A stretch of 64,000 nucleotides of DNA from a virus. This document shows positions 1 through 64,000 of the stretch, one piece after another (the first letter of the stretch is position 1; each line of letters opens with the position of its first letter). The notes under the pieces were generated by a model. It had not been told where the DNA came from. It ran no database searches and saw only the letters and a program-made list of their open reading frames with translations. Position numbers and translations under genes: made by a program. The stretch is from positions 15,362 to 79,361 of the IMG/VR virus record IMGVR_UViG_3300027905_000001; one strand, written 5' to 3'.

Positions 1-284
1 CGTTGGAGGAATTCGAGCAAGTCATCTTTAGTTTCCTCCCCTTTCGCATCAGGTAACATCTTAAGTAGCTTATCCACTAAATTAGCATAAGCCCTAGTCC
101 CGGAGTAGTACATGGTCACGTCTTTAGCCTTTGCTGTGCCGCCGTTTATTTTGGCACTAAGCTTTTTGATGATAATGTTTATGTCTGCCATTTGAGCTAT
201 GAAGTCGCGGGCTATGTTGCGTTGTTCAGGTTGGATTAGGGATAGGAGATCGTCGAGGGGGTTGAGTTCGATTGTTGGTTCCAT
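1..284 (-). CDS. Hypothetical protein, 3' end beyond window start
   Basis: ATG at 282-284 preceded by GGAGG (spacer 7); frame open to position 1. Confidence 0.4.
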   Translation of the reverse strand, partial: MEPTIELNPLDDLLSLIQPEQRNIARDFIAQMADINIIIKKLSAKINGGTAKAKDVTMYYSGTRAYANLVDKLLKMLPDAKGEETKDDLLEFLQ

Positions 285-370
285 ATTTTAGCCTCCGTAT
301 AAAACCAAAAAAGGCGGCTACCAACACATTCCGTTATGGAGTGCATTGATAACCGCCTTTTGCAGGTAGG

Positions 371-622
371 TTATGTTATTAAATTAAATGTTGATTTGAA
401 TTTGCACCACGCAGGAGCCTTGGTCATTAACCCTAATTCGCTAATAACTCTGGCCTTACCGCTCTCTCCCACTTTGCCTATCATGGCATCACTGAAGCTT
501 TCATACGTGGTTGATGCCCATATAATCGTCCTGCCTCTTTTGCTTTCGAAAAAACACTTAGCGCGCCACGTTTTGCGATCGTCCTCTGAGATTGTGTTAT
601 ACTCACAACCAATACAACTCAA
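371..622 (-). CDS. Hypothetical small protein with N-terminal CxxC
   Basis: Track ORF; TTG start with weak RBS. Confidence 0.3.
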   Translation of the reverse strand: MSCIGCEYNTISEDDRKTWRAKCFFESKRGRTIIWASTTYESFSDAMIGKVGESGKARVISELGLMTKAPAWCKFKSTFNLIT

Positions 623-650
623 ATATCATCATCCTCTCGTTTTCGAGTCG

Positions 651-785
651 TTAAATCTTCTCCTTAACAGTCGTCTCTACCGTCTTAACTTTTCCGTCAT
701 GACAGACAATCTTGACTTCTCCATAGTCGGGGAGTGTGATCGTTTTATCCTTGCCGTCGTGGGATAGTGTGATTTTGTTTTGCAT
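651..785 (-). CDS. Hypothetical small protein (44 aa)
   Basis: ATG overlaps stop of upstream gene (TAATG); GGAGG 6 nt upstream; not in track (<60 aa). Confidence 0.4.
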   Translation of the reverse strand: MQNKITLSHDGKDKTITLPDYGEVKIVCHDGKVKTVETTVKEKI

Positions 786-1648
786 TAGTTACCTCCGTTG
801 GGTGATTTCCACAAGTCTCGTTCACGGCACAAAGGACATCTACTCAAGCCGTTATCTTCTTTGCTCTTGCAATTATAGCAGGTTATTGGTCGCCATCTGC
901 TGTATTTAAAGCACCTCAACCCATCGCAACTTTCGCCGATTGCTTCGGCACAATTCTGACATGACTTTTCTTTTACTTTTATTTCGATTGGCTCCCATTT
1001 ATTGAGATTGGTACATTTGTAATATTGTCGGCAACACCCCTCCTCAACATTTCTGCAAGTGGTACAGCCCTTCGCTTGTTTCTCTTCACTGGGCTCACTG
1101 CTTGCCCCCATTTTAATTAGTGCTTGTCCGAGTTCGAGGGCTTCTTGTGGGGTTAATTTTTGATTAAGCACGTAGTACGTGCCATGCATCTGAACACGAA
1201 CGCTGTCAATGCACCCACGGTCAACCTTCAGTGTCATATCATCTTTAGTTATCTCGACATTTTCTATCTCGCCATCCTCATCATTGGCATTGTAGATGGC
1301 GTTTATTTGTTCCATGCACTCATTAAAGGTAATAGCTCCACTATAAAGAAATGCCAGCCATTTAGACGCTTGTCCTTCTTTATCCACTGGCTTATATGTA
1401 ATTTTAACGTTGGACATTTTGGGTTCCTCCTCTAACTTCTTTATTGCTAACTTAAGTTCTTCGAGTACGATTTCAATTCCGTCAAGTGGGTGATGTTTAT
1501 CGAAAACATGATAACAACCGTCTGGAAGTCTTTTGTATCTATTTGCCTTTTTCCGCTTTTCGCTCAAGACTTTTATTAACTTCTCTATTCCGAAGCAAAT
1601 ACAGGTTAGAGACGTGATCGTTATTATGCAAAATGCCAAGGTTAGCAT
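785..1648 (-). CDS. Membrane-anchored Cys-rich protein
   Basis: Hydrophobic N-terminus, many Cys in C-terminal half; track ORF 785-1657, likely ATG at 1648 (GGAGGG 9 nt upstream, TAATG coupling). Confidence 0.5.
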   Translation of the reverse strand: MLTLAFCIITITSLTCICFGIEKLIKVLSEKRKKANRYKRLPDGCYHVFDKHHPLDGIEIVLEELKLAIKKLEEEPKMSNVKITYKPVDKEGQASKWLAFLYSGAITFNECMEQINAIYNANDEDGEIENVEITKDDMTLKVDRGCIDSVRVQMHGTYYVLNQKLTPQEALELGQALIKMGASSEPSEEKQAKGCTTCRNVEEGCCRQYYKCTNLNKWEPIEIKVKEKSCQNCAEAIGESCDGLRCFKYSRWRPITCYNCKSKEDNGLSRCPLCRERDLWKSPNGGN

Positions 1649-1980
1649 TAGTTGCAACCCTCCGATTCCTGCACTATCTCTACTCGCTTATCACAAATAG
1701 GACAGTGAATAGTCGGTCTGCCAACAAGCTTCCTGCTTATGTAAAGTTCAATCTTGCCACACCTTGGGCAGTCGCCGTATGTCATAATTCTAGGGTTTTT
1801 GACGCTTCCGTGGCCTACAGTTGGGATTAGTTGGCCTTCGTTTTTAGCTTTACACTTCTCCTTAGATCTATTTATGAAAATTATCATTGCCCACGAAAAG
1901 GCAACGCAAGATGCCATAAGAAGTATCCACGCAATCTCAAGAAAGAAGTTTGCTATCTGCTGGTTCATGCCGCACCTCAC
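1648..1980 (-). CDS. Small membrane protein with zinc-ribbon (CPRC...CPIC)
   Basis: Track ORF; TM segment then two CxxC pairs. Confidence 0.5.
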   Translation of the reverse strand: MRCGMNQQIANFFLEIAWILLMASCVAFSWAMIIFINRSKEKCKAKNEGQLIPTVGHGSVKNPRIMTYGDCPRCGKIELYISRKLVGRPTIHCPICDKRVEIVQESEGCN

Positions 1981-2498
1981 TTCGACTTCAATAACCTAAA
2001 CTTCTGTTTCGCATATTCAGGGATGAAATTATCTAAATCCTTTTGAAACAATAGGTAGAGATTGAGTGACAATCTATTCGACGAAAAGAAGTAGATCGGA
2101 TTGAAGTACCATTGAGTGATTACATCATCACCAATCTTTACCTCGATCTTAGCCATAATTCTTTTCTTAACCATCCTATTAAGGAATAAAACAGTATGTC
2201 TTTCGGTATCTCGGATTACGTTTGCCATTTGCGGTATGTCCATTGCCTTTATGCCACCATTGCCACGGTAGCCGATCATATTAGTTGTCGAGTAAACTTT
2301 CTTACTTAACAAAAACAGATTAGCTATATCAGACTTGGTTATTTCGTTTGGCAATTCTACATCCTGAAACGTTTTGACGAAACTGCTTTTATTCCAAAAG
2401 AGATAACCTTTTTCTTCGTCGAACATATCTTTGAAGTATGTCTTCTTTGTGCTCACAACGTTACCATGGTCATCTGTTATTTCGGTCGCCCTTATCAT
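1977..2498 (-). CDS. Hypothetical protein
   Basis: Track ORF, 173 aa, no recognisable motif. Confidence 0.45.
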   Translation of the reverse strand: MIRATEITDDHGNVVSTKKTYFKDMFDEEKGYLFWNKSSFVKTFQDVELPNEITKSDIANLFLLSKKVYSTTNMIGYRGNGGIKAMDIPQMANVIRDTERHTVLFLNRMVKKRIMAKIEVKIGDDVITQWYFNPIYFFSSNRLSLNLYLLFQKDLDNFIPEYAKQKFRLLKSK

Positions 2499-2659
2499 CG
2501 AATCACCTCTAAAATCGTGGGTACATTTAAGGCGTTCTATGTACCTGTAAAATTTGACTACCTAAAATGCTGAAACCCTTGGTATAAGCGACTTTAAGGG
2601 TTCTGGATTAAGTAAATCATGCAAACTCACATATATTATATACGTGTGAATCTGCATGA

Positions 2660-2968
2660 TTAGAGTTGTTTTGCGTCTACCTTCTCCACCCAAACTATAT
2701 CCCCATTAGCATCGAACTTCAGCTCATCATCATGCCTAGCTCTAGTTTGTTCGTGGCACTTCCTGCATAGGAGTTCGAGGTTATTCCAGCTATAGCACTT
2801 CTCAGGGTTGTTAACGGTGTCCCATGCTGTTATAGGGTCCTTGTGGTGGACTTCTTCGCCTTTGGATCCGCATTGCTCACAGAGACCGAACTTAGAGGCA
2901 AAGAAAGCTTTGCGGCATTTGATCCAGGCGCTTCGTCCGTAGAATAGTTTGAGTTGGCCTTGACTCAT
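2660..2968 (-). CDS. HNH endonuclease
   Basis: HNH motif EEVHHKDP...NLELLCRKCHEQ with CxxC zinc ligands. Confidence 0.8.
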   Translation of the reverse strand: MSQGQLKLFYGRSAWIKCRKAFFASKFGLCEQCGSKGEEVHHKDPITAWDTVNNPEKCYSWNNLELLCRKCHEQTRARHDDELKFDANGDIVWVEKVDAKQL

Positions 2969-3558
2969 TGGGTATCGTTTGCGATATCAACCGCATAGGG
3001 GAGTATCATTACCTTTAAGTTGGGGCATTGGGATTGTAGATCGTTGCGCAGCCTTTCTATATCGTCACAACGTAGTAATGCACCAAGTTTCAGGACTAAT
3101 GTATCGCTATTCATGATAGTAGCGGTGCTAATGATATAATTAGTCTGAAAACTCATCTTTTTGTTAATCTCTTCAAGCATCGATTTCACATCTCGCTCAG
3201 AGTATTCCTTTTCTCTACGCCATGTTACGGTTATTGCGTCGTTGCTTTCTTGTACTTGGACATTATAAGTTGGTGTAGATTCCGCAAGGCCAAGTAAGTC
3301 AAATCGGTTTGAGTAGCCCCTGTATATCATACTTCTAGTCATAAAGTCGTTCTCAACGGCTACGACAAGAACATCCCTAAGTACCTCAACTACTCCTTCT
3401 GGATTAGATTGCAAAAGGTCTTGGCTTATAGAGAATGTTCCTCTTCTGTCGAGCAGGACGCTTTCTTTGCGCTTGTTTTGGCAGAAAACGTTTTTACCTA
3501 AGTTACCCATTTTCCTCACTCCTTCTTGTTCGGTTAGGTCATCGTCTCTAGTGTTCAT
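2965..3558 (-). CDS. Hypothetical protein
   Basis: Track ORF; probable ATG at 3510 after GTGAGGAAA. Confidence 0.45.
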   Translation of the reverse strand: MNTRDDDLTEQEGVRKMGNLGKNVFCQNKRKESVLLDRRGTFSISQDLLQSNPEGVVEVLRDVLVVAVENDFMTRSMIYRGYSNRFDLLGLAESTPTYNVQVQESNDAITVTWRREKEYSERDVKSMLEEINKKMSFQTNYIISTATIMNSDTLVLKLGALLRCDDIERLRNDLQSQCPNLKVMILPYAVDIANDTQ

Positions 3559-3869
3559 GCAATTACCACCTTTTACCTATACTTACGAGAACATAAAATT
3601 ACTTACCAAGTTTTTGCCGAATTTCTGGGGTGAAATCAAAAAACACCACTCAGTATCACGAGCCTTTGGTACACGGCAGATGGTTTAACCCCCTGGTATA
3701 GGGGTTGGGGGGTGCCTTTATCCCCTCTTTTATACCAGTTTTCGACATAGTTGGGGCATCAATCCGGCATTTAACAACTTCCAGCGCTTGGTTAGCGCAT
3801 CCGGCTGGCTATTCACCGCCTAAGTTATTCTTAGCCTCACATCTCACCCCTGCCTCAGAAGTCTCCTGC
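3559..3869. other. GC-rich structured intergenic region downstream of terS (pac site, terminator or ncRNA candidate)
   Basis: ~310 bp without ORF; imperfect dyad ctggtatagggg...cccctcttttataccag; GC-rich versus flanks. Confidence 0.3.
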
Positions 3870-4769
3870 CTAGATACTATCCTCAGCAGCCTTGCGCCGG
3901 ATCTCTAAGTCAGCCTCATTAACTGCGGTCCTGCGCTCTGCAAGTTTAAGATTAGCGTCATCAACTTTGCGCCGATGCTGATCCGGAGTGAGGTCAAAGA
4001 AGTCCGCCAGCCGGTCAAGTGCCTTATGCTTGTCGTGGAACTTAATAGAGATACCATCCTTAGTCTGCCGAATCTCCTGCACCATCGAAGTGTCCACCTG
4101 GTCGCTGTTTTTGATCCTAACGAAGTTGACATCCTGCACCTGGTACTGACCGTCCGGGCCGACTACGCGCTGGCCGTCGAGATATACCCAATCCTGAGTG
4201 GTCCCGAACTCAAAGAAGTCTCCAGGATCGGACATTGCTATTTTTTCGTAGACCTCCAGTACATCGCGCTTGGTAAGAAAGATGTCCTGAGCTATATCAC
4301 CTTTCAGCCGCCGGATCTCTGCCGCAACCTTAACGTCTCTTAACATCCGGCTGCCCTGGACATGTGCGCCGGCCTTTGGACACCCTGCTTTTATTGCGGC
4401 CATCGTTGCGTTGTGATCCTTGACAAAGTGTAGCGCGAATAGCTGCTGCTTTTCTGTGAGCGGCGAACTCTCTACTATATAATGCGTCTCGCTCCCGGCT
4501 GCTTCTTCCGGCCGTTTCTTTCCCTGGTCCGTTGCCGCTTTCTTCCGGCCGGACTTCTTGTCCGTTGCAACGCTCTTCTTTTGCGTTGCATTGCGTTGCT
4601 TGCCTTGCGTTGCGTTCTGCGTTGCATCGTTGGCCGCTTCTGCTTTGGCCCAGTTCTCTCTGTTCTTCCGGCTGCGGATCGTGCCCGCGCTGATTCCGTG
4701 TTTTGCTGCAAGGTCCCGAAGCGTAATCTCTGTCGTCTCGTATTCTGCGCGTATTACTAGCCAATCCAT
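3870..4769 (-). CDS. terS: Phage terminase small subunit (Terminase_2-like) with N-terminal HTH
   Basis: HTH ITLRDLAAKHGISAGTIRSRK; LTEKQQLFALHFVKDHNATMAAIKAG...SRMLRDVKVAAEIRRL resembles TerS DNA-binding core. Confidence 0.65.
   Translation of the reverse strand: MDWLVIRAEYETTEITLRDLAAKHGISAGTIRSRKNRENWAKAEAANDATQNATQGKQRNATQKKSVATDKKSGRKKAATDQGKKRPEEAAGSETHYIVESSPLTEKQQLFALHFVKDHNATMAAIKAGCPKAGAHVQGSRMLRDVKVAAEIRRLKGDIAQDIFLTKRDVLEVYEKIAMSDPGDFFEFGTTQDWVYLDGQRVVGPDGQYQVQDVNFVRIKNSDQVDTSMVQEIRQTKDGISIKFHDKHKALDRLADFFDLTPDQHRRKVDDANLKLAERRTAVNEADLEIRRKAAEDSI
4582..4625. repeat. Tandem octamer TGCGTTGC (4 copies) inside terS, encoding an NATQ-rich linker
   Basis: Direct count in sequence. 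Confidence 0.7.
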
Positions 4770-4812
4770 TTACATTTTCACAACCCTCCCTACATGTTTG
4801 CTACTATATATC

Positions 4813-4841
4813 TTGCATATGTCTTGACACCATGATATAAT
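4813..4841 (+). promoter_or_regulatory. Sigma-A-type promoter (TTGCAT-17-TGaTATAAT)
   Basis: -35 at 4813-4818, extended -10 at 4833-4841; the motif TATAATAAGTTAAGATC is repeated at 54668-54684. Confidence 0.55.
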
Positions 4842-4875
4842 AAGTTAAGATCTAATTTTGAAGGAGGTAAACGGC

Positions 4876-5271
4876 ATGACAAAGCTCGAAATTGCTAAAA
4901 ACATTAATGCCATCAAGGATTTAGGCCGCATTATTGCAACGAATTGGGAGATGGACTTTGTTGAAGGAGGAATCTATGACAATAAGGGCAATGTCGAAAG
5001 CTGGACTGACCGTGATAATTCAAAAGTGGCCTTTAAGCCCGAAAGCACCGGCACGATAACTTATGTCCTTCAATGCAATAAAGTCCCCTGTCACGTAGTA
5101 GACTACACTAGCACTGATGAAACTCGCGCCCTTGGCGCTACTGGCTGTGAAGATGAAGCTGAATGCCTGGTATTACCTGAAACAAAAATGATAATTACCT
5201 ACGTTTCCACTGAAGATGATTTCAACGAAATGGGATATTACTTAGTGGAAATGGAGATTGTCAATGAGTAA
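4876..5271 (+). CDS. Hypothetical protein (131 aa)
   Basis: ATG after GGAGG; track ORF 4858-5271. Confidence 0.5.
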   Translation: MTKLEIAKNINAIKDLGRIIATNWEMDFVEGGIYDNKGNVESWTDRDNSKVAFKPESTGTITYVLQCNKVPCHVVDYTSTDETRALGATGCEDEAECLVLPETKMIITYVSTEDDFNEMGYYLVEMEIVNE

Positions 5272-5869
5272 TCGCCATGGACACCCCCTTACTTCTGAAC
5301 AAAAGGGAGCGAGGGAGATTGAATATCGGAAAATGGCATTGGAATTTCATAAAGAAACAGGACGTTCGCCCCGGATGGCAGACTTACCTTTTCCTTATAA
5401 AATCTTTAAGGTTCACGACACGTGGAATGCATTTCTTGAAGATTGCGGGCTAGAGGTTAACCGTTTAACCACGGACGTTGAGAAATATTCTTTAATATTC
5501 GATTACAAGGAATTAGCTAAAAACTTAGAACGGACTCCTTACGCATTAGAATTTTATAAAAAATTTGGTTGCCAATACGCAGTCCGCAAATTATTTGGAT
5601 CATGGAATGCATTTGTTAAAGCTTGTGATCTTAAATTAAATAGATTCACAGGAGCAGAAAAAGAAGAACTTGTGGAACGCGTCTTGAAATTAGCTAAGAA
5701 ATTAGGTAAAACACCTACAACTCGTGAATTTAATGCACACGCAAAGAAAAGTAATCTATGCACGACGATGGTTATATGTCGGTATTTCGGAACATGGACG
5801 GAATGCCTTGAGTTTTGCGGGTTAGAGCCTAACCAAAATAAAAATTTTAAGCGTAGAAAGAAGGATTAG
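5264..5869 (+). CDS. Repeat protein with three W-NAF...CGLE units
   Basis: Repeats TWNAFLEDCGLE / GSWNAFVKACDL / GTWTECLEFCGLE. Confidence 0.5.
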   Translation: MSNRHGHPLTSEQKGAREIEYRKMALEFHKETGRSPRMADLPFPYKIFKVHDTWNAFLEDCGLEVNRLTTDVEKYSLIFDYKELAKNLERTPYALEFYKKFGCQYAVRKLFGSWNAFVKACDLKLNRFTGAEKEELVERVLKLAKKLGKTPTTREFNAHAKKSNLCTTMVICRYFGTWTECLEFCGLEPNQNKNFKRRKKD

Positions 5870-5871
5870 CG

Positions 5872-6036
5872 ATGGCAGAAACAACAACCGACGACCGCGA
5901 ACGCATGACACTACGCATCCCCCAGGACATTTGGCGCATGATCAAAATGGACCTGATTGACAAAAAAGAAAAGTCGGCCAATGAGCTTATCACAAACTTA
6001 ATATATGAGCACTACAAAGTACCCCGGCCGCAATAG
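5872..6036 (+). CDS. Ribbon-helix-helix (CopG/Arc-like) small DNA-binding protein (54 aa)
   Basis: MTLRIPQDIWRMIKMDL... beta-strand plus two-helix pattern; not in track (<60 aa). Confidence 0.45.
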   Translation: MAETTTDDRERMTLRIPQDIWRMIKMDLIDKKEKSANELITNLIYEHYKVPRPQ

Positions 6037-6086
6037 CTGGGGGTTTTCTTTACCTAAAAATACTTAATATTTATTGTCTTAATGCC

Positions 6087-6115
6087 TTGACACCACGACA
6101 TAAAAGATGTATTAT
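6087..6115 (+). promoter_or_regulatory. Sigma-A-type promoter (TTGACA-17-TATTAT)
   Basis: Shares CTTGACACCAYGAYATAA with the 4823 region. Confidence 0.5.
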
Positions 6116-6287
6116 TAACACATGGAAAACAGCACTCCAGCCCAATCCAGTGCAACAAACGCTTCCCCCGGCCAATTGCGGTCCGGGTCCGCCAAGAAGC
6201 CGAGAGAGAAAAGTTGACCGTGTGTCAGGGAAGAAGATTAATCCCGACAGGCTACAAAGGGAGCCGGGGAAAAAGGAGTTTTAAATT

Positions 6288-6497
6288 ATGAAACAAACTT
6301 ATTACAGCGTTGGTTATTACTCAGGAAGATCGAACAGCACTAGCACGGCGTTTTTTGATACTAAAGAGGCGGCTGAAAAATTTGCAGATCATGATTACAG
6401 GGATAACGTGGTAGCGCATCACGTGAGCAAGCCTGAGACGATTGCGAAATACGATGAGCTAGTTGCTATGACGGCGTTTGAGCTTAGAGACCGTTAG
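6288..6497 (+). CDS. Hypothetical protein
   Basis: Track ORF; AGGAG upstream. Confidence 0.5.
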   Translation: MKQTYYSVGYYSGRSNSTSTAFFDTKEAAEKFADHDYRDNVVAHHVSKPETIAKYDELVAMTAFELRDR

Positions 6498-6610
6498 GAT
6501 TTGCAGATGGCACCGGCCAGCACCCGGTGTAATGCACTAGCAGGCGTCCAAAGTCGCCGCAAATGCATCCCGACAGCTCGCAAGGAACGGGGAAAAGGAG
6601 GTCAGGACAG

Positions 6611-7057
6611 ATGCTCTATCACAGATTTACTAACTCATCAAACGTAATGTCCAACTGGGGTCACGCAATGTTTGCGGCCAACAGGGACGCGGTCGAAAAT
6701 TACGGTAGTAAAGAGTTTATCTTTAAATCATCTAGGGACAATAGCAAAACGATCAAGTCGCTCAAATCACTGATTATCAAAACTTGGAAGTACGATCAAA
6801 AAAATGGCTTTACCGGGGACTTTGGCAACGGCTGCACAGATGATTACTACTACAACGTCAAGGATAATGCAGTGGACGCTATTAGTATTTACAACAGCTT
6901 TGACCCGTCTAGCGTTGTGGAGAGCGCCGATGCTTGGGACTCCGAGCTTTATCAATGGTTTTGGGAGCGTATCGCGGAGCCTAACGGCATTATGGCAGTT
7001 ACAACTCAAGATGGGGCAATAGTATTTGATGCAGACTTAATTAAGGAGGTATGTTAA
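6611..7057 (+). CDS. Hypothetical protein
   Basis: ATG 6611 after AAAGGAGG; track ORF 6563-7057. Confidence 0.5.
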   Translation: MLYHRFTNSSNVMSNWGHAMFAANRDAVENYGSKEFIFKSSRDNSKTIKSLKSLIIKTWKYDQKNGFTGDFGNGCTDDYYYNVKDNAVDAISIYNSFDPSSVVESADAWDSELYQWFWERIAEPNGIMAVTTQDGAIVFDADLIKEVC

Positions 7058-7318
7058 ATGTCTAATGAGGATGACGTTATGTTTTTCAAAATAGCAAAGG
7101 TTAAAGCCGCTATCAGCAGGGTCCTAGACGGGTGCGTAAACGAGTTGCCGGATATCCAGTTTGGATGGAGCGGATCAGTTATCGAGGTTTATTTATCCGG
7201 CGGTAATTATCAAGTCCGCAACCTTATCGAGTCCCATTTTGTAAATAGCAGGAGGTATAAAGGCGTTACAATTACAAACAACGACACCAAAAAGCGTATC
7301 AGCTTTATTTTAAATTAA
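7058..7318 (+). CDS. Hypothetical protein
   Basis: Track ORF. Confidence 0.45.
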   Translation: MSNEDDVMFFKIAKVKAAISRVLDGCVNELPDIQFGWSGSVIEVYLSGGNYQVRNLIESHFVNSRRYKGVTITNNDTKKRISFILN

Positions 7319-7339
7319 GAAATTGAAGGAGTGTTAAAA

Positions 7340-7558
7340 ATGAAACGATTAGACATTTTTAAAAGCGAAGGTGGATACAGATTAGCATTGGGAATCTACA
7401 ACGACAGCCCCGTAATTGACAAGTCTCCTTGGTTCGAAACCAAGGAAGAGGCCGAAAAAGCAAGGCGCGAAGTCATAGAAGAAGATGAGCGAGAAGCCAA
7501 AATTGAGCAGTATATCCAAGATGGCAATATCGAGGCCCTCGAAAACATGGATAAGTAA
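7340..7558 (+). CDS. Hypothetical protein
   Basis: ATG after GAAGGAG; acidic C-terminus. Confidence 0.45.
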   Translation: MKRLDIFKSEGGYRLALGIYNDSPVIDKSPWFETKEEAEKARREVIEEDEREAKIEQYIQDGNIEALENMDK

Positions 7559-7652
7559 TTGCAGAGGATTAGGAGCCTAAAAACTCCTAATAATGCGCTA
7601 GGCAAGCGGTTCCAAGCCCGCGCCAATCGCAATTTTGAAAGGTGGAGCAATC

Positions 7653-7889
7653 ATGAAATACACCATAGCTGAATACCACGGCATAGACCGGCACCAAATG
7701 CAAGCCCATACCGAGGAAATCATTACCAAGCTTGAATTTATTCGAACAACATGCACGGATGCCGAATCGCTCGAATACACTGACGCCCAACTCGAATTTT
7801 ACCGCGAAGAACTAGCCAGTAAATCCCTGCTTATGTCATCATGGTGGGAAGTTGAGAACTACATGCGGAAAGGTAGGAAAATAGCATGA
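7653..7889 (+). CDS. Hypothetical protein
   Basis: ATG after AAAGGTGGAG. Confidence 0.45.
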   Translation: MKYTIAEYHGIDRHQMQAHTEEIITKLEFIRTTCTDAESLEYTDAQLEFYREELASKSLLMSSWWEVENYMRKGRKIA

Positions 7890-8077
7890 CCATCTACATC
7901 CATGAGTTTTACAAGGACAAGGAAAAGGCGCTCGCATTGGCTGAACTACCGGACGAACTAGATTATCACCGATTTGTCCACGGCTGTGAGCCTAAAAAGG
8001 TGAACATAGTCCCTTATTGGGCAGATTGCGACAAGTACAAGGCGAATAAGTCCACCATGACACTGTTTATTAGCTAA
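7886..8077 (+). CDS. Hypothetical small protein
   Basis: Track ORF, 4-nt overlap with upstream gene. Confidence 0.4.
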   Translation: MTIYIHEFYKDKEKALALAELPDELDYHRFVHGCEPKKVNIVPYWADCDKYKANKSTMTLFIS

Positions 8078-8157
8078 CATCAAGGCTTTTAGCCTTGGCT
8101 CAGCCGCTTTTTGAGCGGTTCAGCGAGGACTAAAAACGAATGAAAGAGGTAATTTAC

Positions 8158-9078
8158 ATGAGCATGATCAACGAACAACTAGCCCAACGATCAAAGGAAA
8201 ACATGAGTTTTTCCGACTACAAACCCGGCAGCGCAACGGCTGAATTCAACCAGGAAATAGCCAACGTCACCACGTTAGTTGAATCGGCCAAGCTCAGGGT
8301 ATCCGACGAAGGGAAAGCCAAGCTAGATCGTTTCCTAGCCTCTTACACCTCTCGTTATGCCGCATGGACCAATAAGCGCAACGCAAATGGTGCAGGACAT
8401 GTTAGTGTTATGATCGCAGGCCCAGCTAACTACAACATGAGAGCGCACGAAAAGTACATGAGCCGTGAAGGTAATCTCTGGAAAGAATACGAGGAATTCC
8501 GAAACCCTGAGTATAAAATTTCCTCCATCGTCGCAGGTGACAGAGTTATAAAATCCAATGATGTCAACGCTATTGAAAAATTGCAGGAGAAAATAGACGG
8601 ACTTGAAAAAATGCAGGAATTAATGAAAGCTTGTAACGCCATCATCCGTAAAAAGAAGCTGACCGACGAAGAGAAGATTGCTGCAATGGTAGAAGCTGGA
8701 GCCAGCGAAAAAGCCGCAAAAGAAACCTTGACCCCTAATTTTATGGGCAGAATAGGTTTTGCCTCTTATTCGCTCAGTAATAACAACGCAACGATCCGAA
8801 ACGCCAAGCAACGAATATCCCAGCTTGAGAAGATCGCTGCACGCGGCACGCAAGAGACTGTCATAGAATCAGACGCGGAGGAAACAAACGGCATACGCAT
8901 AGTTGACAATGTTGAAGCGCATCGGCTGCAAATATTCTTTAATGGCAAGCCATCGGCAGAAGTTCGAACACAGTTAAAGAAAAATGGATTTAGGTGGACG
9001 CCTAGTATTTCCGCGTGGCAGTCGTATCGAAGTGAGAGCGCAAACCGGGCAGCGCGTGAAATAGTGGCAGCAATGTAA
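8158..9078 (+). CDS. Hypothetical protein, C-terminus resembles DUF3560-like domain
   Basis: C-terminal motif LQIFFNGKPSAEVRTQLKKNGFRWTPSISAWQ; assignment from memory. Confidence 0.4.
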   Translation: MSMINEQLAQRSKENMSFSDYKPGSATAEFNQEIANVTTLVESAKLRVSDEGKAKLDRFLASYTSRYAAWTNKRNANGAGHVSVMIAGPANYNMRAHEKYMSREGNLWKEYEEFRNPEYKISSIVAGDRVIKSNDVNAIEKLQEKIDGLEKMQELMKACNAIIRKKKLTDEEKIAAMVEAGASEKAAKETLTPNFMGRIGFASYSLSNNNATIRNAKQRISQLEKIAARGTQETVIESDAEETNGIRIVDNVEAHRLQIFFNGKPSAEVRTQLKKNGFRWTPSISAWQSYRSESANRAAREIVAAM

Positions 9079-9162
9079 TTATATCGCGGGACCATCTTTG
9101 GCCCTGCTCCAAATGTCCGATTATGGGCACTTGGAGGAGAATCAAAATTTAGAGGTGATCAA

Positions 9163-9351
9163 GTGGCGGAAACGTGGTTCTCTCGACTTAAAACAGAGAT
9201 AGAAGATTCGAGAGACTTGCAAGAAATTCTTGGTGTTAAAGTTATCGAGCATCTTTTGTGGAACAATATCTCTCGCGAACAATACGAAACTCTCTCTAGC
9301 CTGCGCGTAAAAAGAATCCTGGAAAATTGGCACGAAGAATTTTTGGCTTAA
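9163..9351 (+). CDS. Hypothetical small protein
   Basis: Track ORF (GTG start). Confidence 0.35.
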   Translation: MAETWFSRLKTEIEDSRDLQEILGVKVIEHLLWNNISREQYETLSSLRVKRILENWHEEFLA

Positions 9352-9406
9352 ATCCACGCCGGACTATTCCGGTTTTTTCCCAACTAAAATTAAGGAGGAA
9401 TAACTT

Positions 9407-10021
9407 ATGTTTCATGCGTTCACGCTCGAACAAGCGAACCTCAGAGAGGTCCAAGGTTGGAAGGTCGGCCAACATGTCCAAGTCAAAGAATGGCGTGGTA
9501 CTTACGAAATCGAAGGCTACCACCAATACGGAAGGCAAAACGAGTACACCACTGTATACCTTGCCAAGCTCAAGAAAGACGGTACTAAGAGCAAATACAG
9601 CGGCGATACACCTATCGCTAACCTCATGCCATTGGGAGCGGCACAACCAACAACAGACAGCGCAGGACGAACAGCACTGCAGGCGGCACAGGAGCTATTC
9701 GGTAGCGGCTTTGCTAAACACGGATGGTATAACACGGATCGCGAATCACTGGTAAAGGTTGAGACGATCAGTAAGACAGGACGCGTCAAGGTGCAAGATA
9801 TAAGCGTCAAGGCTGGAATTACGGCACGTTCAAAGACTGTAGATGGACATAAAGTTTACAGTCAAGAAGATCGCCTGGTAAACTTTGCGGATCTCGAATA
9901 CGGTCTAAGTGGAGATATAAAAACATTCACGCCGCGCCTTTTTTGGGGTGAATGGGGCTTTTGGCATGATGGGGAAATTATCAAGGCCCCAGATATGAAG
10001 CTTACGTGGTTGCTAGATTAA
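9407..10021 (+). CDS. Hypothetical protein
   Basis: Track ORF with AGGAGG upstream. Confidence 0.5.
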   Translation: MFHAFTLEQANLREVQGWKVGQHVQVKEWRGTYEIEGYHQYGRQNEYTTVYLAKLKKDGTKSKYSGDTPIANLMPLGAAQPTTDSAGRTALQAAQELFGSGFAKHGWYNTDRESLVKVETISKTGRVKVQDISVKAGITARSKTVDGHKVYSQEDRLVNFADLEYGLSGDIKTFTPRLFWGEWGFWHDGEIIKAPDMKLTWLLD

Positions 10022-10031
10022 CATAATTTAA

Positions 10032-10055
10032 AGCCGGACATCATCCGGCTTTTTG
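10032..10055 (+). terminator. Rho-independent terminator
   Basis: Stem agccgga/tccggct, loop catca, then TTTT. Confidence 0.7.
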
Positions 10056-10059
10056 GCGT

Positions 10060-10530
10060 TCCCGTTATTATCTTTCCGGCTCCATAGGCTTATACGCCAC
10101 CCTAGCCCATGCAAGCCCTAGAACGCCGTATAAGCCCCCATAATCTCCGTGTGGTCACTATGCAACCTATCGTTATCCAAGGCCCTTATATACCGTTCTG
10201 TGTCCTATCATATCGCAAGCCCTACAAGACGTTTTAAGCCCTCGAAATATCAAAGGCATAACTATGTCAATCCCTAACTATTCAACGCCATACAGGTGCC
10301 ATTCTGCGCCTGTGATAACGCTCTGCGCCTATGTGCCGATACCCTAACGACGGCGGCAAAACGTCCTCTAATTACCTCAATTTGTCGCCTATTGTCGAAG
10401 TTCGCCTGATTTCACCCTGATTTTATGACCATATTTCGACATTCCCAAAATTCTCTCGACATTCCCAAAATATCGGTTTCTTGTAATTTTTATAAAATCG
10501 CTCCACCGAAAAAATATCCCCAGCTTGTAA
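10060..10530. other. GC-rich non-coding region with short direct repeats (ori / pac / ncRNA candidate)
   Basis: No credible ORF; repeated aagccct, ctgcgcct; exact 16-nt direct repeat tcgacattcccaaaat at 10436 and 10456. Confidence 0.4.
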
Positions 10531-10532
10531 AA

Positions 10533-10896
10533 TTATTCGTCCTCGAATCGACAACCGCGGTTACTCTTCATCATCCGATCTCTTGCCATAAACGCCATAC
10601 TGTTCTCGAACTCTTCCCATTTTCGAGCTGTCTCGTATCGCTTGTATGCACTTAGGTATTCGTCGCAATATGAAGCAGGAACATTGGCGCAGCTAGAACA
10701 ACTAGAACTAGAGCGTCCTATATCGCGATATATTCGGGGTTTGTAGCATCTGCATCGAGGCGGTTCTCTCACTAGTTGCTCCCTCCTTAATCCATAGGCA
10801 ATGGTCAACGTCATACTTCCTGCATAAGGCGCAGTTGGTTCGTTCAAGGCTTTTGTCTATTGCGCTGAATTCTTTGCAGCTTCTGTTCTCTCCCAT
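10533..10896 (-). CDS. Cys-rich hypothetical protein(s); two overlapping frames, possible frameshift
   Basis: Track ORFs 10708-10896 and 10533-10847 overlap in different frames. Confidence 0.3.
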
Positions 10897-10933
10897 AAAT
10901 TAGCCCTCATTTTAGGATAATTTTCGAACAATA

Positions 10934-11068
10934 TTAAAGCATGCTTTTTTAGTTTGAATTAAAGCATGCTTTTTTGGTTTTTGTTTATGTAATTAAGGCA
11001 TGCTTTTTCTATGTCTGAAATTAAGGCGTGCTTTTATGTACCACCATCAAGATTAAGGCATGCTTTTT
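10934..11068. repeat. Five direct copies of ATTAARGCRTGCTTTT (palindromic core AAGCATGCTT)
   Basis: Copies starting 10934, 10959, 10993, 11021, 11053, spaced 25-34 bp, in a ~440-bp intergenic region. Confidence 0.75.
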
Positions 11069-11342
11069 GAGTAAAAAAGTGAACACCCTCAATTAAGAAG
11101 GTGTTCGAGTGAGAATAGAGAAGGAGGACAAAATTAAAAGCCCTTGCGAGCTTGTCAAATATTCAAAATAAAGCCGGTTCCAGATCGTAGAACCGGATTC
11201 TCCTTCTACACACGGTAGATGAGTTAAATAAACGAAGCACCGAACGACCACGATACGTAGGTCAATTCGATGCTTCTCAATGTTATAATCATAAACCTTT
11301 TACAGCTCAAATGTGGTAATAAATCGGTAATATTCTGGTAAT

Positions 11343-11915
11343 CTATACGTATTTACTAAAATAAAGGTATCTTTGAAATAATGGCCCTAATATCTCCCAC
11401 AATACTTCAAGCGCTTCTCTGTTAATCTTCCTTAACATTTCGTTTGTGATATAAACTCTACCAACAGAATGGCGCTCGTTAAACACAATCTCAATGTTCC
11501 TCCATGTCATGACTTCAAAGTATTTAGACCTAATAACGGTTTCCTGTTCCCTCGTTAATGCCTTCAGCGCTTCATCAATCTGCTCCATCTCAAGCGTCTT
11601 AAACCTCATCTTCGACCGATCCTCGTCAATCCAAGCCTCAACTAATTCCCTCGTAACCTCTCTGCGCCCTGCTATATGCTCGGTCGGCGAAGTTGTAGTT
11701 GTTGCGTGCGGCATACCGATAATTCTACTTACGCTGTTCTCGAATAACCATAGCTCTCCCGCGCTCAATGCTTGTTCCCATACCAGGATTCTCTGCATAG
11801 TTGTCACGACTTCTGCTTTATGTTTTTTATAGAGTTTCAAGCGTTCTTCGAGTATGTTTTGGGATTCTTTTATCATTGCTATGGTTATTACCTCCTCTCT
11901 ACCGTTTTGCGCCAT
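11343..11915 (-). CDS. Putative sigma-70 region-4-like transcription regulator
   Basis: C-terminal LTREQETVIRSKYFEVMTWRNIEIVFNE HTH pattern. Confidence 0.35.
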   Translation of the reverse strand: MAQNGREEVITIAMIKESQNILEERLKLYKKHKAEVVTTMQRILVWEQALSAGELWLFENSVSRIIGMPHATTTTSPTEHIAGRREVTRELVEAWIDEDRSKMRFKTLEMEQIDEALKALTREQETVIRSKYFEVMTWRNIEIVFNERHSVGRVYITNEMLRKINREALEVLWEILGPLFQRYLYFSKYV

Positions 11916-12258
11916 AACTTCCAGGCAAGCGGTTATTTAAAGCGTCGGAATTTGGATAAAGTTTATTTCTGTTTTTTTCCCAATCAGTGTGATCAACTTT
12001 TCCTGAGAGTTGGCGAGATAGTTCGCGCGTCTTTAAGATATCCTGCATTTTCCCGTTTTCAAATATTTCTATTTCTTCACTTTCAAACATCTCGAACCCT
12101 TCCTCAAAAACCTCGTTGATGAATTTCAACGTATACCCATTATGGTAATCGTGCTTTATCATATTTCCTAACATGTGAACCTTTTTCTCGATTTCCATCC
12201 ATCTGGCAATTCCGCTTCTTACATCATCTGCCTCAGAGCCAAACATTATCTTTTTCAT
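11899..12258 (-). CDS. Hypothetical protein
   Basis: Track ORF. Confidence 0.45.
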   Translation of the reverse strand: MKKIMFGSEADDVRSGIARWMEIEKKVHMLGNMIKHDYHNGYTLKFINEVFEEGFEMFESEEIEIFENGKMQDILKTRELSRQLSGKVDHTDWEKNRNKLYPNSDALNNRLPGSYGAKR

Positions 12259-12434
12259 TTCCTCAATTTCCCCCTATCCCCTAAATACCATCGTTACAAC
12301 AAAATAAAATATCGGAGCTTGCACAATCAAGAGGATGAATCTTTTTAGCGGTTTTTCATTTCCGAAAATGTTCATTAGTACTATTGCCGTGTTTATTCCG
12401 AGTGCGTAGTAGCCACATATTTGTAAGGGTAGGT

Positions 12435-12830
12435 TCATGATTGTTCCTCCCTATACTTTTCTTTCAACCTAAGATATTCTTCGCGCTCGTGCTTCTCATG
12501 GCGTTCCTTCTGCTTTCTATCAGATTCCTCTCTGGCTAACCTTCTAGCCTCGCGAAGTTTATCATAATCGTCTCCTCCGATAACACCGAGTTTCTTAAGC
12601 TCTTCAACTAGCCATTTTTGTCCATCTTTTTCAAAGAGATATTGTTGAACGGAATGTGATTTATAAATCCTTATTTCACTGCTATCTCCGTCATCATCTT
12701 GCTTAGCAACCATCAATCCACCGTCTGTAGTGGCTATGGTTATCGCTTCTGCGAACTGAGCACAATGAATGAATGCGATTGTTTTACCTATGAGATCTTC
12801 ACCTTTTTCGATAAAATACATTTTATTCAA
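12435..12830 (-). CDS. Hypothetical protein with charged coiled C-terminus
   Basis: Track ORF. Confidence 0.45.
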   Translation of the reverse strand: MNKMYFIEKGEDLIGKTIAFIHCAQFAEAITIATTDGGLMVAKQDDDGDSSEIRIYKSHSVQQYLFEKDGQKWLVEELKKLGVIGGDDYDKLREARRLAREESDRKQKERHEKHEREEYLRLKEKYREEQS

Positions 12831-13434
12831 CTTCCTCCGTTTCCCAATAACTCATTTCGGATTCCATTGCTTCGATAAGTTGTTCGATGGTTTCTATGGG
12901 TTCTTCATAACCAGTGAAGGCTTCGAATTCAGATTCGGTGGCCCTGGCTTCGTTGAAAATCTTGATTAACTTTGATAGTTTTATTAGATTTTCTTTCATT
13001 GCTTCATCCATTACCTCGGTTGGTCCGTCCCACTGCCCCAAACTCTTAATATCAAACACGATCCCCACACAGAAAAGCGCATCATCTTCCATAATCTTAA
13101 ACTCGGCATGATGAATATCCGTCTCATATGCCCAGGCCACTTCTCCTTCATTATGCCAAATAGCTTCTATCTGTTTACATTTCTGTTTCGCTAAAGCTGA
13201 ATGAACGCATTCGCAATCACATTCCTCGAAAATTCCGTGTTCATCGAGGTAAATTGTCTTTCCATCAAAACATCCAACTTCTTCGTTAATAGCTCCCCTA
13301 AATTCTGCGTTGTCATCCGAATATCCGAACACTACGACGAACCCGAGTTCCTTAGCCCTTATTGTATCCACTTTGCTTATCTCATTACCCATTTCATTAC
13401 CGTCCAACATCTCGGCAAACTCCTGTATATTCAT
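12823..13434 (-). CDS. Acidic hypothetical protein
   Basis: Track ORF. Confidence 0.45.
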   Translation of the reverse strand: MNIQEFAEMLDGNEMGNEISKVDTIRAKELGFVVVFGYSDDNAEFRGAINEEVGCFDGKTIYLDEHGIFEECDCECVHSALAKQKCKQIEAIWHNEGEVAWAYETDIHHAEFKIMEDDALFCVGIVFDIKSLGQWDGPTEVMDEAMKENLIKLSKLIKIFNEARATESEFEAFTGYEEPIETIEQLIEAMESEMSYWETEEVE

Positions 13435-13664
13435 TACTTTTCCTCCTTAGCCGAATTCAAGTTCCTAATCCTAAATCCCAAACCCCTCAACTTCTCCCTA
13501 ATCTCATTAATCGAAAAGCTGGACATATTCCTTATCTCTGGCAATCCGAGATACGACATCTTAGTCAAATCCTCAAGGGTATTGATTCCTGCATTTCTCA
13601 GGCAACGCAAAGTTCTTGCGGTTAATCCGAGCTCTTCGATTGTTTTATTGAGCGTGTCGTTCAT
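13434..13664 (-). CDS. RNA polymerase alpha-subunit C-terminal-domain-like (HhH) protein
   Basis: IEELGLTARTLRCLRNAGINTLEDL matches alpha-CTD helix-hairpin-helix signature. Confidence 0.5.
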   Translation of the reverse strand: MNDTLNKTIEELGLTARTLRCLRNAGINTLEDLTKMSYLGLPEIRNMSSFSINEIREKLRGLGFRIRNLNSAKEEK

Positions 13665-13674
13665 ACTTTTACTC

Positions 13675-13881
13675 CTATTCCATCTTTTGTTTCGGCTTCA
13701 ATTTGCCGCGCTTCTTATCCCGAACATACTGGATGAACTCCTTCTTGATATACAGTAAATCCAAAACCTTACCGAACATCCATAAATAAGCTTTTATCCC
13801 CAGCGCAACGATAATCATGGCCATAATGAGTAGTGATATCGTGACTATTATCCAAGCTGTCCAGTAGTTAATTGTTGTCAT
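13675..13881 (-). CDS. Small membrane protein
   Basis: Single TM segment. Confidence 0.4.
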   Translation of the reverse strand: MTTINYWTAWIIVTISLLIMAMIIVALGIKAYLWMFGKVLDLLYIKKEFIQYVRDKKRGKLKPKQKME

Positions 13882-14183
13882 TATCCCAGCTCCCTTGGCT
13901 TAATCAACTCAGCCATAACCCCCAACCATATTGCATCCGCTACATTCGATGTTATCCATGCCGTAATACTAGCTGCAACCAGCGTTGCGAATAAGATCAA
14001 CTTAAAATCATTTATCATCGTTGTCCTCTGCCTTCGCCTGGTTATTCACATCCGGCATTTTAAGATAATACAACCATAATATTCTTAGCATCCTGAGCAT
14101 CGTCTCATTAGTCATCGTTGATTACTCTCATTAGTCCGCAAACAATGCAACGCTTTGACTTTTGGTAATAGCTCCACTCGTGC

Positions 14184-14603
14184 TTACATCTTTTCTGTTG
14201 TTTTGTCATACGCTTTCTCCTTTCGATAGTTCAACTCAAGCGTGGCGTAACCAATTATGTCGCGTATGGTGTCTTCTATCGCCTCGTCCTTTACTTGTGC
14301 AGGATTATTATCCAATTGTTCGATGCGGTTCAGCTTGTCCGATATGCGGATATAGAATCCTACCGGGCCATATTTGTCACGAAGTTGATCATAGGAATTT
14401 CCGTAGTCAGTGTTTTTACGTTCGATCAGATCAGCTATTGGATTAAGGATTTCGGAGAATTTGTTTTCCTTCGGAACTTCGATTGGCATCCAACATTTAA
14501 GCCTTGGGATGCATTGATTACATACTATCTGGGCATTATCATACTTACAGGTTTTGCACGTTTTATTGATCATTTTGTTCCCCCTTAGCATCGAATATCT
14601 CAA
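14184..14603 (-). CDS. Hypothetical protein with N-terminal CxxC pairs
   Basis: Track ORF. Confidence 0.4.
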   Translation of the reverse strand: MRYSMLRGNKMINKTCKTCKYDNAQIVCNQCIPRLKCWMPIEVPKENKFSEILNPIADLIERKNTDYGNSYDQLRDKYGPVGFYIRISDKLNRIEQLDNNPAQVKDEAIEDTIRDIIGYATLELNYRKEKAYDKTTEKM

Positions 14604-14766
14604 GCCTCTTCAGCTCCATCTCGCCATTGACAACTCGACTAAATATGTCGCAAAGGATAGCGTTGAGGTCGTTTCGACTTTTGATAGGCGTTGCTTCTGA
14701 TCGCTTACCGCTGGCCGGAATATCTCCTGCGTAGTATTTGCCGTTGATGGCTAGGATTTTATTCAT
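14563..14766 (-). CDS. Hypothetical small protein
   Basis: ATG overlaps MazG-like stop (ATGA); track ORF 14563-14841. Confidence 0.35.
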   Translation of the reverse strand: MNKILAINGKYYAGDIPASGKRSEATPIKSRNDLNAILCDIFSRVVNGEMELKRLEIFDAKGEQNDQ

Positions 14767-15293
14767 ACTTCCACAAAATATCCTTTCGAAATCAATTTCT
14801 TTTCGTGCAATATCCGTTGATCTTCGACCGATATCCCCCACTTATCCGCAATAGTATAGATCATCGTGACCGCACTCTGCGCAACGTCGAATGCCTCTTC
14901 GATTAATCTTAAAGGATTTCCTTCGCCCGTCTTAAGTCTCGGTTTCTCTCCGCTCATTTGATTATTTTTACCGATTACTTGAAGTAATTCCCCTAGCTCC
15001 TCAATCAACTTGTAGGTGCATGATTCGATAGTTGGTAGGAGTCCATTGAGTCGGTCGAAGGATATAAATTCTATGGCATCATCTTCTCTGCCTTTCGCCT
15101 CAAACCACTCCCCATCCAGACAAGTTTTCCCATCGCAATCAGGGTATTTTTTGCAGTTGTTGCAATCCCACTTTTGTTTCCACCCTGTTAAATCATAGAC
15201 CGTACAGGCCATACTACATGCTAATGTTTCGTGCTTGGCACAATTCTCGCATGTCATTTCTCGTTCTTGTCTCATTTCACCGCATTCTTTCAT
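14763..15293 (-). CDS. MazG-like nucleotide pyrophosphohydrolase with Cys-rich N-terminal extension
   Basis: YKLIEELGELLQVIG...LIEEAFDVAQSAVTMIYTIA resembles MazG EExxE helices. Confidence 0.45.
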   Translation of the reverse strand: MKECGEMRQEREMTCENCAKHETLACSMACTVYDLTGWKQKWDCNNCKKYPDCDGKTCLDGEWFEAKGREDDAIEFISFDRLNGLLPTIESCTYKLIEELGELLQVIGKNNQMSGEKPRLKTGEGNPLRLIEEAFDVAQSAVTMIYTIADKWGISVEDQRILHEKKLISKGYFVEV

Positions 15294-15345
15294 TTTGTAC
15301 CTCCAATTTTTATTTAATTATTGCTATTTAGTTAAACTTTACTTA

Positions 15346-15858
15346 TTAAAAATCTCCATATAATTCAAGATAGTCTAAAACTACACCACCACACTGACAA
15401 ACAACATTAAATCCATCAAACTCGCTAATTGGTATACTCTTCCTTCCTCCTGAGAGTGCATCATTCCAAAACCGCATGAGCTCATCTAGTTCCAGCCTGT
15501 AGATTTTATACTTGGTTGTCATTTCGATGAGTAGGAAGGATGTTCCGCCTTGAGCCTGCCAATTCTTTAGAAATTCAATTTGATGTGGTTCGATGTTGGA
15601 TAAAGGGAATCGTTTTTGATCGTGGCATTGTTTGGCATCAAAGGCGACAGGTGCTCGTCCTTTTACTACTCCAATGTAATCTATTGTTGATTTTTCGCTT
15701 GGATAAGCTGACGTAACTTTTCCTTTTGACCAAATAACTTTCCAAGGAACCCAAACTTTTTGGATAAGAGCATCACCTTTGGCTTGGTATTGCTCGTTGG
15801 CATGTTCGATAAGTTGCTCTAGCCCCTTACCCCTATTAGCGTATAGCGTATTACTCAC
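15346..15858 (-). CDS. recU: Holliday-junction resolvase RecU
   Basis: ANRGKGLEQLIEHAN..., DYIGVVKG...FDAK, FPLSNIEPHQIEFL, GGRKSIP match RecU conserved blocks. Confidence 0.7.
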   Translation of the reverse strand: MSNTLYANRGKGLEQLIEHANEQYQAKGDALIQKVWVPWKVIWSKGKVTSAYPSEKSTIDYIGVVKGRAPVAFDAKQCHDQKRFPLSNIEPHQIEFLKNWQAQGGTSFLLIEMTTKYKIYRLELDELMRFWNDALSGGRKSIPISEFDGFNVVCQCGGVVLDYLELYGDF

Positions 15859-15976
15859 TACTTAATTCCCATCCTCCGATCCGTCTTATCCGCCGTTTTC
15901 ACCATCGCTATTGTCACAATGTAAATAATAATGGCAATTGTGGATATTGCGCCTGTCCAAAACCCTTGCCACCACA

Positions 15977-16417
15977 CTAGGAATCACCTCTTTCCATGTA
16001 CAATAAGACAGCCTTGCAAATGGCTCCTGACGCCGTATCGGCTACCACCCAATCATATTCAATAGTGGCTTTATATACAGTTTCGTCGCCGATACCTGAA
16101 TAATGTTGGAGATTAGTTGGATAGAAACGGTCAAATAGTTTCATGGCATCCTCAATACTTCTTGACCAATCTTTTAAGCCATGGACGATATGTTTCATTT
16201 CATCAATTTCGCTAGCCTCTATTTGCCTGTATCTTTCCTTCATGATTTCCGGATTCCTAAAGGCTCTCCACGGTTCCCTATCGTTGGGTTTTTGGAAAAT
16301 GACATAAAGGTAATCACCTCTTTTTTCTTCCCAAATTGTCCAACTTAAGACTTTTGTTGCTATTAATAGATTTAGTTTCGTGCCGGGTTTTAAGGTTAAA
16401 ATCTCATCTCTACTCAC
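15977..16417 (-). CDS. Hypothetical phage protein
   Basis: Track ORF. Confidence 0.35.
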   Translation of the reverse strand: MSRDEILTLKPGTKLNLLIATKVLSWTIWEEKRGDYLYVIFQKPNDREPWRAFRNPEIMKERYRQIEASEIDEMKHIVHGLKDWSRSIEDAMKLFDRFYPTNLQHYSGIGDETVYKATIEYDWVVADTASGAICKAVLLYMERGDS

Positions 16418-16623
16418 TCAACATTCCCCCTCTTCGCCTTTTTCTTCTTATTCAAAATCTTCTCACATACCCAGCTCATACACTCGCCACATGATCCATT
16501 GCACGCTTCTTTCAGCGTTTCACAAACTAAGCCAGCTCCATCTTCGCGAGGTGCAGATTCGGGGCATTGTAGGCACTTACACGGACTTCTTACGCGCAGC
16601 TTCGATTTAGCTATAGTGATCAA
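16414..16623 (-). CDS. Cys-rich small protein
   Basis: Track ORF. Confidence 0.35.
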   Translation of the reverse strand: MITIAKSKLRVRSPCKCLQCPESAPREDGAGLVCETLKEACNGSCGECMSWVCEKILNKKKKAKRGNVE

Positions 16624-16643
16624 TCCTTTCTGTTTGTCGAATT

Positions 16644-16847
16644 TTAGAAGGGTAGCTTAGGTAATTCCTCTAGTAATGGGTTTCTACCATAAACCCTTAC
16701 CTCGCATTCATCGCAGAAGACAGGGTTTATTGGCATCCCCCTGCATCCGCATTGTTCACCTTTACAGCAAAATTCTGGTTCGTATTCGTCGTAGACTTCT
16801 ATTTCTTTGTGGCATCCATCGCATTCGTAGATTTTCAACCGAATCAC
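16644..16847 (-). CDS. Cys-rich small protein (zinc-ribbon-like)
   Basis: CDGC...CCKGEQCGC...CDEC. Confidence 0.4.
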   Translation of the reverse strand: MIRLKIYECDGCHKEIEVYDEYEPEFCCKGEQCGCRGMPINPVFCDECEVRVYGRNPLLEELPKLPF

Positions 16848-16855
16848 TCCTTTTG

Positions 16856-17374
16856 TTAATTGATATAATTTGACATTAATTTTGCCCCGGCTTCTTGTAC
16901 GACCTTAACCGCTTGTTCAAGTTCTTTATATACTCCTAGCCCTATCTGTTTTCGATTAATCATTAAGTAGGCTCGCCATTTTTTGGATGATTTGCGCCAA
17001 CTAACGCCCCTAAATCCTGAATTAGTTTTGCATTCTGCTTTTCTATTTTGCATGTTTACTGAATGAGTTACATTTCTAAGATTCCCTTTTGTATTATTTA
17101 ATGTGTCATGGTCAACGTGATCTACCACTAAATCATCGGGGCAATTGGTTATTAATCGATGTAGGCGTTTTGGTTTCAATCCTTCGCTAATCGACACATT
17201 ACTTATGGCATAAAACGAACTTGTCCCTTCAGACCAAAGAGCATGCCACTTTGCACCACCTTTTTGGGCTATCTCTAAATCCTCCCTATCAATTAAAGTT
17301 TCCATCACAGATCCATCTTCTCTATCTAAAAATATTGCCACTTTATCCCCTCTAAATTCGAATCTGTTTTTCAT
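16856..17374 (-). CDS. HNH homing endonuclease with AP2 DNA-binding domain
   Basis: HNH block LVVDHVDHDTLNNTKGNLRNVTHSVN; AP2-like FRGVSWRKSSKKWRAYL. Confidence 0.7.
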   Translation of the reverse strand: MKNRFEFRGDKVAIFLDREDGSVMETLIDREDLEIAQKGGAKWHALWSEGTSSFYAISNVSISEGLKPKRLHRLITNCPDDLVVDHVDHDTLNNTKGNLRNVTHSVNMQNRKAECKTNSGFRGVSWRKSSKKWRAYLMINRKQIGLGVYKELEQAVKVVQEAGAKLMSNYIN

Positions 17375-17422
17375 ATTCTCACCTCCTTTTCTTATCTATA
17401 TTATACCATAAGCTTACCTAAG

Positions 17423-17451
17423 TTGCACTAAGGTTAAGCATGGTATATAAT
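17423..17451 (+). promoter_or_regulatory. Sigma-A-type promoter (TTGCAC-17-TATAAT)
   Basis: Consensus-like hexamers with 17-nt spacer. Confidence 0.6.
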
Positions 17452-17469
17452 ATAATTCGAGGTGAGGAA

Positions 17470-17631
17470 ATGGGAGATTTAAAAAACAGGCAAAGATATA
17501 CAACTTCCTTGGATAATGAGCTAGTGGAAAAGCTCAAAAAGTTATCAGAGAAGACGAAAATTGCCCAATCAAAGTTACTGGATGAAGCAATAGAATTAGT
17601 TCTTAAGAAATATGGGAAGCCTGATAAGTAA
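17470..17631 (+). CDS. Ribbon-helix-helix-like small regulator, paralog of 23632-23811
   Basis: RBS GAGGTGAGGAA; shares NRxR...D..L...L.KLS..T.I..SKL.DEA...LKKYG with its paralog; antisense to flanking operon. Confidence 0.5.
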   Translation: MGDLKNRQRYTTSLDNELVEKLKKLSEKTKIAQSKLLDEAIELVLKKYGKPDK

Positions 17632-17670
17632 GGGTTTCCCTTCCTTTCTGGTATTTAATTAGAATGATTA

Positions 17671-18085
17671 TCAAAAAGGAATGTCATCATCTAAGGAAAC
17701 TCCGTGACCAAATGAGCCTTTAGCCTCACTTGAGCTATTCGAGGATTCCGATAAGTTGCTATTCTTCGGGCTAAGGAATTCCACTTCGTCGGCAATCACG
17801 TCGTATGACCTTTTTTTTATTGCCATCCTTATCCGTGTAATCACTAATCTGTAGCGACCCTGTGACAAGGGCCTTATTTCCTTTTGCTAATGCGTTTGCA
17901 CATAGCTCTGCAAGCTGTTTAAAACATTTCACGTTAATAAAATCTGTCTCTTTCTCGCCTGCGGAATTCTTAAACCTTCGCCCGACCGCTAGTGTGAAGT
18001 TGGAAATAGCAACGCCCGAAGTTCCATAGCGTAACTCACAATCCCTCGTTAAATTCCCTGACAAAATAATCTTATTCATGCTCAC
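17671..18085 (-). pseudogene. ssb: Single-stranded DNA-binding protein, reading frame broken in an A8 run
   Basis: N-terminal OB-fold in one frame; SSB tail ...DDDIPF in the next; shift at T8 run 17811-18. Confidence 0.7.
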
Positions 18086-18254
18086 TTACCTCTTTCTGCT
18101 CAATCTCGAACTTAGCCCATAACCACACAATGATATTTAACAGATCATCCTTGGTTGTTCCGTTGTGAGTTACTAGGTCTAACTCGTTTTGCACAACTTT
18201 AATCTTTTGATATTCTTCTAGCTCATCCCAATTTGGATATTTCATTTTTGGCAC
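18072..18254 (-). CDS. Hypothetical small protein
   Basis: Track ORF. Confidence 0.35.
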   Translation of the reverse strand: MPKMKYPNWDELEEYQKIKVVQNELDLVTHNGTTKDDLLNIIVWLWAKFEIEQKEVSEHE

Positions 18255-18266
18255 ATCCTCATCCTT

Positions 18267-18671
18267 TTAGATCAAGTATCCTTTTCCCTTGCAACATTCG
18301 CACACCTTCCATTGAGTACACATACCCAAGTCGATAAACCAACCCTCAAGAACCTCGGTTACCTTTAGCCCCATGCCTTTGTCACCCACCTCTTTTGGCT
18401 GTTTCGAACAAGGACTTATATTGCTATCACACTCACATTCATCGCACTCTTCACAGGCAGTAACCATCGGCATCTTGTCCCACAATATGGATTCCGGCGT
18501 TGCTGTGCATTTTTGCTCACCAAGCATTTGCTTTATCGCTGGATTAAGATTAATTGACCAAAAAAGCATAGCCTTGTTATCCTCATCGTGCCTTAGTGGA
18601 TGCTTGCCTAAGTAAATGTGAGTCGGTCCACCTTCGAATTCGTTGATTATTCTTGGATTCATTTTAAACAC
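18267..18671 (-). CDS. Cys-rich hypothetical protein
   Basis: Track ORF; CEECDECECD and CECCKGKG clusters. Confidence 0.4.
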   Translation of the reverse strand: MFKMNPRIINEFEGGPTHIYLGKHPLRHDEDNKAMLFWSINLNPAIKQMLGEQKCTATPESILWDKMPMVTACEECDECECDSNISPCSKQPKEVGDKGMGLKVTEVLEGWFIDLGMCTQWKVCECCKGKGYLI

Positions 18672-18687
18672 ACATCCTCATTATTTT

Positions 18688-19383
18688 CTATTGTCCTATT
18701 GGTTCGCTTATTTTCTCGAATTCCAGTACATACACCCACGGATTTAAGCCCCATCCGTAGCCTCGTTTTTTGTTTAAATTATCCCAAAGTTCACTAAATG
18801 CATCCCTGGCCGTGAGATCAAATTCGGCAACATCGTCAAATTTTCCATCACCTATTTTGTCGTGAAAATCAATACAACCTTCGCTTCTTGCGTCTTCCTC
18901 AGTTATGATCTGCAACCTCTCGGCTCTAATATTTGTCACCTTCAGGAATAACCTAGCGGCTTTGCGTGGCATATAGATCGATGGCCGCCAGTAGTTAAAA
19001 TGCTCAGGGTTATCATCTGCCCTGTATACTATTGGGCAACCTTCAAAATCGTCGATATCAAGTTTTCCAGTTACTACCCGATAGTCCATATCAAGCTGTG
19101 ACCACGTTTCTCGAACCCAAAGGATATCTCCGACATCACGGGGTATTTTGCAATAATGACTTACCCGCCCATTATCCGACTCCCAGCACACGCACCCCTC
19201 GTTTTTGGAATTTGTCGAACTCGTGATTCTGCCAATAATATGATAATTTTCAGGCGGTTGATATTTAACTACTCGCCTTGTTTGAGTTTTCCTCCCTTCC
19301 AGAATCGCATTAATGGACTCACTAGAAAAAATTATCGGCTTTTCTTTAATCATTTTTTGCTCCTTTCTAGGCCCTCTATCCAT
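18688..19383 (-). CDS. ASCH/PUA-like domain protein (putative)
   Basis: IIFSSESINAILEGRKTQTRR ... GDILWVRETW; assignment from memory. Confidence 0.35.
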   Translation of the reverse strand: MDRGPRKEQKMIKEKPIIFSSESINAILEGRKTQTRRVVKYQPPENYHIIGRITSSTNSKNEGCVCWESDNGRVSHYCKIPRDVGDILWVRETWSQLDMDYRVVTGKLDIDDFEGCPIVYRADDNPEHFNYWRPSIYMPRKAARLFLKVTNIRAERLQIITEEDARSEGCIDFHDKIGDGKFDDVAEFDLTARDAFSELWDNLNKKRGYGWGLNPWVYVLEFEKISEPIGQ

Positions 19384-19469
19384 CTCGCCTTATAGTTTTG
19401 TACCTATTTTAATTTATCCAAGCCCTAGCACCACTCTATGGCCCTCTCATAGGATTATGCTCACTCCCA

Positions 19470-20129
19470 TCATGCGCGGATTACTCGCAATAACATCTCC
19501 TCAAATTCAATCTCCCTCAGCTCTCGAAGCGACCTTATGTTATCTCCCACGACAACCCATGCTTGCTTTATTTTTTCTTCAAGGCCAAAGTTCTCGTCAA
19601 TATTTGCCATGATTCTGTCCATGACTTCTTCCGTTTCCTCGACTTCTCGCGCGGTCCATGTTGGTTCTGGTTCGGCTAGGTCGCCAACATCATGATACAA
19701 ATATGATTCATCCTCAACTTTTTCGTCGAAACATTCTGCTTCATATGTCCCGTAACATTCTGAAACTTCGCTTTGTGATGTTTTAGGTTCGACTTTACCA
19801 ACTTCCGCACAATCATCCACCCCCTCACTCTCCAACGCCTCAGACACATCTTCTCGCTCTTCTACGGCAACCTCAGCCACTTCCTCCGCACTCTCTTTAA
19901 CTTGCTCGATGACCACCTTTCTTATCTTGATCTTCGCGTTAGCCTCCAACCCTTTTTTAAGCAAATAAGCTACACTTGTGCTAACGTCATACTTTCGCGC
20001 TACGTCGATGGTTAGCCCAATCGCGTTAAACTGTTCTATTGTTGTTATTTCTGCTCGCAATTTGTTTGCATTTTCAGATATTTTTGACATGTTCAGCCTC
20101 CTCATTCTTGTTATAGTTGCGTTTTCCAT
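19470..20129 (-). CDS. Acidic hypothetical protein with N-terminal HTH-like segment
   Basis: Track ORF. Confidence 0.4.
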   Translation of the reverse strand: MENATITRMRRLNMSKISENANKLRAEITTIEQFNAIGLTIDVARKYDVSTSVAYLLKKGLEANAKIKIRKVVIEQVKESAEEVAEVAVEEREDVSEALESEGVDDCAEVGKVEPKTSQSEVSECYGTYEAECFDEKVEDESYLYHDVGDLAEPEPTWTAREVEETEEVMDRIMANIDENFGLEEKIKQAWVVVGDNIRSLRELREIEFEEMLLRVIRA

Positions 20130-20340
20130 TGTCTGAGTATCCTAATTCGTCCCAATCGAAGATACCCACGTTCGAGCCCATGTCATGTTTGGCTCTAAAA
20201 TTGCAGATCCTTTTGGTGTTGCATCGTAATTCCTCCGCTATTTGCCTGTCTGTAAGTCCGTTTAGCCATAGTTGCTCGATAGCTTCAGCTTCCATAGGGC
20301 TTATTGATTGTGCCATTTTCATTTTGTACCTCCCTAACAA
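20074..20340 (-). CDS. Small HTH protein (sigma-70 region-4 / LuxR-like)
   Basis: LTDRQIAEELRCNTKRI. Confidence 0.4.
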   Translation of the reverse strand: MLGRYKMKMAQSISPMEAEAIEQLWLNGLTDRQIAEELRCNTKRICNFRAKHDMGSNVGIFDWDELGYSDNGKRNYNKNEEAEHVKNI

Positions 20341-20668
20341 GTTTTACTCCATAAAAATCCATCAACTTCGCACATGTAGGGCAAGGTATAGGATCAACCT
20401 CATCAGCGCATACTAGATACAACTCTGCACCTTCAAGGCTTTCCCTCGCATTAATGAGTGCCATTTGCTCTGCATGCACACTAGAACATTCGGCGTAATC
20501 TCCTACGTTATGCTCTATATCCAATCTGGAGCACGTAACGCATGTTGTAGGGCTTGTATTCCATCCCTTTGATATAATCTGACCATGCAGGACGATTACG
20601 CATGCGTAGCGACGCTTGAGGCAGTTCGAGCAGGGTAATAGTTTTCGTGCTTCGTCGAAGTAGTTCAA
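20285..20668 (-). CDS. Cytidine/dCMP deaminase-fold zinc enzyme
   Basis: VHAEQ (H-A-E) and PCPTC (PCxxC) about 28 residues apart; start overlaps radical-SAM stop by 4 nt. Confidence 0.6.
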   Translation of the reverse strand: MNYFDEARKLLPCSNCLKRRYACVIVLHGQIISKGWNTSPTTCVTCSRLDIEHNVGDYAECSSVHAEQMALINARESLEGAELYLVCADEVDPIPCPTCAKLMDFYGVKLVREVQNENGTINKPYGS

Positions 20669-21390
20669 ATGTTACCCTCCATAGCTTTTCTCAAATCATC
20701 CTTGATGTAATAATTGCACCCGTGCATCTTAAGTACCATTTCGACATTCTCGCCAGTCTGTTTCCAGTCAATCTGATTCGCTCTTGAATCGTAATTCCAG
20801 CGACCAACTTTCCAAAGGTCAACGTGTTTATGGAGAATATGGATAAAGTCAAGTGCATCGGCAGGAATGATGATAGGCTCAAGACTTACCCATGTTTTTA
20901 TTCCAAGCGTTCTTGCCGTTATGATGGCAGCTATTCGATCATCTACGGGTGCTGCGCCTTTTTCCCACCGTTCAGAGCATTTGCGGACAGTCAAGGTTGT
21001 CCCGAACGAATCACCCTTTTCGTACAAGCTAAAATCTCTACTCGCCCTCATGCCGCCTTTTGTTAGAACGGTGAAGTTTGCTCCTGCGTTTTTGATGGCT
21101 TCGATAATTTCTTTGGTTGGAGTTGTGTCAATATCGCAATAAGGATCTGTTGAAAAGCATAGAAGGATATTCTTGCCTTTGAACTTACCGCTTGATAATT
21201 GCTTTTTGGTCGCTTCAACTATTCCTTCGCGCGGTTTAACGTCAGCGAAATCTTCGTTTGGTTTCCATCTGTCGTGCATCTTTTTGGCAAAGCAATAAGT
21301 ACATAAATGTGAACATCCCTCGTAGATATTAAGAGCTAAGGGTGCATATTCAAGAGCTTTTCCGCTCGGCTTATAAATCGGATTGATCAT
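20665..21390 (-). CDS. Radical SAM enzyme (SplB/COG1533-like N-terminus)
   Basis: CxxxCxxC within LNIYEGCSHLCTYCFAKK. Confidence 0.65.
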   Translation of the reverse strand: MINPIYKPSGKALEYAPLALNIYEGCSHLCTYCFAKKMHDRWKPNEDFADVKPREGIVEATKKQLSSGKFKGKNILLCFSTDPYCDIDTTPTKEIIEAIKNAGANFTVLTKGGMRASRDFSLYEKGDSFGTTLTVRKCSERWEKGAAPVDDRIAAIITARTLGIKTWVSLEPIIIPADALDFIHILHKHVDLWKVGRWNYDSRANQIDWKQTGENVEMVLKMHGCNYYIKDDLRKAMEGNI

Positions 21391-21405
21391 ATTCTTCCTC
21401 CTCTA

Positions 21406-21588
21406 TTAGTCCCTATAGGCTTTTATACACTTCCCGATATCCATTTGCGTACCTGCACTTTTTGCAAGAACTGAACCCACTAACACGGAATCAAGGAATT
21501 CCCTAGCCTTCTTAGCTTCGTCGGGCGTTAGGTAATCTCTATATGTTTTTCGTGGCTTTTTGAATTGTCGGGCTGTTTTACCGAGCAT
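21406..21588 (-). CDS. Hypothetical small protein
   Basis: Track ORF. Confidence 0.3.
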   Translation of the reverse strand: MLGKTARQFKKPRKTYRDYLTPDEAKKAREFLDSVLVGSVLAKSAGTQMDIGKCIKAYRD

Positions 21589-21600
21589 GGCTTGCCCCTC

Positions 21601-22455
21601 CTAATCTTTTTTTGTCCTGTGGTCAAAATCTTTGGCAAATAATAAATGATCTACCGTCATGCCTAAAATCCTAGATACTGTAGCCTCGCCGTAATCTCCT
21701 AATCTTTCTTCAAGTGGTTTGGGGTAGTAGTTCGTCGTAAACCCCGTCAATAGATTGGCGCGATACCTTAGATCAATCAGCCGGTAATACATCGCTTGCA
21801 CCCATTCTGTGGGTTTTTCCTTGCCGACATCGTCCAAGATCAGAGCTTGAGCCTTGGCTAAAGTTTCAATCTTTGCCTCCATGCCACTTTCGTTTTTCCT
21901 GAACTGAGCATCCCTTAACTCTGCAAGTAAGTCGGCAGACGATACAAACACAACCTGCACCCCTTTATCAAGCATGTCCTTGGCGATAATGCTGGCTAAC
22001 ATCGTTTTCCCTACTCCTGGATTTCCGAGCAATAAAAACCCTTTGGCGTCCGATTCACTTTTGATTAATTCAGGCCATAGCTTTAAGTAATTAATTACAC
22101 CCTTGTGCATGTTTCGGTTTCCGTCGTTGACTTTATAATTAGCAAGGCTGTATCTGAGCTGTTGAGATGTTAGCCCGGATGATTTTAGTTTTCTGGCCGC
22201 GTTCTTCTTAATCTTACAAACACACTCCTTGTAAAGCGTTAGTCCGTATAAGTCTTTTTCATCAGTGGCAACTATCTCCCGATCTTCACAATCAGAGCAG
22301 TTATATTTCTTTTCGACAGGTTTTAAACTGTATCCAGATGTTCCAGTGTTGAAAAGGTTAAGTCTGTTCCTAACTTCTTCCTCTGAGGATTTCGGAGAGT
22401 ATGGGGTCCGTTTCCCAAGGTTTAGAATCTCCTTGATCGATTGAATTGCTTCCAG
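21601..22455 (-). CDS. DnaC/IstB-like AAA+ helicase loader; canonical start missing
   Basis: Walker A GNPGVGKT, Walker B LILDD; first ATG at 22110, but frame stays open upstream to 22477 with no ATG/GTG/TTG; AGGGAGG precedes CTG at 22455. Confidence 0.6.
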   Translation of the reverse strand: MEAIQSIKEILNLGKRTPYSPKSSEEEVRNRLNLFNTGTSGYSLKPVEKKYNCSDCEDREIVATDEKDLYGLTLYKECVCKIKKNAARKLKSSGLTSQQLRYSLANYKVNDGNRNMHKGVINYLKLWPELIKSESDAKGFLLLGNPGVGKTMLASIIAKDMLDKGVQVVFVSSADLLAELRDAQFRKNESGMEAKIETLAKAQALILDDVGKEKPTEWVQAMYYRLIDLRYRANLLTGFTTNYYPKPLEERLGDYGEATVSRILGMTVDHLLFAKDFDHRTKKD

Positions 22456-23290
22456 TTTTGTTACCTCCCTTGGCTTTTAAGTTCTTGCCCCATTTAACAC
22501 AATTTCCCAGCCACGTATTAATCTGTGATCTTGGTTTACTTTTTACATCAAGCGGCTTATCTAGTTTGTCGAAAGACCAGTCCTTAATCGCTCCCAAGAT
22601 ATCTATGGTTGGGTATCGTTCTTGAAGCTCTCGGTACATTTTCAATTCCTTCGCCCTGTCAATCGGATAATCCTTAACTTTTTCAAGTGTGCGAATTAGG
22701 TCTATTTCATCAGGCAGAAGAATGAGATCATTTTCTTTTCTTTCTTTTACTTCCTTTCCTTTACTATTCTCTTCTTTAGGGATTTCTGTAGGAAATAATC
22801 CATCTTCAAGAGGATTAATGTCTACATTAACTACAGATGGTAGGTTGTTACCGTCAACATAAACCATATTTACAGTAAAATTATCAGTTTGCTTAGGTGG
22901 AGAAATAAGTAGATATTCAGATATGAGCGTTATCTCTTTGCGTCTTTCTACAGATTTGAAGTATCTTTTTTGGATTCCTCCGCTAGTAAGTATTTCGTAT
23001 TTTAGATACAAGGATGAATTGAAAAATTCCCACTTAATGCAATCAGAAACTATCTCGGTGATAATATTAATGTCTACATTAACCTTACTGGAGAGTAGTA
23101 ATTGTTCGCGCTCTGTCCATTTATAGAAATATCCTTCCTTATATATTTTCATAAGAAGTTTGATTAAAACCGCAAATCCAGTGATCTTATGCTTTGCTTC
23201 AATAAGCAAAACTTTGTCGTCTTGGTCCATGTCAATATCGAGGGGAAAATAATCCAATCCCTCTTTTTGCGGTCTTGCCAAGTCATTCAC
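22370..23290 (-). CDS. Replication initiation / replisome-organiser protein (DnaD-like)
   Basis: N-terminal DYFPLDIDMDQDDKVLLIEAKHKITGFAVLIKLL typical of phage replisome organisers. Confidence 0.55.
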   Translation of the reverse strand: MNDLARPQKEGLDYFPLDIDMDQDDKVLLIEAKHKITGFAVLIKLLMKIYKEGYFYKWTEREQLLLSSKVNVDINIITEIVSDCIKWEFFNSSLYLKYEILTSGGIQKRYFKSVERRKEITLISEYLLISPPKQTDNFTVNMVYVDGNNLPSVVNVDINPLEDGLFPTEIPKEENSKGKEVKERKENDLILLPDEIDLIRTLEKVKDYPIDRAKELKMYRELQERYPTIDILGAIKDWSFDKLDKPLDVKSKPRSQINTWLGNCVKWGKNLKAKGGNKTGSNSIDQGDSKPWETDPILSEILRGRS

Positions 23291-23501
23291 CTTCCACTAA
23301 AGAAAAAATATCATCATATGGAATATCAAGCTCCTCAGCTATCTTCTTGGCTGTAGCAGGACTAGGGTTGAATCTGCCCTTTTCGATTGCATAAATACTT
23401 TCCTTGGACACTCCAACCTTCTTGGCTAAATCTGCAATTGACACGCCTTTTCTTATCCTTAACTCCGCTAATTTAGCTCGGTCGGTTTTAATTTTTAACA
23501 C
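23283..23501 (-). CDS. HTH XRE-family transcriptional regulator
   Basis: ELRIRKGVSIADLAKKVGVSKESIYAIEKG. Confidence 0.65.
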   Translation of the reverse strand: MLKIKTDRAKLAELRIRKGVSIADLAKKVGVSKESIYAIEKGRFNPSPATAKKIAEELDIPYDDIFSLVEGE

Positions 23502-23581
23502 TTACTTACCTCCGTTTCCTTAATCATCCTACTTATACATTATAACATATACTTGTACAAGTAACAATCAATAGGTATAAA

Positions 23582-23610
23582 TTGAAATAACTTTGTGTAG
23601 ACTGTATAAT
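23582..23610 (+). promoter_or_regulatory. Sigma-A-type promoter (TTGAAA-17-TGTATAAT)
   Basis: Extended -10 TGn at 23602-23604. Confidence 0.6.
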
Positions 23611-23631
23611 ACAAAGTTGGGAGGAGATATT

Positions 23632-23811
23632 ATGACTGGCGAATTAAGAAATAGAGAACGTTTTGGCGCTGCTTATGATAAAGATTTACTGGCCGGATTA
23701 CGCAAATTATCAAAAGATACACGAATTCCAGCCAGTAAGTTGATTGATGAGGCGTTAGAGGATTTATTGAAAAAATATGGAGTTGAGGTGAAGAGAGAAA
23801 GCCAGGAGTGA
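23632..23811 (+). CDS. Ribbon-helix-helix-like small regulator, paralog of 17470-17631
   Basis: RBS GGGAGGAG; antisense orientation. Confidence 0.5.
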   Translation: MTGELRNRERFGAAYDKDLLAGLRKLSKDTRIPASKLIDEALEDLLKKYGVEVKRESQE

Positions 23812-23829
23812 TTCCCTGGCTATTTTTTT
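23800..23829. terminator. Hairpin terminator between convergent genes
   Basis: agccagg/cctggct stem followed by TTTTTTT. Confidence 0.55.
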
Positions 23830-23852
23830 ACTCCCAATACATCTGACTTTTC

Positions 23853-25079
23853 TTACTCGACCCCTATTCTAGCCCTTGCAATACCCGCATAAGCTTTTTC
23901 TTTGTCAATTCCGATAAAATGGCAACCTACACCCTTTGCGGCCAATGCGGTTGTGCCTGATCCAATAAAGGGGTCTAGCACCGTACCGCCTTGAGGTGTG
24001 ACAAGTTTAATTAAGTACTTCATGAGATCAAGGGGCTTTACGGTAGGGTGATTATTACCTTCGCCCCGTTCCCTCTTGGAGGCCTTAGCACAATAAAAGA
24101 ATCTACTTGCCCCTCCCGAATCGCCATAACTAATCATTTCCGTTCCCTCTGGACGACTTTCTCTTGCGTAAGCATTAGCCTGATAACCTTTACTTGATAC
24201 TCCCTTTTTAGCTCCAGTTCCACTTTTCAGTATGCCTGTTTGCTCATCCAGAACTGCAGCTGCTACTTCATCAAAAATTATGTTTGCGGGAAATCTTCCC
24301 AATGGATTACTTTGGCTTTCTGTTAAGTTGGTTCCCTTTCCGTTTCCATATACTGTATTTGGTGTACGTGGTGGTCTACCTCTATCGTCATTGGTCCCTA
24401 TTCGGCTATCGTTGATATTGATCCCACCTGTTCCCCATTTAAGAACATTAGCCGCCACTGTCTTTTCGCTTAATGGTTTTCTGGCAACTACAATAGGTTC
24501 ATGCGCAGGTTTTAGAGCCGTACCCCAACCGTCCCATTGCTTTGCTTCATCAGTTTGAGCATCTAGATCGAATGTTCCACCCAACTCATACGATGCTGGC
24601 CTATCTCCCTGCTCTAAATGGATGTTATTGAAACCCATCCCTTGCTGCTGAAAATTAGTCTTTTCCAGCTTGCAGTAATCCTTTGTATTAGCTGACCCGT
24701 AAAGCAGTTTACCTTCAATACCCTTGGCAATGTTGTAAGACTTAGGGAATCCACTGCCATAAATCCACATGATCTGATCCCTGATCTCGAATCCAGCGTC
24801 TTCAATAGCACAAGCCATTCGGTGGTATGTTCTGCTCCCACCGAAGGATAGTAGATATCCCCCAGGCTTTAGTACACGTAAAAATTCTTTCCACATTGCA
24901 ACGTTGTAGGCAATTCCGGTATTGTCCCAAGACTTCCCCATGAATCCCAATTCATAAGGCGCATCCGTTACGCCAGAATCTATACTATTTGCGGGTATTC
25001 CCTTCATAACTTCCAGGCAGTCACCTAAAATAATTGAATCAAGCAAACTTTTACCCCTCCCTTTACTCAGCCTGTCCAC
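23853..25079 (-). CDS. DNA methyltransferase (N6-adenine / N4-cytosine beta-class)
   Basis: N-terminal TDAPY (DPPY-like) and C-terminal VLDPFIGSGTT (FxGxG), in beta-class order. Confidence 0.65.
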   Translation of the reverse strand: MDRLSKGRGKSLLDSIILGDCLEVMKGIPANSIDSGVTDAPYELGFMGKSWDNTGIAYNVAMWKEFLRVLKPGGYLLSFGGSRTYHRMACAIEDAGFEIRDQIMWIYGSGFPKSYNIAKGIEGKLLYGSANTKDYCKLEKTNFQQQGMGFNNIHLEQGDRPASYELGGTFDLDAQTDEAKQWDGWGTALKPAHEPIVVARKPLSEKTVAANVLKWGTGGININDSRIGTNDDRGRPPRTPNTVYGNGKGTNLTESQSNPLGRFPANIIFDEVAAAVLDEQTGILKSGTGAKKGVSSKGYQANAYARESRPEGTEMISYGDSGGASRFFYCAKASKRERGEGNNHPTVKPLDLMKYLIKLVTPQGGTVLDPFIGSGTTALAAKGVGCHFIGIDKEKAYAGIARARIGVE

Positions 25080-25162
25080 CCAGCATCAATAACCCATCCA
25101 ACTTATAGATAAAATAATCCTTCTGCTCCTTTTTGTTTTTATTCAAATGCCCAGCTTTGGCA

Positions 25163-25531
25163 TTATTCTATGAACCATTTACCGTACTTTAATTTTTGTC
25201 TAGTTACCGTCCATGTTCGCTCATTATCCTGCAAGCACTGATTGTCGGTATCCCTACCACGATAAGTACTTTTATCATTACCGCTCAATGTAACTATGAC
25301 AGTTTTACCTTCGATCCATGCCGAAAGAGCTTCTTGCCAAGTGACTTCTTGAGGCACCGGCTCCCAATCCTCATCAAATAGCAGCTGTGTAGGCTCGTCG
25401 GTTGATCCTTGTCTCTGGAGCCTCTTGAATGAATTAAAGAAATATATTTCCCCGTTCTTCATCCTTTTATAAGGAGTTATTGCTTCTGGATTATTTAAGG
25501 CAAGTGTATATAATTCTCCAGTTTTAAGCAT
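25163..25531 (-). CDS. Hypothetical protein
   Basis: Track ORF. Confidence 0.4.
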   Translation of the reverse strand: MLKTGELYTLALNNPEAITPYKRMKNGEIYFFNSFKRLQRQGSTDEPTQLLFDEDWEPVPQEVTWQEALSAWIEGKTVIVTLSGNDKSTYRGRDTDNQCLQDNERTWTVTRQKLKYGKWFIE

Positions 25532-25563
25532 TTAATCACACTCATTTCTCTCTATTATTATCT

Positions 25564-26210
25564 CTAAATGTAATCATTCACGTTTTTCCTAAACAATCCA
25601 CCCATACTCTTCTGCCATACTGACTTATTATTTTTGCCAATTTCCTGCTTGGTCATGACAGGTTTTGTCGCTGCTTCGAGTTCTGGCATGCCGGATTTTA
25701 TTCTGGCGTTGAAGCATTTCCTTGAGATGTTATTGGATTGTGCGAGTTGGATGTAGCTCGTGGTCATAAGGCGCATCTCTTGGAAAATCTAGTATCAATT
25801 GGAGTAGTGGCTGCTATTTCGGCGCTCCATCCCCTGCCCATTCTGGTAACAAAAGTACCCTTTGATATTCCGTTTCTCACAGCTATGTCCTCATATTCCT
25901 TGGGATATTTGCGCTTCTTTTCAGCCATGATCTTAATGATCGTATCTCGCTCAATAGAAGGTATCTCTGACGCTTCTTTAGGTGACATGCCCCCTCTCGT
26001 TACGCGAGAATAAAACAATGACCTGCTTATGCCGTTTCGTTCTGCTATGATTAGCCATTCACCCCATTTGTGGTAGTTGACAGGGGTTGTTATAGCTCGC
26101 TCAATACTCCACGCTAGGTCACGCACTCTTGCTGTGACTACTCTTTCGTTGATGCCATTTTGTGCCGCCATAGCATACTTGTCAGGATTGATATAGAAGG
26201 AGTAAGACAT
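25564..26210 (-). pseudogene. Protein with four HTH-like repeats (NGIS...GWS...TTP), split by a -1 frameshift
   Basis: Fourth repeat LAQSNNISRKCFNARIKSG continues in the second frame; shift maps to a T4 run near 25785. Confidence 0.45.
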
Positions 26211-26261
26211 ATTTACCTGCTTTGATTAATGGGGCGGCCTTTCAACCGCCCCTATATTTAA

Positions 26262-26501
26262 TTACTCAATCACTATGACCTTGCCTGATTCTAGCCACGT
26301 TTTTACACCTTCACATTCCGAACCTCCATTTATAGATTCATAGAGGTATCCTTCGCAAAAACCATCGCCATCGTCACAGTTTTTGCAACCAAAGCAGTAT
26401 TCTTCGGTTACTTCCCAGCACTCAGGATGGAGATGTACGCTAGATACTGTTCTGCCATCTGTTGATACCCACTCGACAGACTTGCTTCCTTTTTCAATCA
26501 T
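26262..26501 (-). CDS. Cys-rich small protein
   Basis: Track ORF. Confidence 0.35.
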   Translation of the reverse strand: MIEKGSKSVEWVSTDGRTVSSVHLHPECWEVTEEYCFGCKNCDDGDGFCEGYLYESINGGSECEGVKTWLESGKVIVIE

Positions 26502-26625
26502 CTCATTGCACGCGAAACATCGTCGGGTCTTTCTGGTCCTTAAAATAGGTGAGCTCCTTATAAATGTGGCTATTTTACTCCCTCCTCGAATGAGGCAAGT
26601 GTGAGTTGCCGTTGTGTTTGGTTAC

Positions 26626-27219
26626 TTAAAAAGGATAAAGTTCTAGTGGAATATTTCTTCCAGCCTCCGCGATTACAACAATTTTTCCTGTCAACTCTTC
26701 GATTTCTCTAACCATTCTTTCTGCGTTGGAATTGCTGTCTGATAAATGAAGTAGCACTATCTTCTTCACTTGCGACAAATCATTAGCTCGCAAAAACTCT
26801 TTGACATGCTCAAGTGAAAAATGGCTTTCGAGTAGTCGGTTTTTCATGCTTTGGGGGATGTAGCCAGCTTCAATGTTTGCGTCAAGGGTATCTTTGCAGT
26901 AGTTTGATTCTACAAGGATATAATTTAGTGAATTAAAACGATTGCGAATATAGTAGGTATCCGTACAAAAAATAAGTTTTTCGCTGGTTGGTTTGTATTG
27001 AATTAGGTAGCCGAAAGGCTGATCGCAATCATGTTGAGTGTCGAACGGTAAAACGATGAAATCTCCAACTTGAAACTGTACGCCAGCGTCAACCATTTGT
27101 GTTCTGTGGCTCTGAGATATGCCTATTTGCTTGGCTGTTCCGGAAGAGGTATAAATATCTACACCCGCCTTAATAACGTCCTTTGCGCTTCGTGAATGGT
27201 CAAAGATGTTCGTGGGTTA
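26626..27219 (-). pseudogene. MBL-fold (YycJ-like) metallo-hydrolase missing its N-terminus
   Basis: Frame open 37 codons upstream of first ATG (27096) with no RBS; starts ...NIFDHSRS where HxHxDH is expected; downstream blocks ESHFSLEH, LLHLSDSNSN. Confidence 0.5.
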
Positions 27220-27318
27220 TTAGGCACCCACGGATACGAGATAGATTAAAATCTAGGGATTGTTGTATTTTTTTAAAAGAAACTCCACATTCAATTAAAA
27301 GAGAACCGGTGTCGCTTT

Positions 27319-27939
27319 CTAAAACATAGCCATTTGCCCTTGATGACGAACTGATAACCTTGAGGTGCATTGTACTTTCCCCTTTCTCTCTTTAAATCTC
27401 CAAATGAATCCTCCAGCTTGTTTCCTAGTTAATCCTGGTTTGTATTCTGTCTCGCTTGCAACTTGAAGAATGTTCCTTCCGCATACTCCAGTTAACCTAA
27501 AGGCCTCTTGAGCGTTGGGATATTCGGCTAGTAGCTCGCCATTTAGGTTGTATTGTTGAATGGCATTAGGTCTTATGAATTTGTTGTATTTATTCATTCC
27601 TTTTAGCATGTTTGGATGAATAGATATTGCATGGATAACATTTTCGCTCCCAGATACCCACTCTAGGTTTTCAACCTTGTTGTTTTGCTTATTGCCATCC
27701 TTGTGATTTATCTGAGGCTTATTATTGACGTTGGCTATAAAAGCTTCAGCAACAAGTTTGTGAATTCTCGCATACCTTACACGTCCTTTATGAGTAAGGA
27801 CTACGGAAAGATAATCCTTTTTACTGTTTTTATTAGACAAGATAAACCCTTCCCTTAATTTCTTGAAGCTTTTCAACCTACCCTTGGTTGATATTTGATA
27901 TACACCCTCAAATCCCTCAATATCTTTCCATAGTTCCAA
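27319..27939 (-). CDS. HNH homing endonuclease (NUMOD4-like N-terminus)
   Basis: WKDIEGFEGVYQIS; HNH block INHKDGNKQNNKVENLEW; TTG start after GGGAGGTG. Confidence 0.7.
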   Translation of the reverse strand: MELWKDIEGFEGVYQISTKGRLKSFKKLREGFILSNKNSKKDYLSVVLTHKGRVRYARIHKLVAEAFIANVNNKPQINHKDGNKQNNKVENLEWVSGSENVIHAISIHPNMLKGMNKYNKFIRPNAIQQYNLNGELLAEYPNAQEAFRLTGVCGRNILQVASETEYKPGLTRKQAGGFIWRFKERKGKVQCTSRLSVRHQGQMAMF

Positions 27940-27996
27940 TTTTCACACCTCCCTAATTTACTTACTCCCTGAATTTATAACCTTTAAGTTCATAGC

Positions 27997-29019
27997 CTAA
28001 AACCCTGGGCCAGTGGTTTGATTATTCGCTTCCTCGGCCTTTTTATCCATCTCAACTATTTCAGCATCAGTAATCCCTTCTGGTTCCGTAACTGCTTCTC
28101 GGTCGCTTGAAACTTCCTCGCCTTGGATATCCACAACATCTCCCTTATTAGCGTTTTCGGCAATGACCTGCTCGACCTCGGCTTCTTTAAATTCGTGTTC
28201 GAGCTGATTTAGTCGCATGTAATCATCATCAATCTTTTGACTGTCAATGGTAATGTCTTTGTAGGCGGCAATAAAAACAGTTTTGAAGCACATTTTATCG
28301 AACCATCCCTCGACTTGCTCTTTACCGGCCGGCTTACCATTTTTCCAGATTGTCTTTTCTCCGCCCCAAAACTCGGCAGAAGCTTTATCCGGTTTCCTCT
28401 TCTCGATATCCTTACGCGGCATAACAACAAGTTTGTTTTTCTCAGGATGATCAAAATAGATATGATAATAGAAACCTCCTACAATATCACCACGCTCAAA
28501 GTCGTTGGTGATCTCAAACTCATAATGTTCAACTTTATTGGCGTGGGATTTTTTATGCGATTTGAATTTATCCGTCGAATAAACAAGTTCGACCACAACG
28601 TCATCTGGCACATCTAAGCCATATTTAACTGCCTTGAGCTGCCTACCTCTGTATCCCGGCATGAAGGTAATGCCATATTTATTGAGTGCCCCTTGCTTGA
28701 AGGGGATTAGGCTAACGTGGTTCTCTTGTGTCGGGTCCCAGCCAATCCTAGCTGCCGCCACAACGCTCTGAGCAAGTTCCTCCATATTGATATTCCCCCA
28801 GGTGTAGGATAGTTGTTCCTGGTAATCTCCGGTCTTCTTGAGGCGCTTTTCCTCTGCCTTCTTGAGCATGGAATCGGCAACAATAAAGTAGTTTTGCGCT
28901 AAACGCTTCTGAAAGTTAGTTAGTGCAATATCGCCAACGCTACCTTTAAATTCAGCTAATACCTTGTTCATAAATCGTTCCGACATTGGTTGCTCTTTTA
29001 CCGCTACTTCATTTGCCAT
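27997..29019 (-). CDS. recT: RecT-family single-strand annealing recombinase
   Basis: NKYGITFMPGYRG block; acidic C-terminus; adjacent to SbcC-like ATPase. Confidence 0.7.
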   Translation of the reverse strand: MANEVAVKEQPMSERFMNKVLAEFKGSVGDIALTNFQKRLAQNYFIVADSMLKKAEEKRLKKTGDYQEQLSYTWGNINMEELAQSVVAAARIGWDPTQENHVSLIPFKQGALNKYGITFMPGYRGRQLKAVKYGLDVPDDVVVELVYSTDKFKSHKKSHANKVEHYEFEITNDFERGDIVGGFYYHIYFDHPEKNKLVVMPRKDIEKRKPDKASAEFWGGEKTIWKNGKPAGKEQVEGWFDKMCFKTVFIAAYKDITIDSQKIDDDYMRLNQLEHEFKEAEVEQVIAENANKGDVVDIQGEEVSSDREAVTEPEGITDAEIVEMDKKAEEANNQTTGPGF

Positions 29020-31019
29020 TATTCTTGTACCTCCACTCTCAAAATAGGATCTTCCACACTGACGATCAACTTAATAACCTGCGAATTTACCCCCACAAAA
29101 CTGCTCAAGCTTTCCGCGTTATCGACAAAAATAGGGCAACTAACTCCATAAAACTCTGACAGCAAATTGATAATTTCTAATCCGGTATTAATTTTTCCAC
29201 CGTTATTAGCACCATCGAATTCAACGAGCACTCCGTTCGTATCTACCAGTGTCCGACAAACTTCTTTCTCCGTCCCATCGTTCAGGGTGTCAAACAACTT
29301 GAACTTGACTGTTTCGAACTTGCTATTAATCCTATCTTCCAGCATTTTCACTTTCGCACTTGTGAACTGTTTAATCAGGAAATCGTGTCGTTCGTATTCG
29401 CTGAGTTCTTGTGCAAGTTTGCTTTCCTCTGCCTTTAGCTCATTAATGCGAATATGGGCCTTTTCGACTACTTCCTTCTGATTCAAGGTTTTGTTCAGGG
29501 CTTCAATTGTGTCTGCAATTTCTTGCTTTCTGGCTAGGATTTCGGTTGTTGTATCTTCGACGGGCTTGTCCAGTTCGACGTTAATCCTGTCTAGAGTGGC
29601 TTTAAATACAGAATAAGTGCTGTCTGCATCATAATTAACGACTGTCGGTTGTTGCTGCTCTGTTATTGCGGTTTCTAATTCGGAAAGGCGAATATTGATT
29701 CTTTTCAAAGATTCTTCCAACGTGCTGAGACTCGCAGAATCTATTTCCTTTTCCTCGTTAAGAACTTCGGCCCTAGCCGCCTTATCTTTGCCCTTGGCGC
29801 GAATAGATGCCAATGCCTGAACTTTGTCCTTGTCGAAATTCTCTTTCAGCTTATCTATCTTTTCTTGAGTTTTTCCTTCGGGCAAAGGTTGTTCGCAAGT
29901 TGGACAATTAAAGCCTTCTGGAGCTACAAATTGCCTCGAATTTTCTTCGCTCCACTCTTTGCGAAGTTCGATAATTTTTCCAGCAATTGCATCAAGTTCC
30001 GCAATTCTTACAAGGGAATTAGAGCCTAACCTCGATACTTCCTTGGAAATGGAATACTTTTCACCTTCAAGATTTGCTTTTTCGTCAACCAACTTTTTGG
30101 ATTCAGCCCCAGCTTTTACTTCAAGTTCTAACTTCCGCCCATTAATCTGATTCTGTAATGCATACGCCTGTTGCTGTTTCTGACGATACAAACTAGCCCC
30201 TTGAGCGTTTGTAGCTAGCTCTAATTCAATGCCCTGTAAAGTGGCTTTCTGCTCCTGTAGCGAGGTTTCTATAGCTGTGTAGTCAACCTCATCTACGGAT
30301 ATCGACCGTTGCTGTTCACTGATTCTGGCAGGTATCCCATCAAGATCCTTTTTGGTGTTTTTGATCTTCTCGGCTATGACTAATTTGTGATTTTCGATTG
30401 TTCTGCCCGAATTGATTACGGTTAAAAGGTCCAACATGCTTTTATCGGATGCTGTTACGCATGAATCAATAACGCCTGAGTCTGATAAATTACCTGATAT
30501 TTCGAACAGAATCTTGCGCCGTTCTTGCCAAGTCCAGCCCTTGCCATCCGTATTGAAAAAGAGGGGATTCGTTAGGAGTTTGAAGATATTTTCTTTTATG
30601 AGAAGGTTAATTTCTAGGACATAATCCTTGGCTTTCACAGGGACGTCGTTTACCCAGTAGGACGTTTCATTTCCGTCAAAGATGGTTTCTTGCGAACCTC
30701 TTTTTTTAACCCATTTTTCTGAGAGTTGGCGCTTTAGTTTTAGAGACTTGCCGTTTACAAGAAAGATTCCCTCGACGCTTGATTCAAGATGATGGATTTC
30801 GTTGCCGTCTTTGTCTTGTGGTTTTATTTGGTAGTCTGATCTTCCGTCCGAATCCTTTCCAAATAAAAGCCACTGACTAGAGTTATAAATCGTGGATTTA
30901 TAAGTTGCATTTCTTCCGTAAACATCAGCATTTTTTCCGTTTAACTCAAGGGTAAAATCCTCTACGCCTTTGAAATTAATTAGGTGCAGTGATTGTAATT
31001 GAATAATAGTTTGATTCAT
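29019..31019 (-). CDS. SbcC/Rad50-like recombination ATPase
   Basis: N-terminal P-loop-like GRNATYKST; CPTC zinc-hook-like motif in coiled-coil; C-terminal IFVDNAESL. Confidence 0.65.
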   Translation of the reverse strand: MNQTIIQLQSLHLINFKGVEDFTLELNGKNADVYGRNATYKSTIYNSSQWLLFGKDSDGRSDYQIKPQDKDGNEIHHLESSVEGIFLVNGKSLKLKRQLSEKWVKKRGSQETIFDGNETSYWVNDVPVKAKDYVLEINLLIKENIFKLLTNPLFFNTDGKGWTWQERRKILFEISGNLSDSGVIDSCVTASDKSMLDLLTVINSGRTIENHKLVIAEKIKNTKKDLDGIPARISEQQRSISVDEVDYTAIETSLQEQKATLQGIELELATNAQGASLYRQKQQQAYALQNQINGRKLELEVKAGAESKKLVDEKANLEGEKYSISKEVSRLGSNSLVRIAELDAIAGKIIELRKEWSEENSRQFVAPEGFNCPTCEQPLPEGKTQEKIDKLKENFDKDKVQALASIRAKGKDKAARAEVLNEEKEIDSASLSTLEESLKRINIRLSELETAITEQQQPTVVNYDADSTYSVFKATLDRINVELDKPVEDTTTEILARKQEIADTIEALNKTLNQKEVVEKAHIRINELKAEESKLAQELSEYERHDFLIKQFTSAKVKMLEDRINSKFETVKFKLFDTLNDGTEKEVCRTLVDTNGVLVEFDGANNGGKINTGLEIINLLSEFYGVSCPIFVDNAESLSSFVGVNSQVIKLIVSVEDPILRVEVQE

Positions 31020-31415
31020 CTATTTCCCATCCTTTTCAGTTTTATTTTTCCACCACAACGGAAGATTTCTCCTAAACAAGGGCTTATCTCCATCCCAACC
31101 GTCGATATTATAAATCGGTATCATCTCCATTAACGCGACATTATGCTCCCTATTGCACCCTTCCGACTGCTCCCAAGCCCCGCATAAAAATATTGCATCG
31201 CAGCTACTTACAAGCTCCTCGCAAAAGGTCAGAGCTAATGCTCGTTGTTCTGGTACTTTGTCGCTGAGATAGGAAAAAGAGTGAACTGGCGAGATTGGGA
31301 TAACGCCGAACTTTGTTAATGCTTGGCAGATGTGCGTGATGGCTTGGAGGTTTTGCTTTTTGCCGTTGAAGGGGTGGCAGATATACACTTTTTTCATAAT
31401 TGTCCTCCTTCGCAT
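31020..31415 (-). CDS. Nucleoside 2-deoxyribosyltransferase-like fold protein (putative)
   Basis: KKVYICHPF ... AIFLCGAWEQSEGCNREH; weak similarity from memory. Confidence 0.3.
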   Translation of the reverse strand: MRRRTIMKKVYICHPFNGKKQNLQAITHICQALTKFGVIPISPVHSFSYLSDKVPEQRALALTFCEELVSSCDAIFLCGAWEQSEGCNREHNVALMEMIPIYNIDGWDGDKPLFRRNLPLWWKNKTEKDGK

Positions 31416-31822
31416 TCACACGGTCCGACCTGTTCTAAATCTCCCTCGCATGGTCTATAATAGGGTTGAGATATTTTTTCTTCGTCCGGGGTTCCCTCTG
31501 CAAAGGGAGCCTCTTCTTTTTGCATAACTAAGCTAATAAGCGTTTCTCCTTCGTAATCGATAAAGTACAACTCACATTCAGCACCATTCATGGGGTCAAC
31601 ATAAGTAGTAGATGGTCCATGATAACAAAGCTCGGGAAAAACAAAGTCTAACTCGCTGTTAATGATGGCATCTACTTTGTCCCAACTCACATTCGGCATA
31701 GAAACTACTCTGATCACTGATGTTCCGTCGTTAAGGAATTCAAGGCCAGATCTATGGATTAAGCTTGGATATTCGGCTAACCCTTGGACCGCTTGAAGTT
31801 GTTCGATTGTAAGTCTTTTCAT
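31394..31822 (-). CDS. Hypothetical protein
   Basis: Track ORF. Confidence 0.4.
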   Translation of the reverse strand: MKRLTIEQLQAVQGLAEYPSLIHRSGLEFLNDGTSVIRVVSMPNVSWDKVDAIINSELDFVFPELCYHGPSTTYVDPMNGAECELYFIDYEGETLISLVMQKEEAPFAEGTPDEEKISQPYYRPCEGDLEQVGPCECEGGQL

Positions 31823-32042
31823 TTACTCACTCCCCTTCATTCTTCATCATCCAGAAAACTCTCAAAAATCAACGTGTCTTCATACGTGTTGTCCGCCTTA
31901 CCGTATAACCACCAATCCATCATTACGTTATACTACCTCTTTTCTTTAAAGATGCTTTATCCTAGCAATTTAAAGAAAGAGATATAACACATAATATGCT
32001 CTAGGTGGTTCGAGCTTTAGTTAACTAAAGCGTTTAAGTGAA

Positions 32043-32990
32043 TCATGTTAGTTTTTTACCAATTTCCAAGATAACTTTGGTAGTGCAAGCGTCACCAGCT
32101 CCTCGATACATTTGTGTGTCGCTAATTCCTGCAAGCATGACCTTATCTATGATTAAGTCAGATATGCTCTGAAGCCTCCAAAACTCACGAGGAGTTAGCC
32201 TTCTTAATCTTCCTTCAATAAGTATCTTGGGTTGCCTATTCCCGCCTTCACAGGGGGTTATGCAAGGACTTAAGCCATCAATTCCATATACTCTGCGAAT
32301 ATTGTCTTGACCATGTATATCCAGCATCCCGATGACATTAATCATTGTCATACCGCTGTGATTTCCCCCGCTATGTCCCCCTGCCGTTAATGTTCTAGCA
32401 ACTGTGGTTTTTGTTGACTTGCCGATTGTAGAATATTCGTTAACTTCGTATTCGAGAGGAAATACTTTTCCAGTACCTCGTCCTCTAAGATGTCCGACAG
32501 TGAACACCCTCTCCCGATTTTGTGGGACTCCGAAGTTTTTGCTGTTGAGCAGTTCCCACTCCACGTCATACCCCAGTGCGTCCATTTGATAGAGTATTTC
32601 GAGGTAGTCAAATCCTTTATTGCTGGATAGCATTCCCTTAACGTTTTCATAGAGAATATACTTGGGTCGATATTCTTCTGGAGTCTCCCTGACGAGTCTA
32701 AATACTTCTGAAACAAGAGAACTTCTGTCTCCCTCAAGCCCTGCTCGCTTTCCTGCAATACTAAAGTCTTGGCAAGGTGCTCCGAAGCACCACATGTCTG
32801 CCCTTGGAATGTCTGTAGCATTAGTTGCTCTAATGTCTGCACCTTCTGGCTCCTTCCCAAAAATTATTTTGTATATTTGTCGTTTGTGCTTGTCCCATTC
32901 AACCGAGTAAACACATTTATGTCCAGCTTGCTCCATGCCCATTCGGATTGTGCCGATTCCACAGAAGAGATCGATGAAGGTTAAATTCAT
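32043..32990 (-). CDS. DNA (cytosine-5)-methyltransferase
   Basis: Motif I DLFCGIG, motif IV PCQDFS, ENV, QNRERVF. Confidence 0.85.
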   Translation of the reverse strand: MNLTFIDLFCGIGTIRMGMEQAGHKCVYSVEWDKHKRQIYKIIFGKEPEGADIRATNATDIPRADMWCFGAPCQDFSIAGKRAGLEGDRSSLVSEVFRLVRETPEEYRPKYILYENVKGMLSSNKGFDYLEILYQMDALGYDVEWELLNSKNFGVPQNRERVFTVGHLRGRGTGKVFPLEYEVNEYSTIGKSTKTTVARTLTAGGHSGGNHSGMTMINVIGMLDIHGQDNIRRVYGIDGLSPCITPCEGGNRQPKILIEGRLRRLTPREFWRLQSISDLIIDKVMLAGISDTQMYRGAGDACTTKVILEIGKKLT

Positions 32991-33406
32991 ACGATTAACC
33001 CCTCTTTTATCAACATATCTTCTAAACTACGTCCAGTTGGCGTATACTGTTGGTGTATCGTTTCCTTTATGTCTTGGCTGTCCGTTGGCGCGGATAGCCT
33101 TTCTTCGCGTCCGGGTGCCCTCTTCAAGAAAAAGGTAATACTCGCTCCACTTGGATCATCAATGCCATACGCCTCATTAAATGTTCCATCTTCATCAAGA
33201 AGCACACTTGGCTTTCTGTAAACCGCGTCAGGGAATATCTTGTCTATTTCTACATCACACTCGTTGTAGTCGGCATTTGGTTGAGAGATGAAGTTAACCG
33301 TCCGCGAAATTCCTATGCCGCTGATGCTTGAATAAATGAACAGTGATGGTACACGTTCACTGAGATTGACAATGGATAAAACTTGGTTATTGGTTAAGCC
33401 TCGCAT
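32987..33406 (-). CDS. Hypothetical protein
   Basis: Track ORF. Confidence 0.4.
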   Translation of the reverse strand: MRGLTNNQVLSIVNLSERVPSLFIYSSISGIGISRTVNFISQPNADYNECDVEIDKIFPDAVYRKPSVLLDEDGTFNEAYGIDDPSGASITFFLKRAPGREERLSAPTDSQDIKETIHQQYTPTGRSLEDMLIKEGLIV

Positions 33407-33566
33407 TTCCCTAACCCCCTCATATTCAGCGTTCTGACCTTTTCTGTGACACGATGCACTATCACCAAGCGGTCGGGGCAGTCAATTGAGATCAGCCACG
33501 CTTCGGGGTTAATGCCAAGCGCTTTGAGCTTTATCTTTTGTGAGCGAGTTGGACATTTTGCATTTT

Positions 33567-33824
33567 TCATCGTTCAATCCCCCACTGACAGCTATCCACA
33601 TAAAGCGGTACAACCTGCCTCTGCGCCATCATGCGCGTATCTACATAATCAACAACCTTATCCATCTCTGTATCCCTCATGCCCTGCATGATCAGTTGCC
33701 AGTCGTGATGATGCTCCTGCTTTTTAACCTTAGCTCGCTGACTGAGTTTTTCGCGCTTGTACGCTTCGATTTCGCGTCTGATGATGCTGCGCTTAAGGAT
33801 CCAGCGCAGTAGTTTTTCTAGCAT
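33567..33824 (-). CDS. Hypothetical small protein
   Basis: Track ORF. Confidence 0.3.
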   Translation of the reverse strand: MLEKLLRWILKRSIIRREIEAYKREKLSQRAKVKKQEHHHDWQLIMQGMRDTEMDKVVDYVDTRMMAQRQVVPLYVDSCQWGIER

Positions 33825-34018
33825 TTTGATGCTCTCCTTTTTCGTTTATTTCTCACCTTTGCCCCTTTAGTAGCAAATGGGATAACAAGTTGAGAAAACC
33901 ATACGCCGCCTTCATCCATCTCCCAAATTGTCCCGCATGGGCATGTAGTTTTTATCTGTCCATCGGGGAAATTCATCACTTTGCCGCAAGTGCAGATTTG
34001 GTCCTTTTGTTTGGTCAT
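33818..34018 (-). CDS. Zinc-ribbon small protein
   Basis: CTCG...CPCG. Confidence 0.4.
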   Translation of the reverse strand: MTKQKDQICTCGKVMNFPDGQIKTTCPCGTIWEMDEGGVWFSQLVIPFATKGAKVRNKRKRRASKC

Positions 34019-34031
34019 AAAGGATGCCTCC

Positions 34032-34322
34032 TTAAATCCTTATACTTTCACCAAGCTCCTTTTCAATGCGCTCAACTTCAGACATCAGTTCTCTAAACCC
34101 CGACGCTCTGCTTTCGCGAATCTGACGATGGAGCAAGAACTTATAGGCTTGATTGATCGTGCTCACTGAACCCTCAAATACTAACCTTTCATCCCCGGCC
34201 TTAGCTCCCTCGCGTGTCTCTGTACCCTTTTGATCGTTTTTGTGTGTGCTTTTGCTATACACCGTCCATTGGTAAGGGTCTGAGATGACGCAATACTTTT
34301 CGTTGACATCGATTCTTGCCAT
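34032..34322 (-). CDS. Hypothetical protein
   Basis: Track ORF. Confidence 0.4.
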   Translation of the reverse strand: MARIDVNEKYCVISDPYQWTVYSKSTHKNDQKGTETREGAKAGDERLVFEGSVSTINQAYKFLLHRQIRESRASGFRELMSEVERIEKELGESIRI

Positions 34323-34576
34323 TAGTAACTCCTTCCACCCAACAGATTCTTCATTTGCGATAAAAACCTCATTCTTGGATTTGTGCTACGAGCCATAGCA
34401 GAGTTCATAACATCTTGGGATTCGCGCTTTTGCTTGCGGGTTTCTTTCTTGGACCCCCACACAAAATGACGAACGCAATGATAGGTTTTCTCCATGTAAT
34501 CCCAATAGGATAGCCCTTGCTTTCTTGCAGCTTGACTGGCTTGGTTTGCCGTGTTATTGCTTTTCATTTTGTTCAA
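34322..34576 (-). CDS. Hypothetical small protein
   Basis: Track ORF. Confidence 0.35.
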   Translation of the reverse strand: MNKMKSNNTANQASQAARKQGLSYWDYMEKTYHCVRHFVWGSKKETRKQKRESQDVMNSAMARSTNPRMRFLSQMKNLLGGRSY

Positions 34577-34811
34577 CCTCTTTCTCGTCTTCGATGGCCT
34601 CGCTTAAATCAATCTGCCCCTTGGCTAATTCGATCAACTTGGCATTTTCAGCCTTGAGTTGGTCGAGTTCGTTTACTGGTTCATCTTTCCATCCAACTAA
34701 CGTTTCGCCAGTTCCGGCACATTCATAACAAACCGCGTTATATCCAGTTCCATAACCGAAAAATCCTCCACCATTACATTTTGAGCAAGGCGTTGTTATC
34801 GGTTTTTTCAT
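34554..34811 (-). CDS. Small protein with DnaJ-type zinc finger (two CxxCxGxG)
   Basis: CSKCNGGG and CYECAGTG. Confidence 0.45.
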   Translation of the reverse strand: MKKPITTPCSKCNGGGFFGYGTGYNAVCYECAGTGETLVGWKDEPVNELDQLKAENAKLIELAKGQIDLSEAIEDEKEVEQNEKQ

Positions 34812-34825
34812 GAACTATCTCCTTT

Positions 34826-35014
34826 CTACGCTACCTGATATCTCCTGATTAATCCGAGCGTAATCTCCGCCACTTGGACCGCATACGCCATGCTTGTCAT
34901 CTTTCCAAGGTTGACATTATTAGCTCGTATGTCATTAGTGGTTAACGCCATGACTTCGCGAAATTCTGCGTTAGTCATTGAGCCTAATTTGGCTTCTAGG
35001 GTTTTTCTGAGCAT
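34826..35014 (-). CDS. Hypothetical small protein
   Basis: Track ORF. Confidence 0.3.
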   Translation of the reverse strand: MLRKTLEAKLGSMTNAEFREVMALTTNDIRANNVNLGKMTSMAYAVQVAEITLGLIRRYQVA

Positions 35015-35235
35015 GTTTTCGCCTCGCTTTCCTCGTTCTTGCGGTTAGCGAATTGGCAATTACCTACGCCAACCATCCCACCACATTCCTTTTCGCAATA
35101 ATACTCAGTAGTCGGAGCTAAGACATGGCATTTGGGTAGATTGCCGCATACCGCACATTGGCACTCCTTGCATGCTGGACCGCGTTCAATCCTCATTAAT
35201 CTACTCCTTTCTACACAATCCTCAGCGGACACCAT
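34996..35235 (-). CDS. Cys-rich small protein
   Basis: CKECQCAVCG...CEKECGG. Confidence 0.35.
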   Translation of the reverse strand: MVSAEDCVERSRLMRIERGPACKECQCAVCGNLPKCHVLAPTTEYYCEKECGGMVGVGNCQFANRKNEESEAKTCSEKP

Positions 35236-35493
35236 TCCGGGCTTGTCCTGGTATTAATCGACGGTATGCGGGTTGCACACTTCTTCGTGGACTGTGGCGC
35301 TTTAGGGTGATTGCAAAGGCTCTTTCTGCCTGAGCGTATGAGCCATGGGCAGGTCTTGCATCTTGGTAGGATCATGGGGTTATCTCCTTTCGTCATCTAG
35401 TGATCCCATAAAAAACGAACGCCACCGCGAGGATAACAACTATTAGGCTTATCACTTTTGTTCTCACCTCCCTTCGTGCCAACGTTTTCACAA

Positions 35494-36333
35494 TCACTCA
35501 TTGGCTTTCACAAACCGTTCGCGCATATCGTCGATAAGTTTCAGATCGTTTTCGGTTAGTTGGGCATCATCAGGGACCTTCTCTGTCAACGCCTCCATAA
35601 CGCTCTCATTCCACCTAATCTGATAGCCGCTATGCCCATTCTTCACATAAGGGAATTCTTCGCCATAAGGTTTTCCAGCTTCCGTAATACGCCAATCCTT
35701 ATTGCCTTTGGCATCTACTTGTTGTTCCAGTAATCCTTTAGCGAGTAATGCCTTATTCGCATTGACCGCACTAATTCCAAGACGTTTACCAACTTCGGTA
35801 GGATTTAAGTATCCGGTTTCGTGTTCGGCAGCAGGGAGACATTTCGCAATATCCTGTAAATTTAGGCCGCTGTTTGTTTCTACTGCGCGAATACATGCGG
35901 CCTGGGCTATGCCGATACTTATACCTAGCTTTTCTTTGAGATATTCCGCTGTGTCAAATGCGTCTTTGATTGCTGGCCGGACGCGGGAAGATGTTCTCTT
36001 TTGCTTTGGCGCGGTTAACGTCTTCTCCATTTCCTCAAACTTGGTCACGTAAGTTGCTGTGAAGAGTACGCCCTTTTCGCCTGTCATTTTGTTGGCTACC
36101 ATGTCGCAGCCTTTGCGGGTTAGGAGGTAGCAGGGGCGGCTTTCGCCTTTGGCATCAATGTAAGTACTCGGGATGAAGAAATCTAACGAACGGAATTCTC
36201 CGTTGGTTAAGTGGGTTTCATACGTAGCGATCTTAGCGAGTAGGTCAGAATGCCTAACGTCTGTCATTTCGGCGGCATCCCGGCTGTCAATTACATAAAC
36301 CCCGTCTTGGTTGATAACTTGCAATTTGTTCAT
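35494..36333 (-). CDS. Phage antirepressor (Rha N-terminal domain plus Ant/KilAC-like C-terminus)
   Basis: VINQDGVYVIDSRDAAEMTDVRHSDLLAKI. Confidence 0.65.
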   Translation of the reverse strand: MNKLQVINQDGVYVIDSRDAAEMTDVRHSDLLAKIATYETHLTNGEFRSLDFFIPSTYIDAKGESRPCYLLTRKGCDMVANKMTGEKGVLFTATYVTKFEEMEKTLTAPKQKRTSSRVRPAIKDAFDTAEYLKEKLGISIGIAQAACIRAVETNSGLNLQDIAKCLPAAEHETGYLNPTEVGKRLGISAVNANKALLAKGLLEQQVDAKGNKDWRITEAGKPYGEEFPYVKNGHSGYQIRWNESVMEALTEKVPDDAQLTENDLKLIDDMRERFVKANE

Positions 36334-36336
36334 ATT

Positions 36337-37002
36337 TCACCCCCTCGCTAACCGCTTTTTGGCGATATTTGACTTTTTAATCAATAAGTCTCTAATTTGG
36401 TAGTAATCGAATCCAAGTTCATAAAGTACAGCAATCTTATGTGTTTGATTCTCAACAAGTTCCATTTCGCCAGAAGTCATAAAGTCGAGTGCGACAGCCT
36501 TTTTATCCGCTCCACGTTCCTTACGGATACTTGCGGCAATTTTACCAAGAGCCGCTTTGTAGGATAGGTCGATAAAAAGTTTGTAATCCCACTCGCTACG
36601 ATTTGGATTTTCCTTAATCCTATCTAGCAAAGGTTTGCGAGTTGGTTTGAGTGTCATTTTACCGATTTGGCGTTTTTGAAGTTCGGTTCGCATTTCGTAG
36701 AATTGGCGAACGAGTTCGGTTTTGAAATCAATTACAGTTTCGGTATTTCTCAGGAAGGTAACTAAGAGTGTTGCTTGCTCCTCGTTCAGGTGATAAACCT
36801 TTCTAATTTGCGTACCACCTTTTGTTTCAAAGGGTGTCATTTCAAATGATACCCTTCCGAACTTTTCGAGCCGTTGCTGATGCTTTTCAATCAATAGATA
36901 AACTGAACGGTTTGCAATTTTTGCATACTCAGCGATTACATCACTCGTTGTAAATGGTATAGCCTTGATAGAGTTCGGTTCAAGAAAAACTAAGTCACCC
37001 AT
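36337..37002 (-). CDS. Phage regulatory protein Rha family
   Basis: NSIKAIPFTTSDVIAEYAKIANRSVYLLIEKH. Confidence 0.65.
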   Translation of the reverse strand: MGDLVFLEPNSIKAIPFTTSDVIAEYAKIANRSVYLLIEKHQQRLEKFGRVSFEMTPFETKGGTQIRKVYHLNEEQATLLVTFLRNTETVIDFKTELVRQFYEMRTELQKRQIGKMTLKPTRKPLLDRIKENPNRSEWDYKLFIDLSYKAALGKIAASIRKERGADKKAVALDFMTSGEMELVENQTHKIAVLYELGFDYYQIRDLLIKKSNIAKKRLARG

Positions 37003-37192
37003 TAAAATCCTCTCCTTGATTTAGTTGGCCGCTTTTTGATTCGACTCTTGAGCTTGAACCAAATTGATAATCGCGATAACTCCTTCACGAATCTTCTTAG
37101 AGCTATAAATTGGAGGAAGATACGTGACTTTATTTTTTGATGCCAAATAATTTCTCTCCTTTTCGTTTTATGTGTATAATACTTTCGCAAAT

Positions 37193-37208
37193 AGTAAATA
37201 ATATTAAC
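37193..37208. promoter_or_regulatory. Operator-like motif GTAAnTnATATTAACG, copy 1
   Basis: Copies at 37193, 37293, 37583 around the cro/cI pair. Confidence 0.5.
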
Positions 37209-37292
37209 GTCGAGATCAAATAAAAAGGAATTGCTTAGAAAAAGCGTGGACAAGTATTGCGTAAATGTAAATACAATTTATAATGTAACGTG

Positions 37293-37308
37293 TAAGTAAT
37301 ATTAACGC
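37293..37308. promoter_or_regulatory. Operator-like motif, copy 2 (overlaps cro-like stop codon)
   Basis: gtaagtaatattaacg. Confidence 0.5.
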
Positions 37309-37544
37309 AATGCGTCCAACACCGCCTCGGATTGGGCTTCCATTTCTACGTCTGGGAACAACTCGTTAACTGGAGTATCAAACAAGAAAGATAGCTTCAG
37401 CATTAACTTGCCACTAGGCGTTGCGTTGCCGTTCTCAATATACCTTATCATGGTCCCAGTAACTCCGACGGCAGCGCCTACTTTATCCTGTGTGCCATAG
37501 GCTCTTCTTAGTTGTTTGAATCTTTCTCGTTTATGTCTTGTCAT
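37302..37544 (-). CDS. Cro-like HTH XRE-family regulator (first gene of leftward early operon)
   Basis: AYGTQDKVGAAVGVTGTMIRYIENG; divergent from CI-like gene. Confidence 0.6.
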   Translation of the reverse strand: MTRHKRERFKQLRRAYGTQDKVGAAVGVTGTMIRYIENGNATPSGKLMLKLSFLFDTPVNELFPDVEMEAQSEAVLDALR

Positions 37545-37582
37545 TCTGTATCACCACCTTTGTCCTTGATAGAATATTATCA

Positions 37583-37598
37583 CGTAAATCATATTAAC
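37583..37598. promoter_or_regulatory. Operator-like motif, copy 3, in divergent promoter region
   Basis: gtaaatcatattaacg; -10-like TATACT at 37612-37617. Confidence 0.5.
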
Positions 37599-37645
37599 GC
37601 AATATGTAAATTATACTTTCTTTTATGGAAATGAGGAAAATATTT

Positions 37646-37984
37646 ATGATTATCGGTATGGGCAGTAGAATTAGAGTTCTTCGACTTGAACGAGGGTTAA
37701 CACAGGACCAAATGGCATATAAACTGGACATGAATCGTGCGAATTTCTCACATTACGAAAGAGACACATCTTCCCCACCGTGCGAAGTTCTGGTCAAAAT
37801 AGCTGATATTTTAAATACAACTACAGATTTCCTTCTTGGACGCACAGATACTAATCCACCCGATGCTGCAACAATCAAACAACTACAAGGAATTAATGAA
37901 TTACCGCAAGACAAGAGAAGATTTGTAATAAATATAATAAATTCGATTATTTCAGAAATAATCGAAGAGGCTAAGGAGGAATAG
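37646..37984 (+). CDS. CI-like HTH XRE-family repressor, coupled to integrase
   Basis: RBS GAGGAAAA; VLRLERGLTQDQMAYKLDMNRANFSHYERD; stop 3 nt before integrase ATG. Confidence 0.6.
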   Translation: MIIGMGSRIRVLRLERGLTQDQMAYKLDMNRANFSHYERDTSSPPCEVLVKIADILNTTTDFLLGRTDTNPPDAATIKQLQGINELPQDKRRFVINIINSIISEIIEEAKEE

Positions 37985-37986
37985 GT

Positions 37987-39465
37987 ATGCATGGAATACT
38001 ATACCTGCGCAAAAGCAGAGAAGATGAGCAATATGAAAAAAATACTGGCGAAGATGTTCTGCAAACCCATCGCGAACGTTTGGTTATGCTCTGTAAGTCG
38101 CGGGAAATTACCTTCGACGAACGCGCAGAGGTACGAAGCGGTGATACGATCGCAGGTCGGCCTAAATTTCAGAATATACTAGATACGGATCTCCCCTCTG
38201 GTCAATACTCTTGTATCATTGTTACTGAAATTTCTCGACTTGGCAGAGGGGACATGGAGGATGCAGGAAGAATATACAAAACCATAATCCACAACGAGAT
38301 TAAGATTGTCACGCCGAATAAAATATATGATCCGTTAAACCCTTCCGATCTTCGCCAGCTAAGGTTCGAGCTATTCATGTCTCGGGAGGAATACGAAAGC
38401 ATTAAGGAAAGACTATGGAATAATAGAAATTACCGGGCAACACAAGGTTATGCCGGCAATTATATTGTCACGCTCGGTTTTCGCCAGTCCAGGGGGATAG
38501 TCGAGATAATCCCCGAAGAGGAAAAATTAGTGCTTGAAATATTTACGATGCGCTCTGAAAATTACTCCTATCAAGAAATAGCGGATTACTTTAATTCCAG
38601 AAATTTAAAGACAAAACGCGGAACAAAGTATCATGAATCTACAATATATAAGATATTAAAAAATCCCAGGTATATAGGAGTGGCTAAGTGGCAAGGCAAG
38701 GAATATATAGCTAAGCACCCTGCGATAGTCTCATTGGACCTATGGAACTCTGCGCAGGATATCAACGCTGAAAGACATCACAAGAGACGAGGGTCAAAAA
38801 ACGATAACCCTTATCTAGTAGAGCTATACTGTCGAGAATGCGGGCAAAGGATGTACGGGGAACGCTCTACCCCGCAAAGGGTAATAGATGGTGTTCGAAA
38901 GCTATATAAAAGCAGAGACATCTATATTTGTAGGGGCAGAAAAAGCATCCCTAAATGTTGGCACCACATAGGAGCCAGCGTTGTTCACTCGACCATCCTT
39001 GATGAGCTTGGGAAGATAATATCAGATCCGCAGATTTTTCTTGAGTTAGTCAACGAGAGAGAATCAAGACTTGGCGTCGATACTAATGGTTTATCAGATC
39101 AAGTGGATGAATTAAATAAGCAAGTCAAGGATAAAAACATCCTTTTGGTAAAAATAGAGAACGATTATGAAAAAGGCGACCTATCCGCTTTGCTATATAC
39201 TAAACACGTTGAAAAAATATCCAAAGAAATAGCATCTATTGAAGGTAGGATAAAAAAAATTAAGGCCGATTTATTAAAATCAGCCATTAAGATTAGTCCT
39301 CCTATGGAATTACAATCAATTTTGAAAACATTCCTAAATAACTGGAACGCCTATCCTAATAGTGACAAGAAGCTCATCATTAGATCATTTCTTCCCAGGG
39401 TTGAGGTGAACAAGCAGGGTGAATTCTTTATCGCTATTACTTTGCCTGATTCTATCGAAATTTAG
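37987..39465 (+). CDS. Large serine recombinase (phage integrase, serine type)
   Basis: N-terminal resolvase-type catalytic domain (YLRKSREDE), recombinase domain, Cys-rich zinc ribbon, C-terminal coiled coil; 492 aa. Confidence 0.8.
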   Translation: MHGILYLRKSREDEQYEKNTGEDVLQTHRERLVMLCKSREITFDERAEVRSGDTIAGRPKFQNILDTDLPSGQYSCIIVTEISRLGRGDMEDAGRIYKTIIHNEIKIVTPNKIYDPLNPSDLRQLRFELFMSREEYESIKERLWNNRNYRATQGYAGNYIVTLGFRQSRGIVEIIPEEEKLVLEIFTMRSENYSYQEIADYFNSRNLKTKRGTKYHESTIYKILKNPRYIGVAKWQGKEYIAKHPAIVSLDLWNSAQDINAERHHKRRGSKNDNPYLVELYCRECGQRMYGERSTPQRVIDGVRKLYKSRDIYICRGRKSIPKCWHHIGASVVHSTILDELGKIISDPQIFLELVNERESRLGVDTNGLSDQVDELNKQVKDKNILLVKIENDYEKGDLSALLYTKHVEKISKEIASIEGRIKKIKADLLKSAIKISPPMELQSILKTFLNNWNAYPNSDKKLIIRSFLPRVEVNKQGEFFIAITLPDSIEI

Positions 39466-39515
39466 CAAACGGGAAACCTTCCGACAATTTCAAAATAGGG
39501 AAGGTTTCCCGTTTG
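39466..39515 (+). terminator. 17-bp perfect inverted repeat after integrase stop (terminator or att-site candidate)
   Basis: caaacgggaaaccttcc / ggaaggtttcccgtttg around a 16-nt loop. Confidence 0.5.
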
Positions 39516-39520
39516 CGGTT

Positions 39521-39784
39521 TTATATCTTTCCTTCATATAATAAGGATTTCAAGAGTTCTATTCCGTCATTGAATCCCTGCTTATATGTATTTTCCAGAA
39601 GAGCATCCACTCTTGATGTTGATAATTCTTCATAGCGATCAAAAATATTTCTTTCCTTACCCAGTAATCTTATTATGTCAACGCTCAAGGAAATGGATTC
39701 TTTTATCCACTCACTGTAATCAGTTGTTTCTTTTGTTTTTTGATAAGCAACGCCAAAGATTCTTTCCGGCATCAGCTTGTCCAT
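39521..39784 (-). CDS. Hypothetical protein
   Basis: Track ORF. Confidence 0.3.
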   Translation of the reverse strand: MDKLMPERIFGVAYQKTKETTDYSEWIKESISLSVDIIRLLGKERNIFDRYEELSTSRVDALLENTYKQGFNDGIELLKSLLYEGKI

Positions 39785-40194
39785 GATAATATCAAGTATT
39801 TTTTCAGTCGGAATATTTTTTTCAATATCTATATCCTCATCTCCTGCCTGAATTTATGTTTTACCAGTCTCTATATACTAGAACGTGTGTTCTTAATTTT
39901 CAAGGGGTAATTTGTCGCAAAAGAAATAAATCGTTTCTCTTCCCCTTTCTCTCGCTACCCGTAGGAACAAAGTCCTACAATCAGTCCTAGATATAATTCA
40001 GAATATTTATTTAAGTTATTGACAGTATACGCTATAACGTTTGTCGAAATCGCGTGAAATAAAGGAGGCCAAATGTGAATATTTTGTGATTATAAATTAT
40101 ACTTAAGTCTACATATTATAATACCTGCTACATTTTTGTGTTAGCAGGATTAATCCTATCCTCTGTGGAAGTATTTTCCTATGGTGGTGAGGCG

Positions 40195-40416
40195 ATGGAT
40201 TTAGAAGATAAGTTAAAGGATAACAAAATACAATACATACTAGACAAGCGTGATATGTCGCAAAAAGACCTTGCCGCAACGCTCGGGTGGTGGCCGAGTG
40301 ACATAAGCGACATCGTTAACGGTAAGGTTAAGCGCCTTACGCTCATTCGCGCTTCGATGATATCCGTTGCTCTCGGGTATTCGGTTGAGTATATTTGGCC
40401 TACTTTATTCAAGTAG
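40195..40416 (+). CDS. HTH XRE-like regulator
   Basis: ATG after GGTGGTGAGG; MSQKDLAATLGWWPSDISDIVNGK. Confidence 0.5.
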   Translation: MDLEDKLKDNKIQYILDKRDMSQKDLAATLGWWPSDISDIVNGKVKRLTLIRASMISVALGYSVEYIWPTLFK

Positions 40417-40431
40417 GCCAAATATTTTTTT
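40396..40431 (+). terminator. Rho-independent terminator overlapping gene 3' end
   Basis: 9-bp stem tggcctact/agtaggcca then T-run. Confidence 0.65.
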
Positions 40432-40553
40432 ATATTTTTTTAGTCATAAAATTAGACTTTCGTCTATATACTTTATCACACCCAGTAAGCCACCGTCACA
40501 CCACGTCTTACACTATACTACGCCAGTCAGACAAAATTTTGAGAGGTGAGAAT

Positions 40554-40760
40554 GTGAAGAAAAGAAGAACTTTTTGGGACGGAGATGATCTTTGCTCAAA
40601 GCTAGACGCAATACCAGAAAATGAACTAAGTACCATAATCCGCATGGCACTACGAGCATGGTTTAAGATCGACAGCAAGCCCGAACTAACCGTTACCGAC
40701 GCAAGGCAGATAGCGCAGGAGCTGGTAAGGCAACGCAAAGTTGAAAGGAGCGAACGCTAA
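40554..40760 (+). CDS. Ribbon-helix-helix-like small protein
   Basis: GTG start after GAGAGGTGAG; RRTFWDGDDL...STIIRMALRAWF. Confidence 0.4.
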   Translation: MKKRRTFWDGDDLCSKLDAIPENELSTIIRMALRAWFKIDSKPELTVTDARQIAQELVRQRKVERSER

Positions 40761-40921
40761 TGTTCTGGAAGAAATCCATTAAAGCCTCCAAACTCTCAGG
40801 GCTTATCAAGGAAATAGCTAAGGCGGCATCATTAGTACCTTATGGGGATGGCGCGCTGGACTTAGGTTGGGAGGAACTAACCGTCAGTGATCTACTCGAA
40901 TGGATGGAGGAAAGTTTATAG
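40760..40921 (+). CDS. Hypothetical small protein (53 aa)
   Basis: TAATG coupling to upstream gene; not in track. Confidence 0.35.
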   Translation: MFWKKSIKASKLSGLIKEIAKAASLVPYGDGALDLGWEELTVSDLLEWMEESL

Positions 40922-40938
40922 GAAGTGAGGTTGAAATA

Positions 40939-41166
40939 ATGGACATAACTAAAATCCAAAAAATCGTTCGCAAGGCTATCAAGGACTACGCCATTACCGC
41001 AAAGTACGATGAGGAAATTCTAGTATCATTTCTCAGCGTGGATATTTTCCGGGAGATCAACGAGGATTCCCCGGCACCTCTCTCGGATCCCAAGGCTCCC
41101 CCTCGCCGCAATACTAACCAGAATGCATTAGGTCTGGTAAATCACGAAGCAGGTGAAACGCCATGA
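40939..41166 (+). CDS. Hypothetical small protein
   Basis: ATG after GTGAGG. Confidence 0.4.
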   Translation: MDITKIQKIVRKAIKDYAITAKYDEEILVSFLSVDIFREINEDSPAPLSDPKAPPRRNTNQNALGLVNHEAGETP

Positions 41167-42491
41167 GTGAAAAATCATCGTCCGTAAAGCCCGACCTGAT
41201 CGGCTTGACATCCTCTACTCTGGTCAAACTTGGACGCTTTGCCCTACGTCATATCGGCAGTCCCAACAACTCCTATGCGAACAAGATAATGCTGAACTGG
41301 AAACGCAATGACATATGCACCGAAACCAAAGAGCGAGGCAAGGATTACACAGAGAAGAAATACCCTACGCTAGTGGAAAAGACAATGAAGGGTCATAATC
41401 GAGTACTTAGATACAAGATACCCACCGGTCTAAATCCGCAGAAAGTCATGAAATCCCTCTACGACATCGAGTTCGATCTCAAGTCAGAAGTCCTATTCAA
41501 GCGACTTGAGAACGATCCCAAAGCGCACTTCTCACTCACTATCTTATCCGGCAAACTGTTAGACATTATCAACTACTCCAACGAGGCCAGTATTACTCCA
41601 GATGGCAAGGAGTTAAGCAAAGGTCTATGGATACCTCTAGGGTGGTCAAGAAGGGGCTTGGAACAACTTAATTTAGCCTCTAGCAACAGCCCTCATCTTA
41701 TGATCGGAGGGGCTACAGGAGGCGGCAAGAGCATCCTTGGCAGGCTTATCCTTGCTACCCTCCATATCCGCTATAACCGTGATGAATGCCGACTATGGCT
41801 CTGTGACCTTAAACATGGCAACGGCACAGCAAGGCTAGGGAAAAACCCTCTCCTTGTAGATAGGACTATTTCTGATCCGGGCGAAGCAGAACAAATGATG
41901 GACGATCTCTCTGTGATTATTGGCGAGCGATATAATTTATTTAAGGAGTATGAGTGCGACGATTTACAGGCGTTTAACGAGGAATATCCAAGATTGAGAT
42001 TGCCGCGCATTGTGGTTTATGTGGATGAATTAACCAAACTTGAGGGCAAGGAGTTCTCCAGGGCTCGTGAAAAGATGACTAAAGTCACGGGGGAATCCAG
42101 GGGTGCAGGAGTGCATGTTATTATCTCTTGTCACAGGCCCACAGCTAACCTTGTGTCCGGCACGATGAAGAACAATATCTCTGCCGTTGTCGCGTTTAAT
42201 TGCAACGCTGTATCGGCTCGTGTGTTGCTTGGAGAAGATCCGGAGGATTACAAGGCAGCCAGCATGATTGATCCAGATATCGAAGGTCGAGCATTGTTTA
42301 AATTTAAAGATGAGGTATTGCTGCAGGTCCCCTACATCGACAACCATGCAATCAAGTCCCTTATGGCCAACTATCAAAAAGCGATAATTAAAGGTAAGGT
42401 CGAGCCAGTGATACAGGCTGTTATTTCCACTAGGGTGGTTGAGCACTCAGTCGGGCACTCACTCGGTCATACTATTGAGCACCCCCAGTGA
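41163..42491 (+). CDS. FtsK/SpoIIIE-family DNA translocase-like ATPase
   Basis: Walker A GGATGGGKS, Walker B VVYVDE. Confidence 0.75.
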   Translation: MSEKSSSVKPDLIGLTSSTLVKLGRFALRHIGSPNNSYANKIMLNWKRNDICTETKERGKDYTEKKYPTLVEKTMKGHNRVLRYKIPTGLNPQKVMKSLYDIEFDLKSEVLFKRLENDPKAHFSLTILSGKLLDIINYSNEASITPDGKELSKGLWIPLGWSRRGLEQLNLASSNSPHLMIGGATGGGKSILGRLILATLHIRYNRDECRLWLCDLKHGNGTARLGKNPLLVDRTISDPGEAEQMMDDLSVIIGERYNLFKEYECDDLQAFNEEYPRLRLPRIVVYVDELTKLEGKEFSRAREKMTKVTGESRGAGVHVIISCHRPTANLVSGTMKNNISAVVAFNCNAVSARVLLGEDPEDYKAASMIDPDIEGRALFKFKDEVLLQVPYIDNHAIKSLMANYQKAIIKGKVEPVIQAVISTRVVEHSVGHSLGHTIEHPQ

Positions 42492-42614
42492 TTGTACTCA
42501 ACGATTCAATGCGCTTTATAGGCTCCTTTGGTCATGCCGTGCGGTCCGTAAAGTGCTTTATTATCCTTACTTTTTTATTTTGTATTTATTTTATATTTTT
42601 GCGAGGTGAAAATT

Positions 42615-43244
42615 GTGAACTTAGTGGCATATGGCAAGCAACGAGACGAACGAATTATGGGGCTAGTAGGGCTTGGGACAGCCTTTACGCGAAGCCAAAT
42701 AGAGCGAGTTATATTTAAGGGAAGTAAGCGTAAGGCTCAGACTAGACTGCAGGTGCTATCCGATTCAGGGCGACTAAAAAAGATTATCCGCAGTCCCCAC
42801 GAACCAGCCATCTATTGCCTCAAAAAACCCCGAAATATCGATCATTATTTACTTATCAATGAAATCTATTGTGCCGTAATGTCTCAGAAAAAGTCTTGGC
42901 ATATCGTCAAGTGGCAATGGTCATATCCAATTATGGAAGGTAAGATTTGGGCAGACGCAATGGTTGATATTTACGACCAACTCAATAAGCGTAGGCATGT
43001 TATATTTGTTGAGGTTGAGCGTTACGCAGACCGTAAGTTCGAGAAGGATAAAAAGTATTCAGCCATTACCAGCGCGAACTGGACGAAAGAAGAGTGGGCG
43101 ATTAAGGAGCCTACAAGGATATTGTTCCCGGCAATCCTAGTTGTCACCGAATGCAAATTAGAGGTCAAAAGCGAGTTGGATTTCTTTGTTGCCACGATGG
43201 ACCAAGTCAAAAAAGACATTTACTCTATTATCTTAAGGAGGTAA
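42615..43244 (+). CDS. Replication-relaxation family protein (putative)
   Basis: GTG after GAGGTGA; N-terminal winged-helix-like segment; assignment from memory. Confidence 0.4.
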   Translation: MNLVAYGKQRDERIMGLVGLGTAFTRSQIERVIFKGSKRKAQTRLQVLSDSGRLKKIIRSPHEPAIYCLKKPRNIDHYLLINEIYCAVMSQKKSWHIVKWQWSYPIMEGKIWADAMVDIYDQLNKRRHVIFVEVERYADRKFEKDKKYSAITSANWTKEEWAIKEPTRILFPAILVVTECKLEVKSELDFFVATMDQVKKDIYSIILRR

Positions 43245-43248
43245 CACC

Positions 43249-43467
43249 ATGGGTAAACTAGGAAAAGTGACCACAAAGGCCACCTATGGAATCCTGAATC
43301 TGGCGATGAAACCTATTTACGATCAGATGAAAAAAGAGAGAAAAGAAGAAGTTAAAAGATGGAACAAATCGCTAGATATAGCTTCTCAGGATGCAATGGC
43401 CGAGGCTAGATATTTTGAAGTAAGGCAGCCGTTTGATTCGATTATCCACAAGCACCCATTGTGGTAG
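43249..43467 (+). CDS. Hypothetical small protein
   Basis: Track ORF. Confidence 0.4.
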   Translation: MGKLGKVTTKATYGILNLAMKPIYDQMKKERKEEVKRWNKSLDIASQDAMAEARYFEVRQPFDSIIHKHPLW

Positions 43468-43490
43468 TAATGACAATAGTAATGACTTTT

Positions 43491-43570
43491 AGCCCCTTCG
43501 TAAACCGAGGGGCTATTTTAATGCCCTGACATAACGAAACCCCAGCATTTGCCGGGGGTTAGTTTTTATT
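43491..43570 (+). terminator. Two tandem hairpin terminators
   Basis: agccccttcg...cgaggggct + ATTTTAAT; aaccccagc...gccgggggtt + AGTTTTTATT. Confidence 0.55.
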
Positions 43571-43645
43571 CTCTATTATTTATGGCTATTCGGATTATAT
43601 GGTGGAAAATGAGTTTGGAATTTCCAGTTTTATAATAAATAATTA

Positions 43646-43700
43646 CTACTATTATAGCGTTATCGCTTGACAAATTATAGCGATAACGCTATAATAGTAG
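43646..43700. promoter_or_regulatory. Perfect 22-bp inverted repeat enclosing a consensus promoter (TTGACA-17-TATAAT)
   Basis: ctactattatagcgttatcgct (43646-43667) is the exact reverse complement of 43679-43700; -35 at 43667-43672, -10 at 43690-43695. Confidence 0.75.
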
Positions 43701-43763
43701 TAACAGCTAAAGATTACATGAACCCGACAGCCCATAAGGGGCGGGGCGAGAGGAGAATATAAA

Positions 43764-44624
43764 ATGGCAAATGAAGTCGTCAAGGAATACTACAAATGGG
43801 ATGAAACAGGTGAAGCTTTTGGCATAAGTATAAGCTACGATGCCGGAGATGACTGTGGTCCAGTTGCTGGGCTTAAACTAAGTGGTGGACAACCAAAAGA
43901 AGTCAACGGTCAAAATGTCGTTTGGTTCGAAAAAACAACCAAAGGTCAGCCCGTCGCCATAAAGTATAACAGCCGTCCCGATTTAGCAGCCCTTGTGAAC
44001 GAGTATAAAAAGTTTCAGGCTGAGCAACAAACAAGGCATAATACCCGGGCTGCTGCACATCAAGCCGAGCGGGAAGCCATAGACAACCCTCTACTTGAGG
44101 ACATGGAAGCAGAAGCTGTTGAATTGCGGAAAAAGATTCCGACCGGGCATATCGAGGTTGATGTCGAGGATAATGGCAATCTTGACGGCTATCCTAATTT
44201 AAAATACTCAGTAAACGGCGTTGAATTGCCTTGGGATAAGGTCAACCATATTGGCACTGCGAGTGCGATTCGCCCAGGCGCATTAGGTTCTTTTGCTCAA
44301 ATTTATGTCGTATCTATCGCCAAGGATCAAATCGAACAAATCAAAAAAGAGCAGGAAGAGAAATCGGCAATCAACCAAGCTAAAAAAGAGGCTTACCAAA
44401 GAGAATTAACTGGGACTATAATCCCTCCGGCGGCCTTAGAGGCTTACAACTATTACCACGGTGACGCAGAACTAGCATGGGAAAAAGAAGATGAATCCTC
44501 TTGGGCTCTTATTGAACGATGGACCACTTATATCGAGGCACAACATGGGATTGCCCCTCGTAAATTACAGCACATGGTTTCGGAATCCGCGCGCGAAGAG
44601 AATTATGGGATCAATGAGGGTTAG
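43764..44624 (+). CDS. Hypothetical protein (286 aa) under the palindromic operator
   Basis: RBS GAGAGGAG; track ORF. Confidence 0.5.
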   Translation: MANEVVKEYYKWDETGEAFGISISYDAGDDCGPVAGLKLSGGQPKEVNGQNVVWFEKTTKGQPVAIKYNSRPDLAALVNEYKKFQAEQQTRHNTRAAAHQAEREAIDNPLLEDMEAEAVELRKKIPTGHIEVDVEDNGNLDGYPNLKYSVNGVELPWDKVNHIGTASAIRPGALGSFAQIYVVSIAKDQIEQIKKEQEEKSAINQAKKEAYQRELTGTIIPPAALEAYNYYHGDAELAWEKEDESSWALIERWTTYIEAQHGIAPRKLQHMVSESAREENYGINEG

Positions 44625-44645
44625 TGGAGAGAGTGTTTGAAAAAA

Positions 44646-44680
44646 GAAAGAGCCGTAATCAATCGGCTCTTTCTGGATAA
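44646..44680 (+). terminator. Rho-independent terminator
   Basis: gaaagagccg / cggctctttc stem then T-rich. Confidence 0.6.
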
Positions 44681-44784
44681 CTTTTTATTTCAATCCACGC
44701 CTTACGGCGACAATCCTTGATGGGATTTATTACCCATAATATAATCCAAATAGCAGTATATGTCAAGACTAAGGAGGGCATTTC

Positions 44785-45492
44785 GTGAAAAAGAAACATC
44801 GGTCTATTTCGCAGATACTTGATAGATCGAAATCTGCCGAATCAAGAAGAGCTATCACTATAAATTGGTCAAAGTCATGGGAAAATGAGACCATGGAACT
44901 CATACGTAACCTTGAACAGGCTGTAAGGGCCATGGATTACGATCAGCTATGCATTAATACCAGGCAGCTTAAGGCGGTTACTCAAAAACGTTTTGGAGCC
45001 CTGCCAAATATATTTATGCACCTCACTAAGGCTGGTGCCGCAGAGAAAAACCCGGAAAAAGAACCCGAACCATTAGCCAATGCAGCTGTACAAGATATAC
45101 ACAAAAAGCAGGATGTCCCAAAAGAACCAGATGAGCCGAGCCATGCGGAGGAGCAGCATGTGCCCGGAATCTGCATAGACTGTGGTGTCAGTTTTAATGC
45201 TAAAACCAGCCGCCAAAAGCGGTGCCCCGAGTGCCAAGTTGAACACAACAAGGCGTTACGGTTAGCCGCGGCCAAGGCAACTCAAGATGTCAAAAGAGAT
45301 AGGCCTCTTTTGGATATCATGGAGGGATACATTACGGTAAAAGAATGGGCGAGCAAGCACGGTAAGAGTCCGTCCAGCGCTCAGAATATATTGTCCAATT
45401 CCCCTACTCTTGTACCAGCTGCCAGAAAGGTGCGCAATCCTCGCGGCGGCGTGGATATCTGGGTCGTACCAAAAGAGACAATATGGCCTTAA
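44785..45492 (+). CDS. Hypothetical protein with C-terminal zinc ribbon
   Basis: GTG start after AAGGAGGG; CIDCG...CPEC. Confidence 0.45.
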   Translation: MKKKHRSISQILDRSKSAESRRAITINWSKSWENETMELIRNLEQAVRAMDYDQLCINTRQLKAVTQKRFGALPNIFMHLTKAGAAEKNPEKEPEPLANAAVQDIHKKQDVPKEPDEPSHAEEQHVPGICIDCGVSFNAKTSRQKRCPECQVEHNKALRLAAAKATQDVKRDRPLLDIMEGYITVKEWASKHGKSPSSAQNILSNSPTLVPAARKVRNPRGGVDIWVVPKETIWP

Positions 45493-45513
45493 TAAAATAA
45501 AGGAATGATAGCG

Positions 45514-45693
45514 ATGGAACTTAAAGACGTACTAACAGGTCCCGAAGCTGCGCAACTTTGGAGCATTGGAGAGTCAACAGTCCGCAATGCAGCTGCGGCG
45601 GGTAAATTCAACGAAGACGAAGCTCGAAGGGCAGGGAAAAACTGGCTAATCACCAGAGAAGGCATGAAAAGAGTATTTGGTGATCCTAACTAA
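45514..45693 (+). CDS. Small HTH DNA-binding protein (excisionase-like)
   Basis: LTGPEAAQLWSIGESTVRNAAAAGKF...WLITREGMKRVFG. Confidence 0.45.
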   Translation: MELKDVLTGPEAAQLWSIGESTVRNAAAAGKFNEDEARRAGKNWLITREGMKRVFGDPN

Positions 45694-45800
45694 ATGGTCC
45701 ATACCATTTAGTTACAATTATGGAAACAGGGTTTTGATCATTCCACCATAAAATCCGCAGAGCCTATATTTCTTGGCTTTTAGGATATCTTCTGTATTTT

Positions 45801-46055
45801 TCACGCCTTATTCCTCCCATACTTCTTTTCGTACATTGGCTTAAGAATTGCATAAAAGTCGCAATCCTCCAATTTATTCCCATACTTATCCCTGAATTCA
45901 GCTTGCAGTTTTTGTCTAGGAATGTGGCAACTCCCTTTGTAAGGGCATTCGCAAGGCCCCTTGACCATCGTGTCGCCATAGCATTCTTTTTCTTTACAAT
46001 CGTGATGTCCTTGGCAGATAGGATATTCCATGTAATGGCCCGAGCATTCTTTCAT
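45801..46055 (-). CDS. Cys-rich small protein
   Basis: Track ORF. Confidence 0.4.
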   Translation of the reverse strand: MKECSGHYMEYPICQGHHDCKEKECYGDTMVKGPCECPYKGSCHIPRQKLQAEFRDKYGNKLEDCDFYAILKPMYEKKYGRNKA

Positions 46056-46420
46056 TATTTCATCTCTCTCCTAAAAATCTCATTAATCCTACCGACCATC
46101 TCCACCGGCAACGCAACCCGACACATCTCATAATTACTATAATCCGAAGGAGATATACCAAGTGACTTAGCCATCTTTGAGATAGTTATCTGTAACTCTT
46201 TTCTCTTAGCCCTAATCGATATCATTTGTACTTCATTCCTACTATTTGCCTTGACCACTTCTCTTATTTCTTCTTCTCGGTATTCCCTGATCGATTCCTT
46301 GGTCTGCTTTGTTAAGCAACTGAGGTTACGGCAATCGTATGTCCCGCCATGAGTTCCGTTCGGACCATCCCATAAGGCGAAAACGTATTTAGTCGGGTCG
46401 TTGCAGGTTTGACAGTTCAT
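46055..46420 (-). CDS. Zinc-finger plus HTH-like protein
   Basis: N-terminal CQTC...C..C; C-terminal ISKMAKSLGISPSDYSNYE. Confidence 0.4.
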   Translation of the reverse strand: MNCQTCNDPTKYVFALWDGPNGTHGGTYDCRNLSCLTKQTKESIREYREEEIREVVKANSRNEVQMISIRAKRKELQITISKMAKSLGISPSDYSNYEMCRVALPVEMVGRINEIFRREMK

Positions 46421-46606
46421 CTACTCATCCTCCTTCGTGCATCTTTTACCATTCCAGAACGCGCAATCAGCATAGCAACTCCAATTGTCTACACTAAATC
46501 CCATATAGCAATTCAATCGCTTCTGTTTATCTTGGGAAGATTCCAATATTGGTTCTCTATCTTCCACCGACCCATTTATCGCATGCCAATTTTCCTTCAT
46601 GTTCAT
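46421..46606 (-). CDS. Cys-rich small protein
   Basis: Track ORF. Confidence 0.35.
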   Translation of the reverse strand: MNMKENWHAINGSVEDREPILESSQDKQKRLNCYMGFSVDNWSCYADCAFWNGKRCTKEDE

Positions 46607-46805
46607 TTATTTAACCTCCCTACATGTTCGCAAGTATTGCACATCCACCCTTGAAAGTAAGAATTCCAATACGATAAGCAACCACATTTTGGACAGAGTT
46701 TCATTTATTTCCCCTCTTTCTTCTTCTTTTTGAGTTCTCTAATGCAATCCTGCCTCAAATATCAGATTGGCCATTATTCCGTTGCGAAGTGGTTGGGGGT
46801 ATTCT

Positions 46806-47060
46806 CTAAAATACACACTCGCACGGAAGTTCATCAAAAAAGCTCAATTGCTTACCATGCGTCTTGGCTAACTTCCAAAACTGAGCCGATGCAATATGCT
46901 CTGTCGCGGGAACATCATTACGCTTCATTTCTTCAAACATTGGTTCCATTTCATCGAGATACATATCCGACTTTATGGAGTGACCTATTTCATTTTCTGC
47001 CTCTTTTGCCTTTAACCATATGTCGGGTCGCGTCATATAAACGATGTACCAATGTTGCAT
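46806..47060 (-). CDS. Hypothetical protein
   Basis: Track ORF. Confidence 0.35.
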   Translation of the reverse strand: MQHWYIVYMTRPDIWLKAKEAENEIGHSIKSDMYLDEMEPMFEEMKRNDVPATEHIASAQFWKLAKTHGKQLSFFDELPCECVF

Positions 47061-47085
47061 CCCCGCCTTTAAACACCCAATGCAA

Positions 47086-47630
47086 TTAGCGTGTTTGAAT
47101 GTGCCGTAGGTCCCAGGGGGGAGTTATTCCTATTTCTTTTGTGCTTTTTATTGTGTGATCCCAAAGAATAAGAGGGTAGTCCGTCTTGTATCCCCTTATG
47201 CCTAATATTGACGAACGTCTTTGCGCTCTGCCTTTTTCCTTCTCCGACTTGTCGAATCCGTAGTATATGGTAACTTCTTCGCAAATTCCGTCTTTGACAG
47301 GGAAATTTTCCTTGAGGTATTTATCGAAGGGAACCGTTTTTATTCTGTTTGTGCAAAGTATTTGTCCTGCTCCAAACTTGAACCCTCCTACTTCTCGGCA
47401 TACATCGAATTGGTCTTTTACTTCCCATCCGTCCATATTTGCGTAGGTAATCGGAACGCCTATATAATTTGCTACATCACCCTTGAACCGTTTTATATCC
47501 GCATCCTCTACCCTTTTATTAATATCGTGATTAAGGAGGATTAAATCTTTAGTTCCGTATTTCCTAGCTACTTCTATTGCTGTTTTTGCCGAACTATGTC
47601 CTCCAGAGTAACAAATCAAGCGTTTTATAA
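47086..47630 (-). CDS. PP-loop ATP-pyrophosphatase-like protein (PAPS-reductase/QueC-like superfamily, putative)
   Basis: SGGHSS P-loop-like motif in LICYSGGHSSAKTA; start uncertain (track 47697 overlaps upstream HTH ORF). Confidence 0.35.
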
Positions 47631-47635
47631 TTATT

Positions 47636-47815
47636 TTACCTCCCCTTCTCGATCCATTCAAGGACCGAATTTCTCTCAATTCTCCAATCTCTGGCAATCT
47701 TAAACGCCCTTAGTCCTCCACTTTTAATTGCCCTCTTGACCGTTTGTTCGCTCACTTTTAAAAATGTTGCAAGTTCTTTAGGGGTTGTGATTTCTGGTAA
47801 ATTATCAAGTACCAA
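47636..47815 (-). CDS. Excisionase-family HTH DNA-binding protein (59 aa)
   Basis: TTG after GGAGG; TPKELATFLKVSEQTVKRAIKSGGLRAFKIARDWRIERNSVLEWI; not in track. Confidence 0.45.
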   Translation of the reverse strand: MVLDNLPEITTPKELATFLKVSEQTVKRAIKSGGLRAFKIARDWRIERNSVLEWIEKGR

Positions 47816-48051
47816 CTATATCTAACCTCCATTCTATTATATCTAAGTATATCACAAAATAGCATAGTTGTACATGTTAGCAAGGTAAAAAATGGTCAAT
47901 ATTTCTAGATACTTAGCCATTGTTGATAGTGACTTGCTTCGTCGTTCTTGCTTCGTTTATGGTTCGCGTATAGTTGTGATTTAGTAGCTCAACTTCGTCG
48001 TTCCCTTATAATCCGGTAAGAGGGAACGGAAACGTTTAGATAGTTACCCCC

Positions 48052-48597
48052 TTACGCCACGCCTTGTACTCTTAACACTTTCATAATCTCATCCTCAAGG
48101 TTTTCTAGTTTTCCAAATTTGTAATTTATCCTATAGAGCCTTATGTTATTGTCCCTACAATACCTGTTCTTTAGGACATCATGAGCTACCGTATTCCCTC
48201 CCCACTCATCACCCTCTTTATGCTGCGCCCCGTCAATTTCGATTAAAAAGGGCCTTAATTCTCCTTGGATATAGAAATCGAACCTCAATAATTTACCGTT
48301 TAAGCCCTTTAACCCTTTAAATGTTTTTTCTTTCTGGAATATAGCATTATACCTTGTTAATATTTCTATAGCCTTTTCTTCGCCGAATGATTTTCCCGTC
48401 ATGCAATTTCGACAAATAGGGTTTTTGATTAATAGCTTTCTTTTAACAAGCATGGTGTTGTTGCATTTAGGACATAGGCATTCGATCTTGCCATATTTCT
48501 TACCTAGATTTATAAGTCCACTAACTTTTAACTTCTCTTGATTTCGTTCAAAGTTAATTTGATTAGTTATGGCTTTCTGTGCCTTAGATTTACTCAA
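48052..48597 (-). CDS. DUF559/Vsr-like PD-(D/E)xK endonuclease with N-terminal zinc ribbon
   Basis: CLCPKC...CRNC; LRFDFYIQGELRPFLIEIDGAQH; probable TTG 48597 after AAGGAG (track ORF extends to 48765). Confidence 0.5.
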   Translation of the reverse strand: MSKSKAQKAITNQINFERNQEKLKVSGLINLGKKYGKIECLCPKCNNTMLVKRKLLIKNPICRNCMTGKSFGEEKAIEILTRYNAIFQKEKTFKGLKGLNGKLLRFDFYIQGELRPFLIEIDGAQHKEGDEWGGNTVAHDVLKNRYCRDNNIRLYRINYKFGKLENLEDEIMKVLRVQGVA

Positions 48598-49074
48598 CCA
48601 CAAACACTCCTTATATACGTTCTTAAAGAAGATCCGGTAGAGGGGCCGGAGGAAGGACAAAGTTATGCCCCTCATTCGAAGAAAATGGACTGTTTTAGTC
48701 CAAAATCCAAGAATGAGAGAAGCATATTTTAATTTATCCGTGTGTCGGTTCCTCGGATATCTCAAACCTAGTTGATATGTTGCTCTCGCAAATATACGCT
48801 ACTCTACTAACGCGCCCATAGAGTGGAATGTGCGTACACCCCGTCAACACGTCACATGCTGACCGCTATTTTAACCTCCTGTATGCCGTTTAAGGGCCGC
48901 CATCGCCCAACGCAAGGTCATAGACAAAACTAGGAATTATCTCGCTTGCGCCACCAGTTTGGTTATAAGCAGCCGGTAACTGCATATAGTTTATAGTGTG
49001 TTTATACTTCCACTAGACAAACACAAAGCGACAAACCCTTGACGGCCTGTCGCTGAAAATTCCTTAATTTACAC

Positions 49075-49103
49075 TTGTCCTAAGTTGCCTTAGAATGTAT
49101 AAT
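49075..49103 (+). promoter_or_regulatory. Sigma-A-type promoter (TTGTCC-17-TGTATAAT)
   Basis: Extended -10; no downstream ORF. Confidence 0.45.
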
Positions 49104-49183
49104 AGTATTAAGTGTTTTTCCTGCTGATTCAGGTAAACGCCAGAAGTCCTCAACTTGTCCAAGAGTTGGGGGCTTTGTTTATG
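49104..49183 (+). ncRNA. Candidate small RNA (promoter to terminator, ~80 nt, no ORF with RBS)
   Basis: Promoter at 49075-49103; terminator hairpin cctcaact/agttgggg (49148-49171) plus U-tract. Confidence 0.3.
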
Positions 49184-49251
49184 TAATTACCTATAGTATA
49201 TCAGGTAATTTATGGCTTGTACAGAGTTTCTTTCATATAAGAGTAAATAAA

Positions 49252-49292
49252 AAAGCCGCCCTCTCCAATTAAGGAAAGAACGGGCTTTTATT
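49252..49292 (-). terminator. Terminator-like hairpin after holin gene
   Basis: aaaagccc...gggcggctttttt then T-run on minus strand. Confidence 0.4.
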
Positions 49293-49299
49293 ATGTCAA

Positions 49300-49812
49300 T
49301 TATGCAGTTTGTTCTTCCTTCTCTTCGACAACAGGAGTAACCACAACAGGCTTAACAACAGGAGCCCATTGTATCTTACTCAACTCCTGCTGTACAACAC
49401 TAACAATACCGAGTGCATCAGGAGCAATCTTCTGTACTGCAGCCGTAATCATGGCGTTAATTTTTTCCTCAGTATAAGGTGTAGCGGTCCCAACTAACTG
49501 TGCAAGTTCATCTTTAGCTTTTTTGTACGCACTCTCGATAAGTGTTTCCCATTGCGAATCTGTAAGGCTAATTCCTGCTTTTTTAGCAAGTTCCTTGACC
49601 GATGCAAGTGCAGCAACATATTTTCCTGAGCCCAGTGTTACACCGTGCTTTTCTGCGTATTGAGCGGCGAAGTTGACCGCTTCTGTTGCGAGTTCTCCTG
49701 CTGTGGCGAGTTGTTTGGATGAGATGTGTAGCTTGCCGATGATGGCGACGATTACGGCTACGGCGAGACTTGCGGCGATGTTTACACCTTGAGTTATTGT
49801 TGTCATATCCAT
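49300..49812 (-). CDS. Holin, LL-H-like family
   Basis: N-terminal TM (NIAASLAVAVIVAIIG), then amphipathic region resembling LL-H-type holins; ATG 49812 after AAGGGGGA. Confidence 0.55.
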   Translation of the reverse strand: MDMTTITQGVNIAASLAVAVIVAIIGKLHISSKQLATAGELATEAVNFAAQYAEKHGVTLGSGKYVAALASVKELAKKAGISLTDSQWETLIESAYKKAKDELAQLVGTATPYTEEKINAMITAAVQKIAPDALGIVSVVQQELSKIQWAPVVKPVVVTPVVEEKEEQTA

Positions 49813-49897
49813 ATTAAAGATATCCCCCTTTTGTTTTAATAAGAGTTGGTGTGATGGGTTGTTATTAAAGCGACTAGGTATTATGCACAAAGGCTAT

Positions 49898-50107
49898 TTA
49901 TTCGCGCCGAGCTATGCTCGCATTTCCCCACATAACTGCTTCTTCAATAGCGGTTATGGCTAAGGATTGTTCTCTTGAGGGTGGGCATAACGTTAAAATT
50001 ATCTCAGCAAATGCTTTGCCCATGCCCCTAATTTCCTCGAACCTTTGTGCTTGCCCATCTTTCGGGTCATGATAAGTAAAACGGTTTTCCAATTCATTCT
50101 CATCCAT
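49898..50107 (-). CDS. Conserved small phage protein, unknown function
   Basis: RFTYHDP...SREQSLAITAIEEAVMWGNASIA; family not identified. Confidence 0.45.
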   Translation of the reverse strand: MDENELENRFTYHDPKDGQAQRFEEIRGMGKAFAEIILTLCPPSREQSLAITAIEEAVMWGNASIARRE

Positions 50108-50209
50108 GATAATTCCTCCTTAAATTTAATTTCGGCAAATATAAAAGCAGGCCATTACGACCTGCTTTGTTTTTATAAATCCCAATATGCCGGGATTGGG
50201 AAAGGTTGC

Positions 50210-50680
50210 TTATTCGATTATGGTCCAGTCTTCGACGAGCATATCGGTTTGTGACGCTAACCAGCCCATAAGAATTTTATTATCTGCCGTTTTCATGATG
50301 ATGTATGGCAAAACGTCCGCGCTCCCGCCATTTTCCTCAGCGAATTTCCGACTGTGTTTATTCCAGAATCCTTCAGCTTTCAAGCTGTTGGCTTCGGGGT
50401 GAGAAATTGCAATCCACATTGCTTTACCGTTCCAACCCTGACGAGCAACCTTAAAACCCTTTTTCATGGCTTCAATCGCCAATCCAAACGTCATACCATC
50501 AGTTTGGCGGTAGGCCGCCTCGAACACATCTTTAGGCGACCAACTTACATAATCATCCTCGCAAATAACCTTGTAGCCGTCTTGGCATTCTCCAGAATAA
50601 ACCAGGGGTCTTACTTGCTCGTTATACTCCGCAACAGTCATTGGTTCGGCATGAATAATTTTTACTCCAATATATTGCAT
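50210..50680 (-). CDS. DUF2829-like protein (Tad2-like candidate)
   Basis: MTFGLAIEAMKKGFKVARQGWNGKAMWI ... WLASQTDMLVEDWTII; internal ATG would give ~94 aa. Confidence 0.45.
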   Translation of the reverse strand: MQYIGVKIIHAEPMTVAEYNEQVRPLVYSGECQDGYKVICEDDYVSWSPKDVFEAAYRQTDGMTFGLAIEAMKKGFKVARQGWNGKAMWIAISHPEANSLKAEGFWNKHSRKFAEENGGSADVLPYIIMKTADNKILMGWLASQTDMLVEDWTIIE

Positions 50681-50867
50681 TTGCTTTTCCTTCTTTCAGT
50701 TTTTCATTTCGACAAATGCATACCTAATTATAGCCCCATCGACCATTTCACTAATCTAAAAATCCCATAGCAGGTTGCCCCGCCCCCAATCATCCCAAGA
50801 GCAATAACAACCTTGATGAGAGTATCAATTATTTTGGCATCTTTATCGGTTATCCCCCACATACTCA

Positions 50868-51671
50868 TTACCCCACCACTCCCAACACAGCTTTCATCGT
50901 TGCCCACCGATCAGCACCAGCCAGCAACGCAACCCCACTGGGTGCACTAGAACCCCCAACCTGATACTTAGTTGTCGCCATAGCTAACAATGCAGGAGTC
51001 GCAAAACTAGCCTGTACAATCGGGCAATTAAGCTTCAATGCCAAGTCTGCCGCAATCGGTAAATCTGCGTCTCCATAATAAAGCACTAAGTAATTCATAC
51101 TTCCTCCAATCTCCGGCCAACAGCCAGAACCGTAATTAATTTCGTTTAGGTCAACACTGATACCCGCTATTTGAGTATCGTTTTGATACTGATAAATGTC
51201 ATTGCCCTCGTGTATCTCACCGCCTGACCACGCATATGTCTGCCAATAGCGGTCAACGTCAAGGGCTTGCATGACCGCGTAAGAGCCGTAAACTCCTAAG
51301 AGGTATTTGCTCCCTAATCCATCGCCCACGCCCTGGAAATAGTCCACTATGGCTCCCATATCAGTAGATTGTGCGTCGAAGTCAACCGTGAAATATATCG
51401 CTATGCCGTTTGGTGCTCTGAGGTTGACGGCAGCTGTTATGGCTTGTGCTGCGTCTGATATGCCTTGATTGTAGGTGAAATAGGATGCGGTTGTGGGATT
51501 TGTTTCAAAGATGAGGAATACGGATAAGCTTGCATTGTGGATGGCTGTGAGTTCGGTTGGAGTTAATGCGTAATCGCCAGTGAGGTAGCGGCCTACGGCC
51601 ACTACTCCATCAGCTTTTAGGACTGTTACTATTGCCGCGGTTAAAGTTGCTGCACAATCTATCGCTTCCAT
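50868..51671 (-). CDS. Endolysin candidate: glycoside-hydrolase-like (DUF1906-type) domain plus cell-wall-binding-like C-terminus
   Basis: GVVAVGRYL, YFTVDFDAQ blocks; C-terminal LLAGADRWATMKAV resembles CWB2 repeats. Confidence 0.5.
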   Translation of the reverse strand: MEAIDCAATLTAAIVTVLKADGVVAVGRYLTGDYALTPTELTAIHNASLSVFLIFETNPTTASYFTYNQGISDAAQAITAAVNLRAPNGIAIYFTVDFDAQSTDMGAIVDYFQGVGDGLGSKYLLGVYGSYAVMQALDVDRYWQTYAWSGGEIHEGNDIYQYQNDTQIAGISVDLNEINYGSGCWPEIGGSMNYLVLYYGDADLPIAADLALKLNCPIVQASFATPALLAMATTKYQVGGSSAPSGVALLAGADRWATMKAVLGVVG

Positions 51672-52648
51672 TACTTTTGCCCCGTCTCGACCTTATAACC
51701 TTCGTTTTCAAGATTAGTTACCACAAAATCAGCTTGATCCTTCGTGATCCCGTTCACTTCGACGTAAAATGTAACCCCAGTTGCTTCCTCGGGCCCTTCC
51801 TCCACTCCCATTGTCGCCAATCCAGCCGCAACGCTGTCTGCTTGTGCTTTTGTTAAGCCTGTTACACGGACAAAGTAATCCACTAGTGCGGGTGCAGGAG
51901 TTACACTTGTCAGCGCTGCGAGATCAGCCTGCAGTTGTGTGAGATTAAAACCTTCGAGCGACAGGCCCTGACCGTTCAGCATTTCCGTCGAAAGTTGAGC
52001 CCAAGCCTCATCGCAATAAGTCTCGAAAAACTCCTTGGACATTTTTTGTACTGCACCCCACGTTATAACGCTTATCCAAGTTCCATCCCAGCCGTCAAAC
52101 TCTACGTCATGACCGCCTTCGATCGTCGCACCCGGAACGACTGTCCATGGTTGTCCAGCGCTAAACTGGTCCTGCGCTGTGGATGGCACTTGTATGCCCA
52201 GTTTTACATCTGACAGCAAGAAAGCCGCTTCGAGAATTTCATTGAAATTAGTTTGGTCTAAGGCGAGATAAGCGCCGATCTTATGGCGTATGCCGTTCGC
52301 GTCGATCATACCCGTTGTCCGCATGTATTCGAGCGCTGTCCTAATATCGGTGCCCTGGTCAGAGTTTGGATCATTCGGGTTATATCCCGTGATGGCCGAA
52401 TAGTCAGCAATTGCGTTGGCATCGGTAAATTGTGCTTGCTTACTTCCTTCTGCTGTCCAAAGCTCTACGGCATGGTCGCTACCTGCGATAACACAATCTC
52501 CAAGGGTGTCATTCGCCAACATGCCGTAATTACTTACGAGTGCTTGATGTCCGAATGTTGCAGGGATAGGTGGTAAGGCAGTACCTCTGTAATTTTTATA
52601 GAGCAGGTCTTTGTGACTTGGTTTAAATGGTTTTTTACCTAGTTTCAT
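51671..52648 (-). CDS. Lysis-cassette protein with possible Cys/His peptidase motif and two C-terminal repeats
   Basis: GDCVIAGSDHAVE; repeats VTGLTKAQADSVAAGL / VNGITKDQADFVVTNL. Confidence 0.35.
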   Translation of the reverse strand: MKLGKKPFKPSHKDLLYKNYRGTALPPIPATFGHQALVSNYGMLANDTLGDCVIAGSDHAVELWTAEGSKQAQFTDANAIADYSAITGYNPNDPNSDQGTDIRTALEYMRTTGMIDANGIRHKIGAYLALDQTNFNEILEAAFLLSDVKLGIQVPSTAQDQFSAGQPWTVVPGATIEGGHDVEFDGWDGTWISVITWGAVQKMSKEFFETYCDEAWAQLSTEMLNGQGLSLEGFNLTQLQADLAALTSVTPAPALVDYFVRVTGLTKAQADSVAAGLATMGVEEGPEEATGVTFYVEVNGITKDQADFVVTNLENEGYKVETGQK

Positions 52649-53031
52649 TTTGATACACCATCCTTTAAACTTTTAAGCATCTCCGTTTGCAGGTCTAATG
52701 TATGGGCAATATGCGTCAACGCTTTATGGTCCACATCTGCCTTAGCATCCTGACGGGCCTGAGCTTTGTTCTGGCTTCTCTGTAATGCTGGAAGCGCCCA
52801 CCACTGTATCCAGTTTGACGAGATTACAGCGAGCAGTACCTTCGTCCAGTCGGGCAGGGGCAGGACCATCAACGGCAGGATAAATGCTAAGTTAAACATT
52901 ATCCGACTAGCCAAGATGTGATCTGTAAGCCAGTCGATTAGATGGTCATTCAAGCGAGCGATCTTCTTTTCGCATTGCTTGGCTTCATTGATTAATTCAT
53001 TGGGGTGTGTCACCGCATGGTGCTGATTCAA
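52645..53031 (-). CDS. Membrane protein (holin-like candidate)
   Basis: Hydrophobic core IMFNLAFILPLMVLPLPDWTKVLLAVI. Confidence 0.35.
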   Translation of the reverse strand: MNQHHAVTHPNELINEAKQCEKKIARLNDHLIDWLTDHILASRIMFNLAFILPLMVLPLPDWTKVLLAVISSNWIQWWALPALQRSQNKAQARQDAKADVDHKALTHIAHTLDLQTEMLKSLKDGVSK

Positions 53032-53527
53032 TATCTTTTAACACCTTCTCTGCTGTTTCTCCACATTCTGGTACTGGATTTTCGTTATCCTTTGCCAATT
53101 TCTGCATAATCCAAGACGGAAACGTCATGTCATGGATGCCTGTTCCACTACCACCATCCTCATGATCTACGCCAGTGTGATGGCTCTGGCAGAGACAAAC
53201 GAGGCACCTAACATCATCCACGGTGGTTAGTGGTTGATTCTTCAGGAGCCTCCCGTAGCCATAAATGTCCCACTCTTCGACGAATGTTTTCAGCTTGTCA
53301 AAATTTATAATGCTGGAAAACATCCATTCTGCCTGATGATGAGACTGAAGATCCTCGGTTGTGCCGCAAATATAGCAAAAGTAATGCCCATCCTCTTTCA
53401 GACGGGCTTTTGACTTGCGAAATTCTGCGCTCTCAGTGCGTTCGATTGTGTTGGGGTCAATGATAACCTCGTGTAGCGTTCGTTTCATTTCGTGTGCAAT
53501 CATTGCCCATTCCCCTTCTCGTTGCAC
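52997..53527 (-). CDS. Zinc-binding HNH-like protein (putative)
   Basis: CYICG...SHH and CLVCLCQSHHTGVDHEDGG. Confidence 0.3.
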   Translation of the reverse strand: MQREGEWAMIAHEMKRTLHEVIIDPNTIERTESAEFRKSKARLKEDGHYFCYICGTTEDLQSHHQAEWMFSSIINFDKLKTFVEEWDIYGYGRLLKNQPLTTVDDVRCLVCLCQSHHTGVDHEDGGSGTGIHDMTFPSWIMQKLAKDNENPVPECGETAEKVLKDIESAPCGDTPQ

Positions 53528-53823
53528 AACTGATTCAGCCGCAAATGAGCCGACTTGGTAGATTCATCGATTCGCGCAATTGCTACGGCATGATCAGAGA
53601 GTTGGGTGGAATGACCTTCCAGCTTGCGGTTTGTGTCCCGCTGTTCGAGGAGTATGTCGTCTGTGCGTTGCTTGATGTAAGTAATATCAGCCTGTTGCTC
53701 CCCGGTCTTAGCCCCTGCTGAGTATGTGTCTTTTTTTGCGCCCCGAGAATATCCCCAATAGGCAGATATGATGCCACAAATCGACCCTGCGGCTACAATG
53801 TACGAGACGGTTGTTTGATCCAC
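53500..53823 (-). CDS. Membrane-anchored coiled-coil protein
   Basis: N-terminal TM then charged region. Confidence 0.35.
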   Translation of the reverse strand: MDQTTVSYIVAAGSICGIISAYWGYSRGAKKDTYSAGAKTGEQQADITYIKQRTDDILLEQRDTNRKLEGHSTQLSDHAVAIARIDESTKSAHLRLNQLCNEKGNGQ

Positions 53824-53861
53824 TTGATCATCCCCTTTTCACCTCTTTTACTTGCTACCTG

Positions 53862-54341
53862 TTAGAATGATCCGATATAAGTTAAGAGTTTTGACCCCGA
53901 GACATCCTTTGGCGTTGGGTACTTGATCCCCGGGCAGAGATCAATGTCAGTATCGCTGTAGATACCGGCCCATAAGTTCGAGCAAATCCTCAAGTTCGGC
54001 GGTTCGCGATACGGCACAATCACGCCAAACGTGTATCTCATAAACTCGATAAAATCTAACCACCAGTCATATCTCTCGCCGACGCTGTATGTGGCTAATT
54101 CGAGTATTCTCCATCGTTGCTCGCGGGTTAGGTTGTTGTAACGAAACACGTCCGCACAGCCCTTGTACTTGCTCACGCGGGCATAACCCGTACGCCTAAG
54201 ACCTTCGGCTTCTATAAGCTCGCCGTGTCCTACATAGCCCGCCACGTGGCTATAACAGGAGTTTTCGACGCGTTCTATTGCTTCGCTGATTATACCCTTG
54301 CCGCGAACAAGGACGAGATCGCCTATGTGTAAATCTAACAT
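53862..54341 (-). CDS. Permuted papain-fold (NlpC/P60 superfamily, YiiX/C92-like) putative cell-wall peptidase
   Basis: GDLVLV...SCYSHVAGYVG and C-terminal RICSNLWAGIY; ATG 54341 after GGGAGGGAAG. Confidence 0.5.
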   Translation of the reverse strand: MLDLHIGDLVLVRGKGIISEAIERVENSCYSHVAGYVGHGELIEAEGLRRTGYARVSKYKGCADVFRYNNLTREQRWRILELATYSVGERYDWWLDFIEFMRYTFGVIVPYREPPNLRICSNLWAGIYSDTDIDLCPGIKYPTPKDVSGSKLLTYIGSF

Positions 54342-54360
54342 CTTCTTCCCTCCCTTCAGA

Positions 54361-54388
54361 CAATAAAAATAACCCCGTGTTGGGGTTA
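54361..54388 (-). terminator. Rho-independent terminator (minus strand)
   Basis: taacccc/ggggtta stem with U-run. Confidence 0.6.
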
Positions 54389-54412
54389 AGGTGTAAACGA
54401 CCAACGCCAGGG

Positions 54413-54580
54413 TTAATTCCCGGCGTTCTTTTCTTTTTCAATCAAAATATTAACAATCACGCTCACTGTGCGCCTTTGCTTCTCAGCTTTTTCCTGTAAC
54501 CAAGCCAATATTTCTGGTTCAAAGTAAATTGCCTCACGAATTTTCTTATCTGACTTAATTGGCCTCCCTCTCTCAGCCAT
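54413..54580 (-). CDS. Ribbon-helix-helix (CopG-like) small regulator (55 aa)
   Basis: ATG after AAGGAGTG; KKIREAIYFEPEILAWLQEKAEKQRRTVSVIVNILIE; not in track. Confidence 0.45.
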   Translation of the reverse strand: MAERGRPIKSDKKIREAIYFEPEILAWLQEKAEKQRRTVSVIVNILIEKEKNAGN

Positions 54581-54644
54581 ATCGATCACTCCTTAAAGTA
54601 ATTATACAGCATTAAAAATATTTTGCAATACCTTAAATTATCTA

Positions 54645-54673
54645 TTGTAAAGCATTTTGAGGCATGTTATAAT
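54645..54673 (+). promoter_or_regulatory. Sigma-A-type promoter (TTGTAA-17-TGTTATAAT)
   Basis: Downstream motif TATAATAAGTTAAGATC identical to 4836-4852. Confidence 0.55.
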
Positions 54674-54706
54674 AAGTTAAGATCAAAAACAGAGGAGGAA
54701 GCAAAG

Positions 54707-54910
54707 ATGGTAAAGAGCGACAAGGAATTCCATGACCTAATGATTCAGTTTGAGAAAAATGCAAAAGACATAACCTACGGACACATTGTAGAAAGGGACA
54801 ACTCAGGAATAAAGGGCGTTTGGTATACCGATGGGTACATAAACACTTTATTTGACGCATATATGCACGGATACGAATACGCAAAATGCTTGGTTAACCA
54901 ACTCGACTAA
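54707..54910 (+). CDS. Hypothetical small protein (moron module)
   Basis: ATG after GAGGAGGAAG. Confidence 0.45.
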   Translation: MVKSDKEFHDLMIQFEKNAKDITYGHIVERDNSGIKGVWYTDGYINTLFDAYMHGYEYAKCLVNQLD

Positions 54911-54951
54911 AAAGGCCAGCTGGACAAATACCGGCGCAAGGAGTAAACCTC

Positions 54952-55107
54952 ATGAAACAACTAACCTGCACCTGTAGTCATACACCAAAGCAACCCAAGT
55001 GTAATCAAAACTGCACCTGCAATAAATGTGGCAAAGAGTACTACTACTCTAAGCCGCTCGATAAATGGATGTTTGCCCACAGAACGCACAGTGCGAAGGA
55101 GGAATAA
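54952..55107 (+). CDS. Cys-rich small protein (51 aa)
   Basis: CTCSH...CNQNCTCNKCG; not in track. Confidence 0.35.
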   Translation: MKQLTCTCSHTPKQPKCNQNCTCNKCGKEYYYSKPLDKWMFAHRTHSAKEE

Positions 55108-55109
55108 TT

Positions 55110-55298
55110 ATGGATTACGAAAAATTATGGAGCGAACTCAGGGAGCGTTTATTTACTGACGCAGAGAAGGATATCAGCAATGACTTAAAGGTCCATATCT
55201 GTATACACGTTACCGAGATGATGGGCGAAATGGAGCAAGATAAAAAGCACGAATCGTACCGTAGCGAGTTGAACGCACAGGAAAGCACCCGTCCTTAG
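55110..55298 (+). CDS. Hypothetical small protein
   Basis: ATG after GAAGGAGG. Confidence 0.4.
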   Translation: MDYEKLWSELRERLFTDAEKDISNDLKVHICIHVTEMMGEMEQDKKHESYRSELNAQESTRP

Positions 55299-55418
55299 CC
55301 TGGCAGCCGAACGAGTGCTTAAGATAACACCGGAGTGTCGCGGTTATTATACCATGGCGCTCTGGTTTTTGCGTTGTTAATACAGGACTTTACTTATATC
55401 GTGTCTTTAGCGAACCAC

Positions 55419-55871
55419 TTATTGAACCATAACAGCTACCGTAGCAACAAAATTACCGTCAACGGTTGCAATCATCACATCGACCGTACCTATCGCTACA
55501 GCAGATATTAACCCTGAACTCGACACAGTTGCAATAGCTGTATTTGTACTGATATAAATTAACCCTTGATTGGTTGCATTGGTAGGCGTAACAACAGGTG
55601 TAAGTTGTTGTGTCGTGCCATCTGCGATTGTAAATGTTGGAGGGGAAACGCTTACGCCCGTTACTGGCACTGTCGCTACTTCTGCATAATTACCGCTTTG
55701 GTAATCTACGCCTATTTTAAAAACGTCTAAAGCAGTAGGCAGGGTTACGAACACTCCCGAACATTGTAGGTGTATAGTTCCTGTTGGGTCAACGATAGAC
55801 GGTGTAAATGAGATTGAAGTTGTACCATTTTCGTTTGTTACTTTTTGAGTTACGTGTAAATTTACAATCAT
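55419..55871 (-). CDS. Tail-associated protein with bacterial Ig-like (Big_2) domain
   Basis: VTGVSVSPPTFTIADGTTQQLTPVVTPTNATNQ...TVSSSGLISAVAIGTV. Confidence 0.55.
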   Translation of the reverse strand: MIVNLHVTQKVTNENGTTSISFTPSIVDPTGTIHLQCSGVFVTLPTALDVFKIGVDYQSGNYAEVATVPVTGVSVSPPTFTIADGTTQQLTPVVTPTNATNQGLIYISTNTAIATVSSSGLISAVAIGTVDVMIATVDGNFVATVAVMVQ

Positions 55872-55890
55872 TTTTAGTTGCCTCCTAAAT

Positions 55891-56649
55891 TTATTTTGAA
55901 GCGTTATAGTTTTTAAGCACTTCTGATGCGCTTAATGCCCTGTTATACAGACGGTTCATATAAATATTTCCGTACCAAAAATTAGCAGGCCTATCGGCTG
56001 CGTAACCCAAACAATAATTATTAGTTGGAGTAAGAAATGTCCCTGTAGCTAATGCAGACGATATCAATATGCCATTACTATAAATACTCAATGTATTGCC
56101 ATCATAAGTTACAACGATATGTGTCTTGACCCCTGTAATTAAGTTAGCGCCGGATATATTAGTCGCTACACCGTTAGTAAACACTCTTACGGTAGGTACT
56201 AACCCTGATTGTGCCATATAAAGTACAAAACCATTATTGTAATCATAACCTCCGATTGTATCAAAAGCTGCCCCTGATGTTCTCTTCGTGGATAACATAA
56301 TTTCAAATGTAAAAGTTTGAGGCATAGCCGTATTAACAAGAGATGGTATCGGGATGTTGTCGTCTACTCCGTCAAACGCTACACCATTGCCCCCATCTGA
56401 ACCACTTGTCGATGTGTAACCGAAGTTAGCAGGGATGCCGTTGTGGTTATTACCACTGTTATCCACCCATGTAGTAGTTGGTGGGGAGTTTGAAAACGAA
56501 TGACCATCCAACCACAACACCAAACCGTTTGTGACAATAGGTGGTTTTTGGTTTTCTCCAATCAGTCCAAAAAACATATCATCACCCGCCTTACATCGCG
56601 CCAAAGGCGATATTAGCAGTCGTAACAACACCTGTACCGCCAGCATCAA
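55891..56649 (-). CDS. Tail-associated protein with LamG/ConA-like lectin domain
   Basis: VAFDGVDDNIPIP...FTFEIM...HIVVTYDGNTLSIYSNG; likely start ATG 56577. Confidence 0.5.
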   Translation of the reverse strand: MMLAVQVLLRLLISPLARCKAGDDMFFGLIGENQKPPIVTNGLVLWLDGHSFSNSPPTTTWVDNSGNNHNGIPANFGYTSTSGSDGGNGVAFDGVDDNIPIPSLVNTAMPQTFTFEIMLSTKRTSGAAFDTIGGYDYNNGFVLYMAQSGLVPTVRVFTNGVATNISGANLITGVKTHIVVTYDGNTLSIYSNGILISSALATGTFLTPTNNYCLGYAADRPANFWYGNIYMNRLYNRALSASEVLKNYNASK

Positions 56650-57145
56650 TGACGAGAGTTAAGCTATCACCAATAGCGGTCATTTTTACAGGTATTGCAG
56701 ATTCCCACCCACACCTAGTGCCACTACTTGCACCACTGCCGATAACTTCTTTCCAGTTTATAGCCGATCCATCTTTGATTAATGCTTTTATGTCATTTCC
56801 TGCGCTACCTCCTGAGATTACTACCTCAATAGCTGTTACGTAGATGCTTTTACCTGTTACGCTTGCGATTGTAAGAGTTTGCGGAGAGTTTGATGAGCTA
56901 TCTTGAGTTACGCAAGAGACGTTCGTTAAACTCCCAGTAATGGTCATTTGCTGAGGAACAGGCGGTTGCCATGCTGTTCCATCGAAATTCCATGTGCCGC
57001 CTACGCCGTCTAGTACCTTACAGGTTGATCCTGCTTGCAACGGATGCCCATTCGCATCGACAAGAGGCTTAGTGTCTGCCGTATAGCATTCGTAATCACG
57101 CGGATAGAGCACGCCTCCACTACGAACTACTTCAATCACTGCCAT
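56591..57145 (-). CDS. Tail fibre-associated protein
   Basis: Track ORF, context. Confidence 0.4.
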   Translation of the reverse strand: MAVIEVVRSGGVLYPRDYECYTADTKPLVDANGHPLQAGSTCKVLDGVGGTWNFDGTAWQPPVPQQMTITGSLTNVSCVTQDSSSNSPQTLTIASVTGKSIYVTAIEVVISGGSAGNDIKALIKDGSAINWKEVIGSGASSGTRCGWESAIPVKMTAIGDSLTLVIDAGGTGVVTTANIAFGAM

Positions 57146-57191
57146 ATAATCATCTCCTTTTTATCTAGCGTTCGGCACCATCCAAGGTGTT

Positions 57192-58127
57192 CTACCACGT
57201 CACTATAATTGCACCGTTGCCGCCAGCTACCCCATTTGTTCCTACATTGTTATTTTGACCACTCCCACCTTGCCCACCTTCCCCATAAGTATATGCTCCA
57301 TTAGCGGCATTGCCACCTAGGCCGCCTGGTGGAGTGGATACCTGATTGCCTGTTTGTCCTTGCGTAATGAGTGGGGCACCCAAACCTAGTCCGCCCACAC
57401 CTGCCGTGGATGCCGCGCCTGCCCCTGGAAGTGATTGATTTCCCCCATACGCAGTGAAGGTCAAGAAAGTTGTGCTCCCTCCAACTCCCCCAGCTGCCCC
57501 GATCCCTGTCGAGCTACCATTTCCTGCCGTTCCTCCCGCTCCAATGACACCAGTTATTACCTGTAGTGGCGTTACATGTAGCCATCCAGCCACGTAGCCC
57601 CCAGCGCCTGCTCCAGCTGCGCCCTGTGCGTATATTCCGCCTGTTGCTCCTGCCCCGCCACCTCCGCCACCGATGAGTTCAACATAAATGCAAACAATCC
57701 CGAGAGGCACGATAAATATTCCAGTAGAAGTAATTATTTGATACCCTGTATTCCCTGGCTTCGCCCATGTTCCGGGTGTTCCTGCCGTGACGCATATCCA
57801 AATAAATCCGGATTGATCGATCGCCCAGTCCCCAACTAAGAATGTTCCCGTTGTCGGCGCTCCGCTTGTAGTAGCTCCAACATATCGGCTTGTTGCCGTT
57901 GCGCCTGCTATCCCAACTGTGGAAATAGGACCGGTTATATTCCCTTCGTCAAGTGCCGCTATCCCTGATTCGATATTGTTCATATGCGCCGCTGTAAATT
58001 GCGTCCCTGCCTGTGTCGGGCTGTCATTCAGAGATAGAATTACATTGCCAGGTACACTTCCAGTTGCCGTAAATTGTCCAGGATTTGCTGATATTCTATC
58101 GAGCCAATTGGTAGGGTTATAACTCAT
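57192..58127 (-). CDS. Glycine-rich tail fibre protein
   Basis: Long GGxGxxG tracts. Confidence 0.55.
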   Translation of the reverse strand: MSYNPTNWLDRISANPGQFTATGSVPGNVILSLNDSPTQAGTQFTAAHMNNIESGIAALDEGNITGPISTVGIAGATATSRYVGATTSGAPTTGTFLVGDWAIDQSGFIWICVTAGTPGTWAKPGNTGYQIITSTGIFIVPLGIVCIYVELIGGGGGGAGATGGIYAQGAAGAGAGGYVAGWLHVTPLQVITGVIGAGGTAGNGSSTGIGAAGGVGGSTTFLTFTAYGGNQSLPGAGAASTAGVGGLGLGAPLITQGQTGNQVSTPPGGLGGNAANGAYTYGEGGQGGSGQNNNVGTNGVAGGNGAIIVTW

Positions 58128-58139
58128 ATCTTCTCCTTT

Positions 58140-58622
58140 CTAGTTGTGCCAACCCAAACCGCATATAGCTAAGTTCTGACCGCAGAATAGGGATTCCACC
58201 ATTGCGCCGGTCACTAAGTTATAAAGGGCCAACTCGTTTCCTTCAATTCGATTTGTGTCTACGTAAGAAAAGGGTTGATTAAACGTCCAAGTTGTTTTAG
58301 GTGTAATCCATCCAGGAGGAGCAATTCCATAGCAGTTAAAAAGCGCCAAGATATTACCCTCGATTCGGTTTAGGGAATCGTAGAAGTCGAGAGTGCTTCC
58401 GTCTGTGCGATTGGTTATCGTTGTTAGATTTAAAGTGTAGCCTCGTTTTTGCAGGAGTGCCGCGATAGAGACAATATTACTTTCTATATAATTCCAGTCG
58501 GAGTAGTTGAAATAATCTTGAGCCGTCCAAGGAGTGCCGGGAACGTGTCCTCCTCCTCCTACTGATAGTACTGCATCTAATTGAGTTGTGTTTAATTGAG
58601 ATGTGTTTAGCACTTGTCCCAC
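58140..58622 (-). CDS. Tail fibre-associated protein
   Basis: Track ORF, context. Confidence 0.4.
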   Translation of the reverse strand: MGQVLNTSQLNTTQLDAVLSVGGGGHVPGTPWTAQDYFNYSDWNYIESNIVSIAALLQKRGYTLNLTTITNRTDGSTLDFYDSLNRIEGNILALFNCYGIAPPGWITPKTTWTFNQPFSYVDTNRIEGNELALYNLVTGAMVESLFCGQNLAICGLGWHN

Positions 58623-58634
58623 CTCGCACGAACG

Positions 58635-59969
58635 CTAATAAGTAGTAACCCCGTTGTTACCGCAATTACCTATTACCTCATAGTTGGTAACAGAACCACT
58701 GGCCATTGCGACTGGAGTAGCGCCTGTATATCCATTAAAACTGTTGCCTATAATAGTTACTCCAACTACATTTGTAAGATTAACCGCGTATCGGACATCG
58801 TTACTCGAATTGTCCTTATACATTTGATTGCCCGAAATAACTATTTCAGTGGAAGTATCCGTGAGCGATGCCGCCGCAATGTAAATCAAGTCATAAACCG
58901 CTCCAGACGTTCCACAATTCCTGATTATGTTATTTACAAATGATATTTTATGATTAGTGGCACCTGCCCAAGCGCCGATAGGTAAGTATATTGAATGTTG
59001 CTGTGCATTTTCAAAAATATTATTGGCAAATAGTAGGCAAGTAGCCCCATTTTGGATTAACAAATTATTGACTGGATTGCCATCGAAATGATTTCCAATA
59101 AACCTGCACGACCCGCCTTGGATACTAAGATTTGCGCCTGAAGATCCTATATTATTGTAGCAAAACCAAGAATCAGTAGTTCTGTATCCCCACAAAACCC
59201 CTTCGAGCGTACTAGCCTCGAAATTACAATATTGGATTCTGTTTAAATAACCGAGGTTGTTTGACGCGGTAGCATCCCAATTTAGCAACAGACTATGAAC
59301 CGTACCTTGAGTAGTAACGTTGTTAACAGTAGATTGAGACATTGTTAGGTATAGAGCAACGCCGCCATTAACAAAGGTATTGACACCGTTATTCATGTTA
59401 ATTACAAAGTTAAGCATTGCCGCATTAATCATCATAGCCGTATTCTGAAATGCGTTTATGTCTCCTACGGCTAAAAATACAGTTGCCGTTCCTGAACCCT
59501 CAAGGACTATATTTGACATCATATTAATGGGAGCGTGCAAGTTAATTGTTCCATCTAGAAAAAATAACTTACCGCCATTAGTAAGCGAACTAATAATGCC
59601 ATTAATCACAGCGGTGTCAGTTGTACCATCTAAAATGTAGTTAGCCCTACTCTTCTGCAAAGAATTAGAAGGAGCGATAAGTATCGCCCCTCCGTTCTGT
59701 AATTCTAAAATATGGCCTGATGTTAATAATAATTGAACCTTCGTTCCACTGGCAAACGTTTGCGCCGCGGTGCCCTGTTGCGCACGATTAATCCCCGTTG
59801 CTGTTACCTCGACTATCTCACAGGCGCTAGGGCTGTTAAGCGGGTCTACCCCAATGGTTAGATAGTAGGGATACGCTAAGGAAGGGCTTGTTGTCAGCGT
59901 CAAGGTCGTCTGTGATGAAGTCATAGCGGAGGATAGAGTTGTTGAAAAGTTGTTGGCTACTGAATGCAC
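58635..59969 (-). CDS. Tailspike-like protein with right-handed beta-helix (pectate-lyase fold) pattern
   Basis: Periodic N/G/I-rich repeats (NNIIRNCGTSG, IGNSFNGYTG). Confidence 0.6.
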   Translation of the reverse strand: MHSVANNFSTTLSSAMTSSQTTLTLTTSPSLAYPYYLTIGVDPLNSPSACEIVEVTATGINRAQQGTAAQTFASGTKVQLLLTSGHILELQNGGAILIAPSNSLQKSRANYILDGTTDTAVINGIISSLTNGGKLFFLDGTINLHAPINMMSNIVLEGSGTATVFLAVGDINAFQNTAMMINAAMLNFVINMNNGVNTFVNGGVALYLTMSQSTVNNVTTQGTVHSLLLNWDATASNNLGYLNRIQYCNFEASTLEGVLWGYRTTDSWFCYNNIGSSGANLSIQGGSCRFIGNHFDGNPVNNLLIQNGATCLLFANNIFENAQQHSIYLPIGAWAGATNHKISFVNNIIRNCGTSGAVYDLIYIAAASLTDTSTEIVISGNQMYKDNSSNDVRYAVNLTNVVGVTIIGNSFNGYTGATPVAMASGSVTNYEVIGNCGNNGVTTY

Positions 59970-59987
59970 TTCGTCACCTCATCCTGA

Positions 59988-60440
59988 TTAAGTTAGCGTT
60001 ACGGTAAGTTGACCAGCGTTGAAGGTTAGAGTTTCGCCTGTTGTTATGGTTGTTGAAGACAGGGTAGAGTTCACTTGGCCAAAAGCAATCAACGTACCCG
60101 TACTAAATATTCCCCAATACGTAACAGGAGCATTCCAGTTCGAAGTGGCAACAGGGAAACTGATAGCGTTTTTGTTTGATACACTAGCGGGACTTACCGG
60201 ATTACCGCCAGTCCAATTTGGGTTCCAATTTGCTTGAGTGCCTGGGCAAGATACTCTGGCATAACCGCCCGTAGTTGGTTCGTTGAAATTCCAAGCTTCG
60301 TAAGTCGGTACTGGTGTTGTGGTTGATAGTGCTATACATAGAGTGGGTGGTGTTAAGGTAAACTCTTCAGCGTATATAACATTATCACTATTAAAAAATG
60401 ACCCCAAAAACATAACATCCAAGGTGGCTGCAAAGCCCAT
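59988..60440 (-). CDS. Tail fibre-like protein
   Basis: ATG after AAGAAGGGGTG. Confidence 0.45.
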   Translation of the reverse strand: MGFAATLDVMFLGSFFNSDNVIYAEEFTLTPPTLCIALSTTTPVPTYEAWNFNEPTTGGYARVSCPGTQANWNPNWTGGNPVSPASVSNKNAISFPVATSNWNAPVTYWGIFSTGTLIAFGQVNSTLSSTTITTGETLTFNAGQLTVTLT

Positions 60441-60659
60441 TTAATTTCACCCCTTCTTAATTAAATCGTTGATCCTGAATTCGTTAGGCTACTCACGGAA
60501 TTAATTGACCCCGATCCGTAGACGGTTGAATATACCACAGGCGCGGTAACCGTAACTAAACAAGCACCTGCGTAACCACCATCAAAAGTATGAACGCCAA
60601 CTGATACGACCCCGGCACTAACCGCTGCAAAATGGCATTTATATACATCCTTTCTTGGA
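60441..60659 (-). other. Non-initiated coding relic: extra Big_2 C-terminus plus YGSGSINSVSSLTNSGS repeat in +1 frame
   Basis: Translates to ...HTFDGGYAGACLVTVTAPVVYSTVYGSGSINSVSSLTNSGSTI, matching internal repeats of the 1041-aa protein. Confidence 0.5.
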
Positions 60660-63600
60660 CTAAATTACTGTAACGGTAGTTCCCGCGGAGGGACTTCCTC
60701 CATAGGCTAGTACGTATACAAAACAATAAGCTCCGCTAGTTCCAACAGCGGTTATCAATCCCGTACTCGACACCGTTGCTATGGATGTATTCGAGCTTAA
60801 ATAGGTTACATTTTGATTAGTGGCATAGGTAGGGGCTATGGCATAGGTCATTTGACTTGTACTTCCATAGGAGAGGCTAATATTTGAAGATGAGGTAAGG
60901 GTTATCCCTGTTACTTGAGCACCTACATTTGCCGAACTAGAAGCAGTATATCCTCCGTCTGAGGTTCTAACCGTTATTGAAGGAATACCTGTCTTACCTC
61001 CTACTGCTGTCACGAATCCTGTGCTTGATACTGTTGCCACAGTAGTATCTGTACTCGACCACGTCACGCTTTGATTTGTAGCGTTCGACGGGGATACTGT
61101 AGCTGTATACTGCCCTGTGTTCGGACTACCGTTACACACTAGATTGATATTGGAAGGACTTATGGTTACTCCCGTTACTGAAATAGTAGCCGCACTGACC
61201 GTAACATAGCAATTGCTATTAAATCCACCATCATATGATCTTACATATACATTTACGGAGCCGGGGCTTACAGCCGTTATTAATCCTGAGCTGGATACAG
61301 AAGCTATGGCTGAATTATCAGTAGTGTAATAAACCGAAGGATTGGTTGCGTTAGAGGGTGTTAAGGTGTAATAAAGCTGCTGTGTTCCCCCGACAGTTAG
61401 ATTCGCAGATCCCGGGGTTACGCTTACCCATGTTACTGGAATGTTTATACTAGAGCCTGAATTTGATAGAGAACCAAAGGAAGATATTGAACCCGAACCG
61501 TAAACAGGTACTACAGCCGCGCTCACAGTAACATAACAATTACAATTAAATCCGCCATCATTAGCCCTCGCATACACATTTACCGAACCAGTTCCAACAG
61601 CGGTTATCAATCCCGTACTCGATACCGTTGCTATAGCTGAATTATCGGTTGTATAGTATATAGTTGGGTTAGTTGCATTAGATGGAGTAACCGTAGTTGT
61701 TAGTTGCTGAGTGCCCCCTACTGTAAGATTTGAAGTAGCTGGAGTTACCGTAACACCTGTAACATGGATATTGGTCGATATGCTAGAACCGCTGTTAGTT
61801 AAACTACCCACGGAACTAATGGAGCCAGAACCATATACCGTACTACTGGCGCCGTTATCAACTAAACTACTCACGGCGCTAATTGATCCTGATCCATATA
61901 CCACGTTACCCGCTCCGTTATCAACCAAACTGCTAGTTGAGCTTATTGAACCTGATCCATTAATAGTCCTAGCTCCCCATCCCTTACCGTTTAGCGTCCC
62001 TGACAGAGTTCCGTTAAACCTAAATTCCTGCCGAATAATCTTCGCTTGCTTCTGAGCTGTTGCATATTGCGAATCCCAAAACATTACGTCTCCGCACTCA
62101 AGGGATGGGTCCATCCAGCTTTCAACTTCGTACAGATAAACATTACTACATTCGGCGGCATACCAATTTAGTATATTTGTCGCCATGGTTGCATCTGTGA
62201 CAAGAGGGTTATCGAGATCAACTTCATTACTGGGTTGGCTTCCCGAATTATTGACAATTTGCTGAATGGATGTACCCGTGATCGTAAGTCCTGAAATGGA
62301 TATACCGACTGAACCGGACCCGGTTATAGTTAACTGGGCTGCATTGGCGTAATACGTGGCGCCTACAAGCGTTCCGCCCGTTATCGTACAGTTGCCAGGC
62401 TCCGCACATGACGCAGGAGTAGCAGGAGTGGTATAAGTTACCCATGTTGTGATAGTGCTGTTAACTGTCACGTTGCCCGTATAAACATTACTTACTGCAC
62501 TATCCACAGTGTTCGAGTAGATATTCAGCGTAAAGTAATTGTAAGGGTCCTGAATTGCAATCTTGGGATAGGTTTCTTGCATAGACAACGTTAGTTCTTC
62601 TGTGTAAGGCATCGTATTTAATGGCATCTGACTTGCCGATTGTCTAATATGCAGGACATTGTACCTATCCACATAAACAACCGCCATGCCCGCCTGAGCA
62701 ATATACATTAAGGCGTCATGGTGAGACATAGCCGATAGCACTCCGCTCGTACTGATACCTTGTAGTGCCGTGTCGATCTGATAGGCTATTTTCATGCCCG
62801 CCTGAGACTGAAAATCCGTAATTACTGCCACGGCTAATGCATAAAGCGTTATGGGGCTGCCTGTGTATCCAAAGGCATAATAGGTTGTTCCATCGGCAAT
62901 GTCGAGCAGGTCCCTTGCGTAGAGGGTCGATGATAGATAGTTGGCATCGTTTAACCAGTTATATAGATAGAAAGTACCCAATGGCACTGTCTCTGTTGCT
63001 CCATTGGCGTATATGAGGTTAAGCGATGGTTTAAGAGGCTGTTTCTTCTGCAAATTACCAAGATAGAGATTGAAATTATTTAAGTTGTTGGCAATGCTCG
63101 CATGAGCCTCTTTAGGCGGAGCGCTGTTGCCTAATGGGTCAAGTTCTTCTAACACATCAAGATCAAAGAGGTTGTTGCCTGTCCAGAGAAATTGTTCTCC
63201 GAATAATACCTCGGATAAATGTACACGGCGCAAGGGAGCGTTCGTGCTGTTAAAAGTAATAACTACTTGAACGATGTTATTAAGTTGTTGCGAGAAGAAG
63301 TAGTTCGCCGATGTTGGATTGACGTTATAGGTGACTTGATTAGAGCTACTATCGGTAGTCACAATCTGAATTGAATTGCAATAATCCCCAGTGAGTGGGG
63401 AAAACACGAAGGTTAGCCCAAGGCTTGTAAACGGCGCTGATTGCGTCAAGGTAAGCACTGGAGGTGTGGCGAAGTTACCGTTTGCATCCGAGAGGACCGC
63501 GCTCCACCATCCGACCGAATCCGATGTATCAACATCTGTCGGCTTTGGGGGCGTAAAAAAACTACCGTCCAAAAGGAGGTAGTTGTTCTCTTCACTCATA

Positions 63601-63785
63601 TATTTACGGATTTGAGATAGGCCATCTGTGACTTCTGCAACGCCTCCTACGCCCGCTATTGATGTGGCTGTTGGTGTGCAGTTATTTTGTGCTGCCACAT
63701 CCACCATGTCGAATTCAACGAGCGCCGACATTGTGCGTGGGAAAGCAGAAATAGAGTTGTTGAAGTTTTGAGATACGTTTAGCAC
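60660..63785 (-). CDS. Large tail protein (receptor-binding / host-specificity candidate) with four Big_2 domains
   Basis: 1041 aa; four Big_2-like units (TVGGTQQL...TPSNATNP...DNSAIATVSS.GLITAV); tandem YGSGSISS repeats. Confidence 0.65.
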   Translation of the reverse strand: MLNVSQNFNNSISAFPRTMSALVEFDMVDVAAQNNCTPTATSIAGVGGVAEVTDGLSQIRKYMSEENNYLLLDGSFFTPPKPTDVDTSDSVGWWSAVLSDANGNFATPPVLTLTQSAPFTSLGLTFVFSPLTGDYCNSIQIVTTDSSSNQVTYNVNPTSANYFFSQQLNNIVQVVITFNSTNAPLRRVHLSEVLFGEQFLWTGNNLFDLDVLEELDPLGNSAPPKEAHASIANNLNNFNLYLGNLQKKQPLKPSLNLIYANGATETVPLGTFYLYNWLNDANYLSSTLYARDLLDIADGTTYYAFGYTGSPITLYALAVAVITDFQSQAGMKIAYQIDTALQGISTSGVLSAMSHHDALMYIAQAGMAVVYVDRYNVLHIRQSASQMPLNTMPYTEELTLSMQETYPKIAIQDPYNYFTLNIYSNTVDSAVSNVYTGNVTVNSTITTWVTYTTPATPASCAEPGNCTITGGTLVGATYYANAAQLTITGSGSVGISISGLTITGTSIQQIVNNSGSQPSNEVDLDNPLVTDATMATNILNWYAAECSNVYLYEVESWMDPSLECGDVMFWDSQYATAQKQAKIIRQEFRFNGTLSGTLNGKGWGARTINGSGSISSTSSLVDNGAGNVVYGSGSISAVSSLVDNGASSTVYGSGSISSVGSLTNSGSSISTNIHVTGVTVTPATSNLTVGGTQQLTTTVTPSNATNPTIYYTTDNSAIATVSSTGLITAVGTGSVNVYARANDGGFNCNCYVTVSAAVVPVYGSGSISSFGSLSNSGSSINIPVTWVSVTPGSANLTVGGTQQLYYTLTPSNATNPSVYYTTDNSAIASVSSSGLITAVSPGSVNVYVRSYDGGFNSNCYVTVSAATISVTGVTISPSNINLVCNGSPNTGQYTATVSPSNATNQSVTWSSTDTTVATVSSTGFVTAVGGKTGIPSITVRTSDGGYTASSSANVGAQVTGITLTSSSNISLSYGSTSQMTYAIAPTYATNQNVTYLSSNTSIATVSSTGLITAVGTSGAYCFVYVLAYGGSPSAGTTVTVI

Positions 63786-63814
63786 CTATTCACCTTCTCT
63801 CACCACCTCCTATT

Positions 63815-64000
63815 TTATATCTCAATCAGATCACATTTTATCTGCTGGAAAGTGACTACTTGATAAGCGTCGATTTTAACGTCCTCATAAGTTATATCTC
63901 CAGCATAGAATTGTCCTGTGTAACTTCCTCCACTTACACCTGGGTCAAGGATCGTTGCGGTGAATTGGGGAGTGCTGGATTTTACGAGCGCGATCATGGA
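63815..64000 (-). CDS. Structural-module ORF, possibly 5'-truncated by window edge
   Basis: Track ORF 63815-63997; frame open to window end. Confidence 0.3.
   Translation of the reverse strand, partial: SMIALVKSSTPQFTATILDPGVSGGSYTGQFYAGDITYEDVKIDAYQVVTFQQIKCDLIEI

Follow-up and report, generated by a model that had tools for sequence, protein, structure and literature searches.

Two adjacent predicted nucleotide-signal sponge genes, one with an additional N-terminal domain, in the lysis cassette of a Desulfosporosinus prophage

Introduction

Known structures of the Tad2 family (DUF2829) include those of HgmTad2, also called AcrIIA7 (PDB 8KBI-8KBM and 8WJC), and of SPO1 Tad2 (8SME). HgmTad2 contacts gcADPR through W21, N22, G23, M76, W87, L88, S90, T92 and D93, and binding is lost in the mutants W21A/N22A and S90A/T92A/D93A (Li et al.). 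A second pocket, containing R31, N85, F70 and S47, accommodates cGG and cGAMP. In MoTad2, cUMP sits at the inter-protomer interface that HgmTad2 uses for dinucleotides. Hadary et al. (10.1101/2025.08.24.671296) screened 18 Tad2 homologues; one of these, the metagenomic homologue Tad2_70, is active against type I Thoeris as well as against the cCMP and the cUMP Pycsar systems.

A second sponge family is Acb2. Published work on PaMx33 Acb2 assigns Tyr11 and Lys26 to a cyclic-dinucleotide site and Arg67 and Thr74 to a cA3 site; in T4 Acb2, it is the geometry of the pocket, not the Arg and Thr residues alone, that decides whether cA3 is bound. Among the tested homologues, Acb2_44 inhibits cUA and cGAMP CBASS (Hadary et al.). 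In plaque assays Acb2_44 was inactive against type I Thoeris, type IV Thoeris and E. coli Pycsar, and no culture collapse was seen with type II Thoeris or Bacillus Pycsar. Acb2_4 inhibits cGAMP CBASS and no other system. Of the 84 homologues in the sponge screen, 19 inhibited none of seven systems, and close clades differ.

Sponges may also be joined to one another. Sequestin (PF21825) was itself discovered through its fusion to Tad2 and to Acb4 (PF13876), and clusters of anti-signalling genes have been described in N4-like phages (10.64898/2026.06.04.730250, June 2026). The same study describes RyR Tad, whose N-terminal domain has a fold with no assigned function and is often encoded alone. 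It crystallised as a domain-swapped dimer and, by itself, showed no activity against type I Thoeris.

Here we report the analysis of two small adjacent genes in a 64,000-nucleotide stretch of viral DNA (the window). Both belong to known, experimentally characterised families, and automatic UniRef names already carry both assignments. Three features are new: the genes have an unusual location, within the lysis cassette of a temperate phage whose host is an anaerobic Firmicute; a sponge of the Thoeris/Pycsar type is combined with one of the CBASS type; and the Tad2-like protein has an extra N-terminal domain, which is the more novel lead. We conclude that these are probably two separate, adjacent phage counter-defence genes, each encoding a self-assembling sponge for nucleotide signals.

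Results

Two small genes between an endolysin and a holin

A first-pass annotation made from the sequence alone had proposed an anti-defence pair, encoded by open reading frames at 50210-50680 (156 aa) and 49898-50107 (69 aa) and lying between a lysin and a holin. Both reading frames are real, adjacent and in the same orientation on the minus strand, and all of the peptide strings quoted from them were found. The placement also holds, with members of two sponge families flanked by an Rv2525c-type endolysin upstream and a Holin_LLH protein downstream. Transcription at the locus runs from high to low coordinates, in the following order:

51671-52648, minus strand: gene for a 325-aa protein (phrog_19005), upstream of the endolysin
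50868-51671, minus strand: endolysin with an Rv2525c-like glycoside-hydrolase domain and a C-terminal domain (Pfam PF08924, E=3.5e-30; phrog_13480 endolysin, E=7.9e-41)
50728-50868, minus strand: 46-aa open reading frame that contains a single hydrophobic stretch and separates the endolysin from the Tad2-like gene; called as a gene at locus L001
50210-50680, minus strand: gene for the 156-aa protein, an N-terminal domain plus a Tad2 domain
50495-50680, minus strand: the N-terminal, beta-rich domain of about 60 aa (residues 1-62), of no Pfam or NCBIfam family
50210-50494, minus strand: the Tad2 (DUF2829) domain (residues 63-156) and the stop codon
50144-50168, minus strand: terminator-like hairpin separating the two sponge genes (11-pair stem, 3-nt loop, U-rich tail)
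49898-50107, minus strand: gene for the 69-aa protein, a predicted minimal Acb2-family sponge (Acb2/Tad1 hairpin domain; Pfam PF24729, E=1.8e-20)
49300-49812, minus strand: holin of 170 aa (Holin_LLH, superfamily 6; Pfam PF09682, E=2.2e-14; PHROG holin families; called as a gene at locus L085)
49256-49283, minus strand: terminator-like hairpin that closes the cassette downstream of the holin (11-pair stem, then CTTTTTTATT)

Family searches, including Pfam and PHROG, returned no match for the 46-aa reading frame. The hairpin between the sponge genes is also found in the centroid fold, and the 69-aa gene is preceded by a strong AAGGAGG ribosome-binding site. A search for a sigma-70 promoter belonging to either sponge gene found no convincing site; a TATAAT lies about 45 nucleotides upstream of the Tad2-like start, without a -35 element. 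By default, then, both genes are probably co-transcribed with the late/lysis genes. Two Logan contigs end at the junction of the two genes. We rejected population heterogeneity at this point: the contigs overlap exactly on a 29-nucleotide palindromic hairpin, so the break is an artefact of assembly.

The public records of both proteins come from a 123.5-kb contig of Candidatus Desulfosporosinus infrequens (Desulfitobacteriaceae). The setting is a prophage in a sulfate reducer from peat soil; the phage is temperate, and its host is an anaerobic Firmicute. INPHARED holds neither near-identical phage DNA nor a closely related sequenced phage. Genes of tail-fibre type (Big_2, glycine-rich and Laminin_G_3) lie upstream, at 53.8-64 kb. 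Among ten window proteins scanned there were no CBASS, Thoeris or Pycsar genes, nor any defence system except methyltransferases.

How did two sponge genes come to lie here? In a related phage whose endolysin is 62% identical, the holin follows the lysin directly, with no genes between them, and the sponge pair therefore looks like an accessory insertion between endolysin and holin. A late lysis operon is an unusual place for sponges; where other phages of Firmicutes carry Tad2 genes, these close the early region. The position itself invites another reading, that the two small genes are accessories of lysis such as an antiholin, a spanin or a lysis regulator, the more so because the closest Tad2-like homologue (83% identity) also directly follows an endolysin, of a different type. 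Nevertheless, both proteins match families of soluble sponges at E<=1e-20 with conserved ligand pockets, relatives of both families are mostly located outside lysis modules, and the related phage does without such genes. We give a lysis function very little credence.

A Tad2 domain with a conserved gcADPR pocket

The identification of the 156-aa protein as DUF2829/Tad2, first made from a sequence signature, is borne out by the HMM search. Pfam Tad2-like PF11195 (DUF2829) matches residues 63-155 with E=1.7e-23; the score of 83.4 bits exceeds the cut-off of 25, and the match spans the whole profile (positions 1-73 of 73). The protein also shows the Tad2 fold, a helix and then an antiparallel sheet bearing insertion loops. 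Comparisons by HMM, by PDB sequence and by fold all place the domain in Tad2.

Alignment with HgmTad2 gives W83, N84, G85, M129, W140, L141, S143, T145 and D146 as the equivalents of the residues that contact gcADPR, and across 49 homologues of the 156-aa protein these pocket residues are invariant or nearly so. The second pocket is different. R31, N85 and F70 of HgmTad2 correspond to S93, M138 and V123, and the insertion also differs; because of these differences we do not predict specificity for cGG or cGAMP. The second pocket for these dinucleotides is a feature of a subfamily and does not define the family.

The nearest relative among the 18 screened homologues is Tad2_70, with 59.6% identity over 94 residues; the next best reaches 46%. 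Tad2_70 shares the gcADPR pocket and a long insertion with the motif FW...NGG.A.VLP. It differs in being a single domain of 97 aa, whereas the 156-aa protein carries a further 62 residues at its N-terminus. HgmTad2 has an N-terminal extension as well, but this is helical and unrelated. Judged from its pocket residues, the Tad2 domain very probably sequesters 3'cADPR. By analogy with Tad2_70, it possibly sequesters cUMP and cCMP too.

The database names of these proteins suggest an altogether different function. The best PDB sequence match of the 156-aa protein was deposited as 'Inhibitor of Type II CRISPR-Cas system / AcrIIA7', and phage homologues carry the annotation 'anti-CRISPR protein'. 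Against an AcrIIA7-like role as an anti-CRISPR, Li et al. could not reproduce inhibition of Cas9 by AcrIIA7/HgmTad2 in vitro or in vivo and found a sponge for gcADPR and cGG instead; Yirmiya et al. came to the same conclusion for the DUF2829 family. We regard an anti-CRISPR function as extremely improbable.

A minimal Acb2 homologue

The first-pass annotation had left the 69-aa partner unassigned. It can in fact be assigned to the Acb2 family. PF24729 (Acb2/Tad1 hairpin) matches with 73.3 bits against a cut-off of 27, covering positions 1-58 of 58. A profile built from 38 homologues finds the Acb2_43 structure (PDB 9ptq) with E=9.5e-7 and Tad1 chains with E-values of 1e-3. The AF2 model is very confident (pLDDT 96.5) and is a helical hairpin: a short helix leads into an extended stretch (residues 10-18), and two long antiparallel helices follow at 19-40 and 45-68. 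Its top PDB neighbours in Foldseek are Tad1, T4 Vs.4 and Acb2, with TM scores of 0.69-0.70 to Vs.4 and Acb2, although for so small a helical protein the accompanying E-values of 0.7-1.7 are not significant alone.

The classical proteins (PaMx33 Acb2, T4 Vs.4) share the helical-hairpin fold and have their Tyr/Lys and Arg/Thr sites in the same alignment columns, but they are only 16-19% identical to the 69-aa protein and differ from it mainly by an additional 20-30 residues inserted where their two long helices are joined. Similarity to Tad1 is confined to 20-25 residues, and the Tad1 hallmarks, an N-terminal beta-sheet domain and a C-terminal RGVEGT motif, are absent from the 69-aa protein, which consists of the hairpin alone. 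In a MAFFT alignment with classical Acb2 proteins, Y12 and R27 fall on PaMx33 Y11 and K26 of the cyclic-dinucleotide site, and R45 and T52 on R67 and T74 of the cA3 site. Each of these four residues is at least 90% conserved in the family, and R27 is invariant.

Among 46 tested Acb2 homologues, the nearest are the anti-CBASS protein Acb2_44 (59.4% identity) and Acb2_4 (52.4%). Like the 69-aa protein they are short (67-70 aa) and contain the motifs FTYH...R...SRE.SLA.T..EEA.MW.NA. The 69-aa protein has a glycine at position 61, where most family members have alanine. By analogy with these relatives, the 69-aa protein is expected to be a minimal Acb2-family sponge with CBASS as its predicted target.

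Could both proteins instead act against Thoeris, the 69-aa protein binding 3'cADPR as the short Acb2_43 does, so that the pair is redundant? Type I Thoeris is inhibited by 10 of the 46 tested Acb2 homologues, and the structure of Acb2_43 with 3'cADPR is the sole solved structure that the 69-aa family profile matches significantly. Furthermore, His13 aligns with the ligand-contacting His5 of Acb2_43, and Arg27 with Lys19. Acb2_43, however, is just 37.5% identical, over 40 residues, and other contacts change: T4 to Y12, L6 to D14, V7 to P15 and K55 to A63. Tyr12 occupies the stacking position at the dinucleotide site, and the much closer Acb2_44 and Acb2_4 inhibit CBASS, not Thoeris. Binding of 3'cADPR by the 69-aa protein thus appears less likely than binding of a CBASS signal, and a redundant anti-Thoeris pair is, in our estimation, unlikely.

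An N-terminal domain shared by several sponge families

Residues 1-62 of the 156-aa protein were not singled out in the first-pass annotation. They match no model in Pfam or NCBIfam, a profile search detected no solved relative, and their fold bears a weak resemblance to Tudor/SH3-like barrels. The domain is nonetheless widespread: an exhaustive phmmer search at E<=1e-3 found 1026 cluster representatives. Its motif is YIGxK..A.PM...GY.V.Y.DGY.SWSPK.VFE.AY, in which G35, S46, W47, P49 and F53 are invariant and Y3, K7, Y36, Y40, Y44 and Y57 nearly so.

Is this a sponge that has already been described? An HMM of the N-terminal domain scored at most 1.5 bits against 48 reference sponge sequences, a set comprising Tad1, Tad2, Acb2, Sequestin, Lockin and Acb5; Acb4 enters the comparison solely as a fusion partner defined by Pfam. 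Identity with Lockin, Acb5 or Sequestin was ruled out by the HMM. Lockin is in addition reported to be absent from INPHARED genomes, and since the N-terminal domain is present in 83 INPHARED records it is not Lockin. Homology was found elsewhere, to the N-terminus of RyR Tad (gp68 of Pectobacterium phage CB1), with 41.9 bits. RyR Tad has the same layout as the 156-aa protein, this domain followed by a gcADPR-binding sponge domain, except that its C-terminal sponge is a helical domain resembling ryanodine-receptor Repeat12 where the 156-aa protein has Tad2.

Architectures were tallied for the best 149 of the 1026 representatives. In 85 of these the domain has a C-terminal partner, in 46 (~31%) it is a standalone protein of 58-106 aa, in 17 it is central or C-terminal, and the remaining one has it duplicated in tandem. 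Fusions with Tad2 number 41 by Pfam and 46 by our own HMM; there are seven with PF21825 (crAss001_48), four with PF13876 (N4 gp49/Sf6 gp66) and one with Tad1 (P0289), which ends in the typical RGVEGTH motif. Proteins joining the domain to Acb4 also occur in isolated phages, as crAssphage gp41 and Clostridium phage CP51 gp7. At 80 IMG/VR loci containing the domain, it is fused to Tad2 in 59, to Acb4 in 10, to Sequestin and Tad2 together in one and to an unrecognised partner in seven, and stands alone in three; at nine of the 80, additional sponge genes are encoded separately no more than 2.5 kb away.

Wherever the partner can be recognised, it is one of Tad2, Acb4, Sequestin, Tad1 or RyR Tad. 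The domain therefore appears, from these sequence matches, to be widespread and to accompany at least five sponge families that are unrelated to one another. It shares with Sequestin the 'guilt by fusion' signature through which that sponge was discovered, and a fusion search based on Pfam would miss it because no Pfam model exists.

What might such a companion do? The conservative reading is an assembly module. We put at roughly even odds that the domain dimerises or scaffolds, stabilising or cross-linking sponge oligomers without a ligand of its own, as would fit the domain-swapped dimer of its RyR Tad homologue and the inactivity of that domain alone against type I Thoeris. Several facts sit poorly with this proposal. 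Tad2, Acb4, Sequestin and Tad1 oligomerise without the domain; nearly a third of the best 149 representatives stand alone, and there is one tandem duplication; and the invariant residues are aromatic or polar (Y, W, S and K), unlike those of a plain hydrophobic interface. Because it so often stands alone and has such residues, the domain may bind something itself. We tentatively suggest, then, as a bolder reading, that it is an undescribed anti-signalling module, either a new sponge, for a signal outside those assayed so far, or a dedicated partner domain for sponges.

Independent genes rather than a two-component unit

If the two proteins formed an obligate unit, their relatives should be found together. 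They rarely are. Close relatives of the 69-aa protein occur at 80 of the IMG/VR loci compared, of which one (L068) has a Tad2 gene within 5 kb; of 80 with relatives of the 156-aa protein, two have an Acb2-like gene within that distance, with a strong match in L145 and a weak one in L162; and one of 39 loci in bacterial genomes (L202) carries both families. Overall, co-occurrence amounts to about 4 of 199 related loci, and this rarity rejects an obligate two-gene module. In this respect we refine the original proposal of a pair: because a hairpin separates the genes and co-occurrence elsewhere is rare, we read them as two self-contained predicted sponges, each for its own signal, and not as halves of one system.

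The exceptions are instructive. L202 is a prophage of Paenibacillus bouchesdurhonensis in which the pair lies just upstream of the terminase. The gene for its 85-aa Tad2, a protein resembling the pan-Thoeris inhibitor Tad2_71, runs into the start of the next gene, which encodes an Acb2-like protein of 67 aa, so that the two are translationally coupled. Since L202, L068 and L145 differ in their family members and in their neighbourhoods, the pairing of Tad2 with Acb2 arises repeatedly, and its occurrence in unrelated phages fits the clustering of anti-signalling genes in N4-like phages. Acb4-Tad2 and Acb4-Sequestin fusions and the N4-like hotspot resemble the present locus in bringing several sponges, for several signals, into one locus or polypeptide. 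They differ in form: here, separate Tad2 and Acb2 genes lie in the lysis cassette of a temperate Firmicutes phage, while the N4-like hotspot consists of early genes.

Discussion

Our observations concern the families to which the proteins belong, their fold, the conservation of their pocket residues, their closest tested relatives and their genomic setting. They are best explained by two proteins that would each self-assemble and sequester nucleotide second messengers of abortive-infection immunity. In the 156-aa protein, an N-terminal beta domain is fused to a Tad2 domain; the latter would form a tetramer and bind the type I Thoeris signal 3'cADPR (1''-3' gcADPR) in its W-N-G/S-x-T-D pocket. 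Like Tad2_70, it might also take the Pycsar signals cUMP and cCMP at a second interface. The 69-aa protein would form a hexamer that traps the CBASS signals 3'3'-cGAMP and 3'3'-cUA between Tyr12 and Arg27 of two protomers, and its Arg45/Thr52 site may hold cyclic trinucleotides. The nearest tested relatives predict the same division of labour, in which the Tad2 domain counters type I Thoeris and possibly Pycsar, and the 69-aa protein counters CBASS. In the host, the pair would weaken defence by Thoeris, by CBASS and perhaps by Pycsar. On this reading the genes entered a Desulfosporosinus prophage as an accessory insertion and are probably transcribed with the late/lysis genes, a hairpin lying between them.

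Oligomeric state, actual ligands, timing of expression and benefit in the host are all features that we infer. Because specificity shifts over short evolutionary distances in these families, an identity of ~60% to a tested homologue is only suggestive of what each protein binds.

With these findings, the range of two experimentally defined counter-defence families comes to include a temperate phage whose host is an anaerobic sulfate reducer living in peat. The findings imply that immunity of the Thoeris and CBASS types, and possibly of the Pycsar type, shapes the conflict between phage and host in that lineage, and that sponge genes are able to travel as accessory cargo within a lysis cassette. 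The N-terminal domain could reveal either a new sponge specificity or a general principle of sponge assembly, and a profile model of it would improve the annotation of thousands of phage proteins.

An N-terminal domain shared among sponge proteins

Residues 1-62 of the Tad2-like protein make up a conserved domain of their own.

50495-50680, minus strand: N-terminal domain of the Tad2-like protein, without a Pfam model

This domain is found in more than 1000 protein clusters, where it stands alone or is joined to one of five kinds of sponge: Tad2, Acb4, Sequestin, Tad1 or RyR-Tad. One representative protein (P0289) fuses it to Tad1, and in another (P0164) it is duplicated in tandem. Fusions to Acb4 include gp41 of crAssphage (L216, 1495-1944) and gp7 of Clostridium phage CP51 (L215, 2492-2956), whose existing annotation calls them merely hypothetical or N4 gp49-family proteins.

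A second two-sponge cassette

A Tad2 gene is also paired with an Acb2 gene in a prophage of Paenibacillus bouchesdurhonensis (NZ_LT732548.1).

L202, 4738-5195: Tad2–Acb2 pair, directly upstream of the terminase genes

Here Tad2 is a protein of 85 amino acids similar to the pan-Thoeris inhibitor Tad2_71, and the stop of its gene overlaps the start of a gene for a 67-residue protein like Acb2_4, a tested anti-CBASS short Acb2 homologue. This pair is a Tad2–Acb2 two-sponge cassette independent of the one in the window.

The intergenic hairpin and a contig break

In the region 50100-50215 (minus strand), two public Logan contigs from run SRR6195974 meet: L001 ends and L085 begins inside the hairpin that separates the Tad2-like and Acb2-family genes. 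Strain variation at the junction was considered and rejected, since the contigs overlap by the hairpin's 29 nt. It was a palindrome that broke the de Bruijn assembly here.

Genes around the lysis cassette

Several further genes lie close to the endolysin.

50728-50868, minus strand: 46-residue ORF with a single hydrophobic stretch, flanked by the endolysin and Tad2-like genes; a public assembly calls it as a gene
51671-52648, minus strand: 325-residue protein (phrog_19005), upstream of the endolysin
52645-53031, minus strand: 128-residue membrane protein, in the interval from the tail-fibre genes to the lysins
52997-53527, minus strand: HNH endonuclease (phrog_8048), also in that interval
53500-53823: 107-residue protein with a hydrophobic stretch at its N-terminus

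A search for a family match to the 46-residue ORF found none; its product might be a small membrane protein of holin or antiholin type. At the position of the 325-residue protein, the relatives L208 and L002 encode proteins with an N-terminal papain-like Peptidase_C1 domain, fused in L002 to Amidase_2. Judged by its position, the 325-residue protein may be a second lysin, of peptidase type.

Downstream, the cassette adjoins a segment (37987-48765) that separates the late genes of the phage from its early ones and encodes a large serine recombinase, FtsK/SpoIIIE and a Replic_Relax-like protein, along with several HTH genes. It has the look of an integrative mobilisable element, or else of a lysogeny module belonging to the phage itself.

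Possible defence-related genes

Two of the three genes below, those for the methyltransferases, belong to the early region of the phage.

23853-25079, minus strand: DNA methyltransferase, N6/N4 type
29019-31019, minus strand: 666-residue protein with a weak PADLOC match to LmuB (E=4.7e-5)
32043-32990, minus strand: DNA methyltransferase, C5-cytosine type

LmuB is an SMC-like ATPase of Lamassu; the 666-residue protein has no Pfam match. The two methyltransferases are likely to have anti-restriction functions, and because of this the phage would be armed in several ways against the defences of its host.

Follow-up and report, generated by a model that had tools for sequence, protein, structure and literature searches.

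A probable recombination scar behind a phage tail-tip gene and a candidate +1 frameshift site in related prophages

Results

The tail-tip gene and its surroundings

The window, i.e., the whole stretch of 64,000 nt of viral DNA analysed here (IMG/VR record IMGVR_UViG_3300027905_000001, positions 15,362 to 79,361), carries on its minus strand a tail-tip gene, a gene fragment behind its stop and a Gp80-like fibre gene, which is the usual successor of the tail-tip gene. The features of the locus are given in window coordinates and in the direction of transcription.

63785..60660, minus: tail-tip gene, 1041 aa, GTG start (ORF call)
61974..63785, minus: conserved N-terminal part of the tail-tip protein, ~604 aa, ending in ...TLNGKGWG (homologue comparison)
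61770..61958, minus: three tandem 21-aa repeats, GSGSIS...SL.N.G, fused in frame to the N-terminal part
61515..61763, minus: Big_2 unit 1
61446..61505, minus: fourth 21-aa repeat, VYGSGSISSFGSLSNSGSSI
61188..61439, minus: Big_2 unit 2
60921..61178, minus: Big_2 unit 3 (AlphaFold pLDDT ~95)
60663..60914, minus: Big_2 unit 4, its last third SGAYCFVYVLAYGGSPSAGTTVTVI atypical in sequence, its fold predicted to be complete
60660..60662, minus: TAG stop of the 1041-aa ORF, context GTA ATT TAG TCC
60629..60656, minus: ghost gene start, SD-like AAGAAAGGA, 9-nt spacer and ATG CCA TTT(T) (match to Gp80-like starts)
60464..60628, minus: relic, 55 codons in the +1 frame, the final ~31 aa of a Big_2 unit and one 21-aa repeat (AAVSAG...NSGSTI)
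60461..60463, minus: TAA closing the relic frame, putatively the former stop of the displaced allele, 2 nt ahead of the functional ribosome-binding site
59988..60458, minus: functional ribosome-binding site AAGAAGGGGTGA and Gp80-like fibre gene, 150 aa (Pfam PF23140 Gp80, E = 4e-15)

The N-terminal part of the tail-tip protein belongs to PHROG 13879, a family of unknown function, and no sequence match to its 600 aa was found in Pfam or PDB. Its AlphaFold model was poor (pLDDT 52), and a CBM32/discoidin-like sandwich, to which weak Foldseek matches of this model pointed, was not relied on. The gene adjoins a DUF6711-like gene and in relatives also follows a gene of tape-measure size; the label 'receptor-binding protein' for the 1041-aa product is putative. 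On phage proteins, Ig-like domains usually serve as accessory adhesins. Four Big_2 stretches were recovered by Pfam (E = 8.6e-47) and reached 157 bits on the PF02368 profile against a gathering cut-off of 22.8, accompanied by four 21-aa GSGSIS repeats, three of them in tandem with starts near aa 610, 631 and 652 (Tandem Repeats Finder: period 63, 2.6 copies) and the fourth near aa 761 after unit 1, as the preliminary description of this DNA had claimed for a tail protein with four Big_2 units and tandem repeats. For the 21-aa repeats no matching family was found in Pfam or PHROG.

The Pfam match of unit 4 spans only profile positions 2-57 of 79. Units 3-4 were predicted by AlphaFold as Ig-like sandwiches (pLDDT 90.6), with strands of unit 4 at model residues 152-159 and 165-172 (pLDDT 74-81) that reach the final residue, and unit 4 is thus predicted to form an entire Ig fold that ends at the stop. 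A 45-nt stretch of this unit, IATVSSTGLITAVGT, differs from unit 1 by one mismatch, and this near-identity ends precisely at the start of the atypical third of unit 4. The entire 1041-aa protein is identical to SPF51250.1, a separate NCBI deposit from Candidatus Desulfosporosinus infrequens, in which the stop lies at the same place.

The fragment behind the stop and the ghost gene start

In the 219 nt 3' of the TAG, 67 codons of the +1 frame are free of stops (60664-60464), up to the TAA at 60463-60461, and translate as FSPRKDVYKCHFAAVSAGVVSVGVHTFDGGYAGACLVTVTAPVVYSTVYGSGSINSVSSLTNSGSTI*. The first 12 codons are junction sequence and not Big_2, while residues 13-67 align with the C-terminal third of unit 1 and the repeat that follows it (score 122 vs 34 ± 6 in 500 shuffles, z = 14); z was 6.9 for unit 2, and the DNA identity of the relic with the unit 1 region was 65-67%. 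A phmmer search of 1.84 billion representatives with the relic yielded 217 proteins at E <= 0.001 with identities of at most 51%, mostly long repeat proteins matched in several stretches by relic residues 2-35; four of them were previously known as PF02368 carriers. The Pfam Big_2 profile gave no match to the 67-aa peptide at E <= 10; the relic covers only about the last 31 of the 79 profile positions. Since its start, AAVSAG, occupies the position equivalent to ITAVGT in unit 4, the 5' two-thirds of the domain are missing. The preliminary description had identified this stretch as a Big_2 C-terminus with the same repeat, which the shuffles and the phmmer matches corroborate, and had named it the relic of an extra Ig-like unit; it is a genuine remnant of a Big_2 unit and repeat, with about a third of a unit and no evidence of a complete fifth one. 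The absence of a start codon, likewise reported there, holds as well: the earliest ATG, GTG or TTG in the relic frame is a GTG ~43 codons in, and for this reason the frame has no usable start. The relic's TAA lies 2 nt before the real ribosome-binding site, as at a true gene end. The relic shares homology with the 3' part of the functional gene, follows it directly in the same orientation and lacks a 5' part and a start, all as expected of a displaced gene end. The description as a 3' end displaced from another allele suits it better than that of a complete extra unit.

The ghost gene start separates the stop from the relic. When its 27-mer was scanned against 768,898 positions, the best non-self matches were starts of Gp80-like genes, with 20/27 in L001/L013 and 19/27 both in the window itself and in L018/L035-37. 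From the ATT-stop to GCAGC the ghost junction aligns with the window's own stop/RBS/ATG GGC TTT GCA GCC junction, and the match of 19/27 between both copies argues for a diverged relative as donor and against a recent internal duplication. Judged by its sequence, the element is a vestige of a Gp80-like gene start, and the junction thus carries sequence of the donor's neighbouring gene, as would be expected of a recombination scar. The frame of the ghost ATG closes after 6 codons (MPFCSG*).

Several other kinds of element were considered for this locus and rejected. An invertible or shufflon-type alternative end does not fit the relic, which lies in the orientation of the gene, and the sole inverted repeat is weak (23 nt, 74%); a diversity-generating retroelement would need a nearly identical template repeat, which is lacking, as the direct repeats share 63-81% identity; transcriptional slippage would have to act on T runs of only 3-4 nt; and no regulatory RNA, promoter or terminator was found in the 219 nt (RNA fold z = 0.16).

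Variation of the locus among relatives

The N-terminal part has 43 homologues, nearly all of ~600 aa, in Desulfosporosinus and Desulfitobacteriaceae, and ~40 relatives possess this 600-aa part only. Extension and Gp80-like block are absent from many relatives, and while identities of backbone genes to relatives amount to 55-77%, the Gp80-like gene reaches only 38-40%; the block is an optional, fast-evolving cassette. In L039/L040 a deletion has removed all but the 3' end of the Gp80-like gene, which now follows a stub of 45 codons from the +1 extension, and in L018/L035 an internal copy of the terminal motif of the extension (see below) was present.

Searches for the parent alleles covered several collections. 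Phage DNA nearly identical to the window was not found; tblastn against GenBank phages returned generic Big_2 matches only (identity <= 41%), and the extension protein matched only generic Ig-repeat proteins (<= 48%) in viral contigs and in a set of 5.8 billion proteins. Neither the relic peptide in a word-indexed search nor the back-translated pattern DGGYAGACLVTVT in viral contigs gave a match, and the phmmer search described above contained many Big_2 proteins and no parent allele. A relative with this Big_2 extension was found in none of the phage, viral-contig or protein collections, and the stop/relic junction of the window was seen in no relative.

A candidate +1 frameshift site in relatives

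In seven lineages (L001/L013, L017, L018/L035-37, L019, L028, L038, L041) the repeat array lies in the +1 frame behind the upstream gene, and all seven share TGG CCY followed by TAG, TGA or TAA. Their +1 ORFs comprise 140-390 codons, with the first start codon at a relative offset of -59 to +44 codons and without SD, so that a conserved proline codon and stop, an SD-like element (AAGGA or AGGGG, 3 nt before the CCY-stop) and a long startless +1 ORF, the sequence hallmarks of a programmed +1 frameshift, occur together. Just past the stop, synonymous changes are enriched in the +1 frame (22:48 vs 10:67 in the frame of the upstream gene). The extension itself is an uncharacterised array of 21-aa repeats ending in the motif CGQxLxICGLxWxN, and its repeat ORFs are homologous to the tandem repeats of the window (46-49% identity). 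The SD-like run coincides with conserved G-K-G codons and may be a by-product of the protein sequence.

Discussion

Origin of the scar

Most probably the 3' end of the tail-tip gene was reshaped by one illegitimate crossover between two related Desulfosporosinus prophages, through which the gene acquired a new terminus and the former 3' end stayed behind as non-functional DNA. Two prophages, X and Y, would each have carried the variable cassette of a C-terminal repeat/Big_2 extension followed by a Gp80-like fibre gene, and would have been joined out of register. The type X allele would read ...TVTVI*, AAGAAAGGA...ATG CCA TTT and run on as a full Gp80-like gene, whereas type Y would have a full Big_2 unit and ...VYGSGSINSVSSLTNSGSTI* directly before ATG GGC TTT GCA GCC. 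The breakpoint in X would lie just within the Gp80-like gene, at about codon 4-5 (ATG CCA TTT GCA GC), that in Y within the last Big_2 unit (...ACA GC|G GTT AGT...), and (G)CAGC would be the microhomology common to both. What was retained of X would be its whole tail gene, with unit 4 and the TAG, and behind it the ribosome-binding site and ATG CCA TTT (...TVTVI*, then AAGAAAGGA); Y would have contributed the last third of a Big_2 unit, orphaned by the join, with the terminal repeat and TAA, followed by the ribosome-binding site and Gp80-like gene of Y. The +1 frame of the relic would then be a one-in-three accident of the join, and the relic peptide, including the stretches AAVSAGVVSVGVHTFDGGY... 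and AAVSAGVVSVGVHTFDGGYAGACLVTVTAPVVY, would not be expected as a product, because it has neither a start nor the N-terminus of a domain. The 55 codons without a stop would fit a recent event and equally well continued translation, but that the relic of this phage is still translated seems very improbable.

Two details of the sequence count against this simple scenario. The junction reads TTTT where a clean microhomology join predicts TTT, so that an extra step or another breakpoint is needed, and the edge of the 45-nt tract could mark a second, homologous crossover, i.e., the replacement of a patch instead of a single crossover. As neither an X-type nor a Y-type parent allele was found, we infer the donor and the crossover point. 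The suggestion in the preliminary description that modules were shuffled at the 3' end of the tail gene agrees with the nature of the relic as a Big_2/repeat leftover. Its alternative of a simple frameshift in a once continuous ORF is disfavoured, with only a third of a domain present and unit 4 predicted to be complete, and neither such a frameshift nor a plain internal deletion would create a ghost ribosome-binding site followed by ATG CCA TTT.

An ancestor with five units might have lost the first two-thirds of unit 5 by a deletion that created the stop, without foreign DNA. Units do recombine with each other, as the tract shared by units 1 and 4 indicates, and the same locus suffered deletions in L039/L040; a deletion within one ORF cannot, however, yield SD, spacer and ATG-CCA-TTT matching Gp80-like starts, and it leaves the last third of unit 4, complete in its predicted fold yet atypical in sequence, unexplained, which renders this course of events very unlikely. 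It is still harder to credit a sequencing or assembly error, with ATTTAG really being ATTAG, or TTTT at 60629-60632 really TTT. Both critical sites are short T runs, and the change of one base would bring the relic into frame with the main ORF or the ghost ATG; with TTT, the ghost ribosome-binding site would be followed by an ORF of 59 aa (MPFAAVSAG...STI). In short-read data, however, T runs of this length (three or four) are not prone to error, and the identical 1041-aa product with the same stop is found in a separate NCBI record (79 kb, as against the 123-kb JGI contig). The partial domain and the ghost gene start would persist after any such correction, so that the interpretation as a scar stands in either case.

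A programmed +1 ribosomal frameshift at AUU_UAG, in which a slip from AUU to UUU at the stop would produce an isoform of 1107 aa ending in the extra repeat, has three points in its favour: with UAG in the A site, the +1 reading frame begins with the codon that overlaps the stop and runs uninterrupted for 67 codons to just before the next gene; relatives have about an even chance of adding their repeat extension by a +1 shift at a stop; and phages are known to produce Ig-like extensions by frameshifting (PMC5009743). At the stop of the window, though, the P-site codon is AUU and not CCY, and by codon-anticodon rules re-pairing with UUU would give a U:U mismatch at the first position; the upstream sequence GUUACAGUA has no SD-like element 3 nt upstream, and no RNA structure follows downstream (fold z = 0.16). 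The product would moreover consist of 12 junction residues encoded by the ghost ribosome-binding site and then one third of an Ig domain, behind a unit 4 that is predicted to be complete already, and we regard frameshifting at this stop as highly unlikely. That the relic serves as a small gene in its own right or has a regulatory function, for instance as a leader of the Gp80-like gene, is extremely improbable: a good SD and ATG precede it and it borders directly on the next gene's real ribosome-binding site, but the ATG frame ends after six codons, the 219 nt contain neither promoter nor terminator nor an unusual RNA fold, and nothing similar stands ahead of Gp80-like genes in relatives.

Comparison with known systems

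Tail-fibre genes of P2, Mu, lambda and T-even phages are reportedly mosaics with horizontally exchanged 3' segments. The out-of-register crossover proposed here resembles these in the conserved, virion-attached N-terminus with a swappable C-terminal adhesion part, and in exchange by recombination of related phages with junctions at or near gene ends. Unlike them, the window keeps the old 3' end downstream together with the ghost start of a neighbour, which is the reason to place the crossover out of register, and the parent alleles were not found. Displaced orphan C-terminal modules are also said to lie downstream of Rhs and CdiA toxin genes. There, as here, a new C-terminal end was gained and the old end lies just downstream in the same orientation, without start or 5' part and recognisably homologous; orphan tips of Rhs/CdiA, however, come with immunity genes and are re-usable by homologous recombination at a conserved motif, whereas the 55-codon relic is far shorter than the functional module and nothing suggests its re-use.

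In the tsh genes of the Listeria phages PSA, A118 and A500, C-terminal Ig-like extensions are made by programmed frameshifting, with +1 at CCC_UGA, and non-homologous recombination places Ig-like domains in or out of frame (PMC5009743). The window shares with PSA tsh an Ig-like/repeat extension out of frame behind a structural gene, but its stop has no proline shift codon or stimulator, its out-of-frame piece is a partial domain, and its real extension is fused in frame. It is the TGG CCY stop of the relatives with the following +1 ORF which closely fits the PSA type. The relatives also share the layout of the autoregulatory +1 frameshift of prfB (RF2), where an SD-like element lies 3 nt from CUU_UGA (PMC5009743); this likeness is a feature of the relatives and not of the window stop at 60662.

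Frameshifting in the prophage family and the meaning of the locus

The sequence features of the relatives leave it evenly balanced whether this Desulfosporosinus-type prophage family normally makes its variable fibre extension by a conserved PSA/prfB-like +1 frameshift. If so, the tail-tip gene of the window would be the natural counterpart fused in frame, a "Rosetta stone" which would show that the two ORFs encode one protein, and a 2-nt change from TGG CCC TAG to TGG GGA GCT AGG may have produced the fusion. The locus would then represent a natural series with the extension in three states, absent, frameshift-dependent and fused, and the relic at 60464-60628 would be a further outcome of recombination shifting these modules into and out of frame.

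Scars of this type are ordinary in phage tail genes, and the one described here is by itself of little weight, except as a clean, datable case in which a host-contact end was swapped by out-of-register recombination. For annotation it serves as a warning, because the 'intergenic' stretch of 219 nt is the remnant of a gene rather than a regulatory region. Of greater interest is the frameshift family to which the scar led: the comparison defines, in at least seven prophage lineages, an unannotated fibre module of 21-aa repeats together with a likely recoding site. This site is present in a cultured host, Desulfosporosinus acididurans M1 (locus L013), and hence directly testable. In the relatives, gene callers mostly miss or miscall the repeat module and the recoding site.

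Organization of the tail gene

The tail gene and the features that accompany it lie in the window as follows:

63785 (GTG start) to TAG 60662-60660, minus strand: 1041-aa tail gene
61968-61985, minus strand: fusion point, TGG GGA GCT AGG versus TGG CCC TAG TGG (L001) or TGG CCT TAA in related loci
60738-60782 and 61590-61634: 45-nt stretch common to Big_2 units 4 and 1 (IATVSSTGLITAVGT), one mismatch
58635-59969, minus strand: 444-aa protein with weak PHROG tail-protein and tail-fibre matches
57192-58127, minus strand: glycine-rich protein (PF21722 Gly_rich_2), conserved downstream in relatives

Four Big_2 stretches were detected in the 1041-aa protein (Pfam, E = 8.6e-47) together with a 21-aa GSGSIS...SL.N.G repeat, of which three tandem copies begin at about aa 610, 631 and 652 (Tandem Repeats Finder: period 63, 2.6 copies) and a fourth is located after unit 1, giving the order N-terminal part, three repeats, unit 1, repeat, units 2, 3 and 4, stop. 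No Pfam or PHROG family was found for the repeat module and no known fold for the N-terminal part; that the product is a receptor-binding protein we infer from position and domain content.

The Big_2 profile match of unit 4 reaches only position 57 of 79 (Pfam), and the last third of the unit is atypical in sequence (SGAYCFVYVLAYGGSPSAGTTVTVI). It begins exactly where the 45-nt tract ends, outside of which units 4 and 1 are about 55-60% identical, and the tract looks like a point of gene conversion or crossover. Units 3-4 were modelled with AlphaFold on the basis of 35 homologues (mean pLDDT 90.6), and the final two strands of unit 4 occupy model residues 152-159 and 165-172 and reach the last residue. 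Despite its atypical last third, unit 4 is hence predicted to be a complete domain, which leaves the fragment behind the stop redundant. The stop itself is supported by SPF51250.1 of Candidatus Desulfosporosinus infrequens, an identical protein differing solely in how the GTG start was translated (79-kb contig versus 123-kb contig of the JGI copy), a match at the protein level that bears on the stop and not on the DNA behind it. A fifth, intact Big_2 domain ends a separate 150-aa gene of the same tail module (55419-55871, minus strand), with PHROG matches to Ig-domain structural and major tail proteins.

The fragment behind the stop

From the stop to the ATG of the next gene (60440) there are 219 nt, in which 67 codons are open in the +1 frame (60664-60464, TAA 60463-60461) and translate to FSPRKDVYKCHFAAVSAGVVSVGVHTFDGGYAGACLVTVTAPVVYSTVYGSGSINSVSSLTNSGSTI. 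Residues 13-67 of this translation can be aligned to the final third of unit 1 together with the repeat following it (score 122 versus 34 +/- 6 for shuffled sequences, z = 14) and to unit 2 (z = 6.9). When these 55 residues were compared by phmmer with 1.84 billion representative proteins, 217 matches had E <= 0.001, most of them to fragment residues 2-35, in several stretches of long Ig-repeat proteins, several of which carry PF02368. The out-of-frame Big_2 C-terminus and repeat reported in the preliminary description are hence confirmed far beyond chance. Taken alone, the fragment was not detected as Big_2 by Pfam, because it covers only about 31 of 79 profile positions. Its DNA is 65-67% identical to the unit 1 region and free of internal stops, which suggests that the event behind it was not ancient.

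The +1 stretch starts with 12 codons that are not Big_2. From the stop on, the DNA has the sequence TAG TCC AAGAAAGGA TGTATATAA ATG CCA TTT T GCA GCG GTT..., thus the stop is followed by a Shine-Dalgarno (SD)-like element, a 9-nt spacer, an ATG and CCA TTT. When this 27-mer was scanned over 768,898 positions (both strands of the window and of 41 related loci), the best non-self match was the start of the Gp80-like gene in L001 and L013, the latter from D. acididurans M1 (20/27; ATG CCA TTC, MPFTYY...), followed by the window's own Gp80-like start at 60458 and that of L018/L035-37 (19/27 each); only two unrelated gene starts scored 19. The likeness between this ghost start and the real junction spans the last codon and stop (ATT TAR), the ribosome-binding site and the ATG up to TTT GCA GC, beyond which the real copy continues into the Gp80-like protein (MGFAATLD...) and the ghost copy into Big_2 (AAVSAG...). 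What follows the stop is hence a vestigial Gp80-like start, truncated some four codons in and attached to the inside of a Big_2 unit.

Origin of the fragment

Most likely, two related prophages, X and Y, recombined by a single crossover that was out of register, which accounts for every feature of the region. Phage X would have given everything up to codon 4-5 of its own Gp80-like gene (ATG CCA TTT GCA GC), and phage Y everything from the interior of its own last Big_2 unit (...ACA GC|G GTT AGT GCC...) onward. The product would carry X's intact tail gene and Y's intact Gp80-like gene and, between them, a duplication-like remnant of 200 nt composed of X's ghost start and Y's orphaned gene end, the frame offset being an accident of the join. 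Since ghost and real start agree at only 19 of 27 positions, the partners would have been diverged relatives and not sister copies. We infer both that there was a single crossover and that it used the (G)CAGC microhomology; the junction carries one T beyond the prediction for a clean join, and the 45-nt tract ending at the atypical third of unit 4 leaves room for a patch replacement by two crossovers. In its working the fragment is like no known system; it is a scar, and groups with mosaic tail-fibre genes and with the C-terminal modules that are displaced as 'orphans' in polymorphic toxin loci.

A deletion wholly within a five-unit gene is very unlikely, as it cannot produce a Gp80-like ghost start. 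The same start, together with the partial domain, would persist if either of the two short T runs had been misread and were corrected, and the identical protein at NCBI speaks against a mistake at the stop; a sequencing error is highly improbable. Just as improbable is a programmed +1 frameshift at AUU_UAG. The +1 frame does open exactly at the stop, and +1 shifting is seemingly used in the gene family; however, the stop at 60662 fails as a recoding site of the PSA/prfB type (a programmed +1 shift at a stop codon), for the P-site codon is not CCY, no SD-like element lies 3 nt upstream, RNA folding downstream is nothing out of the ordinary (z = 0.16), and the shift would add no more than 12 junk residues and one third of a domain. 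That the fragment is a small gene of its own or has a regulatory role is scarcely credible, given that the frame of the ATG closes after 6 codons and that promoter and terminator signals are absent.

The variable cassette in related loci

For the N-terminal 612 aa, 43 homologues were found in genomes of Desulfosporosinus and Desulfitobacteriaceae and in peat or soil metagenomes; most share 60-74% identity, and the length of nearly all is about 600 aa. Upstream of the tail gene, relatives carry a tape-measure-sized gene and then a 120-aa DUF6711 gene; only the end of a DUF6711-like gene falls inside the window. Three architectures follow the conserved ...NGKGW:

(a) GKGW with a stop immediately behind it, then a gene homologous to the window's 160-aa gene
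(b) an in-frame extension of unrelated sequence (GKGLG..TPVSPD..)
(c) GKGWP-stop, 140-390 +1 codons of 21-aa repeats of this type, ...CGQxLTICGLxWxN-stop, then a Gp80-like gene

The extension and the Gp80-like gene behave like a cassette that may be present or absent. Identity to the window is 55-77% for backbone genes and only 38-40% for the Gp80-like gene. Among the members of the tail-gene family compared, Big_2 units and an in-frame fusion of the repeats occur in the window only, and the 444-aa protein has no counterpart among the 41 loci; its gene, the extension and the Gp80-like gene form a block of ~3.3 kb which is missing from close relatives such as L014. The Gly_rich_2 gene (protein up to 73% identical, in L014) is part of the stable backbone flanking the cassette.

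A candidate frameshift in relatives

Seven lineages (L001/L013, L017, L018/L035-37, L019, L028, L038, L041) share TGG CCY and a stop at the end of the 600-aa tail gene, with all three stop codons represented, and behind it a +1 repeat ORF that has neither a start codon nor an SD of its own:

L001 7790-8980
L017 2350-3220
L018 6895-7640
L019 2930-3525
L028 619-1500
L038 2146-2585
L041 1022-1825

In all seven, purine-rich AAGGA or AGGGG precedes the site by 3 nt, a run that may simply reflect the conserved G-K-G codons. The opening of the +1 frame comes only 6 codons ahead of the shift point in six of the lineages. Across the seven, the first ATG, GTG or TTG of that frame, never with an SD, lies between 59 codons upstream and 44 codons downstream. 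Relatives without the repeat ORF end in GKGW-stop and lack the proline. Directly after the stop, the +1 frame shows an excess of synonymous changes (first 18 codons: 22:48, versus 10:67 and 14:65 in the other two frames). The layout corresponds to that of tsh in the Listeria phages PSA, A118 and A500, with a +1 shift at CCC_UGA, and to that of prfB, with an SD, 3 nt and CUU_UGA (PMC5009743). A programmed +1 frameshift of the PSA/prfB type is likely in these lineages, and this candidate family is what deserves following up in the finding.

At the window's fusion point, five nucleotides in place of three move the TAG out of the reading frame and bring the repeats into it, and a frameshift-dependent extension may here have been turned into a fused one. 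That the window fuses the repeats in frame argues for the repeat ORF of the relatives being a C-terminal extension of the same protein. Ig-like extensions are known to be dropped in or out of frame by non-homologous recombination (PMC5009743). The +1 repeat ORFs were mostly missed or miscalled by gene callers.

Other traces of rearrangement were found at the same locus in relatives:

L039 2690-2915 and L040 2960-3186: deletion scar with GKGWT-stop, a 45-codon +1 extension stub and the 3' end of a Gp80-like gene
L018 ~7150-7200 and L035 ~6040-6090: internal copy of the terminal motif (..VLCGEDVAICGLGWCVNV..), once inside the +1 repeat ORF

In L039/L040, where ACT replaces the proline codon and the Gp80-like gene has no beginning, this is another deletion scar at the locus of the window's fragment. 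The arrays of L018/L035 look like two extension modules stacked in frame, one behind the other. The motif CGQxLxICGLxWxN-stop is absent from the window's Big_2 extension and fragment; it ends every +1 repeat ORF (L001, L017, L018, L019, L028, L038, L041). The same motif terminates the window's 160-aa protein (58140-58622, minus strand).
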